A stretch of 23,016 bases of DNA, taken from assembly GCA_964035545.1 (NCBI GenBank), contig CAXIUT010000294.1, positions 1 through 23,016 on the forward strand, in the 5' to 3' direction. Shown here piece by piece: positions 1-23,016 of this stretch. The stretch comes from Bugula neritina (Eukaryota > Animalia > Bryozoa). The position numbers and the translations under genes are program-made. The notes below the pieces were generated by a model. The model worked only from the letters and a program-made list of their open reading frames with translations, searched no databases and was not told the origin of the DNA. Within the stretch, counting starts at the first letter, position 1; each line of letters starts with the position of its first letter.

Positions 1-428
1 ATGAGATAATGTTTTCTCATGTGAAAAATTACTCTCCTGATGAAAATATAGAAATAAAAAGTAAAATTGAATTTCTAATTGACTACATAGGAAGTAAAAG
101 AGGCGATTTGGTTAGATTGGCTGAGCTTATGTATAAAGAAGGAATATCAAATCCTTCTGAAATAAAAGATGAACTAGGAATATCTATAAAAGAGGCCAAT
201 GTTCAAAAGGTTGCTATAAAAAGAATACTAAAAAGAAGTGATTTTTTAATTAGTTATATATCTAATAATAGAAAAGAGTTATCCGATACGGCTATTGCAA
301 TATATGAGAAAAAAATTGCAGAGGCTAAAGGTCTATCCGAGGAGCTAGGGGTTGAGATTAATCAAGCTGAAAAGCTTAGGAAAGAAGTTCTCTCTCTTGG
401 CAATGAAATATCTCAAGGTAATTTCTGA
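1..428 (+). CDS. 3' part of the ECF-like sigma factor gene (cut by the window edge; full copy at 13225..13938)
   Basis: ORF 9..428 equals the C-terminal 139 aa of ORF 13213..13938. Confidence 0.75.
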   Translation, partial: EIMFSHVKNYSPDENIEIKSKIEFLIDYIGSKRGDLVRLAELMYKEGISNPSEIKDELGISIKEANVQKVAIKRILKRSDFLISYISNNRKELSDTAIAIYEKKIAEAKGLSEELGVEINQAEKLRKEVLSLGNEISQGNF

Positions 429-1006
429 TGATCAGTTCAATACATGAAAATATACTTAAACTAGATACACTGTATGATGGCGAGTATCCATATGATTTTG
501 AAGATATTATTGATGAAGACTTAGATGAATTAATTCGATCACCTATTGATGATGTGGTTTTTGAACTTACATCTAATGCGATTGATATTGACAGCTTCTT
601 AACAGCTATGGAAATTACAGCAAATCCAAATATAACTCTTTTACATGATGAGCGAAATTCAGTAAAAAAGCCTGTAGATGAACATGATAAAAATGGTGTG
701 GATGAAAAGTTCTTGTTAGCATATGAGCTTATTTCATTGGCGACTGAGGAGCTGATAAAAAAAGAAAATATGTTAATAAGGGAAAGAGAGTTTGAAATAA
801 AATTAGAAAAAGAAATGCAATTAGAAAAAGAAATGATAAGCTTGCTTGCCAACAGAGATACTTCTAGATTAAATTCTAACTCTATTAGTAGGAATGCAAT
901 TAGATATTTTACTCCTTTATTGGGAAATATATTTTTTGTGTTTTCAGCTTTAATTTCTATATGTTCATTTTTCTTGTTTATTTTAGTTTATATTTATTTT
1001 AACTAA
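428..1006 (+). CDS. Hypothetical protein: acidic N-terminus, coiled coil, C-terminal TM helix (candidate anti-sigma factor)
   Basis: 192 aa. TGATG stop/start overlap with the upstream gene. EKE-rich coiled coil and hydrophobic tail IFFVFSALISICSFFLFILVYIYF. Confidence 0.75.
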   Translation: MISSIHENILKLDTLYDGEYPYDFEDIIDEDLDELIRSPIDDVVFELTSNAIDIDSFLTAMEITANPNITLLHDERNSVKKPVDEHDKNGVDEKFLLAYELISLATEELIKKENMLIREREFEIKLEKEMQLEKEMISLLANRDTSRLNSNSISRNAIRYFTPLLGNIFFVFSALISICSFFLFILVYIYFN

Positions 1007-1019
1007 CGAATTTATTTAA

Positions 1020-1054
1020 AAGCCCCTCTCGACCGTCAAATCAAAAAGGGGCTT
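1020..1054. terminator. Hairpin AAGCCCCT...AGGGGCTT (intrinsic terminator or leader hairpin)
   Basis: 8-bp perfect inverted repeat just after the stop at 1006; followed by a short T-run on the - strand. Confidence 0.5.
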
Positions 1055-1086
1055 GTTATTAAGCATCTACCAGAGAGGTATCAGCT

Positions 1087-1326
1087 ATGTCTGATGGTAT
1101 CAAAATTTTCGCGTGGGTTATACACACGTTCAGTCGGGTGAGCGCATGGCGCTATGCATCTTTTCTTGTTGTGTTGGTTTTGGTTGTGTTCTTGTGGCGT
1201 ATGCCAGATTTGTTAGCAGCGACTTGCAAGCCACCTCCTGTAGCCCAAGCTAGCCTTAGAAATTGTGAGCTATGTTATGAGCCATTGTTAAACATGCAGA
1301 GTGTCAGGGCTGTGGCTTTTAGTTGA
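1087..1326 (+). CDS. Small single-TM membrane protein (possible type I toxin)
   Basis: GAGG RBS before ATG; TM segment YASFLVVLVLVVFLW followed by R. Confidence 0.55.
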   Translation: MSDGIKIFAWVIHTFSRVSAWRYASFLVVLVLVVFLWRMPDLLAATCKPPPVAQASLRNCELCYEPLLNMQSVRAVAFS

Positions 1327-1387
1327 GTTACCAACCTTATACTGTCCTATTAGCTATTTTAGAACAAGACGAAGTAGAGTCTGACCT

Positions 1388-1549
1388 ATGAATAAAACAA
1401 AGAACTATAAGCAAGAGCTTTTTGATAATTTGATAATCAATACTGCAAAAGGAATTGGAATGATTTTAGCCGGTATTGGTGGACTATGTGCTGTTATCGT
1501 TTTGTATGGGCTCTTCTACGCCCTTTTTGGAGAATTTAATGGCAAATGA
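1388..1549 (+). CDS. 53-aa single-TM protein (not in the supplied ORF track)
   Basis: Hand translation: MNKTKNYKQELFDNLIINTAKGIGMILAGIGGLCAVIVLYGLFYALFGEFNGK*. Confidence 0.5.
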   Translation: MNKTKNYKQELFDNLIINTAKGIGMILAGIGGLCAVIVLYGLFYALFGEFNGK

Positions 1550-1709
1550 TACTCCCGTTTTGGTCATGACTATCATATTCTTGCTTATGGTAGGTGGTCT
1601 TGTGCTACTTGGAACAGTTGAATATATATATGCAGGTAAACAAACTGTTGTTGAGAGTGCAAAGGATTCTACTAATCTTAATGCGGAAATTAGCGTCATG
1701 AATGACTGA
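1539..1709 (+). CDS. 56-aa single-TM protein
   Basis: GGAGA RBS (1529-1533) 5 nt before ATG 1539, in frame with track ORF 1476..1709. TM segment VLVMTIIFLLMVGGLVLLGTV. Confidence 0.5.
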   Translation: MANDTPVLVMTIIFLLMVGGLVLLGTVEYIYAGKQTVVESAKDSTNLNAEISVMND

Positions 1710-1739
1710 ATTCATGACGCCATGGCGTACCGGTACGCT
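1693..1739. repeat. Chained palindromes
   Basis: GCGTCATGAAT/ATTCATGACGC 11-bp IR (1693-1720), ACGCCATGGCGT (1717-1728), GCGTACCGGTACGC (1725-1738). Confidence 0.8.
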
Positions 1740-1740
1740 A

Positions 1741-1944
1741 TCAATCGGGCGGTTCAACTTCAAATGCAGCCAGCGCGACCTGGCAATCAATCACCAAATC
1801 ACGCGCCTCCGCCCAGGCGGCTAAATCTGCCTGTTCTGGCAAATAAGCCACGGTTTCAAAGTTATCGCCGTTCAATGGAAAGAGTGTTAATGATTCGGGG
1901 GCAGTTGCTGCACCCGCTGGGTTCTGTATGCTGTTTTCCTGCAT
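1741..1944 (-). CDS. 67-aa acidic hypothetical protein
   Basis: AGAGG RBS upstream on the - strand; protein-like composition; the ORF ends right at the palindrome cluster. Confidence 0.55.
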   Translation of the reverse strand: MQENSIQNPAGAATAPESLTLFPLNGDNFETVAYLPEQADLAAWAEARDLVIDCQVALAAFEVEPPD

Positions 1945-2015
1945 AACTCAATGCCTCTTTGGTCGAGATTGGGTTGTGTGGCCTGTCCCGGTGTTGGTAG
2001 CGCCGGGATAGGTGT
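1939..2015 (+). ncRNA. Candidate cis-antisense RNA (SymR-like layout) covering the start codon and RBS of ORF 1741..1944
   Basis: TTGCTG-N16-TATGCT (1905-1932) lies inside the ORF on the + strand. The 3' hairpin 1982-2012 has loop TTGGTAG and two G-U pairs that form only on the + strand. Confidence 0.45.
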
Positions 2016-2028
2016 TAACTATCAATTA

Positions 2029-2112
2029 TGACGTAATGGCGTTTTGAATGAATGACGCCATTACGTCAAATAGTATAGCGTCATGACGTCACTTTAGCTA
2101 TACCGGTACGCT
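2029..2112. repeat. TGACG/CGTCA-rich inverted-repeat cluster (candidate centromere or operator)
   Basis: 14-bp perfect IR TGACGTAATGGCGT/ACGCCATTACGTCA (2029-2068), CGTCATGACG, TGACGTCA, and TACCGGTACGCT also present at 1728-1739. Confidence 0.7.
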
Positions 2113-2124
2113 GTAGGTACGGTG

Positions 2125-2922
2125 CTAATCAAGCAACAGCGGGTATTGTTCGTCTTGCTTCCAGGTGAATTTAAGCGCCTTGACGGCGCGGCCTTTCTTG
2201 ATGGGTTCCCATTCGATCACGAGGCGGTCTTTTTCGTGTAGCTCTTTGATGGCTTTCTCGATGCAGTTAACGCGAATGTCTTTGTACAGGTAGCTGGCTG
2301 GAATGCCGAGCGCGTGGCGGAAGTCTTCAAGGGTGATGTATAGCTGTTTGGTAGTCTTCCATTGCATGAGGAGTTCGAGCAAGCGCCACGAATAGTAAGA
2401 GCGCAGGGATGAGGCCATTTTCAGTTTGTAGGTGGTGTATTTACCGTTGAGTAGCAAGATATAGGGCGTGGCTTCCTGCGAGAAGTTGATTTCAACCCAG
2501 CCGTCGCCTTTGTGGTATTTGGCGCTGGATACCCAATGCACCTTATGAATTTCTTCGCCGGTAGGGGTGTCCACCACCAGACTAAAATAGCGCGAGAATA
2601 GACGGTCTGTGGCTTTCTTCAGTTCACGGTACGAGCTGTCCAGATCCACGCTAAATTCCCGGGCATATTCCTTGGCCGAGATGCGCAGTGACACCTGATT
2701 ACCTTTCAGTGACTCAGCCTTTGCCATCGCATAGGTGACTAAGCGCTTTTCTACCAGGTTGAGGCCATGCGCGGCGCGAACGAGTGAGTTGCTCATGCTA
2801 ACGGTTAATTCCTGCCCCAGAATTCTGCTGATGTCTTCCGGGACTGTCTGTTTCTCCTGCTGTTCCAGTTTGAGTTTAGCTTCTTCAGCTTTCTTTTCTA
2901 TCCAGCCGATGGGGTCAGACAT
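2125..2922 (-). CDS. repB: Plasmid replication initiator, Rep_3/RepB family
   Basis: Family motifs MSNSLVRAAHGLNLVEKRL, WVSSAKY, LRSYYSWRLLELL, CIEKAIKEL, KKGRAVKALKF; adjacent iterons. Confidence 0.93.
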   Translation of the reverse strand: MSDPIGWIEKKAEEAKLKLEQQEKQTVPEDISRILGQELTVSMSNSLVRAAHGLNLVEKRLVTYAMAKAESLKGNQVSLRISAKEYAREFSVDLDSSYRELKKATDRLFSRYFSLVVDTPTGEEIHKVHWVSSAKYHKGDGWVEINFSQEATPYILLLNGKYTTYKLKMASSLRSYYSWRLLELLMQWKTTKQLYITLEDFRHALGIPASYLYKDIRVNCIEKAIKELHEKDRLVIEWEPIKKGRAVKALKFTWKQDEQYPLLLD

Positions 2923-2934
2923 AGATGAAAAATC

Positions 2935-3000
2935 CTTAATGGGGAATTAAGAATATTTTCCCATTAAGTTAATAGGAAAGCAATTTTGAATTCCTATTAT
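2935..3000. promoter_or_regulatory. Inverted half-iterons upstream of rep (putative autorepression operator)
   Basis: TTAATGGG..TTCCCATTAA and TTAATAGGAA..TTCCTATTA reuse the iteron core TTCC(C/T)ATT in inverted pairs. Confidence 0.6.
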
Positions 3001-3011
3001 TGGCCTTTGCC

Positions 3012-3244
3012 TGTGGACAAGACAGCAAAAACTTCCTATTTAGACAGCAAAAACTTCCCATTAAGCAGCAAAAACTTCCTATTTAGACAGCAAAAACTTC
3101 CTATTTAGGAAATTTATGAACGCTTGAGATGCTTACTGGATAAGGGTTTCAAGCGTTGCGCCACAAGCCCTAAAAAGATCTTTTAAAAGTTTATAAAAGA
3201 TCTTTTAAAAGGAACTGGGGGCAACAGCAAAAACTTCCTATTTA
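3012..3244 (+). repeat. oriV: DnaA-box-like site, four tandem 21-22-bp iterons, AT-rich repeats, fifth iteron
   Basis: TGTGGACAA (reverse complement TTGTCCACA) at 3012-3020. GACAGCAAAAACTTCCTATTTA-type repeats at 3021, 3043, 3065, 3086 and 3223. TAAAAGATCTTTTAAAAG-type repeat twice in 3171-3211. Confidence 0.92.
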
Positions 3245-3374
3245 ACACCAAAGCCTAAAATTCACGCAATTTATTCGGAGTGCATTGCAGACCTGATCAT
3301 TAAAACTTTCAACGTGTAAGTCCACACCGCTATACTGATCTGCGTCATTACTTCATAACGTCACAGTCACCCTT

Positions 3375-3992
3375 ATGAAATCAATCGCATTCCTTAGCCA
3401 GAAAGGCGGCAGCGGTAAAACCACGCTGGCAGTGCATACCGCAGTTACCGCGCAGGAAAGTGGGGAAAGCGTTGTCGTCATTGATACCGACCCGCAACAA
3501 AGTGCAATGACCTGGGCAGAAGCACGCACCACGGATATACCACCGGTAGCCGCCATCAACGCTAACGAAATACAAAAAGTATTCGCAGCTGCTGAAGGCG
3601 AAGCAATGACACTAGCCATAGTCGATACCGCACCACACGCCGCGCCTGAGGCCTCCATTATCGCGGCTAAGGTAGACTTGATTGCTATCCCAGTCAGACC
3701 GTCAGCGTTTGATATAGCCGCAGTAGGCAACGCAGTAGAGATTGCCAAAGCAGCCAACACCAAAACCGTGTTTGTGCTTTCAGCTTGTCCCTTTAGATCA
3801 CCAGAGATAACCGAAACACGCGAGCTGTTAAAAACCTATGGCTTACCTGTAGCACCTACCGACATCACAGAGAGACGCGCATTCTCGCGTGCGGTAGCAT
3901 CAGGTAGGGCAGTAACCGAATTTGAAAGCGATGGTAAAGCAGCTGCTGAAATACGCGCTTTATGGCAATGGCTGAAAGGAGAAATGCAATGA
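3375..3992 (+). CDS. parA: ParA-family (ParF-like, type Ib) partition ATPase
   Basis: Deviant Walker A KGGSGKTT, IDTDPQ, IVDTAP; 205 aa with no N-terminal HTH. Confidence 0.95.
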   Translation: MKSIAFLSQKGGSGKTTLAVHTAVTAQESGESVVVIDTDPQQSAMTWAEARTTDIPPVAAINANEIQKVFAAAEGEAMTLAIVDTAPHAAPEASIIAAKVDLIAIPVRPSAFDIAAVGNAVEIAKAANTKTVFVLSACPFRSPEITETRELLKTYGLPVAPTDITERRAFSRAVASGRAVTEFESDGKAAAEIRALWQWLKGEMQ

Positions 3993-4252
3993 CAAAGAAG
4001 AAAACAGGGCTGGCGCAGTTCACCAAGCAAAGCAGCCAGACCACACAGCAGAGTGAAACACAGGAAAGTAAACCCAGAGAGAAACAGCGCGGTAAGGGTG
4101 ATGTAGTTGCATTAACAGTACGACTGTCACGCGATGACTGGCAACGTGTACACCAGTTGGCGCTATCCGAAGGCGTTAGCATTCAACGGCTGGCAGTAGA
4201 CGGATTATCAAAGCTCTTTGAAGAAAAAGGGCTTAAAAAGCTCAACACCTGA
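3989..4252 (+). CDS. ParG-like ribbon-helix-helix partition protein
   Basis: ATGA overlap with the parA stop; AAGGAG RBS; unstructured N-tail then VALTVRLSRDDWQRVHQLA...IQRLAVDGL RHH pattern. Confidence 0.8.
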   Translation: MTKKKTGLAQFTKQSSQTTQQSETQESKPREKQRGKGDVVALTVRLSRDDWQRVHQLALSEGVSIQRLAVDGLSKLFEEKGLKKLNT

Positions 4253-4377
4253 AATCGTTTTTATCCCAAACATCACACCAATCTGAAAGGTTCCCAAAAG
4301 CGGTTTTCATGCGCAATGGATAGCATACTATTCGGGCAAGCACTGCCCGCGCTGTCAGATCGTGCCAACCGAAAGGT

Positions 4378-4902
4378 TTAGAAAAAGCGAAACCGGTTAT
4401 CTTTCCACTCCTTACCATCAATCAACCCTTCCTCATATAACCCGGCCCAATCGTAAAAGAATGGGTACCAATCGGTGCTGGTGTGCAGTAACTGCATAGC
4501 CACCGCACACACTGCCACAATACCCCATGCAATCGCATACTCTCCAGCCTCACCTGTGCGCAGCCGTCCCCCAAACAGGTGAAAGCGTCGCTCTGAGTTA
4601 GGTGCGAAAGGTACACCGCTGACAGTCATGGAATCGGCGAGTACATGCGTAAGCCCGCCCCAGAAGAACGCGGCCAGGATGCCGTGGAAATCCCACAGCA
4701 ACAGCGCAAACAGTAGGGCGATAAACCAGCCCAACACGTAATGGGTGACGCCCCGGTGTTTTACGTCCTGGCCGGTAGTGGCCTTGATTACCCATTCCAA
4801 CCAATCCGGAGCAGTAGAACCAAGAATTGCGACCGGCACGAGTACCGGGTTAATAACAGCGGTGGTCGCGCCAGCGATGGCGATGTGATTAATCCATTTC
4901 AT
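4378..4902 (-). CDS. YdjM/DUF457-type membrane-bound metal-dependent hydrolase
   Basis: N-terminal His, GSTAPD, HRGVTH and THVLADSMT.SGVP motifs with several TM helices; ATGA overlap with the upstream gene. Confidence 0.88.
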   Translation of the reverse strand: MKWINHIAIAGATTAVINPVLVPVAILGSTAPDWLEWVIKATTGQDVKHRGVTHYVLGWFIALLFALLLWDFHGILAAFFWGGLTHVLADSMTVSGVPFAPNSERRFHLFGGRLRTGEAGEYAIAWGIVAVCAVAMQLLHTSTDWYPFFYDWAGLYEEGLIDGKEWKDNRFRFF

Positions 4903-5828
4903 CGCGGGGTGAGTTCCTTTTGTGGCACTGCTGAAATGTTTTTAAGCCAGGTGTTGATGGTTTTGGCATTGAGCGGGTCGCACAGTCCGGAGAGTTTAAG
5001 GCGGGTTTCGGTGATCTTTGCTTCCTGTTTGGTAAGGTCGCGGCGACTTTGTGCGATCTTTTCGAGGTAGGTCATTTGCTCCTTGGCCTCAGAAATACCT
5101 TGCTGGACGCGTAAGGCGGAGCGAGTCTCCATGCTCCGATAAAGCGCCACTTCCCGTGTGGCGAGGTTGCGGTTTGCGATGGCGGCCACGAAGTCGGCGA
5201 CGATGGTGGCGGTGGTTTGGCGTCGCATGGCTTCGCGTTCTTTTTCGCGGTTAAGTTCTTTGTTGGAGTACAGCGGCATGCTGGCAACGATTGCCACGTA
5301 ATTGCTGCCGAGTTCGGAAGTGCCGGCACCGGCGCTGCTGAGGATATTGGTTTCCTGTCCGTATTTAGCCAGCTGAGCGCGCAGATCCACATTGAGATTC
5401 CACTGACTGCGGGCGGGGTAACAATCGAGGATGTACTGATACACCGCATCGGTGTCGATGTTGGGTGCCTGAACCAGCGCAGGCGGTTTAGCCTTGAAGT
5501 TCAGTTCCTGCCCGCTGAGTGTTGGGATTTTATAAGGCTGCGCCTTTGGTGGTTGCCTGGGTTCCTCTTGTTTCCAAGGCCAAAAGCTAAAAATGCCGTT
5601 TTCTGCTGCCTCAGTGGCCTCAGAATCGGTTATCAGTAATTTTTCATAGTTCTCTATGGGCTTGGCGCTTTCAGCGTCGTACAGCGTCTCTGAGGCGGCG
5701 CTAATCGGCGCGAGAAGCGCGGCGACCAGTACCCAGGGCTTTAAGCCCGCCAATGACCAAAGCCGCTTCCCACCATCCGATGGCAAGGCAGCAAATGAGA
5801 AGAAACCACATGAGGATATGCGTTGCAT
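4899..5828 (-). CDS. Secreted hypothetical protein, C-terminal half resembling one TolC/OEP repeat (start uncertain)
   Basis: GAGG RBS before ATG 5828 (the track starts at TTG 5849). Signal-like KPWVLVAALLAPISAA. Beta-strand VAIVASMPLYS followed by long helices ending ETRLKLSGL. Confidence 0.7.
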   Translation of the reverse strand: MQRISSCGFFSFAALPSDGGKRLWSLAGLKPWVLVAALLAPISAASETLYDAESAKPIENYEKLLITDSEATEAAENGIFSFWPWKQEEPRQPPKAQPYKIPTLSGQELNFKAKPPALVQAPNIDTDAVYQYILDCYPARSQWNLNVDLRAQLAKYGQETNILSSAGAGTSELGSNYVAIVASMPLYSNKELNREKEREAMRRQTTATIVADFVAAIANRNLATREVALYRSMETRSALRVQQGISEAKEQMTYLEKIAQSRRDLTKQEAKITETRLKLSGLCDPLNAKTINTWLKNISAVPQKELTPR

Positions 5829-6429
5829 CGTAGGCAACCTCTGAATCAAGTCTAAAAATCTGGGGATCGCGCCGCAGTAACACCGGGCGCAGATTCGGGG
5901 GTAAGCGTTGTTCTTCTGAGGTCGCTACCACGGTCAGGCGCGTAGCCATCGCGCATTGACGTGCTATTTGTAATTTCCTGCCGGTGAGCTTGTGCGCATC
6001 GTCGATGAACAGCACCGGTTTTTTGGCTTTGCAATAATCAACCAGTGCGTTAGAACGGGCGTATTGTTTGAGTTTTTTCCAGGGTTCACGCTCGTCGAGG
6101 GGAATTTTCTTTTGTTCCTCATCCCACCATTCACTGACGGCGGGATTATCGTGCCATTCACCTACTGGGCTGAGGGTATCGAGGAAGATTGGAGTGGCTT
6201 TGATTTTTGCGCCCCAAATCTCGGTAGCGTTCTCATGCAGGCGAGTCAGCCAGCGCGTTTTTCCGGAGTCGTGTGCGCCGGTGACGAGGATTGGTTTTTT
6301 CTTGGAGATGACCTGCTCACTGGTGACTTTGCCGTACTTTTTAGTTTTGGTGACGAGTAATGGAACGGCAAAGCGCGAACCGTCCGCACGCACCTGATTC
6401 TTAGTGCGCCGTATTTTTAAATACTCCAC
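5701..6429 (-). CDS. P-loop ATPase (AAA-like) with C-terminal membrane anchor
   Basis: GTG start with AAGGA upstream. Walker A GAHDSGKT, Walker B VLFIDDAH. Hydrophobic ILMWFLLICCLAIGWWEAALVIGGL near the C-terminus. Confidence 0.85.
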   Translation of the reverse strand: MEYLKIRRTKNQVRADGSRFAVPLLVTKTKKYGKVTSEQVISKKKPILVTGAHDSGKTRWLTRLHENATEIWGAKIKATPIFLDTLSPVGEWHDNPAVSEWWDEEQKKIPLDEREPWKKLKQYARSNALVDYCKAKKPVLFIDDAHKLTGRKLQIARQCAMATRLTVVATSEEQRLPPNLRPVLLRRDPQIFRLDSEVAYDATHILMWFLLICCLAIGWWEAALVIGGLKALGTGRRASRAD

Positions 6430-6738
6430 GTTGGATTCTAATCCTTTTTGTCGTTTCGTCAGCCCATCGCACTGACCATGTTCCCAGGGTGAATTTTTTT
6501 CCGCTGTTTGCCCTGGGTGAGTCCGGCAAATTGTTGTTTTTACTGGACTCCATTCAAACGGAATTGAGCGAAGCAGAAGGGGGAACTAATTTAAAAGAGT
6601 TTTGCTTAAAAATCAAGCAGCAATTTTGTCGAAAATAAAGGACGGTTTTTTGTAACTTTTTTTCATACTTTAAAAAACAAACGCTTATGAAGTATGATAA
6701 ATTGTGTATTTATTGAACATTAGAGGGATGTTTCACGG

Positions 6739-7344
6739 ATGGGAGTTTATGCCTACCTGCGAGTCAGTACCGATCAGCAAGACGTGGACAACCAGCGCCA
6801 CGGCATACTGGAATATGCGAATACGCACAGCTTGGGAAACCTGCAATTTGTTGAGGATAGCGCCTCAGGGAAGACCAACTGGAAGGAAAGGAAAGCCGGT
6901 GAACTGCTGACTAAAACCATGCAGCCAGGGGACACCATTTTGTTTGCTGAGGTTTCCAGAATGGCACGCTCTGTACTGCAAATTTTAGAGATGTTGGAAC
7001 ACTGCGCAGCGCATGAATTTACCGTGCATATTGTGAAGCAGAAGATGGTGTTTGATGACTCGCTGAACTCTAAAATTACCGCTACGGTTTTGGGTTTGGC
7101 GGCGGAAATTGAGCGAGAATTTATCTCAATGCGCACCAAGGAAGCACTGGCTAAACGTAAGGCTGAGGGCATGGTTTTGGGTCGGCCAAAGGGGAAGGCT
7201 AAGCGGGTGAAATTGGATAAACGCAGTGCGGAGATCCGCAAGTATTTAGAGTTGGGAATCAGTAAGCGAGCTATTTGTAAGCTGGTGGATTGCTCACCTA
7301 GTACGCTTTATGAGTGGATTGAGCGGCGCAAGGTGGAGGTATAA
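6739..7344 (+). CDS. Small serine recombinase (resolvase/invertase) with C-terminal HTH
   Basis: YLRVST catalytic motif, SRMARS, AEIEREFISMRTKEAL, LGRP, HTH GISKRAICKLVDCSPSTLY. Confidence 0.95.
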   Translation: MGVYAYLRVSTDQQDVDNQRHGILEYANTHSLGNLQFVEDSASGKTNWKERKAGELLTKTMQPGDTILFAEVSRMARSVLQILEMLEHCAAHEFTVHIVKQKMVFDDSLNSKITATVLGLAAEIEREFISMRTKEALAKRKAEGMVLGRPKGKAKRVKLDKRSAEIRKYLELGISKRAICKLVDCSPSTLYEWIERRKVEV

Positions 7345-7706
7345 AGTCTTATAAGTGCAGGCTCATCAATTGCTATGGATATTTTTGTATCCATAAGTGT
7401 ATTCAGTTAAGTGGTTTTTCAAGGGTCGACAGGCACTGGTGAACAACGGGCAGTGTACGACTTGATTGACTGCTGGAGCTGCTGGAAGGTTTAACAAGGC
7501 ATACCGGATCGTCAAACCAGTGTACTAAAGGCCTGCCATGCTGGGGAGATTTAAGTCGTGGTACTGTACTAGGCTTTGTTCAGCAAAAGCCTATTGCGGG
7601 CATAATTGCGCGTTTACCGCGTAAAACAACCCACAAGCATTGAATGCAAAGGGGCAGCGAAAACGTCCCTTTATTTTAAATTGATAGGAGGAATGTTGGT
7701 GATTTA

Positions 7707-7729
7707 AACCCGCCGTTGATTGGCGGGTT
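7707..7729 (-). terminator. Intrinsic terminator after the RHH gene
   Basis: AACCCGCC...GGCGGGTT hairpin 5 nt past the stop at 7735. Confidence 0.55.
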
Positions 7730-7734
7730 AGTAT

Positions 7735-7956
7735 TTATAAGAAAATCCGCAGTTCCTTCGTTTCTCCAGATGAATTCCGAAGCATCAAAGAGCCGCCTTT
7801 CTCATACTCTTCAATTAACATGTCATACAGGCGGTAAGCGTTTTTCGTGACTTCTGCGTATGAAGCTGCTTCAGTTTTTTCCTTCAGCGTTTTCAGTCGC
7901 TCTATGGATGGTGGAGGTAACTCCATCTGTACCCGGACTGTATCTTTTTTGGCCAT
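7735..7956 (-). CDS. Ribbon-helix-helix (CopG-like) protein
   Basis: AAGGAG RBS; VRVQMEL strand followed by helices SIERLKTLKEK and SYAEVTKNAYRLY. Confidence 0.75.
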   Translation of the reverse strand: MAKKDTVRVQMELPPPSIERLKTLKEKTEAASYAEVTKNAYRLYDMLIEEYEKGGSLMLRNSSGETKELRIFL

Positions 7957-8188
7957 CTTTACTCCTTAGAATGAGTTCTGTTGAACGTTCATTCTTAACC
8001 TGGATTTCGAGATTGCCTAATCCATAATGGTAAAAGGCAGCTATTGCAAATCCCGTTAACACACAGGAAGCGATTGCAGTGATGGCAATAATTTTCCAAT
8101 GCTTCCAAATCCCAGTTCTTTTTGAATCAGTAATTTCAAATTGAATAACATTAATGTCATTCGGTTTACGCCTAATCTCAAATTTCAT
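7871..8188 (-). CDS. Single-TM hypothetical protein
   Basis: GAGG RBS; TM segment IIAITAIASCVLTGFAIAAFY; overlaps the downstream RHH gene by 86 nt. Confidence 0.55.
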   Translation of the reverse strand: MKFEIRRKPNDINVIQFEITDSKRTGIWKHWKIIAITAIASCVLTGFAIAAFYHYGLGNLEIQVKNERSTELILRSKDGQKRYSPGTDGVTSTIHRATENAEGKN

Positions 8189-8423
8189 GATAACCTCACA
8201 TAAAACCTGAGGATTCCACGCAACTCAAAACCAAATTAGGTAGAAGGTGTATCCTTCTTTTGGTGGTTTTTAAAGTTGTCAGAATGCCTCAGTCTTTTTA
8301 GGACTAAGGACAACTGCCAACTTTGAAAACCAATCAGAGAGTAGAAACCTAAAGCTTCCTTGTTCTTCATCGTTCGTTGTGCCTTATATAAATTTTTTGT
8401 AAAAATGTCATTTAAATCTTGAT

Positions 8424-8462
8424 AAGGCTACTAACTTGGAATTTTTTTAAGTTAGTAGCCTT
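8424..8462. repeat. 14-bp perfect inverted repeat
   Basis: AAGGCTACTAACTT-N11-AAGTTAGTAGCCTT. Confidence 0.8.
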
Positions 8463-8697
8463 ACTGCTTTGTGAGAATACGCATACTCATCCCATGAAAG
8501 AGGGAATAAGGGTGGCTGATGTTAAGAGTCTATTCTCTGATCATAGACATCTAAGTCTCAATACCCCGTTAGCTCCTGCTAACTTCCCTAAAATTTTCCA
8601 AAATGAAACCATATCAATTATACATCAAAAATTGATGTTTTCAAAGTATTGAAAATGAAGTTTTCGCTCTATAAGTCGTTAAGGAATGAATGTCCGA

Positions 8698-8725
8698 AAG
8701 TAGCATAATCCGGATTACGCGCATA
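8698..8725 (-). other. dif-like XerC/XerD site A (11-6-11)
   Basis: - strand reads TATGCGCGTAA-TCCGGA-TTATGCTACTT; each arm matches 8/11 to E. coli dif (GGTGCGCATAA-TGTATA-TTATGTTAAAT). Confidence 0.6.
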
Positions 8726-8983
8726 AGGCTGCAAGCCCCGACGCAGCTTGTTATAGCAGGTTAGGAAGGCTTCTGTTCTGCAAGCTCCACACAAGCCAGC
8801 GTTCATCAACATTCCGTCCCGGCTATCTTCTGGCGCTGCCAAAAGAAAACCGGAACGGAATGAAAAGCGGTGACGCTTGCACGGTTTGGGCTTTAAACCG
8901 GTTCCGCTGCGCTCCACCGGCTAAAAGCCCAAACCGCACCGCGTAACCATAGTGTTTATTAAATATGCCGTTGTAGCATCCTG

Positions 8984-9018
8984 CTGCTGTTCCTGCTGTT
9001 CCTGCTGTTCCTGCTGTT
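8984..9018 (+). repeat. 9-bp tandem repeat (CTGCTGTTC), about 3.9 copies
   Basis: Read directly from the sequence. Confidence 0.9.
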
Positions 9019-9202
9019 TTGGTGCTGGCTCTAATGCTTTTGTTTTTGGGGTTGGCAGGGTATTGCTGTTTGTTAATGGGATACGTCCTGCTTCAGGCGC
9101 TGTGCTTGCTGTACGGTTTTGTTGAGTGTACTTGGCCATTAGGTTGCAGAGCATGGCAGTTGCCGTGCCTGGGAGGCTTTGCCGTAGTGGTGTAGTTAAC
9201 CC

Positions 9203-9296
9203 GCCCTGGCATCCGGCTTGCATTCTTGTCAGGCGTAAACGGATATTTTTATATCCAAAGTGTTTGCCCCTGACAAAGCAAGCCGGATGCCAGGGC
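9203..9296. repeat. 94-nt rod-like hairpin
   Basis: 19-bp perfect stem GCCCTGGCATCCGGCTTGC/GCAAGCCGGATGCCAGGGC, inner TTGTCAGG/CCTGACAA, apex GGATAT-TTTT-ATATCC. Confidence 0.9.
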
Positions 9297-9353
9297 TATG
9301 CTGTGCTGATCTAGTGCGCCGGTGTGCTTGGTACCGCTCTGGAACGCTAAGGA

Positions 9354-9448
9354 ATGGGGAAAAGTTACATAACGCCGTATTATGCGCACGGCCCCGGCGT
9401 TCTGACCCCGTACCATGCGCATAAAGGAATTATGTAAAATTTCCCCAT
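9354..9448. other. Two inverted dif-like sites (B 9362-9390, C 9414-9440) forming a fold-back
   Basis: B (- strand): CGTGCGCATAA-TACGGCG-TTATGTAACTT. C (+ strand): CATGCGCATAA-AGGAA-TTATGTAAAAT. Closed by ATGGGGAAA/TTTCCCCAT. Confidence 0.7.
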
Positions 9449-10502
9449 GCGTGATGCGCACATTGTCCCGGTTCTTGCCTGCTTAATAAGGTTCCGCAAG
9501 CTCCACCCTATACGCGAGCAAGAACAGCGCCAACGGTGCGCCCTAGCCGGATAGTCCGGTATTGCTCCGATCCGCGCCCGCTCTCGCTCTGCCGCCTGCG
9601 CTCGTTCCCTCCGCGTCGGACTAAAGCCGCTGGCTTGTTTCGCCTTGCTTGTCCCGCTAAAAAGCAAGCGGAACAGGCGAAACGCGGCCTAAGTCCGCCG
9701 CTGCGGTAACGGCTCCGGTGGCGTCGCTCGTTTGGTCGCGGCTCTGCGCAATGTCGGCGGGTGATGGTGGTGGCTGTCGGATAGATTGTGTGCGCCTCCC
9801 TTTGTGGTCGCTTCGCGGTCGCTGCGCTTAGCTCTCCCGGCGGTGGCGCTGTGCGCCCTTCGCGGGAAGCGTTGTGGTCGTGGCGGCGGCCTTTAAGTGC
9901 CTGGGTAGGGTGTCGGGCCGGTCGCTCTCTCCGCGTGAAAACAAACCGTAAGCGTTCCGCCCTCGTTACCCCGCGATGAAGCTGCGGCGCGGTTGGAACA
10001 CGGCTTGTTTTCGCGCTGCGGTCGCGGCCTGCCCAGAGCGGCGGGGTGTGGCGGTGGTTGTCGGTGTTTACTCCCTGCGCCGCTTTGGTCTTGTCCTGCG
10101 GGGTTGTCTCCCGGCCCGCGTTGCTGAGCGGGAACCGGTGCGGTACGCGGGGCGTGATTTGGTTGGCGCTGCGCTCGCAAAGATAAAAGCAAAAGCTTGG
10201 TTTACATGAGCGTGTCGGGGCTGTGAGCCGACACGCTCCCGCGCTAATGATTTAGAAACTGAGTGCAGCCGTACAAGTGCCGCCCGCCACTTTTTTGGCG
10301 CAGGAGCTGCGCTAAAAAACCGACGGATCGGCGCTTGACGGGGAAAGAGAGGGAGTGTTTTTTTGCTATAAAAATCAGTGCCTTACATCAGGTTTTTGTG
10401 GATTAAGTTATTGATTTTTAATATAATTTAATATGCTGGATGTCAGAGTGATATATTAATTTCTACTGGCATTTGAACAACGTCATAAGAGATTAATTAA
10501 AG

Positions 10503-11513
10503 ATGGAAAAACAATATACGTCGATTGAGTTGTGCGCTGGTGCGGGTGGTCAGGCTTTGGGGCTGCATCTGGCGGGTTTCCATCATCGGCTGTTGATTGA
10601 GATAGAGGAGCCGGCTTGTAAGACGCTTAACTATAACAATGTGGTGCATTCGTTAGGCTGGGACTCGATTCTTCAGGGGTGTGTCACTGAGTTCGCTAAC
10701 AATGAAGCGGATAGGTATGAAGGCGTTGATTTGGTGGCGGGTGGTGTGCCTTGTCCTCCATTTTCAAAAGCCGGAAAACAGTTAGGCAAAGACGACGAAA
10801 GAGATCTGTTCCCTTCTGCTCTAGAGATCGTTAGAAAAACACAGCCTAAAGCCGTTATGTTGGAGAATGTCTCGGGCCTTCTCGATGCTAAATTTGATGC
10901 TTACCGTGAGGGTATCGAATCGCAGCTTGAAGAAATGGGGTATCAGTCTTTTTGGAAGTTGTTGAATGCATCATCGTTTGGTGTGCCTCAGTTACGCCCA
11001 AGAGTGGTTTTAGTGGCTCTGCGTCCTGAGTATGCAAATTTCTTTGCGTGGCCAGATTATGAGATTACTCCGCCTACTGTTGGTGAAGCGTTGTATGACC
11101 TGATGGCTGAACGTGGTTGGAAGCATGCTGAAGAATGGAAAGCGAAGGCAAACAAGATAGCGCCGACGTTGGTGGGTGGTTCAAAAAAGCACGGCGGGCC
11201 TGATCTTGGGCCAACCAGAGCCAGGCGCGCATGGCAGGAACTACACGTTAATGGGAACCTTATTGGTAATGAGCCACCTGAGGCTGATTTTACTGGCTAT
11301 AAAAATAAAGAAGGCTACGAGTATATGCCGCTGTTGACTGTGAGAATGGCGGCTAGGATTCAGGGCTTTCCTGATTGGTGGACATTCCACGGCAAGAAAA
11401 CGCCGGCTTACCGACAAATAGGAAATGCTTTTCCGCCGCCGGTTGCCGAGGCGGTGGGTAAACAGATTATTCATGCGCTGGCGGCAGCAGATAGCTTGAA
11501 GCAGGCGGCTTAA
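10503..11513 (+). CDS. DNA (cytosine-5) methyltransferase, M.NgoMIV/M.NaeI-like (predicted target GCCGGC)
   Basis: Motif I ELCAGAGG, IV GVPCPPFS, VI ENV, VIII QLRPRV, IX ARIQGFPD, X RQIGNAFPP. TRD IAPTLVGGSKKHGGPDLGPTR as recalled for NgoMIV/NaeI methylases. Confidence 0.95.
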   Translation: MEKQYTSIELCAGAGGQALGLHLAGFHHRLLIEIEEPACKTLNYNNVVHSLGWDSILQGCVTEFANNEADRYEGVDLVAGGVPCPPFSKAGKQLGKDDERDLFPSALEIVRKTQPKAVMLENVSGLLDAKFDAYREGIESQLEEMGYQSFWKLLNASSFGVPQLRPRVVLVALRPEYANFFAWPDYEITPPTVGEALYDLMAERGWKHAEEWKAKANKIAPTLVGGSKKHGGPDLGPTRARRAWQELHVNGNLIGNEPPEADFTGYKNKEGYEYMPLLTVRMAARIQGFPDWWTFHGKKTPAYRQIGNAFPPPVAEAVGKQIIHALAAADSLKQAA

Positions 11514-12187
11514 CTGTCTTCCTGATCGTCGAGGTAGTAGTTAGCCGCGTCTTCCATCACCTTATCGCGGCTTTCCCCTGATTGGCTACTATAGGCATCA
11601 ACGCGGCGTAGTGTTTTTTCTCCAATAGATACCATGGTGGGTATTCCACACTTTTCAGGAAACGCCCAGGAACAAGTGTTGCAGTCTAATGCGCAACCTT
11701 CACAAGCACGACGTTTGCCCACGTTGCAGTTATTGCACATGGGTTGCCAGTTCGCTATTTCATTCCCGCCGCCACGTGACAAGGGTACTTTGTGGTCTGC
11801 TTGTAGGCCTCTGACGCCTGGTGCAACTTGTTTACCGCAGGTGCTGCACACGAACCCGGCGGCTTCAAACAGTTTGCTTTTCTGTGACTGGGTTAAGTAA
11901 TTCCGATCCTGCACAGCGTTGAGGTTGGGTGAGCTGATGCGCCAAGCGTGGCCGGCGAAATCTTCGATATACATGCTTTCCAGGTCGCAACCCATTTGAT
12001 CGCGCAGTTCTCTGGCGCGGCGGTCAAAGTATTTTTGATCGGTGAGGGCTAGTAGTTCAGCTGAGGAAACCCAGGGCTTTGGAAAGGCGTCTCTTTCCTT
12101 GCCCCATAGCCGCCTCAGTATTTTTTCTTTTACTGTGCTGAGCTTGCGTTTGTTGGGAAGTTTTTTGAGATAATTGTCTATGTTCAT
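11510..12187 (-). CDS. HNH endonuclease with N-terminal winged helix (putative cognate restriction enzyme)
   Basis: CSTCG...ADHKVP...GGGN...NWQPMCNNCNVGK, extra CxxC pairs, and RRARELR wHTH-like segment. ATG 12187 preferred over the TTG at 12292. Convergent 4-nt overlap with the MTase. Confidence 0.85.
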   Translation of the reverse strand: MNIDNYLKKLPNKRKLSTVKEKILRRLWGKERDAFPKPWVSSAELLALTDQKYFDRRARELRDQMGCDLESMYIEDFAGHAWRISSPNLNAVQDRNYLTQSQKSKLFEAAGFVCSTCGKQVAPGVRGLQADHKVPLSRGGGNEIANWQPMCNNCNVGKRRACEGCALDCNTCSWAFPEKCGIPTMVSIGEKTLRRVDAYSSQSGESRDKVMEDAANYYLDDQEDS

Positions 12188-12274
12188 AAGTTGCGTTTTC
12201 AATAGCGAGTGAGGGGAGTATGAGCTGAATATGGCAACAGGTATAGAGGCTTTGTTTCTTTTGCAAGCCACTAA

Positions 12275-12290
12275 GGATATAATAATATCC
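12275..12290. promoter_or_regulatory. Palindromic operator-like site GGATA-N6-TATCC (other copies at 7377, 9241, 12369, 12601)
   Basis: GGATATAATAATATCC lies between the divergent HNH and RHH genes and overlaps a TATAAT hexamer. Confidence 0.65.
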
Positions 12291-12309
12291 AAAACATGGG
12301 AGTTATATT

Positions 12310-12606
12310 ATGAGTGTCCAAAAGCGTTATCACATTCACTTTAGAGGGCGTCGGACTACAATCACAGTGGATAATATTGTATCCGAATTGCTAGCGGTTA
12401 AGCTGGGGGTGTTGCCGGATGCACCGGAGGCTCACGCATTGGTCAGGGATTGGCTGGAAAAAACGCTGCATGACAAGCTGGGTGAGAATGTACCGGGTGG
12501 GAACCGAATTAGTCAGTATGCACGAGTGTATGCGATTGAAGCACTGGCGGCTAAAAAACTGATAAGCCAGGTGTGGGAGTGGCGCTTGGCTAAGGAAGAT
12601 GGATAA
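12310..12606 (+). CDS. Small RHH-like DNA-binding protein (candidate regulator)
   Basis: GGGAG RBS; KRYHIHFRGRRTTITVDNIVSELL beta-rich N-terminus followed by helices; divergent from the HNH gene. Confidence 0.7.
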   Translation: MSVQKRYHIHFRGRRTTITVDNIVSELLAVKLGVLPDAPEAHALVRDWLEKTLHDKLGENVPGGNRISQYARVYAIEALAAKKLISQVWEWRLAKEDG

Positions 12607-12809
12607 CACTCTATCCTTTGTTGAGTGTCTGGAATTTGATTTAAACCATAAAATGATTTTTATGGACGGATAAAGGTGTAATTAAACCAAATTTGGGGGT
12701 TTCAAACGTTTAGCTTTAAGGATGGTTTGTTCTAGACATAAACAAAGAGATCGTGCTGAGAAGCACTAGATAAGGTGATGGAGGAAGTTAGATAGTGGCG
12801 TGGAGCCTA

Positions 12810-12879
12810 TTGACATGATGTATTTTTCATGCACAATAAAAAACCATGTGACGTGTTCCTGGTAAGAGACATCACATGG
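12810..12879 (+). promoter_or_regulatory. Putative sigma70 promoter followed by a hairpin
   Basis: TTGACA-N16-CACAAT (12810-12837); CCATGTGA...TCACATGG IR (12844-12879). Confidence 0.4.
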
Positions 12880-12920
12880 CTTATTTCGATTTAGAGAAGC
12901 TTTATGGGGATAGTTTCCTC

Positions 12921-12949
12921 AAAAGCGTTTGTTTTTTAACGCTTTTTTT
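12921..12949 (+). terminator. Intrinsic terminator-like hairpin
   Basis: AAAAGCGTT...AACGCTTTT running into a T7 tract. Confidence 0.45.
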
Positions 12950-13224
12950 GTGGGCTAGCTCATAAGTTTCCAAAAAATGGTTACTTCTCACTATGTACAT
13001 GCTATTCAAAACCAGAAAATCATCACAGCTAGAAAATTTTCTTCAAGCTGTCTTCTCATTGTGTGCCCCTTCTTTTTTTTCTCGAACTTTTCTAGCAAGT
13101 GTTTTCAGCGAGCTTGTGCTGAGCAGCTACGTATCATGTGAGAAATTTTTTAAGGCGAACGGCGAAAATATGAAGTTTAAGTACTTAGTTAGTTCAAATC
13201 TTTTTAACACGGTTGGTCAATGTC

Positions 13225-13938
13225 ATGAATAAAGTTGAATCTTACTTGAACAAAGATGTTTATCTTAAAGCATTGGCATATGCTCATAGAAAATTAAATA
13301 AATTTAAAGATAGTAATTTATCTATCAACTTTCTTAATGCTGAAGACTTAGTGCATACTGCCGTTGTAAAGACATTAAGCGGAGAGAGAGAGTGGAATAT
13401 AGAAAAAACACCTGATTTATTTGTTCATTTAGCTGGATGCATTAAAAGTAATATCAGTAACTCGTATAGATCCTATGAAGCAAATAAAGTAGATAGAAGA
13501 GATGACTTAGATGAGATAATGTTTTCTCATGTGAAAAATTACTCTCCTGATGAAAATATAGAAATAAAAAGTAAAATTGAATTTCTAATTGACTACATAG
13601 GAAGTAAAAGAGGCGATTTGGTTAGATTGGCTGAGCTTATGTATAAAGAAGGAATATCAAATCCTTCTGAAATAAAAGATGAACTAGGAATATCTATAAA
13701 AGAGGCCAATGTTCAAAAGGTTGCTATAAAAAGAATACTAAAAAGAAGTGATTTTTTAATTAGTTATATATCTAATAATAGAAAAGAGTTATCCGATACG
13801 GCTATTGCAATATATGAGAAAAAAATTGCAGAGGCTAAAGGTCTATCCGAGGAGCTAGGGGTTGAGATTAATCAAGCTGAAAAGCTTAGGAAAGAAGTTC
13901 TCTCTCTTGGCAATGAAATATCTCAAGGTAATTTCTGA
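13225..13938 (+). CDS. ECF-like sigma-70 family factor with C-terminal extension
   Basis: Region-2-like AEDLVHTAVVK...W...LFVHLAGCIKSNISNSYR. HTH-like EGISNPSEIKDELGISIKEA and a second AKGLSEELGVEINQA. Strongly AT-rich. ATG 13225 preferred over TTG 13213. Confidence 0.7.
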   Translation: MNKVESYLNKDVYLKALAYAHRKLNKFKDSNLSINFLNAEDLVHTAVVKTLSGEREWNIEKTPDLFVHLAGCIKSNISNSYRSYEANKVDRRDDLDEIMFSHVKNYSPDENIEIKSKIEFLIDYIGSKRGDLVRLAELMYKEGISNPSEIKDELGISIKEANVQKVAIKRILKRSDFLISYISNNRKELSDTAIAIYEKKIAEAKGLSEELGVEINQAEKLRKEVLSLGNEISQGNF

Positions 13939-14516
13939 TGATCAGTTCAATACATGAAAATATACTTAAACTAGATACACTGTATGATGGCGAGTATCCA
14001 TATGATTTTGAAGATATTATTGATGAAGACTTAGATGAATTAATTCGATCACCTATTGATGATGTGGTTTTTGAACTTACATCTAATGCGATTGATATTG
14101 ACAGCTTCTTAACAGCTATGGAAATTACAGCAAATCCAAATATAACTCTTTTACATGATGAGCGAAATTCAGTAAAAAAGCCTGTAGATGAACATGATAA
14201 AAATGGTGTGGATGAAAAGTTCTTGTTAGCATATGAGCTTATTTCATTGGCGACTGAGGAGCTGATAAAAAAAGAAAATATGTTAATAAGGGAAAGAGAG
14301 TTTGAAATAAAATTAGAAAAAGAAATGCAATTAGAAAAAGAAATGATAAGCTTGCTTGCCAACAGAGATACTTCTAGATTAAATTCTAACTCTATTAGTA
14401 GGAATGCAATTAGATATTTTACTCCTTTATTGGGAAATATATTTTTTGTGTTTTCAGCTTTAATTTCTATATGTTCATTTTTCTTGTTTATTTTAGTTTA
14501 TATTTATTTTAACTAA
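13938..14516 (+). CDS. Membrane-anchored hypothetical protein (copy 2)
   Basis: Same as 428..1006. Confidence 0.75.
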   Translation: MISSIHENILKLDTLYDGEYPYDFEDIIDEDLDELIRSPIDDVVFELTSNAIDIDSFLTAMEITANPNITLLHDERNSVKKPVDEHDKNGVDEKFLLAYELISLATEELIKKENMLIREREFEIKLEKEMQLEKEMISLLANRDTSRLNSNSISRNAIRYFTPLLGNIFFVFSALISICSFFLFILVYIYFN

Positions 14517-14596
14517 CGAATTTATTTAAAAGCCCCTCTCGACCGTCAAATCAAAAAGGGGCTTGTTATTAAGCATCTACCAGAGAGGTATCAGCT

Positions 14597-14836
14597 ATGT
14601 CTGATGGTATCAAAATTTTCGCGTGGGTTATACACACGTTCAGTCGGGTGAGCGCATGGCGCTATGCATCTTTTCTTGTTGTGTTGGTTTTGGTTGTGTT
14701 CTTGTGGCGTATGCCAGATTTGTTAGCAGCGACTTGCAAGCCACCTCCTGTAGCCCAAGCTAGCCTTAGAAATTGTGAGCTATGTTATGAGCCATTGTTA
14801 AACATGCAGAGTGTCAGGGCTGTGGCTTTTAGTTGA
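14597..14836 (+). CDS. Small single-TM protein (copy 2)
   Basis: Same as 1087..1326. Confidence 0.55.
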   Translation: MSDGIKIFAWVIHTFSRVSAWRYASFLVVLVLVVFLWRMPDLLAATCKPPPVAQASLRNCELCYEPLLNMQSVRAVAFS

Positions 14837-14897
14837 GTTACCAACCTTATACTGTCCTATTAGCTATTTTAGAACAAGACGAAGTAGAGTCTGACCT

Positions 14898-15059
14898 ATG
14901 AATAAAACAAAGAACTATAAGCAAGAGCTTTTTGATAATTTGATAATCAATACTGCAAAAGGAATTGGAATGATTTTAGCCGGTATTGGTGGACTATGTG
15001 CTGTTATCGTTTTGTATGGGCTCTTCTACGCCCTTTTTGGAGAATTTAATGGCAAATGA
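14898..15059 (+). CDS. 53-aa single-TM protein (copy 2)
   Basis: Same as 1388..1549. Confidence 0.5.
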   Translation: MNKTKNYKQELFDNLIINTAKGIGMILAGIGGLCAVIVLYGLFYALFGEFNGK

Positions 15060-15219
15060 TACTCCCGTTTTGGTCATGACTATCATATTCTTGCTTATGG
15101 TAGGTGGTCTTGTGCTACTTGGAACAGTTGAATATATATATGCAGGTAAACAAACTGTTGTTGAGAGTGCAAAGGATTCTACTAATCTTAATGCGGAAAT
15201 TAGCGTCATGAATGACTGA
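15049..15219 (+). CDS. 56-aa single-TM protein (copy 2)
   Basis: Same as 1539..1709. Confidence 0.5.
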   Translation: MANDTPVLVMTIIFLLMVGGLVLLGTVEYIYAGKQTVVESAKDSTNLNAEISVMND

Positions 15220-15250
15220 ATTCATGACGCCATGGCGTACCGGTACGCTA

Positions 15251-15454
15251 TCAATCGGGCGGTTCAACTTCAAATGCAGCCAGCGCGACCTGGCAATCAA
15301 TCACCAAATCACGCGCCTCCGCCCAGGCGGCTAAATCTGCCTGTTCTGGCAAATAAGCCACGGTTTCAAAGTTATCGCCGTTCAATGGAAAGAGTGTTAA
15401 TGATTCGGGGGCAGTTGCTGCACCCGCTGGGTTCTGTATGCTGTTTTCCTGCAT
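15251..15454 (-). CDS. 67-aa hypothetical protein (copy 2)
   Basis: Same as 1741..1944. Confidence 0.55.
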   Translation of the reverse strand: MQENSIQNPAGAATAPESLTLFPLNGDNFETVAYLPEQADLAAWAEARDLVIDCQVALAAFEVEPPD

Positions 15455-15634
15455 AACTCAATGCCTCTTTGGTCGAGATTGGGTTGTGTGGCCTGTCCCG
15501 GTGTTGGTAGCGCCGGGATAGGTGTTAACTATCAATTATGACGTAATGGCGTTTTGAATGAATGACGCCATTACGTCAAATAGTATAGCGTCATGACGTC
15601 ACTTTAGCTATACCGGTACGCTGTAGGTACGGTG

Positions 15635-16432
15635 CTAATCAAGCAACAGCGGGTATTGTTCGTCTTGCTTCCAGGTGAATTTAAGCGCCTTGACGGCGCG
15701 GCCTTTCTTGATGGGTTCCCATTCGATCACGAGGCGGTCTTTTTCGTGTAGCTCTTTGATGGCTTTCTCGATGCAGTTAACGCGAATGTCTTTGTACAGG
15801 TAGCTGGCTGGAATGCCGAGCGCGTGGCGGAAGTCTTCAAGGGTGATGTATAGCTGTTTGGTAGTCTTCCATTGCATGAGGAGTTCGAGCAAGCGCCACG
15901 AATAGTAAGAGCGCAGGGATGAGGCCATTTTCAGTTTGTAGGTGGTGTATTTACCGTTGAGTAGCAAGATATAGGGCGTGGCTTCCTGCGAGAAGTTGAT
16001 TTCAACCCAGCCGTCGCCTTTGTGGTATTTGGCGCTGGATACCCAATGCACCTTATGAATTTCTTCGCCGGTAGGGGTGTCCACCACCAGACTAAAATAG
16101 CGCGAGAATAGACGGTCTGTGGCTTTCTTCAGTTCACGGTACGAGCTGTCCAGATCCACGCTAAATTCCCGGGCATATTCCTTGGCCGAGATGCGCAGTG
16201 ACACCTGATTACCTTTCAGTGACTCAGCCTTTGCCATCGCATAGGTGACTAAGCGCTTTTCTACCAGGTTGAGGCCATGCGCGGCGCGAACGAGTGAGTT
16301 GCTCATGCTAACGGTTAATTCCTGCCCCAGAATTCTGCTGATGTCTTCCGGGACTGTCTGTTTCTCCTGCTGTTCCAGTTTGAGTTTAGCTTCTTCAGCT
16401 TTCTTTTCTATCCAGCCGATGGGGTCAGACAT
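15635..16432 (-). CDS. repB: Rep_3/RepB initiator (copy 2)
   Basis: Same as 2125..2922. Confidence 0.93.
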   Translation of the reverse strand: MSDPIGWIEKKAEEAKLKLEQQEKQTVPEDISRILGQELTVSMSNSLVRAAHGLNLVEKRLVTYAMAKAESLKGNQVSLRISAKEYAREFSVDLDSSYRELKKATDRLFSRYFSLVVDTPTGEEIHKVHWVSSAKYHKGDGWVEINFSQEATPYILLLNGKYTTYKLKMASSLRSYYSWRLLELLMQWKTTKQLYITLEDFRHALGIPASYLYKDIRVNCIEKAIKELHEKDRLVIEWEPIKKGRAVKALKFTWKQDEQYPLLLD

Positions 16433-16521
16433 AGATGAAAAATCCTTAATGGGGAATTAAGAATATTTTCCCATTAAGTTAATAGGAAAGCAATTTTGAA
16501 TTCCTATTATTGGCCTTTGCC

Positions 16522-16754
16522 TGTGGACAAGACAGCAAAAACTTCCTATTTAGACAGCAAAAACTTCCCATTAAGCAGCAAAAACTTCCTATTTAGACAG
16601 CAAAAACTTCCTATTTAGGAAATTTATGAACGCTTGAGATGCTTACTGGATAAGGGTTTCAAGCGTTGCGCCACAAGCCCTAAAAAGATCTTTTAAAAGT
16701 TTATAAAAGATCTTTTAAAAGGAACTGGGGGCAACAGCAAAAACTTCCTATTTA
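16522..16754 (+). repeat. oriV iterons (copy 2)
   Basis: Same as 3012..3244. Confidence 0.92.
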
Positions 16755-16884
16755 ACACCAAAGCCTAAAATTCACGCAATTTATTCGGAGTGCATTGCAG
16801 ACCTGATCATTAAAACTTTCAACGTGTAAGTCCACACCGCTATACTGATCTGCGTCATTACTTCATAACGTCACAGTCACCCTT

Positions 16885-17502
16885 ATGAAATCAATCGCAT
16901 TCCTTAGCCAGAAAGGCGGCAGCGGTAAAACCACGCTGGCAGTGCATACCGCAGTTACCGCGCAGGAAAGTGGGGAAAGCGTTGTCGTCATTGATACCGA
17001 CCCGCAACAAAGTGCAATGACCTGGGCAGAAGCACGCACCACGGATATACCACCGGTAGCCGCCATCAACGCTAACGAAATACAAAAAGTATTCGCAGCT
17101 GCTGAAGGCGAAGCAATGACACTAGCCATAGTCGATACCGCACCACACGCCGCGCCTGAGGCCTCCATTATCGCGGCTAAGGTAGACTTGATTGCTATCC
17201 CAGTCAGACCGTCAGCGTTTGATATAGCCGCAGTAGGCAACGCAGTAGAGATTGCCAAAGCAGCCAACACCAAAACCGTGTTTGTGCTTTCAGCTTGTCC
17301 CTTTAGATCACCAGAGATAACCGAAACACGCGAGCTGTTAAAAACCTATGGCTTACCTGTAGCACCTACCGACATCACAGAGAGACGCGCATTCTCGCGT
17401 GCGGTAGCATCAGGTAGGGCAGTAACCGAATTTGAAAGCGATGGTAAAGCAGCTGCTGAAATACGCGCTTTATGGCAATGGCTGAAAGGAGAAATGCAAT
17501 GA
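16885..17502 (+). CDS. parA: ParA ATPase (copy 2)
   Basis: Same as 3375..3992. Confidence 0.95.
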   Translation: MKSIAFLSQKGGSGKTTLAVHTAVTAQESGESVVVIDTDPQQSAMTWAEARTTDIPPVAAINANEIQKVFAAAEGEAMTLAIVDTAPHAAPEASIIAAKVDLIAIPVRPSAFDIAAVGNAVEIAKAANTKTVFVLSACPFRSPEITETRELLKTYGLPVAPTDITERRAFSRAVASGRAVTEFESDGKAAAEIRALWQWLKGEMQ

Positions 17503-17762
17503 CAAAGAAGAAAACAGGGCTGGCGCAGTTCACCAAGCAAAGCAGCCAGACCACACAGCAGAGTGAAACACAGGAAAGTAAACCCAGAGAGAAACAGCGC
17601 GGTAAGGGTGATGTAGTTGCATTAACAGTACGACTGTCACGCGATGACTGGCAACGTGTACACCAGTTGGCGCTATCCGAAGGCGTTAGCATTCAACGGC
17701 TGGCAGTAGACGGATTATCAAAGCTCTTTGAAGAAAAAGGGCTTAAAAAGCTCAACACCTGA
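17499..17762 (+). CDS. ParG-like RHH protein (copy 2)
   Basis: Same as 3989..4252. Confidence 0.8.
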   Translation: MTKKKTGLAQFTKQSSQTTQQSETQESKPREKQRGKGDVVALTVRLSRDDWQRVHQLALSEGVSIQRLAVDGLSKLFEEKGLKKLNT

Positions 17763-17887
17763 AATCGTTTTTATCCCAAACATCACACCAATCTGAAAGG
17801 TTCCCAAAAGCGGTTTTCATGCGCAATGGATAGCATACTATTCGGGCAAGCACTGCCCGCGCTGTCAGATCGTGCCAACCGAAAGGT

Positions 17888-18412
17888 TTAGAAAAAGCGA
17901 AACCGGTTATCTTTCCACTCCTTACCATCAATCAACCCTTCCTCATATAACCCGGCCCAATCGTAAAAGAATGGGTACCAATCGGTGCTGGTGTGCAGTA
18001 ACTGCATAGCCACCGCACACACTGCCACAATACCCCATGCAATCGCATACTCTCCAGCCTCACCTGTGCGCAGCCGTCCCCCAAACAGGTGAAAGCGTCG
18101 CTCTGAGTTAGGTGCGAAAGGTACACCGCTGACAGTCATGGAATCGGCGAGTACATGCGTAAGCCCGCCCCAGAAGAACGCGGCCAGGATGCCGTGGAAA
18201 TCCCACAGCAACAGCGCAAACAGTAGGGCGATAAACCAGCCCAACACGTAATGGGTGACGCCCCGGTGTTTTACGTCCTGGCCGGTAGTGGCCTTGATTA
18301 CCCATTCCAACCAATCCGGAGCAGTAGAACCAAGAATTGCGACCGGCACGAGTACCGGGTTAATAACAGCGGTGGTCGCGCCAGCGATGGCGATGTGATT
18401 AATCCATTTCAT
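17888..18412 (-). CDS. YdjM-type metal-dependent hydrolase (copy 2)
   Basis: Same as 4378..4902. Confidence 0.88.
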   Translation of the reverse strand: MKWINHIAIAGATTAVINPVLVPVAILGSTAPDWLEWVIKATTGQDVKHRGVTHYVLGWFIALLFALLLWDFHGILAAFFWGGLTHVLADSMTVSGVPFAPNSERRFHLFGGRLRTGEAGEYAIAWGIVAVCAVAMQLLHTSTDWYPFFYDWAGLYEEGLIDGKEWKDNRFRFF

Positions 18413-19338
18413 CGCGGGGTGAGTTCCTTTTGTGGCACTGCTGAAATGTTTTTAAGCCAGGTGTTGATGGTTTTGGCATTGAGCGGGTCGCACAGTCCGG
18501 AGAGTTTAAGGCGGGTTTCGGTGATCTTTGCTTCCTGTTTGGTAAGGTCGCGGCGACTTTGTGCGATCTTTTCGAGGTAGGTCATTTGCTCCTTGGCCTC
18601 AGAAATACCTTGCTGGACGCGTAAGGCGGAGCGAGTCTCCATGCTCCGATAAAGCGCCACTTCCCGTGTGGCGAGGTTGCGGTTTGCGATGGCGGCCACG
18701 AAGTCGGCGACGATGGTGGCGGTGGTTTGGCGTCGCATGGCTTCGCGTTCTTTTTCGCGGTTAAGTTCTTTGTTGGAGTACAGCGGCATGCTGGCAACGA
18801 TTGCCACGTAATTGCTGCCGAGTTCGGAAGTGCCGGCACCGGCGCTGCTGAGGATATTGGTTTCCTGTCCGTATTTAGCCAGCTGAGCGCGCAGATCCAC
18901 ATTGAGATTCCACTGACTGCGGGCGGGGTAACAATCGAGGATGTACTGATACACCGCATCGGTGTCGATGTTGGGTGCCTGAACCAGCGCAGGCGGTTTA
19001 GCCTTGAAGTTCAGTTCCTGCCCGCTGAGTGTTGGGATTTTATAAGGCTGCGCCTTTGGTGGTTGCCTGGGTTCCTCTTGTTTCCAAGGCCAAAAGCTAA
19101 AAATGCCGTTTTCTGCTGCCTCAGTGGCCTCAGAATCGGTTATCAGTAATTTTTCATAGTTCTCTATGGGCTTGGCGCTTTCAGCGTCGTACAGCGTCTC
19201 TGAGGCGGCGCTAATCGGCGCGAGAAGCGCGGCGACCAGTACCCAGGGCTTTAAGCCCGCCAATGACCAAAGCCGCTTCCCACCATCCGATGGCAAGGCA
19301 GCAAATGAGAAGAAACCACATGAGGATATGCGTTGCAT
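18409..19338 (-). CDS. Secreted TolC-repeat-like hypothetical protein (copy 2)
   Basis: Same as 4899..5828. Confidence 0.7.
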   Translation of the reverse strand: MQRISSCGFFSFAALPSDGGKRLWSLAGLKPWVLVAALLAPISAASETLYDAESAKPIENYEKLLITDSEATEAAENGIFSFWPWKQEEPRQPPKAQPYKIPTLSGQELNFKAKPPALVQAPNIDTDAVYQYILDCYPARSQWNLNVDLRAQLAKYGQETNILSSAGAGTSELGSNYVAIVASMPLYSNKELNREKEREAMRRQTTATIVADFVAAIANRNLATREVALYRSMETRSALRVQQGISEAKEQMTYLEKIAQSRRDLTKQEAKITETRLKLSGLCDPLNAKTINTWLKNISAVPQKELTPR

Positions 19339-19939
19339 CGTAGGCAACCTCTGAATCAAGTCTAAAAATCTGGGGATCGCGCCGCAGTAACACCGGGCGC
19401 AGATTCGGGGGTAAGCGTTGTTCTTCTGAGGTCGCTACCACGGTCAGGCGCGTAGCCATCGCGCATTGACGTGCTATTTGTAATTTCCTGCCGGTGAGCT
19501 TGTGCGCATCGTCGATGAACAGCACCGGTTTTTTGGCTTTGCAATAATCAACCAGTGCGTTAGAACGGGCGTATTGTTTGAGTTTTTTCCAGGGTTCACG
19601 CTCGTCGAGGGGAATTTTCTTTTGTTCCTCATCCCACCATTCACTGACGGCGGGATTATCGTGCCATTCACCTACTGGGCTGAGGGTATCGAGGAAGATT
19701 GGAGTGGCTTTGATTTTTGCGCCCCAAATCTCGGTAGCGTTCTCATGCAGGCGAGTCAGCCAGCGCGTTTTTCCGGAGTCGTGTGCGCCGGTGACGAGGA
19801 TTGGTTTTTTCTTGGAGATGACCTGCTCACTGGTGACTTTGCCGTACTTTTTAGTTTTGGTGACGAGTAATGGAACGGCAAAGCGCGAACCGTCCGCACG
19901 CACCTGATTCTTAGTGCGCCGTATTTTTAAATACTCCAC
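19211..19939 (-). CDS. Membrane-anchored P-loop ATPase (copy 2)
   Basis: Same as 5701..6429. Confidence 0.85.
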   Translation of the reverse strand: MEYLKIRRTKNQVRADGSRFAVPLLVTKTKKYGKVTSEQVISKKKPILVTGAHDSGKTRWLTRLHENATEIWGAKIKATPIFLDTLSPVGEWHDNPAVSEWWDEEQKKIPLDEREPWKKLKQYARSNALVDYCKAKKPVLFIDDAHKLTGRKLQIARQCAMATRLTVVATSEEQRLPPNLRPVLLRRDPQIFRLDSEVAYDATHILMWFLLICCLAIGWWEAALVIGGLKALGTGRRASRAD

Positions 19940-20248
19940 GTTGGATTCTAATCCTTTTTGTCGTTTCGTCAGCCCATCGCACTGACCATGTTCCCAGGGT
20001 GAATTTTTTTCCGCTGTTTGCCCTGGGTGAGTCCGGCAAATTGTTGTTTTTACTGGACTCCATTCAAACGGAATTGAGCGAAGCAGAAGGGGGAACTAAT
20101 TTAAAAGAGTTTTGCTTAAAAATCAAGCAGCAATTTTGTCGAAAATAAAGGACGGTTTTTTGTAACTTTTTTTCATACTTTAAAAAACAAACGCTTATGA
20201 AGTATGATAAATTGTGTATTTATTGAACATTAGAGGGATGTTTCACGG

Positions 20249-20854
20249 ATGGGAGTTTATGCCTACCTGCGAGTCAGTACCGATCAGCAAGACGTGGACA
20301 ACCAGCGCCACGGCATACTGGAATATGCGAATACGCACAGCTTGGGAAACCTGCAATTTGTTGAGGATAGCGCCTCAGGGAAGACCAACTGGAAGGAAAG
20401 GAAAGCCGGTGAACTGCTGACTAAAACCATGCAGCCAGGGGACACCATTTTGTTTGCTGAGGTTTCCAGAATGGCACGCTCTGTACTGCAAATTTTAGAG
20501 ATGTTGGAACACTGCGCAGCGCATGAATTTACCGTGCATATTGTGAAGCAGAAGATGGTGTTTGATGACTCGCTGAACTCTAAAATTACCGCTACGGTTT
20601 TGGGTTTGGCGGCGGAAATTGAGCGAGAATTTATCTCAATGCGCACCAAGGAAGCACTGGCTAAACGTAAGGCTGAGGGCATGGTTTTGGGTCGGCCAAA
20701 GGGGAAGGCTAAGCGGGTGAAATTGGATAAACGCAGTGCGGAGATCCGCAAGTATTTAGAGTTGGGAATCAGTAAGCGAGCTATTTGTAAGCTGGTGGAT
20801 TGCTCACCTAGTACGCTTTATGAGTGGATTGAGCGGCGCAAGGTGGAGGTATAA
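20249..20854 (+). CDS. Serine recombinase (copy 2)
   Basis: Same as 6739..7344. Confidence 0.95.
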   Translation: MGVYAYLRVSTDQQDVDNQRHGILEYANTHSLGNLQFVEDSASGKTNWKERKAGELLTKTMQPGDTILFAEVSRMARSVLQILEMLEHCAAHEFTVHIVKQKMVFDDSLNSKITATVLGLAAEIEREFISMRTKEALAKRKAEGMVLGRPKGKAKRVKLDKRSAEIRKYLELGISKRAICKLVDCSPSTLYEWIERRKVEV

Positions 20855-21244
20855 AGTCTTATAAGTGCAGGCTCATCAATTGCTATGGATATTTTTGTAT
20901 CCATAAGTGTATTCAGTTAAGTGGTTTTTCAAGGGTCGACAGGCACTGGTGAACAACGGGCAGTGTACGACTTGATTGACTGCTGGAGCTGCTGGAAGGT
21001 TTAACAAGGCATACCGGATCGTCAAACCAGTGTACTAAAGGCCTGCCATGCTGGGGAGATTTAAGTCGTGGTACTGTACTAGGCTTTGTTCAGCAAAAGC
21101 CTATTGCGGGCATAATTGCGCGTTTACCGCGTAAAACAACCCACAAGCATTGAATGCAAAGGGGCAGCGAAAACGTCCCTTTATTTTAAATTGATAGGAG
21201 GAATGTTGGTGATTTAAACCCGCCGTTGATTGGCGGGTTAGTAT

Positions 21245-21466
21245 TTATAAGAAAATCCGCAGTTCCTTCGTTTCTCCAGATGAATTCCGAAGCATCAAAG
21301 AGCCGCCTTTCTCATACTCTTCAATTAACATGTCATACAGGCGGTAAGCGTTTTTCGTGACTTCTGCGTATGAAGCTGCTTCAGTTTTTTCCTTCAGCGT
21401 TTTCAGTCGCTCTATGGATGGTGGAGGTAACTCCATCTGTACCCGGACTGTATCTTTTTTGGCCAT
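21245..21466 (-). CDS. RHH protein (copy 2)
   Basis: Same as 7735..7956. Confidence 0.75.
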   Translation of the reverse strand: MAKKDTVRVQMELPPPSIERLKTLKEKTEAASYAEVTKNAYRLYDMLIEEYEKGGSLMLRNSSGETKELRIFL

Positions 21467-21698
21467 CTTTACTCCTTAGAATGAGTTCTGTTGAACGTTC
21501 ATTCTTAACCTGGATTTCGAGATTGCCTAATCCATAATGGTAAAAGGCAGCTATTGCAAATCCCGTTAACACACAGGAAGCGATTGCAGTGATGGCAATA
21601 ATTTTCCAATGCTTCCAAATCCCAGTTCTTTTTGAATCAGTAATTTCAAATTGAATAACATTAATGTCATTCGGTTTACGCCTAATCTCAAATTTCAT
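21381..21698 (-). CDS. Single-TM hypothetical protein (copy 2)
   Basis: Same as 7871..8188. Confidence 0.55.
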   Translation of the reverse strand: MKFEIRRKPNDINVIQFEITDSKRTGIWKHWKIIAITAIASCVLTGFAIAAFYHYGLGNLEIQVKNERSTELILRSKDGQKRYSPGTDGVTSTIHRATENAEGKN

Positions 21699-22169
21699 GA
21701 TAACCTCACATAAAACCTGAGGATTCCACGCAACTCAAAACCAAATTAGGTAGAAGGTGTATCCTTCTTTTGGTGGTTTTTAAAGTTGTCAGAATGCCTC
21801 AGTCTTTTTAGGACTAAGGACAACTGCCAACTTTGAAAACCAATCAGAGAGTAGAAACCTAAAGCTTCCTTGTTCTTCATCGTTCGTTGTGCCTTATATA
21901 AATTTTTTGTAAAAATGTCATTTAAATCTTGATAAGGCTACTAACTTGGAATTTTTTTAAGTTAGTAGCCTTACTGCTTTGTGAGAATACGCATACTCAT
22001 CCCATGAAAGAGGGAATAAGGGTGGCTGATGTTAAGAGTCTATTCTCTGATCATAGACATCTAAGTCTCAATACCCCGTTAGCTCCTGCTAACTTCCCTA
22101 AAATTTTCCAAAATGAAACCATATCAATTATACATCAAAAATTGATGTTTTCAAAGTATTGAAAATGAA

Positions 22170-23016
22170 GTTTTCGCTCTATAAGTCGTTAAGGAATGAA
22201 TGTCCGAAAGTAGCATAATCCGGATTACGCGCATAAGGCTGCAAGCCCCGACGCAGCTTGTTATAGCAGGTTAGGAAGGCTTCTGTTCTGCAAGCTCCAC
22301 ACAAGCCAGCGTTCATCAACATTCCGTCCCGGCTATCTTCTGGCGCTGCCAAAAGAAAACCGGAACGGAATGAAAAGCGGTGACGCTTGCACGGTTTGGG
22401 CTTTAAACCGGTTCCGCTGCGCTCCACCGGCTAAAAGCCCAAACCGCACCGCGTAACCATAGTGTTTATTAAATATGCCGTTGTAGCATCCTGCTGCTGT
22501 TCCTGCTGTTCCTGCTGTTCCTGCTGTTTTGGTGCTGGCTCTAATGCTTTTGTTTTTGGGGTTGGCAGGGTATTGCTGTTTGTTAATGGGATACGTCCTG
22601 CTTCAGGCGCTGTGCTTGCTGTACGGTTTTGTTGAGTGTACTTGGCCATTAGGTTGCAGAGCATGGCAGTTGCCGTGCCTGGGAGGCTTTGCCGTAGTGG
22701 TGTAGTTAACCCGCCCTGGCATCCGGCTTGCATTCTTGTCAGGCGTAAACGGATATTTTTATATCCAAAGTGTTTGCCCCTGACAAAGCAAGCCGGATGC
22801 CAGGGCTATGCTGTGCTGATCTAGTGCGCCGGTGTGCTTGGTACCGCTCTGGAACGCTAAGGAATGGGGAAAAGTTACATAACGCCGTATTATGCGCACG
22901 GCCCCGGCGTTCTGACCCCGTACCATGCGCATAAAGGAATTATGTAAAATTTCCCCATGCGTGATGCGCACATTGTCCCGGTTCTTGCCTGCTTAATAAG
23001 GTTCCGCAAGCTCCAC
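22170..23016 (+). other. Structured region with dif-like sites (copy 2, cut by the window end)
   Basis: Same as 8660..9506; dif-like sites at 22208-22235, 22872-22900 and 22924-22950. Confidence 0.7.

Follow-up and report, generated by a model that had tools for sequence, protein, structure and literature searches.

We describe here a plasmid operon of three genes, encoding a predicted AAA+ ATPase, a predicted exported protein that resembles half of a TolC chain and a predicted YdjM-family membrane hydrolase (hereafter the trio; Table 1). Our preferred reading, a tentative one with a probability of about 0.35, is that this previously undescribed operon is vertically co-inherited, and that its three products form, or act as, a single envelope apparatus, for which DNA is the substrate that we favour. 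Plasmids without transfer genes make up approximately half of those known and spread nonetheless; how they manage it is an open question. A 5.4-kb plasmid has no conserved content beyond replication other than the trio, which is also a fixed part of plasmid backbones in Vibrio, Shewanella, Thiothrix, methanotrophs and Campylobacter. Both observations suggest that the plasmids need the trio for themselves.

Table 1. Features of the trio operon and its surroundings; positions are those of the window.
Feature	Position	Strand	Basis and remarks
Predicted AAA+ ATPase, 242 aa, GTG start	5701..6429	-	ORF; Pfam AAA_22 E 5e-5, below cut-off
Walker A GAHDSGKT, residues 51-58	6256..6279	-	Conservation over 68 loci
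Walker B VLFIDDAH, residues 139-146	5992..6015	-	Conservation over 68 loci
Hydrophobic membrane tail, residues about 204-232	5734..5820	-	Hydropathy; AF2 helices 198-217 and 220-237
Predicted exported single-repeat OEP-like protein, 284 aa	4899..5753	-	TTG start at 5753 set by homologues
Predicted Sec signal peptide, residues 1-20	5694..5753	-	Sequence; overlaps 3' end of ATPase gene
Predicted OEP beta-hairpin, residues about 119-163	5265..5399	-	hhalign with TolC strands S4/S5
Long alpha-helical hairpin, helices 164-217 and 223-256	4986..5264	-	AF2 pLDDT 86-95
Predicted YdjM-family membrane metal-dependent hydrolase, 174 aa	4378..4902	-	Pfam YdjM E 4.9e-13
Intergenic region between divergent trio operon and serine resolvase gene	6430..6738	.	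Sequence; 17-nt inverted repeat at 6659-6701
Serine resolvase	6739..7344	+	Pfam Resolvase E 3e-30; divergent from trio
Trio, second appearance	17888..19939	-	Same genes re-read; not a second copy in the molecule

The window, by which we mean the whole 23,016-nt stretch analysed, is bacterial plasmid DNA. It runs 1.7 times round a circle of 13,510 bp: when the window is compared with itself, 1-9506 recurs without change at 13511-23016. This point was missed in a preliminary description of the DNA. The trio is seen a second time because the circular plasmid is written in this way. Pfam searches of the window ORFs identified Rep_3, ParA/RHH, the serine resolvase and a methylase/HNH pair, and R-M, HNH, PLD and PD-(D/E)XK genes are also carried by the plasmid and its Vibrio relatives. 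The same searches found no relaxase, coupling protein, VirB4-type ATPase or T4SS domain among the window ORFs, in agreement with the earlier view of a plasmid without relaxase and T4SS. The region separating the trio from the resolvase gene probably holds promoters and the res site; promoter and terminator scans returned promoter-like sites there at chance frequency. SOS control of the trio was ruled out because no LexA box lies upstream of it, and no Rfam family matched on the plasmid. The preliminary description had also proposed a check for co-occurrence of the trio with a structured region. The GC-rich, ORF-poor stretch of the plasmid is not common to the flanks of related loci, and there is therefore no evidence for such an association.

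All three genes are real minus-strand ORFs inside 4378-6429, co-oriented and overlapping as first described. They are translationally coupled, with the ATPase gene overlapping the middle gene by 53 nt and the middle gene overlapping the YdjM gene by 4 nt. Related loci were gathered with an alignment of the ATPase, yielding 78 loci (~80), 53 of which have at least 2.5 kb of downstream flank. The order ATPase, middle protein, YdjM is kept on one strand in 51 of these 53, an arrangement far beyond chance, which bears out the expectation that the trio would be syntenic elsewhere. The same trio also occurs in annotated plasmids, dozens of them from two bacterial phyla, with hosts that include Thiothrix, Vibrionaceae, Shewanella, Methylococcales and Campylobacter coli. 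These relatives were detected at the protein level by tblastn, while megablast of the region against plasmids returned no match. The 5.4-kb plasmid of C. coli contains Rep, a recombinase and the trio only, and PMC11768034 gives the Campylobacter genes just as core genes without annotation.

Among the 78 loci, the trio was found only on plasmids or plasmid-like contigs and never at a chromosomal housekeeping locus. It adjoins rep, par or res in plasmids of Thiothrix, Vibrio, Shewanella, Moritella and Methylocaldum, and accompanies both Rep_3 and Replicase/PriCT replicons. Of 59 loci, 26 have a divergent recombinase within the 2.5 kb upstream; the serine resolvase is a frequent, non-obligatory neighbour. 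The pairwise distances measured for the three genes are correlated with one another (0.82-0.88), and divergence of the trio goes together with that of Rep (Spearman 0.82). Most trio-bearing plasmids in PLSDB are typed as non-mobilizable (50 of 54, uncorrected for relatedness among the plasmids). Several copies of the trio are broken (loci L015, L055, L078, L080 and L084), and the module is therefore dispensable in some hosts.

The first gene encodes an AAA+ ATPase, as judged by its motifs, its arginine residues and the alpha/beta fold of its model. Residues 1-40 form a basic beta element, which is followed by a P-loop core, and the chain ends in a hydrophobic tail; its first 45 residues contain 13 K/R against 3 D/E. 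The motifs GAHDSGKT and FIDDAH, the basic N-terminus and the C-terminal TM segment had all been recognised previously, and each holds up. Across 68 loci, conservation of at least 95% is seen in Walker A (G51, H53, S55, G56 and K57), in Walker B (D143, D144, A145 and H146), at R151, K152, E173, R175 and R181, and in the tail at Y200, D201, T203, W208, G218, E221, G235 and R236, the tail thus bearing a conserved Glu221 and a G235-R236 motif. AAA_22, the best Pfam match, has a cut-off of 27 bits, of which the ATPase reaches 24. The AF2 model (pLDDT 85) has no C-terminal lid domain, and Foldseek matches it to HslU, Cdc6, TnsC, RuvB, RFC and FtsH at E 6e-6 to 1e-4 with a probability of 1.00. None of the 457 homologues is named. 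The ATPase has no similarity to the known DNA translocases FtsK, VirD4 or TraB, and a profile search against PDB sequences gave no meaningful match.

A membrane-anchored P-loop ATPase encoded beside a predicted outer-membrane protein, on a small circular replicon, recalls pI and pIV of the inoviruses, and the preliminary description drew a comparison with pI/Zot. On that account, the ATPase would correspond to pI/Zot and the middle protein would stand in for the secretin, making the plasmid a filamentous phage of a defective or satellite kind. Four IMG/VR 'viral' contigs do carry the trio; these contigs, however, share the Rep3-resolvase plasmid backbone. Furthermore, the ATPase has a generic AAA+ fold with no Zot domain in Pfam and no Zot fold match, its BFVD matches being generic P-loop proteins. 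No phage genome record matches, and the plasmid has no coat-protein, secretin or rolling-circle Rep genes, its replication being of the theta type by Rep_3 with ParA. The absence of Zot, secretin, coat genes and phage-record matches largely refutes the comparison, and we regard inovirus-like extrusion as extremely improbable.

The longest ORF of the middle gene spans 5849..4899 on the minus strand. Its likely product is the shorter 5753..4899, because approximately 100 homologues start at MAGLK, matching the TTG at 5753. The signal-like peptide noted earlier is retained in our analysis: the sequence predicts a Sec signal with the h-region WVLVAALLAPI and a probable cut after SAA, and 84 of 89 family members likewise have a hydrophobic h-region at the N-terminus. 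The mature window protein (~264 aa; family members measure 200-310 aa) has a disordered N-terminal region of ~80 residues with a conserved PxxΦPTΦ motif. The predicted beta-hairpin is ordered LNVDLRAQLAKY, a variable loop and then NYVAIVASMPLYS; in the family alignment this region has an alternating pattern and a loop of varying length, and the AF2 monomer is without strands here (pLDDT 46-54). Residues 164-256 form an alpha-hairpin that is the putative tunnel-forming part of the protein. P160 and R215 are 54 aa apart (range 54-58 over 89 members), R215 and C258 are 42 aa apart in all 89, and C111 and C258 are invariant. The Sec signal and this cysteine pair are the features that speak for export. 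The family is small and closed, with 194 clusters among 1.84 billion representatives, and its distant members were traced to contigs shorter than 2 kb. A profile search of 1.84 billion proteins found no TolC-sized protein among the best 150 matches.

The preliminary description saw in this protein a single OEP repeat, whereas TolC has two per chain. Our results support this half-TolC reading because the OEP matches are colinear and cover a single repeat, and because TolC is the best, though weak, fold match; the protein is probably a distantly related single repeat of the TolC/OEP fold. Pfam OEP (PF02321) matches 44 of 89 family members weakly and colinearly (best E 2.9e-6), the next most frequent Pfam family being found in 6 of 89. 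Ten members scanned singly gave colinear OEP matches of 10-18 bits, all below the 22-bit cut-off, and the window protein had no Pfam OEP match even at E 10. The matches include the strand region (profile positions 33-183), and each matching member has room for one repeat only. In hhalign, YVAIVASMPLYS pairs at low probability with the strand motif VGLSFSLPIYQ of single-sequence TolC. Against a three-sequence TolC/CusC/MdtP template the alignment is full-length and colinear with a probability of only 9%, and residues 63-278 align to the second TolC repeat only; the probabilities overall (3-9%) were obtained against a shallow template. Foldseek, for which monomer AF2 models were used, returned a list headed by TolC, CusC, ST50 and OprM, with TolC the best but weak match (E 0.13, probability 0.97, TM 0.34). 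The middle-protein profile gave no meaningful match against PDB sequences. In place of two tandem OEP repeats, the chain has one predicted beta-hairpin and one alpha-hairpin, and with one repeat per chain a TolC-like assembly would therefore need six chains rather than three.

The alpha-hairpin could alternatively belong to a periplasmic adaptor in the manner of AcrA, MacA or HlyD, docking tip-to-tip on the TolC of the host, and the trio would then be a new inner-membrane pump exporting a small molecule, lipid or peptide. Foldseek does find local matches to the AcrA, MexA and HlyD hairpins (rmsd 1.5-1.6 Å over ~75 residues, probability 0.98-0.99), the monomer model has no strands, and the disordered N-terminal region with its PxxΦPTΦ motif could tether the protein to a partner. 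The sequence signal, however, is to Pfam OEP with its strand region and to no adaptor family, and hhalign, independently, selects the S5 strand motif of TolC. The lipoyl, beta-barrel and membrane-proximal domains of adaptors are all absent from the protein, and the 5.4-kb plasmid offers no candidate cargo. We judge an adaptor function to be distinctly unlikely.

The third gene had been taken for a HRGxTH hydrolase of the YdjM type, and its assignment to the family is backed by profile score and by its predicted His/Asp metal ligands. Pfam YdjM (PF04307) matches at 49.4 bits against a cut-off of 29, and the HRGVTH motif occupies residues 49-54. Twenty relatives all share H6, D33, E36, H49, R50, T53, H54, H86 and D90, and 17 of the 20 also match Zn_dep_PLPC (best E 4.6e-5), relating the hydrolase by sequence to zinc phospholipase C. 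The score against the YdjM equivalog is 28.5 bits, the cut-off being 216 bits, and the subfamily has its own conserved C-terminal tail, PFFYDW...EWK.NRFRF. To our knowledge, no substrate has been demonstrated for any YdjM protein, and the operon would give these widespread hydrolases their first functional context.

The frequency of the Zn_dep_PLPC match brings to mind an activity on lipids, with phospholipids as the material that the phospholipase C-like enzyme remodels and the outer membrane as the site that the OEP-like protein modifies, to the benefit of the host, for example in stress tolerance or vesicle release. Such a role in envelope maintenance or vesiculation would also suit three products that are all predicted envelope proteins, and hosts that are mostly aquatic. 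It leaves the need for an AAA+ ATPase unclear, however, and sits poorly both with the confinement of the trio to plasmids or plasmid-like contigs in 78 loci and with accessory genes that point to DNA and not lipid. We see it as an outside chance, slightly less probable than the adaptor.

Returning to the envelope apparatus that we favour, the analyses point to an ATPase in the cytoplasm, anchored to the inner membrane through its conserved hydrophobic tail. They predict that the half-TolC is exported by Sec and consists of the beta-hairpin and one long alpha-hairpin, clamped by the invariant cysteine pair, and that the YdjM-type zinc hydrolase, of the phospholipase C-like group, lies in the inner membrane. 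Six half-TolC chains could build a TolC-like 12-stranded pore with a helical tunnel of ~80 Å, and this sixfold symmetry would match that of a hexameric AAA+ ring. ATP hydrolysis by the ring may power passage of the substrate, and the hydrolase may cleave a phosphodiester substrate at the membrane. Outer-membrane insertion, oligomeric state and contact among the three proteins are all inferred here. The weakest step is the identity of the substrate: we prefer DNA, with the module perhaps serving the plasmid through DNA release, transfer or handling without a relaxase.

Hints of DNA traffic across the envelope come from genes linked to the operon, which together with its place in the backbone are the only pointers to its function. 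A secreted SNase homologue lies within or just after it at 5 loci from two classes, and a GspH/PpdA-like pseudopilin gene lies immediately downstream at 6 Vibrionaceae loci, 11 of ~80 loci in all. One specific form of our reading is a relaxase-independent, self-encoded envelope conduit, in which an AAA+ motor of six subunits and six chains of a single-repeat TolC, resembling the state expected before TolC duplicated internally, would move the DNA of 'non-mobilizable' plasmids out of or into cells, with the pseudopilin or nuclease helping in some lineages. We consider this form speculative and quite unlikely; if it is true, horizontal gene transfer would have a new route, and the YdjM hydrolases would gain their first assigned role.

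A barrier that degrades DNA would suit the accessory nuclease and pseudopilin genes just as well. The trio could be a defence or exclusion device, an envelope complex that senses or intercepts phage or foreign DNA, with the hydrolase (and SNase where present) destroying DNA in the periplasm or at the membrane, or cutting membrane lipid to abort infection, and so protecting the host or excluding competing plasmids. A single defence cargo is often found on small plasmids, and the R-M, HNH, PLD and PD-(D/E)XK genes of this plasmid and its Vibrio relatives, the secreted nucleases at 5 loci and the kinship of the hydrolase to zinc phospholipase C would all be in keeping with this; so would the broken trio copies, which fit the turnover typical of defence genes. 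Searches of PADLOC-DB v2, which covers systems to 2023, and NCBIfam, however, gave only chance-level P-loop matches (E 0.008-0.13), the best PADLOC match being to unrelated ATPases. The trio is also fixed beside rep, par or res and not in a variable cargo region, and it co-diverges with Rep. Among described defence systems, we are aware of none with an outer-membrane channel protein, and a defence or exclusion device built with one would be out of the ordinary. Overall, we think this explanation unlikely.

The preliminary description knew of no named system with this composition, and we concur: of the systems for secretion, conjugation and defence described in PADLOC, NCBIfam, PHROGs or Pfam, none corresponds to the trio, and no paper describing it was found in the literature searched. 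Partial parallels can nonetheless be drawn. As in type I secretion and tripartite efflux, an inner-membrane energy source would be combined with a TolC-like outer-membrane duct. The energiser of the trio, however, is a predicted AAA+ ATPase with only a hydrophobic tail, its YdjM hydrolase partner is obligate, it resides in the plasmid backbone and it includes no cargo gene. No ABC, RND or MFS transporter or membrane-fusion adaptor was found by Pfam in the trio or in window ORFs of at least 90 aa, nor does any recur among the genes flanking the 78 loci. GspA/ExeA, which assists in the assembly of secretins, is a membrane-spanning AAA_22 ATPase, and AAA_22 is likewise the best Pfam match of the trio ATPase, albeit below cut-off; both would be inner-membrane-anchored ATPases encoded with an outer-membrane channel protein, predicted in the case of the trio. 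The trio differs in having neither a periplasmic peptidoglycan-binding domain nor GspB/ExeB, and its channel would be OEP-like, not a secretin. E. coli YdjM is a LexA-regulated inner-membrane protein of PF04307. The trio hydrolase shares with it and with zinc phospholipase C the HRGxTH motif, the His/Asp metal-ligand pattern and the Zn_dep_PLPC co-matches, but is not the YdjM equivalog, has its own C-terminal tail and lacks an upstream LexA box.

A parallel can also be drawn with TolC itself. The middle protein is predicted to be exported and to have a colinear topology: a short N-terminal helix is followed by the beta-hairpin, with a strand end ...PLYS where TolC has ...PIYQ, after which one long helix descends, the chain turns at a conserved Gly and a second helix ascends. 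TolC-family chains have two repeats in 430-490 aa and assemble as a trimer with 12 strands, whereas the middle protein has one predicted repeat in 284 aa; because a six-chain assembly would be required, a natural single-repeat OEP protein bears on the origin of TolC by internal duplication. The middle protein further differs in its invariant, disulphide-competent Cys pair, its long disordered N-terminal tail and its descending helix, which at 54 residues is shorter than the ~67 residues of that of TolC.

The three genes at 4378-6429 constitute a plasmid-borne, co-inherited operon encoding three envelope proteins, and this operon matches no described system. The genes fill the interval in one orientation, as the preliminary description correctly had it, and lie on the minus strand; open reading frames, motifs and the YdjM match all agree. 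Approximately 100 homologues of the middle protein begin MAGLK, which places its start at a TTG rather than at the longest-ORF position (see table). The product is therefore a 284-residue protein with a Sec signal, and its gene overlaps that of the ATPase by 53 nt. Between the middle and YdjM genes the overlap is 4 nt, and the region upstream of the operon lacks a LexA box.

The window sequence is plasmid DNA of bacterial and not human origin. Positions 13511-23016 are identical to 1-9506, so the window runs 1.7 times around a circular element of 13,510 bp and shows every feature below 9507 twice. The element is most closely related to plasmids from Thiotrichaceae, Thiothrix among them, and no relaxase, coupling-protein or T4SS domain was found in ORFs of at least 90 aa. 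The convergent methylase and HNH genes, with a 4-nt overlap, are likely to form a restriction-modification pair. Downstream of the resolvase gene, two small overlapping ORFs (7735-8188, minus strand) of 73 aa and 105 aa, the latter with a hydrophobic stretch, have no Pfam match; as a small pair they may serve in addiction or regulation. Some 1.8 kb at 58% GC (8650-10500) holds only low-complexity frames of 60-100 aa and no credible ORF; no Rfam family reaches gathering score there, weak matches being at chance level only, and related trio loci lack the stretch in their flanks. The 'structured region' named in the preliminary description may refer to it. An AT-rich block (29-34% GC; 12600-13510 and 1-1500) is probably either cargo of foreign source or the origin region; among its unassigned ORFs are one of 241 aa across the circle junction (13213-13938; weak ECF-sigma-like match, E 0.011) and one of 192 aa (428-1006) without a Pfam match.

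Features of the window plasmid and trio-associated genes in related loci (L-numbered)
Feature	Location	Strand	Remarks
Rep_3 initiator	2125-2922	-	
ParA	3375-3992	+	
Small RHH protein	3962-4252	+	
YdjM gene	4902..4378	-	Pfam YdjM, E 4.9e-13
Middle gene	TTG start 5753; longest-ORF start 5849	-	284 aa from TTG
ATPase gene	6429..5701	-	242 aa
Serine resolvase	6739-7344	+	
C5 cytosine methylase	10503-11513	+	
HNH endonuclease	11510-12292	-	
Secreted staphylococcal-nuclease homologues	L064:7462-7977, L068:7477-7983, L074:4514-5023, L067:5200-5796, L065:2851-3348		
GspH/PpdA-like minor pseudopilin genes	L028:8022-8591, L046:8047-8598, L037:8074-8613, L029:6781-7320, L035:2448-2945, L048:8071-8393		plasmid-like contigs

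Searches of PLSDB with tblastn detect the ATPase on 54 plasmids and the middle protein on 48. The same three genes stand in a row in annotated Thiothrix unzii pTunz7, Vibrio sp. 09022 p09022A, the Shewanella oneidensis MR-1 megaplasmid (SO_RS22170-22185), Moritella pMR24b and a Methylocaldum plasmid. The trio is likewise in a row on Campylobacter coli plasmid pCC20JX12-5K (5,363 bp), where its only companions are Rep and a serine recombinase; of the five core genes given in a published survey of such plasmids in C. coli, only the recombinase and RepE could be named (PMC11768034). A scan of one genome per species yielded 78 loci, mostly on contigs of 5-60 kb, from Thiotrichaceae, Vibrionaceae, Moritella, Oceanospirillaceae, Methylococcales, several Betaproteobacteria and one Alphaproteobacterium. 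Where at least 2.5 kb follows the ATPase gene (53 loci), the middle and YdjM genes succeed it on the same strand in 51, in keeping with the syntenic trio proposed earlier. Of 59 loci, 26 have a divergent serine recombinase no more than 2.5 kb upstream, and both Rep_3 and Replicase/PriCT replicons carry the trio. In nucleotide sequence, similarity to related loci is widespread only over the trio and the resolvase gene, and in a few it extends to the Rep/ParA region. Between the three proteins, pairwise distances show correlations of 0.82-0.88; conservation is highest in YdjM and lowest in the middle protein. Several copies appear decayed: L015, L078, L080 (the same as L089) and L084 have the ATPase ORF in two pieces, L055 (285-kb contig) has a split middle gene, and L071 (311-kb contig) retains no gene of the trio other than the ATPase. 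In L056, too, the ATPase is the only one of the three present, but the contig ends ~275 bp downstream and is hence uninformative. Four IMG/VR contigs filed as viral (L086-L089, 12-45 kb) carry the trio, three of them (L086, L087, L089) with a Rep3 and resolvase backbone, and may be misfiled plasmids or phage-plasmids.

The ATPase has Walker A (GAHDSGKT) and Walker B (VLFIDDAH) motifs, 13 K/R against 3 D/E in its first 45 residues, and a hydrophobic segment at residues ~204-232. Its AF2 monomer (pLDDT 85) has a P-loop core preceded by three N-terminal strands and followed by two C-terminal helices, and Foldseek retrieves the AAA+ proteins HslU, Cdc6, TnsC, RuvB, RFC and FtsH. The preliminary description had likened the protein to inovirus pI/Zot, but a viral structure library returned generic P-loop proteins only, without Zot or pI, and the reading of the trio as an inovirus-like system is largely refuted. 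Both Walker motifs, R151, K152, E173, R175 and R181, and Y200, D201, T203, W208, G218, E221, G235 and R236 of the membrane tail are at least 95% conserved over 68 loci. The conserved Glu inside the hydrophobic tail suggests that this segment may do more than anchor the protein.

The window's middle protein has no match in Pfam, NCBIfam, PHROGs or PADLOC. The last of these bears on a rival reading, that the trio is a defence or exclusion device, of which the preliminary description had raised the defence side; the lack of a match stands for the 2023 version of PADLOC. A profile search of 1.84 billion representatives recovered no more than 194 clusters with E of 0.001 or below; the best 150 of these span 59-370 aa, with no TolC-sized protein among the matches listed. 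An alignment of 89 members (mean column identity 23%; signal peptide in 84) has four invariant residues, C111, P160, R215 and C258, with P160-R215 spaced by 54 residues (range 54-58) and R215-C258 by exactly 42 in all 89. Pfam OEP (PF02321) is matched weakly by 44 of the 89 (best E 2.9e-6), the next commonest family by 6; in ten members sampled, the matches are colinear with profile positions 33-183 of 187 at scores below cut-off. Using hhalign, ...SNYVAIVASMPLYS... of the family pairs with ...NKVGLSFSLPIYQ..., the last barrel strand of E. coli TolC, while against a TolC/CusC/MdtP template residues 63-278 are colinear with the second TolC repeat (E 0.0035, probability 9%). The AF2 monomer (mean pLDDT 71) has a confident hairpin of helices 164-217 and 223-256 and a poorly modelled strand region. 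Its top Foldseek matches are TolC (E 0.13), CusC, ST50 and OprM (E 0.13-0.5, probability up to 0.97, TM ~0.35), with short local matches to AcrA, MexA and HlyD hairpins too; a rival reading casts the protein as an adaptor borrowing host TolC.

We read the middle protein instead as a distant single-repeat member of the OEP superfamily, in line with the single repeat suggested from first inspection. Its predicted architecture consists of a short N-terminal helix (..AVYQYILDCYP..), strand 1 (LNVDLRAQLAKY), a variable loop, strand 2 (NYVAIVASMPLYS), a descending helix of 54 residues, a turn at G219 and an ascending helix of 34-42 residues, with a putative closing disulphide C111-C258. As the TolC trimer supplies six repeats, a closed channel of this protein would need six chains.

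Twenty relatives of the hydrolase share H6, D33, E36, H49, R50, T53, H54, H86, D90 and a subfamily-specific C-terminal tail. All 20 match Pfam YdjM, and 17 match zinc-dependent phospholipase C (best E 4.6e-5); a further rival takes the trio for a lipid-remodelling module. The protein was rejected as an equivalog of E. coli YdjM, scoring 28.5 bits against a cut-off of 216.

Three Methylococcaceae loci have a gene for a staphylococcal-nuclease homologue with a signal peptide inserted between the middle gene and YdjM; in two Comamonadaceae loci such a gene lies 35 and 562 nt downstream of YdjM (Pfam SNase E 1e-30 and 1e-13 for the three members scanned). In six Vibrionaceae loci, YdjM is followed after 9-70 nt on the same strand by a gene for a 165-189-aa protein with the prepilin motif G|FTL(I/M/L)EL, best matched in NCBIfam by PpdA, GspH and ComGD; these copies are 32-60% identical, so the linkage is old. 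Both associates are exported proteins with DNA-handling relatives, and occur in only 11 of ~80 loci. In Vibrio p09022A, a PLD-family gene (L002:10193-11470; PLDc_2, E 2e-14) follows the trio, with HNH and PD-(D/E)XK nuclease genes next in a nuclease-rich neighbourhood.

Our best mechanistic guess, with a probability of about one in three, is that the trio forms an ATP-driven conduit, in which the inner membrane would carry an AAA+ ring and the outer membrane a half-TolC of six chains, and the hydrolase would act as a membrane zinc phosphodiesterase. The conduit would serve the plasmid itself, with DNA the favoured substrate, a reading drawn from the trio's place in the plasmid backbone, from the minimal plasmid of 5.4 kb and from the associated nuclease and pseudopilin genes. 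That no named system has this composition holds for the libraries and papers searched: PADLOC (2023), NCBIfam, PHROGs and a partial literature search give no description of the combination, of the single-repeat OEP protein or of the setting in a plasmid backbone. Since PADLOC dates from 2023 and literature coverage is incomplete, a very recent description is possible. Taken singly, each component of the trio belongs to a known superfamily.

Follow-up and report, generated by a model that had tools for sequence, protein, structure and literature searches.

The window (the whole stretch of 23,016 nucleotides that was analyzed) represents a 13,510-bp circular Rep3 plasmid, written ∼1.7 times, and carries between ∼8766 and ∼10431 a module of ∼1.67 kb that is very probably a real functional structured non-coding element. 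Judging from sequence comparison, the module belongs to the backbone that is conserved within a previously undescribed family of small Rep3 plasmids, whose hosts are Thiothrix and related uncultured bacteria. Purifying selection, compensatory changes with covariation, and a strand asymmetry that opposes local composition make single-stranded action probable, and we infer that the module works as a single-stranded nucleic acid of the − strand. The initial annotation had described a region folding specifically on the + strand and had read it as either the trace of a single-stranded DNA phase or a large novel structured RNA. A functional structured non-coding element, probably single stranded, is retained from that reading, but its basis in G-T pairs on the + strand was wrong.

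The non-coding status of the region was borne out: no open reading frame (ORF) is conserved, ORFs differ between homologs, and indels relative to the sister plasmid L030 do not keep to multiples of three (1, 1, 3, 15, 1, 12, 9, etc.). A test for a protein-coding gene or pseudogene found only short ORFs, unlike between the window and L030 and without Pfam matches. The “226-aa” product called in L035 is Arg-rich junk. The module is 82.1% identical to that of L030 over 1,561 aligned bases, with 88 to 91% identity across 9301-10080 (89% in the segment 9541-9900), whereas the seven genes common to the two plasmids are 58.1% identical at 633 four-fold degenerate sites (84.9% over coding DNA). The difference between 82% module identity and 58% at four-fold sites indicates strong purifying selection, acting on stems and unpaired blocks alike (87.1% identity in stems and 78.8% at non-stem positions). 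The spacer 8941-9190 (67%) and the stretch 10081-10340 are poorly conserved (67 to 70%).

All nine stems proposed earlier were found at the coordinates claimed, and the module folds better than dinucleotide shuffles, with z values of −8.1 (+) and −10.1 (−) for 8766-9540 and of −3.9 (+) and −4.1 (−) for 9541-10340. Folding is therefore not specific to the + strand, since both strands beat shuffles; moreover, six of the nine stems (8810-8862, 8882-8936, 9354-9448, 9471-9525, 9613-9701, and 10274-10337) have the lower free energy on the − strand, two (9203-9296 and 10209-10238) are strand equal, and only 9901-10036 favors +. The G-T argument likewise reverses: wobble pairs in hairpins 1 to 5 number 37 on − versus 8 on +, counted at non-Watson-Crick stem positions and summed over related, non-independent sequences. 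The outer stem of 9901-10036, with the earlier G-T example CTGGGTAGG/CCTGCCCAG, exists in the window and L030 only. The − strand was favored in 18 of 19 hairpin-by-homolog comparisons for the six left hairpins (L030, L033, and L051), a count drawn from few, mutually related sequences. The consensus fold of hairpins 1 and 2 reaches −66.2 kcal/mol on − versus −47.4 on +, and in four Thiothrix plasmids the homologous rod of ∼165 nt folds 13 to 22 kcal/mol better on − (z = −7.2). The right-hand third of the module is strand neutral; consensus energies of the core are equal on + and −, and its + consensus fold contains several G-U pairs.

Composition accounts for part of the original impression. 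The stretch 9540-10180 is indeed GC rich and A poor (66.5% GC and 10% A), and the lower raw + energy in this part is compositional, because shuffles shift equally; 200-nt windows in the GC-rich core (9700-10200) fold no better than shuffles on either strand. As the + strand is locally G+T rich, the − strand asymmetry opposes local composition. With DNA energy parameters this asymmetry is just as strong, and most of it arises from purine-rich internal loops; it therefore does not distinguish RNA from single-stranded DNA (ssDNA). The plasmid-wide GC skew is positive, which suggests that the + strand is more often single stranded.

A rod-hairpin unit of ∼100 nt occurs once or twice in every family member. 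A covariance model of this unit (R1) found it in all 19 module-bearing loci, in constant relative orientation, and found no further copies elsewhere on the plasmids. Units 1 and 2 have a common structure and different lower-stem sequences. When covariation was checked as the initial annotation had proposed, 17 of 27 pairs in the unit had changed on both sides among 22 distinct copies. The covariation score was 0.478, against 0.166 for shuffles, none of which (of 500) scored as high, and ≤0.119 for slid partners, and 93.9% of alignment cells were paired versus 76% in shuffles and 35 to 49% with slid partners, in an alignment that was itself fitted to the covariance model and with the proviso that DNA hairpins would covary alike. 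The covariation term of the consensus folds is favorable, and double compensatory changes number 11 in hairpins 1 and 2 of L033 and 27 in the right cluster. From one paralog or lineage to another, the sequence of the stem arms (25 to 45 nt) is completely replaced, yet the arms still pair. The aligned copies show module hairpins kept by compensatory change.

TABLE 1 Parts of the conserved module, in window coordinates (energies in kcal/mol)
Feature	Position	Strand	Remarks
Whole conserved non-coding module (hairpin array and AT-rich block)	8766-10431	−	Strand is that of the better fold for most hairpins
Hairpin 1	8810-8862	−	−38.5 on − vs −26.4 on +
Hairpin 2	8882-8936	−	−35.6 on − vs −29.5 on +
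9-nt tandem repeat (CTGCTGTTC)n	8982-9020		Inside poorly conserved spacer
Hairpin 3, 94-nt near-perfect palindrome	9203-9296		−65.5/−64.5, strands equal in window
Hairpin 4, ACATAA...TTATGT type	9354-9448	−	−53.7 on − vs −42.4 on +
Hairpin 5	9471-9525	−	−21.7 on − vs −14.4 on +
Rod-like hairpin domain, unit 1	9556-9752	−	Covariance-model match 9610-9713
Conserved, mostly unpaired block	9749-9819		CAATGTCGGCGGG ... GCGCCTCCC ... GGTCGCTTCGCGGTCGC
Rod hairpin unit 2, paralog of unit 1	9929-10028	−	Invariant apical motif
Hairpin B	10209-10238		Strand neutral; conserved in L030, L032, L034, and L035
Hairpin C, then family-invariant TTGACGGGGAAAG (10327-10339)	10274-10339		Compensatory changes
AT-rich block, perfect TATAAT at 10422-10427	10371-10431	+	Conserved in all family members

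Individual parts (Table 1) differ in how far they are kept. The − preference of hairpin 1 is found in L030 and L033 also; L033 has five double compensatory changes there and L030 has three single changes, all of them wobble on −. Hairpin 2, with six double compensatory changes in L033, has an apical motif (GGTGGAGCGCAGCGGAAC on the − strand) that is near-invariant in the window, L030, and L033, and a similar motif recurs in the apex of hairpin 5 as well as at 8776-8790. The tandem repeat has ∼4 copies in the window and ∼7 in L030. Hairpin 3 is partly decayed, and better on −, in L030 and L051. Hairpin 4 is conserved as far as the Thiothrix plasmids and prefers − in L030 and L051 as well; its equivalents in L002, L003, and L005 differ in the outer pairs and have a variable inner part. 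The rod base of unit 1 reads CAUUG...GGAGCAAU on the − strand, and the invariant apical motif of unit 2 reads CCGCAGCTTCATCGCGG. The unpaired block between the units is kept in L001, L002 (twice), L003, and other Thiothrix plasmids. Hairpin C carries compensatory changes in L030, L032, and L034 (nine doubles in L034), and in Thiothrix an equivalent hairpin also adjoins the TTGACGGGGAAAG motif. Short motifs (GGTCGCTWCGCGGT, CAATGTCGGCGGG, and GCCGCnnGCGGC) are repeated in the module. The AT-rich block is presumed to be the promoter/operator of the downstream + strand operon, which in the window is the m5C methylase at 10503; in relatives it lies upstream of a 95-aa/136-aa operon, and L034 has two copies.

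Module carriers are plasmids of five Thiothrix species and metagenomes, the cultured carriers including T. unzii A1 (pTunz7), T. fructosivorans ATCC 49748 (pTfr12 and pTfr21), T. winogradskyi CT3, and T. subterranea Ku-5, and every family member encodes a Rep3-type initiator. Homology with L030 begins at ∼8766 and reaches the AT-rich block, and a profile of the Thiothrix module matches the window at 9494-9821 and 10268-10431. Every relative has the same synteny and orientation: the module is flanked by the resolvase side of the backbone at one end and by the AT-rich promoter block at the other, and it borders variable cargo. The cargo at this junction is of the defense type, with a restriction-modification (R-M) system in the window and, in relatives, a TIR effector and an ORC/Cdc6-like ATPase. 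Small DNA-binding-like proteins (RHH and TrfB related) accompany it. Among plasmids of four Thiothrix species the module is >90% identical despite different Rep proteins, which implies recent horizontal spread; PLSDB types the Thiothrix family plasmids as non-mobilizable. Genes inserted beside or inside the module in relatives (three genes in L004, TIR and glycosylase genes in L030, an ORC/Cdc6-like gene in L051, and a 520-aa gene in L033) are all in the window's − strand orientation. Since relatives tolerate insertions (2.2 kb in L004 and 400 nt in L030), duplication of the unit (L002 and L023), and loss of the left hairpins (L035), the module is not one large globular RNA; its architecture is modular.

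The family was entered through a single 71-nt distant DNA match in PLSDB and phage collections; near-identity searches of these collections by megablast gave no match, even with the whole plasmid. Exact-protein look-ups with four window proteins found no record, and scans of viral contigs found no module homologs. When contigs from genomes and metagenomes were scanned for patterns, most matches were due to chance, and the real ones were L011, L012, L018, L023, and L026. No description of the module region was found in the literature on Thiothrix plasmids.

Replication signals lie elsewhere on the plasmid. Next to rep are iterons of 22 bp (3020-3108 and 3224-3245) and AT-rich GATC repeats (3173-3211); the iterons, together with the Rep3 initiator, identify a theta replicon. 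The module contains no iterons and is 5.5 kb from this cluster. It was considered as oriV and rejected, because the iteron origin is at 3020-3245, and a Rep-less, RNA-primed replicon was rejected because the rep genes of L005 and L008 span the record origin. The window and its relatives encode no relaxase, coupling protein (T4CP), or HUH Rep and, among their genes, no ssb, psiB, or ardA; nor was a nuclease, relaxase, or primase found hidden among the backbone proteins. The 316-aa protein, the ATPase, and the 95-, 136-, and 98-aa proteins have no match in Pfam, NCBIfam, PHROGs, or PDB; the low-confidence predicted model of the 316-aa backbone protein has an N-terminal hydrophobic segment and a coiled coil (pLDDT 66). 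Homologs of this protein are carried by roughly 90 further contigs. Searches for DnaA boxes and IncP nick motifs gave nothing convincing.

Transcription signals were sought on both strands. No −35/−10 hexamer pair scoring ≥9/12 occurs in 8660-10340 on either strand or in the Thiothrix module, and no sigma-70-like promoter or intrinsic terminator was found on the − strand inside the module or at its ends, in the window or in Thiothrix. Inspection by eye of the − strand of the AT-rich block for promoters found no hexamers conserved between lineages. The Rfam scan that the initial annotation had recommended gave no match at the gathering score in the window, Rfam 15 gave none in L005 and L030, and a permissive search of Rfam 15 (E up to 5) returned only far-subthreshold hairpin look-alikes, e.g., miRNA precursors.

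The module matches no known RNA or DNA element. The ssi and Frpo sites are single-strand initiation and ssDNA-promoter hairpins in the leading regions of conjugative plasmids such as F and ColIb-P9 (Masai and Arai 1997 and later work). Like these, the module hairpins are long, imperfect, strand preferring, paralogous, and in one orientation, lie in non-coding plasmid DNA, and are upstream of genes that are read from the hairpin strand as template. In contrast to Frpo, in which the −35 and −10 hexamers are spaced by 16 to 18 nt inside the stem, the module stems lack such hexamers; the window also lacks oriT, relaxase, ssb, psiB, and ardA, and the module is GC rich, with a constraint that covers ∼1.3 kb and does not spare unpaired blocks. 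For the downstream + operon, the − strand serves as template; the left six hairpins and the rods favor this strand, and the hairpins nearest the operon genes are strand neutral. With GOLLD, ROOL, OLE, and HEARO/omega RNA the module shares length, lack of genes, conservation beyond neutral, covariation, and location on mobile DNA, but it strings together separate rod hairpins instead of forming multi-stem junctions, has no Rfam match and no identified promoter or terminator, and tolerates insertions and duplication. Its orientation-dependent, rod-like hairpins of 100 to 200 nt in non-coding DNA resemble sso (ssoA/ssoU) and the minus-strand origin of filamentous phages; unlike sso plasmids, this one has Rep3 and 22-bp iterons and no HUH Rep, and the sso CS-6 motif (TAGCGT/A) is absent from terminal loops, the single TAGCGT (9344, on −) being between hairpins. 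The ColE1 RNA II/RNA I region is likewise highly structured, untranslated, several hundred nucleotides long, and located on a small plasmid, with hairpins that matter on one or both strands, but all members of the present family have Rep3-type initiators, the origin in the window is of the iteron type, and no RNA II-like promoter was found. Finally, imperfect palindromes of 55 to 140 nt with one strand preferred are also typical of attC and REP elements; here an integrase is lacking, each hairpin is different and has a fixed syntenic place instead of being a dispersed repeat, and neither strand has attC cores (RYYYAAC/GTTRRRY) at any of the ten stems.

The reading that we prefer, tentatively and short of calling it probable, is that the module represents structured RNA(s) of the − strand. 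Transcription of one or several such RNAs would run leftward, in antisense to both + strand operons that flank the module, from a start that may lie near the AT-rich block. On this reading, a protein or a partner RNA would recognize the invariant apical loops and the conserved unpaired blocks, and candidate roles include control of the neighboring operon or cargo, plasmid maintenance, and interference with the host or rival elements. Somewhat more speculatively still, the module may define a new plasmid-borne class of structured RNA: a modular chain of rod hairpins, 1.1 to 1.7 kb long, with varying copy number of the unit, antisense orientation, and a core backbone function, that could act as a regulator, decoy, or scaffold. 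The data allow equally well that the module is a hairpin array of a new kind, active as ssDNA, on a theta plasmid that has no transfer genes of its own. GNRA, UNCG, and CUUG are the apical loops usual in structured RNAs. The apical loops of the module are none of these, and their unusual type, together with the negative results for promoters, terminators, and Rfam, counts against an RNA of the − strand.

Other explanations have to be set against this RNA reading. The hairpins might act in an ssDNA phase of the − strand, as ssi (primosome/primase) sites or hairpin promoters after helper-driven transfer; this is the main rival, which we consider rather unlikely. In its favor are long, imperfect, strand-biased hairpins in paralogous units of ∼300 nt with one orientation, an asymmetry that holds with DNA parameters, a − strand that is the template of an adjacent conserved operon with a perfect TATAAT, horizontal spread that was evidently recent despite the non-mobilizable typing, and the failure to find a promoter or terminator for an RNA gene. 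However, nothing was found of the single-stranded DNA phase that the initial annotation had envisaged: relaxase, coupling protein, and HUH Rep are absent from the window and relatives, the plasmid replicates from a canonical iteron origin 5.5 kb off, no stem contains a −35/−10 pair and so none is Frpo-like, the MOBQ-like core (see below) is weak, GC skew points to + rather than − as the strand more often single stranded, and sequence-level constraint over 1.3 kb is far above the needs of known ssi sites. Action as double-stranded DNA, i.e., a dense protein-binding array in an upstream regulatory/architectural or maintenance/incompatibility region with the palindromes as putative binding sites and not as extruded hairpins, is improbable. 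High sequence conservation of the unpaired blocks, repeated short motifs, the fixed position beside a conserved AT-rich block, and the accompanying RHH and TrfB-related proteins would suit it, but duplex DNA would give no selection for a consistent strand asymmetry, and arms of 25 to 45 nt would not be expected to keep pairing under complete sequence turnover.

Slightly more improbable again is the first proposal, in which function resides in the + strand as RNA or ssDNA. The stem 9901-10036 and some pairs of 10274-10337 do carry G-T on +, the + core consensus has several G-U pairs, the MOBQ-like GGTGCGCCCT is on +, and GC skew suggests that + is the strand more often single stranded. This is outweighed by the − preference of six of nine stems, of all homologs of the left six hairpins, and of the Thiothrix rods (by 13 to 22 kcal/mol), by the equal core consensus energies and compositional origin of the raw + advantage, and by the lack of conservation of the outer 9901-10036 stem beyond L030. 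The same GGTGCGCCCT (9535-9544, 3′ of hairpin 5) is a weak lead to an oriT of MOBQ type, nicked on + after 9544 by a relaxase acting in trans to mobilize the plasmid, and this we regard as very unlikely. An inverted repeat followed by this sequence (9471-9544) resembles the MOBQ arrangement; the 9-nt core of the consensus, NWACCNNTAAGTGCGCCCTYNN for the RSF1010 type (PMC3832669), is matched exactly at 9536-9544 and 9851-9859, the inverted repeat (9471-9525) ends 10 nt upstream of the core, and the first site is conserved in L030 and L051. But the likeness is limited to a core of 9 to 10 nt, for which 4 one-mismatch matches were found against 4.7 expected. The flanking ACC..TAA and the post-nick Y are unmatched (the base is A), and the 11-mer has no match within one mismatch. 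The consensus implies ∼5 nt rather than 10 between repeat and core, hairpin 5 folds better on the opposite strand, Thiothrix copies lack the core and read ACGCGCCCG, the second site is not conserved in L030, and no relaxase is encoded in cis. Hardly credible is a functionless module of decayed genes or selfish palindromic repeats (MITE/REP-like) in a cold spot; the absence of annotation, the 67 to 70% identity of 8941-9190 and 10081-10340, and the decay of hairpin 3 in L030 would fit, but identity is far above that at neutral sites, synteny and orientation are fixed, the stems covary, no copies exist elsewhere on the plasmids, and no reading frame is conserved.

Small plasmids are short of space and seldom carry long non-coding regions that are strongly selected. 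Each of the understood cases (RNA II, ssi/Frpo, oriT, and large non-coding RNAs such as GOLLD and ROOL) brought to light a mechanism of its own, in replication, establishment, or conflict. The present module stands out in being kept across different Rep proteins and several Thiothrix species, backed by covariation, and uncatalogued. Because the family, the module boundaries, a covariance model of the core unit, and cultured carrier strains are now defined, its function is directly testable. The analysis also corrects existing annotation: several “hypothetical proteins” of deposited Thiothrix plasmids are ORFs called across the non-coding module.

The non-coding hairpin array and the AT-rich block that follows it (together, the module) are real, conserved, and uncatalogued. 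In form, the module strings together covarying rod hairpins over 1.1 to 1.7 kb, with one unit that varies in copy number, and it is a fixed part of the backbone in a family of Rep3 plasmids. Structured non-coding plasmid elements acting as single strands are a known kind, but this form fits no described family. The initial annotation had proposed a non-coding region folding specifically on the + strand. All of its stems were found in 8660-10340, the region is non-coding, and 9540-10180 is GC rich and A poor on the + strand as described (66.5% GC, 10% A), but the + strand specificity did not hold.

The window repeats itself at an offset of 13,510 with 0 mismatches over 9,506 bases (window 1-23016) and is therefore one circular 13,510-bp plasmid written ∼1.7 times; through this repetition, the region at issue (8660-10340) recurs, truncated, from 22170 onwards. 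A canonical Rep3 origin lies unambiguously at 3020-3252, between rep and parA, and the nearest relatives of the Rep are those of Thiothrix plasmids (∼50% identity).

Features of the plasmid and of the module (window positions)
Feature	Position	Strand	Remark
Rep3 initiator	2125-2922	−	
22-bp iterons AGACAGCAAAAACTTCCTATTT	3020-3108		four in tandem, beside rep
AT-rich GATC-containing repeats	3173-3211		within rep-parA interval
Fifth iteron copy	3224		
ParA and small RHH partner	3375-4252	+	
YdjM-like hydrolase, 316-aa protein, AAA ATPase	4378-6429	−	
Serine resolvase	6739-7344	+	
Terminator	7729-7707	−	
73-aa RHH-like protein gene	7956-7735	−	good Shine-Dalgarno
105-aa membrane protein gene	8188-7871	−	good Shine-Dalgarno
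Leader, ∼190 nt, after 8644-8617 promoter		−	ends in perfect 19-bp hairpin 8463-8423
Promoter TTGAAA-16-TATAAT	8644-8617	−	strong
Hairpins 1 to 5	8810-8862, 8882-8936, 9203-9296, 9354-9448, 9471-9525		
Sixth hairpin (unit 1)	9613-9701		
m5C methylase	10503-11513	+	convergent with HNH nuclease
HNH nuclease	11510-12292	−	

The 316-aa protein (4899-5849, −) and the 242-aa AAA ATPase overlapping its ORF (5701-6429, −) are kept as a backbone pair in Thiothrix plasmids and also in many Vibrio and Photobacterium plasmids (36 to 42% identity). The AlphaFold model of the 316-aa protein has a hydrophobic N terminus and a long coiled coil (pLDDT 66). Small proteins accompanying the module, searched among the backbone proteins, have no family and no solved relative, and the backbone proteins are uninformative on the module's role. 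The 98-aa protein at 12310-12606 (+) has an RHH-like N terminus yet no family match; with 83% identity to a protein of the metagenomic relative L032 and 60% to one of the Thiothrix plasmid L005, it belongs to the plasmid family's conserved accessory set. The − strand block at 7707-8644 is specific to the window, with no homolog in the relatives.

The Thiothrix plasmids were reached through a weak DNA match and synteny, and closer metagenomic relatives through homologs of the 316-aa protein. The backbone is shared by nine complete plasmids of five Thiothrix species (T. lacustris, T. winogradskyi, T. unzii, T. fructosivorans, and T. subterranea). In these, the resolvase operon is followed by 1.1 to 2 kb without convincing genes, the conserved AT-rich block, and an operon for 95-aa and 136-aa proteins. 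Their module is >90% identical between plasmids from different species with quite different Rep proteins, and its profile matches window 9494-9821 and 10268-10431. The sister plasmid L030 (Rep 92% identical) aligns to 8766-10340 at 82% and the metagenomic L051 to 9194-9944 at 87%; L033 carries hairpins 1 and 2 (∼72%), and the right-hand core is 68 to 79% identical in L032, L034, L035 to L037, and L052. The element's real limits in the window are about 8766 and 10431.

The AT-rich block, a presumed promoter, occurs twice in L034 (12769-12839 and 11733-11880), before a 98/101/136-aa operon and before a homolog of the window methylase. The window has one such block, directly 5′ of the methylase (10371-10520), and L030 holds frameshifted remnants of the 95-aa and 136-aa genes (∼1830-2573); the window probably lost these genes through recombination between two AT-rich blocks. 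The cargo flanking the module looks defense related: a CAP12/Pycsar-type TIR protein and a Fapy-glycosylase-like protein in L030 (5091-6867), an ORC/Cdc6-like ATPase in L051 (1301-2899), and the methylase and HNH nuclease in the window (10503-12292).

At four-fold degenerate sites, the window and L030 are close to saturation (58.1% identity; seven shared genes, n = 633), while the coding DNA of these genes is 84.9% identical and the module 82.1% identical over 1,561 aligned bases, rising to 88 to 91% in 9301-10080. Because this is near the coding level and far above that of four-fold sites, the module is under purifying selection of roughly the strength seen for genes, in unpaired blocks and stems alike (stems 87.1%, non-stem positions 78.8%), and that it is junk is extremely unlikely. 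The relaxed stretches are 8941-9190, its least conserved part, and 10081-10340; the former includes a 9-nt tandem repeat, CTGCTGTTC (8982-9020), with ∼4 copies in the window and ∼7 in L030 (∼4440-4520). "Hypothetical proteins" have been annotated or called across the module in the deposited Thiothrix plasmids L001 (5795-6178), L002 (12544-13083), L003 (9682-10107), and L008 (6461-6982) and in the metagenomic L035 (3994-4674); Arg/Pro rich and in no conserved frame, they seem to be ORFs called by mistake in non-coding DNA of high GC content.

Compensatory evolution of the hairpins is plain: 11 pairing-preserving double changes lie in hairpins 1 and 2 of L033 and 27 in the right cluster. The window holds two paralogous ∼300-nt units (∼9556-9890 and ∼9890-10200), each with a long hairpin whose lower-stem sequence is wholly different with pairing kept and whose apical motif is common to both. 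A covariance model of the unit (R1), built from nine copies, matches all members of the family, with E values of 1e-9 to 1e-11 in the distant Thiothrix plasmids. The unit has a constant relative orientation throughout the family; most plasmids carry one copy, and the window, L030, L002, and the relative L023 carry two. Over 22 distinct copies, both sides changed in 17 of 27 pairs, 93.9% of cells are paired (shuffles, 76%; slid partners, 35 to 49%), and the covariation score is 0.478 (0.166 and ≤0.119, respectively), numbers somewhat flattered by an alignment fitted to the model, although they clear the controls by a wide margin. The unit forms, in both lineages, the middle of a longer rod-like hairpin of 165 to 200 nt.

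Six of the nine stems fold better on the − strand and two equally well on either; only 9901-10036 favors +, and the first G-T example adduced for that strand lies in the outer part of this stem and is limited to the window and L030. When each strand was compared with shuffles, as had been proposed, both beat them, the − strand slightly more (z-scores for + and −, −8.1 and −10.1 in 8766-9540; −3.9 and −4.1 in 9541-10340). The lower raw + strand energy of the right half (−389 versus −340 kcal/mol) reflects G+T richness rather than structure, since shuffles shift likewise (−365 versus −306), and in 200-nt windows of the GC-rich core (9700-10200) neither strand is better than shuffles. Counts from few, related sequences, indicative rather than a formal test, favor the − strand: for the six hairpins of 8810-9701 it is preferred by 1 to 17 kcal/mol in 18 of 19 hairpin-by-homolog comparisons; non-Watson-Crick stem positions of hairpins 1 to 5 are wobbles on − in 37 cases and on + in 8; and most of the single substitutions seen in L030 and L051 create wobbles on −. 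The consensus fold of hairpins 1 and 2 reaches −66.2 kcal/mol with a favorable covariation term on − and −47.4 without one on +, and the Thiothrix rods fold better on − by 13 to 22 kcal/mol (four plasmids); the right-hand core (9880-10345) is strand neutral (+, −121.0; −, −121.7). Mutation pressure is an unlikely cause, since the bias opposes local composition, + being the G+T-rich strand. That + is the functional strand, as originally proposed, is very unlikely.

Stems that covary with sequence turnover, the strand bias, and the invariant apical loops and conserved unpaired blocks point to a module that would act single stranded; that it is instead a duplex protein-binding array is quite unlikely. 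The strand asymmetry cannot tell RNA from single-stranded DNA (ssDNA), because it is equally large with DNA parameters, involves few G-U pairs, and is due chiefly to internal loops that are purine rich on the − strand. We slightly prefer, and only tentatively propose, that the module would work as a structured RNA from the − strand: constraint extends over >1 kb including unpaired sequence, far beyond the needs of known priming sites, and all genes found in relatives as insertions next to the module or within it are − oriented, as if that strand were transcribed there. Neither a promoter nor a terminator for such an RNA was found in the module of the window or of Thiothrix. Action of the hairpins as ssDNA would fit two observations: they look like repeated ssi/Frpo units, and the plasmid family has recently spread from species to species although no transfer genes are visible. 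We consider this reading somewhat unlikely, there being no relaxase or HUH protein and a GC skew that indicates the opposite strand. The Thiothrix plasmid L004 carries three genes, in the sense of the window − strand, inside the module (9299-11383; profile positions ∼847 to 863), which shows that it can be split. Together with a 400-nt insertion in L030, missing left hairpins in L035, and unit duplication, this 2.2-kb insertion implies that the module consists of semi-independent hairpin domains in a row and is not a single large fold.

The module matches no known RNA family and contains no sso signature or DnaA box. A gene is ruled out by the lack of a conserved reading frame, an iteron origin by the position of the iterons beside rep, and a Frpo-type hairpin promoter by the absence of a hexamer pair inside any stem; the stems are not attC-like elements. 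Adjoining hairpin 5 (9535-9544), the + strand has GGTGCGCCCT, which is the core of the nick-site consensus for MOBQ, NWACCNNTAAGTGCGCCCTYNN (PMC3832669); a second copy lies at 9851-9859. This is a weak lead to a possible nick site: the flanks do not match, one-mismatch matches are as numerous as expected, the Thiothrix copies differ at the position by hairpin 5, and no relaxase is present. A look-alike of the IncP-type YATCCTGY nick site, CATCCTGC, lies at 8977-8984 (+). Neither look-alike is supported by flanks or conservation, and it is highly improbable that part of the module is an oriT.

In L005, an ORF of 34 codons that lacks annotation (4287-4391) would encode a strongly hydrophobic peptide and has an ATGA overlap with the stop of the 84-aa gene 3′ of the resolvase; it recurs at the same place in L003, L004, L007, and L008, is nearly invariant in Thiothrix plasmids, and is missing from the window. 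The PLSDB table makes L005 and L008 look Rep-less; Rep3-type genes are nevertheless present, spanning the record origin (L005, 13598-14102 and 1-584; L008, 11105-12118 and 1-207). In the window, a second non-coding stretch, 12700-13000, also beats shuffles, with z as low as −5.1 on the − strand, and contains an inverted repeat at 12838-12885.

Follow-up and report, generated by a model that had tools for sequence, protein, structure and literature searches.

A palindromic pair of dif-like sites as a putative XerC/XerD recombination locus of Rep_3 plasmids from Thiothrix-like gamma-proteobacteria

To our knowledge, tyrosine recombinases use folded single strands as substrates in only a few systems (integron attC and CTXphi attP), and for the Xer recombinases such substrates are confined to filamentous phages. 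Unpaired or extrahelical bases in the imperfect palindrome of attC define its reactive strand, and the structure of the site is conserved and its sequence variable. As a folded single strand, attC is the substrate of a tyrosine recombinase (compare PMC4792948). The attP of CTXphi, as reviewed, has two inverted dif-like sites, with central regions of 12 bp (attP1) and 5-7 bp (attP2), that lie 90 bp apart; neither site is usable as a duplex, and the two pair within one strand. Integration of the CTX type also needs identity with the host dif beside the XerC arm. Chromosomal dif spacers are always 6 nt long and constant within a species (Carnoy and Roten). The gamma-proteobacterial spacers that we took from the table of the same study follow the pattern T(G/A)TA(T/A/G)A, and Methylococcus has TGTATA. 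In the plasmid sites cer and psi, the host XerCD act on the core and function relies on DNA adjacent to the XerC arm.

Here we describe a plasmid locus in which two dif-like sites face each other as a palindrome. Full-text literature searches retrieved no account of plasmid-borne Xer sites that are paired or folded, nor of Xer sites in Thiothrix plasmids, and a palindromic double-Xer arrangement is absent from the reviews that we consulted on cer/psi and on Xer recombination.

The double site and the plasmid that carries it

The window (the whole stretch of DNA analysed, 23,016 bases) is a 13,510-bp circle covered 1.7 times (period 13,510, 0 mismatches), and the double site at 9354-9448 therefore reappears at 22864-22958. 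The 13,510-bp unit has a G+C content of 46% and is strongly mosaic (range 28-65%). The features that concern us here are the following, in window positions.

2125-2922, minus strand: Rep_3 initiator gene (profile match)
3020-3108 (four copies) and 3224-3252 (one more): oriV iterons of 22 bp, four to five in number, adjoining the Rep_3 gene
6739-7344, plus strand: serine recombinase of the resolvase/invertase type, 201 aa (PF00239, 3e-30), part of the conserved backbone
8698-8725, minus strand: candidate third dif-like site, weaker, TATGCGCGTAA / TCCGGA / TTATGCTACTT, with a 6-nt spacer
9354-9362: left clamp ATGGGGAAA, complementary to 9440-9448 and located beyond the 11-bp XerD arm
9362-9390, minus strand: proximal dif-like site (site B), with XerD arm 9362-9372, 7-nt spacer 9373-9379 and XerC arm 9380-9390
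9391-9413: apical loop of 23 nt between the XerC arms, G+C-rich and weakly self-complementary
9414-9440, plus strand: distal dif-like site (site C), with XerC arm 9414-9424, 5-nt spacer 9425-9429 and XerD arm 9430-9440
9440-9448: right clamp TTTCCCCAT
22864-22958: second reading of the double site, one 13,510-bp period further on

An earlier, sequence-only reading of this DNA had described two inverted dif-like sites with 7- and 5-nt cores on a theta plasmid, and the analysis bears it out down to the number of arm matches. Read on the minus strand, the proximal site is CGTGCGCATAA / TACGGCG / TTATGTAACTT and matches E. coli dif at 10/11 positions of the XerC arm and 8/11 of the XerD arm (family matrix score 16.0). 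The distal site, CATGCGCATAA / AGGAA / TTATGTAAAAT, matches at 9/11 and 10/11 positions, respectively (score 18.6). The XerC arms point inward and the XerD arms outward, and the 9-bp clamp closes the stem. Complementarity extends to the inner arms (TTATGCGCA/TGCGCATAA) and to the outer ones (TTACATAA/TTATGTAA). The candidate third site, ~640 bp upstream and oriented as the proximal site, scores 13.3 with 7/8 matches in the XerC core and has no conserved counterpart in the relatives; the 13.5-kb unit contains no other comparable dif-like site. The ~1 kb flanking the double site is non-coding and hairpin-rich, and other long palindromes adjoin the double site in the window and in one of its relatives (locus L005).

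The plasmid is a Rep_3/iteron theta replicon of a Thiothrix-type family. Besides the genes listed above, the unit encodes ParA, a small ribbon-helix-helix protein, a YdjM-like hydrolase, a 316-aa protein without an assigned family, a 242-aa AAA protein and a C5 cytosine methyltransferase / HNH endonuclease pair. Searches with Pfam, NCBIfam and PHROGs detected neither an RCR Rep or a relaxase nor a tyrosine recombinase or a phage gene in the unit. The small ORFs beside the pair include neither an XafT/DUF3653-like Xer activator nor another DNA-binding accessory protein. The closest Rep proteins (50-53% identity) are on Thiothrix plasmids, where the gene order is identical. PLSDB holds no close relative of the whole plasmid by megablast, and a distant blastn search of the 8.9-10.5 kb region against the same database recovered just a 60-nt block in common with Thiothrix plasmids. 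Exact-protein look-ups returned no record for the recombinase and methylase of the window and, for the recombinase of pTfr21, its own plasmid only.

The double site is ~6.2 kb from Rep_3/oriV, roughly opposite on the circle (~46% of its length). A general position opposite oriV, comparable to the terminus location of dif, was considered and rejected: estimates from annotated rep positions agree with it for the window and L001 but not for L002 and L003.

Double sites in related plasmids

We fetched relatives via the linked serine recombinase, keeping the 80 best loci of a scan across 185,579 species genomes together with the 80 best of a metagenome scan, and added five further complete Thiothrix plasmids to these 160 loci. 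The recombinases of four plasmid copies are 71-72% identical. One detector searched for dif-like arms and a second one only for outer XerD-type arms with mutually complementary inner arms; together, they identified the double-site architecture in ~20 related plasmids and contigs, and the arms are thus conserved in homologous regions. Seven of the pair-bearing loci are complete circular plasmids from five Thiothrix species (T. lacustris, T. winogradskyi, T. fructosivorans, T. unzii and T. subterranea); the others come from uncultured Thiotrichaceae, a Methylococcales MAG, another proteobacterial MAG and several metagenome contigs. The pair-bearing contigs are plasmid-sized (3.5-41 kb) and share the same plasmid backbone. 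For example, the 41-kb contig (L039) has ParA, YdjM, AAA and recombinase genes upstream of the pair, efflux cargo downstream of it and no chromosomal flank. A matrix built from the family recovered 39 sites in 18 family loci versus ~1 in shuffles. All except 3 weak singles were in inverted pairs, and shuffles of ~1 Mb of related DNA produced none (0 pairs).

The position of the pair is conserved, too. Each replicon has one pair, in constant orientation and 0.6-2 kb downstream of the serine recombinase gene, at the junction of the conserved backbone and a variable cargo of restriction-modification, metal efflux or toxin-antitoxin genes. The exception, L096, is a cointegrate of two replicons that has two Rep_3 genes and two pairs, which supports the rule of one pair per replicon. 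Five close relatives (L008, L009, L089, L093 and L167) have neither a pair nor a solo site. The recombinase of L005 is 91% identical, yet the XerC (inner) arms of this locus differ. More distant relatives of the recombinase lack a dif-armed pair, although unrelated long hairpins follow some of their genes. The arm difference in L005 and the missing dif-armed palindrome in distant relatives led us to reject the serine recombinase as the protein that targets the pair.

A scan of viral contigs for the proximal site plus an inverted XerC arm returned 27 loci, mostly single dif-type sites beside an inner arm that is due to chance. Those few that resemble a pair belong to tailed-phage contigs; their XerD arms are weak, and the contigs do not have a backbone in common. 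The scan neither supports nor refutes a link to phages.

The arms of the family resemble dif in where they vary as well as in what they conserve. In both sites of the window, 18-19 arm positions out of 22 agree with E. coli dif. Among 32 half-sites of the family, conservation is higher in the XerD arm than in the XerC arm; the XerD arm is variable at dif positions 23/24 and has an A at position 25 in 30 of the 32. Chromosomal dif sites have the same pattern, with variable positions 23/24 and a better conserved XerD arm (Carnoy and Roten). This dif-like variability profile of the XerD arms is the main reason to assign the arms to XerC/XerD over another protein and makes the double site a putative target of both recombinases. 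The XerC arms are diverse among elements (TGCGCATAA, GCGCCTAA, TCGTATAA, TCGTGAAA, GCGCAGAA, TTAGCATAA and others), and those of L084 and L005 are the Acinetobacter-like TCGTATAA/TCGTGAAA.

The spacers are also diverse. Read from the XerC side, the proximal and distal spacers of the window have 7 and 5 nt (7/5). The usual pattern in the family is one canonical 6-nt spacer and a partner of 5, 7 or 10 nt: 6/5 in L095 and L096a, with the 5-nt spacer AAAGA recurring independently in L095/L096; 6/7 in L090/L094, L096b and, by manual parse, L005; and 10/6 in the L001, L003/L107, L105 and L039/L045 lineages. Spacers of 6/6 were found in L084, where they are identical, and in L002/L102/L164, where they have one mismatch; in two lineages the 6/6 spacers pair fully. 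Among the members of the family, only the window has no 6-nt spacer at all and, therefore, neither of its sites is canonical as a duplex. The 10-nt spacer of L039 and L001 is the 6-nt spacer with inserted bases, which would give the hairpin a bulge and a paired centre. The spacers can have A, T, G or C beside the XerC arm and are unrelated within a genus and even within a strain; indeed, the co-resident plasmids pTfr12/pTfr21 and pThCT3_1/pThCT3_2 differ in their interiors. In most relatives, the single 6-nt site could act as an ordinary duplex, without folding.

Pairing of the arms and reassortment of the interior

The double site folds as a single strand better than its base composition predicts. 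For positions 9354-9448 the fold has -25.7 kcal/mol (plus strand, z -4.7) and -31.4 kcal/mol (minus strand, z -6.4); the spacers form an internal loop in it, and none of 200 shuffles folded as well. The clamped hairpin with a bulged core and a ~23-nt loop that had been drawn from the letters of the window thus held up. The tested relatives reach z values between -6 and -14.6 on either strand, with L096b (-2.7/-3.8) as the exception. Their loops have 17-42 nt, are unrelated in sequence and mostly pair with themselves. The bias between G.T and A.C mismatches does not clearly point to a single folding strand, and the two strands fold about equally well.

The clamp varies by lineage (GGGGAAA, GGGGCAAA, CTGGGCAAA, AAGTCCGAA, CAGCCAA and TGCCC) and keeps its complementarity. 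We aligned 15 distinct elements in register over the 20-bp outer stem (clamp and XerD arm) and measured covariation against column shuffles, a control that treats the elements as unrelated and ignores their kinship. With this reservation, the outer stem pairs at 84.3% versus 67.0% in the shuffles (0/500), its covariation score is 0.411 versus 0.122 (0/500) and 13/20 of its pairs have changes on both sides (2/500 shuffles). Sliding the partner by 1-3 columns reduces the pairing to 32-45%. The XerC arms follow the same trend: they pair at 82% with their own partner and at 66% with the partners of other elements (0/5000 permutations). Furthermore, comparisons of the close relatives L003/L107, L001/L003 and L039/L045 identified compensatory double substitutions in the XerC arms and no one-sided change.

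The independent Watson-Crick types in each clamp column and the discrete compensatory events imply that the arms pair at some stage, as a hairpin or a cruciform. This pattern of substitutions supports the idea that the palindrome is actively maintained and that the fold-back is probably under selection; a double site that never pairs is hard to square with the covariation of clamp and XerC arms. A local process that generates palindromes in this palindrome-rich neighborhood may be an alternative source of the complementarity. Kinetics also count against a fold-back model, as an imperfect palindrome whose centre spans 17-42 nt is unfavourable for cruciform extrusion. We know of no ssDNA stage for Rep_3 plasmids of the Thiothrix type.

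The interior of the double site and its flanks have separate histories. The flanks agree at 84-88% and the interiors at 36-39% in the comparisons of the window with L005 and of L096a with L096b. The reverse holds for L003/L107 and L090/L094, whose interiors agree at 96-97% and whose flanks agree at 46-74%. In the two pairs of L096 the flanks are 88-93% identical and the interiors are at the random level, and the cointegrate has kept both pairs unresolved. Interior, left flank and right flank are thus phylogenetically decoupled in both directions, the signature expected of a recombination hot spot. In one relative (L098) the element runs from the proximal site across the loop and the distal XerC arm to the end of a 6-nt spacer, where unrelated DNA takes over in place of the XerD arm, and this switch at the boundary of spacer and XerD arm suggests a crossover point. 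We considered the sharp boundaries between interior and flank as proof of site-specific crossover and withdrew it, because homologous exchange across conserved XerD arms would yield the same boundary. Decoupling of interior and flank can likewise stem from homologous recombination in the conserved flanks.

Putative function and alternative explanations

We propose, with about even odds (a probability of roughly 0.5), that the pair is a conserved palindromic double XerC/XerD recombination locus of Rep_3 theta plasmids in Thiothrix-like gamma-proteobacteria that serves to resolve multimers and cointegrates and in which the fold-back matters. The facing sites would pair within one strand, as a hairpin on transient ssDNA or as a cruciform, and create a single duplex for XerC and XerD binding with a central bulge or internal loop, as in the attP(+) of CTXphi. 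With this duplex as substrate, the host XerCD would recombine plasmid with plasmid: multimers and cointegrates of the same plasmid would be resolved, and backbone and cargo would at times be reassorted. By folding back, the double site would enable XerC to exchange strands without FtsK or accessory sequences of the cer/psi type, and the plasmid-specific spacers and XerC arms would serve as a 'barcode' that confines recombination to identical copies. The spacers could diversify because recombination would need no partner except a further copy of that plasmid, which is also what cer, psi and pdif need. A self-specific Xer locus fits the different interiors of co-resident plasmids, the unresolved pairs of L096 and the reassortment of interiors and flanks. 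The plasmids may also have a dedicated system for multimer resolution: a conserved A/T-rich block upstream of the serine recombinase gene may be a res site, and together with the recombinase it could make the Xer site partly redundant.

This proposal resembles what is known of cer and psi. They are plasmid-borne, have an XerC-spacer-XerD core with a spacer of 6-8 bp (7 nt in the proximal site and 6 nt in the relatives) and rely for their function on what lies beside the XerC arm. In cer and psi, however, PepA/ArgR/ArcA bind an accessory sequence of ~180 bp on the XerC side, where the double site has just the 23-nt loop and the inverted partner site. Integron attC offers a different likeness, as a folded single-strand substrate formed by an imperfect palindrome of variable sequence and conserved structure, but it is recombined by IntI rather than XerCD, has other motifs and flanks cassettes in arrays, whereas the double site is a solitary element.

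A stronger version takes the folded form as active and as the plasmid counterpart of CTXphi attP(+), the first outside filamentous phages; a hairpin or cruciform would offer a bulged Xer site on which XerC alone exchanges strands without FtsK, PepA/ArgR-type factors or an Xer activator. We regard this version as tentative. The top-strand hairpins of two plasmid copies would exchange first and the bottom-strand hairpins next, yielding a full crossover. Resolution and cointegration would again be self-specific, with the barcode keeping co-resident sister plasmids apart.

The alternative that survives best, although it is improbable, dispenses with folding. In it, the two sites are ordinary duplex Xer sites, one a working resolution or pdif-type site and the other the leftover of an inverted duplication or the boundary of an empty 'C module', and the hairpin is a functionless by-product. 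Acinetobacter plasmids give this explanation its appeal. Like the double site, pdif sites are of the host-Xer type, reside on Rep_3 plasmids in inverted orientation and have variable XerC arms and spacers, and the dif modules show evidence of shuffling and cointegrates, comparable to the interior that acts as an exchangeable cassette and to the two-Rep_3 cointegrate L096. Empty modules are known in Acinetobacter, and most double sites include one 6-nt spacer. However, the spacers of pdif have 6 bp, whereas those of the window have 7 and 5 and those of the relatives are mostly 6 plus 5, 7 or 10. Acinetobacter modules have several alternating C/D and D/C sites that bound genes and a C-module backbone; the double site is a single pair per replicon that encloses 17-42 nt and no gene, with its XerC arms inward, opposite to the orientation of the Acinetobacter backbone C-module, and with a clamped hairpin that appears to be selected. 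Two duplex sites would leave unexplained the clamp outside the Xer arms and its compensatory evolution, the partner-specific covariation of the XerC arms and the self-pairing loops. They would also leave the retained partners with 5-, 7- and 10-nt spacers as poor substrates.

The sequence-only reading had gone from the likeness with CTXphi attP to an IMEX of the CTX type: an ssDNA form of the plasmid would fold into an attP(+)-like hairpin, XerC would recombine it with the chromosomal dif of the host, and the plasmid would integrate. The structural part of this comparison stands feature by feature. Both systems have inverted dif-like sites with unequal, non-canonical centres (7/5 in the window and 10/6, 6/7 or 6/5 in relatives), intrastrand pairing that rebuilds one duplex for putative XerCD binding, unpaired or bulged at its centre, and that in this family is kept by compensatory changes, and no self-encoded recombinase. 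With neither spacer at 6 nt, the window has no canonical duplex site, and the TAC... of its minus-strand hairpin spacer has T or TA in common with gamma-proteobacterial dif spacers. An ssDNA stage during mobilization in trans or on the lagging strand is conceivable, with ~1 kb of non-coding, hairpin-rich DNA at hand.

Integration at the host dif is, nevertheless, unlikely and found no support. CTXphi is a filamentous ssDNA phage with RCR replication, both of its sites are non-canonical and they are 90 bp apart; here, a Rep_3 theta plasmid is the carrier, one canonical 6-bp site persists in many relatives and 17-42 nt separate the sites. No integrated relative or chromosomal junction was seen among the 160 loci (the best 80 of each scan), and the pair-bearing contigs all have plasmid size and backbone, seven of them as closed circles. 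The spacers are too diverse to match one conserved dif and are not conserved toward it, at least when compared with the gamma-proteobacterial dif table, from which the dif of the host itself may differ. The family thus fails two defining features of CTX-type IMEXs, an ssDNA replicon and integrated copies. Plasmid-only relatives, diverse spacers and the lack of ssDNA-generating (RCR Rep, relaxase, phage) or XafT-like functions all disfavour the IMEX reading.

Least probable of all is a structural element foreign to Xer (an insulator, a terminator, or a priming or transfer signal) or a target of a plasmid protein such as the serine recombinase, with an incidental likeness to dif, a reading for which the tight synteny with the recombinase gene, the adjacent palindromes of the window and L005 and the unrelated hairpins behind distant recombinase homologues speak, and against which stand the 18-19/22 match to dif in both sites with its dif-like variability, far beyond chance, the behavior of the arms in L005 and in distant relatives, a terminator/promoter scan that detected no terminator signature and no T-tract at the pair, an Rfam search of the unit that gave only sub-threshold chance matches and rejected a known RNA, and a half-site geometry that differs from the hix/res organization of serine-recombinase crossover sites.

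A double XerC/XerD locus that resolves plasmids of its own kind would have consequences beyond this plasmid. If true, a conserved and co-varying fold-back Xer site on theta plasmids would make structured Xer substrates a more general phenomenon, and it would provide a natural alternative to cer/psi for plasmid resolution that is free of accessory factors. The natural variants, with 6/6, 6/5, 6/7, 7/5 and 10/6 spacers and varied clamps, are in effect a mutant panel for XerC/XerD catalysis. Furthermore, plasmid mosaicism driven by Xer sites would extend beyond Acinetobacter, to sulfur-oxidising and methanotrophic gamma-proteobacteria of the environment.

Circular layout and gene content

The window (1-23016) runs 1.7 times around a circular unit of 13,510 bp, repeating it perfectly, so the features past 13,510 are second readings and not duplications. 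The genes considered here occupy three segments of the unit:

4378-6429, minus strand: trio of backbone genes with conservation throughout the plasmid family (a YdjM-like membrane hydrolase; a 316-aa protein with, by eye, an N-terminal signal-like segment; and a 242-aa AAA protein whose C-terminus is hydrophobic by eye)
10503-12292: convergent genes for a C5 cytosine methyltransferase and a 260-aa HNH endonuclease
12900-13510 plus 1-1006: A+T-rich island with a 241-aa ORF (faint sigma-factor-like match) and a 192-aa ORF without family

No family match was found for the 316-aa protein of the trio. The methyltransferase and endonuclease genes are probably type II restriction-modification cargo, and related plasmids carry different restriction-modification systems in the same place. 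The A+T-rich island has a G+C content of 28-33%, compared to 46% overall, and looks like cargo of recent acquisition.

Repeats and palindromes around the Xer pair

Several repeated or dif-like features lie upstream of the Xer pair, the two inverted dif-like sites at 9354-9448, and a hairpin accompanies the corresponding pair in L005, a relative with a 91% identical recombinase:

8698-8725, minus strand: third, weaker dif-like site with the canonical 6-nt spacer
8984-9018: perfect tandem repeat of a 9-nt unit, CTGCTGTTC, in 3.9 copies, within a doubtful 100-aa ORF
9203-9296: near-perfect 94-nt palindrome with a 19-bp outer stem (-38 kcal/mol, z -9.5)
L005 2772-2862: almost perfect 80-nt hairpin (z -11.9) with the conserved loop GTTCCGCAAGCTCCAC

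The third dif-like site is in direct orientation relative to the proximal site of the pair (the one with the 7-nt spacer); relatives do not conserve it. The tandem repeat translates as a QEQ repeat. The 94-nt palindrome, which is not dif-like, lies 58 nt upstream of the pair, and no homologue of it was found in other loci. The L005 hairpin lies immediately downstream of the pair in that locus, and the homologous stretch of the window (9455-9545) has decayed (z -1.0). It falls within a region (9.45-10.43 kb) that is non-coding throughout, reaches 65% G+C and is 75-82% conserved with L005.

Four more distant plasmids with a recombinase of the same family (L019, L111, L041 and L030) carry unrelated palindromes of 90-100 nt that are not dif-like. 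These are located approximately 0.4-1.4 kb downstream of the recombinase gene, roughly the same relative position as the pair.

Related and variant elements in other loci

L058 1834-1881, 7717-7765 and 18901-18948: three copies of a short palindromic repeat in a gammaproteobacterial MAG contig
L172 12238-12301 and L169 2008-2063: pair-like inverted CGCATAA sites with weak XerD-type arms
L098 7790-7880: truncated element with the proximal site, the loop, the distal XerC arm and a 6-nt spacer

The L058 repeats have the form CTTTACATAA-TTACAAGG...CCTTGTAA-TTATGTAAAG, which differs from the Xer pair, and look like a dispersed, REP-like element whose ends are similar to XerD arms. L172 and L169 are tailed-phage contigs (encoding RecT/YqaJ and capsid/adaptor proteins, respectively); the L172 sites have spacers of 8 and 6 nt, differing by an insertion, and an inner stem of 14 bp. 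In L098, unrelated DNA holding a perfect 16-bp palindrome (TGCGCCTATAGGCGCA) takes the place of the distal XerD arm.

The metagenome contig L096 (1-12603) is a cointegrate: it contains two Rep_3 genes, and both the pair and a KilA-N gene are present twice. The interiors of its two pairs are unrelated and their flanks are 93% identical.

A conserved block downstream of the pair

A 60-nt block (10371-10430) is 80-83% conserved in all of the Thiothrix plasmids examined, usually some 650-930 nt downstream of the pair. A conserved pair of genes (95 and 136 aa) follows the block in these plasmids, and the methylase gene follows it in the window. The block may act as a promoter or operator that the plasmids have in common.
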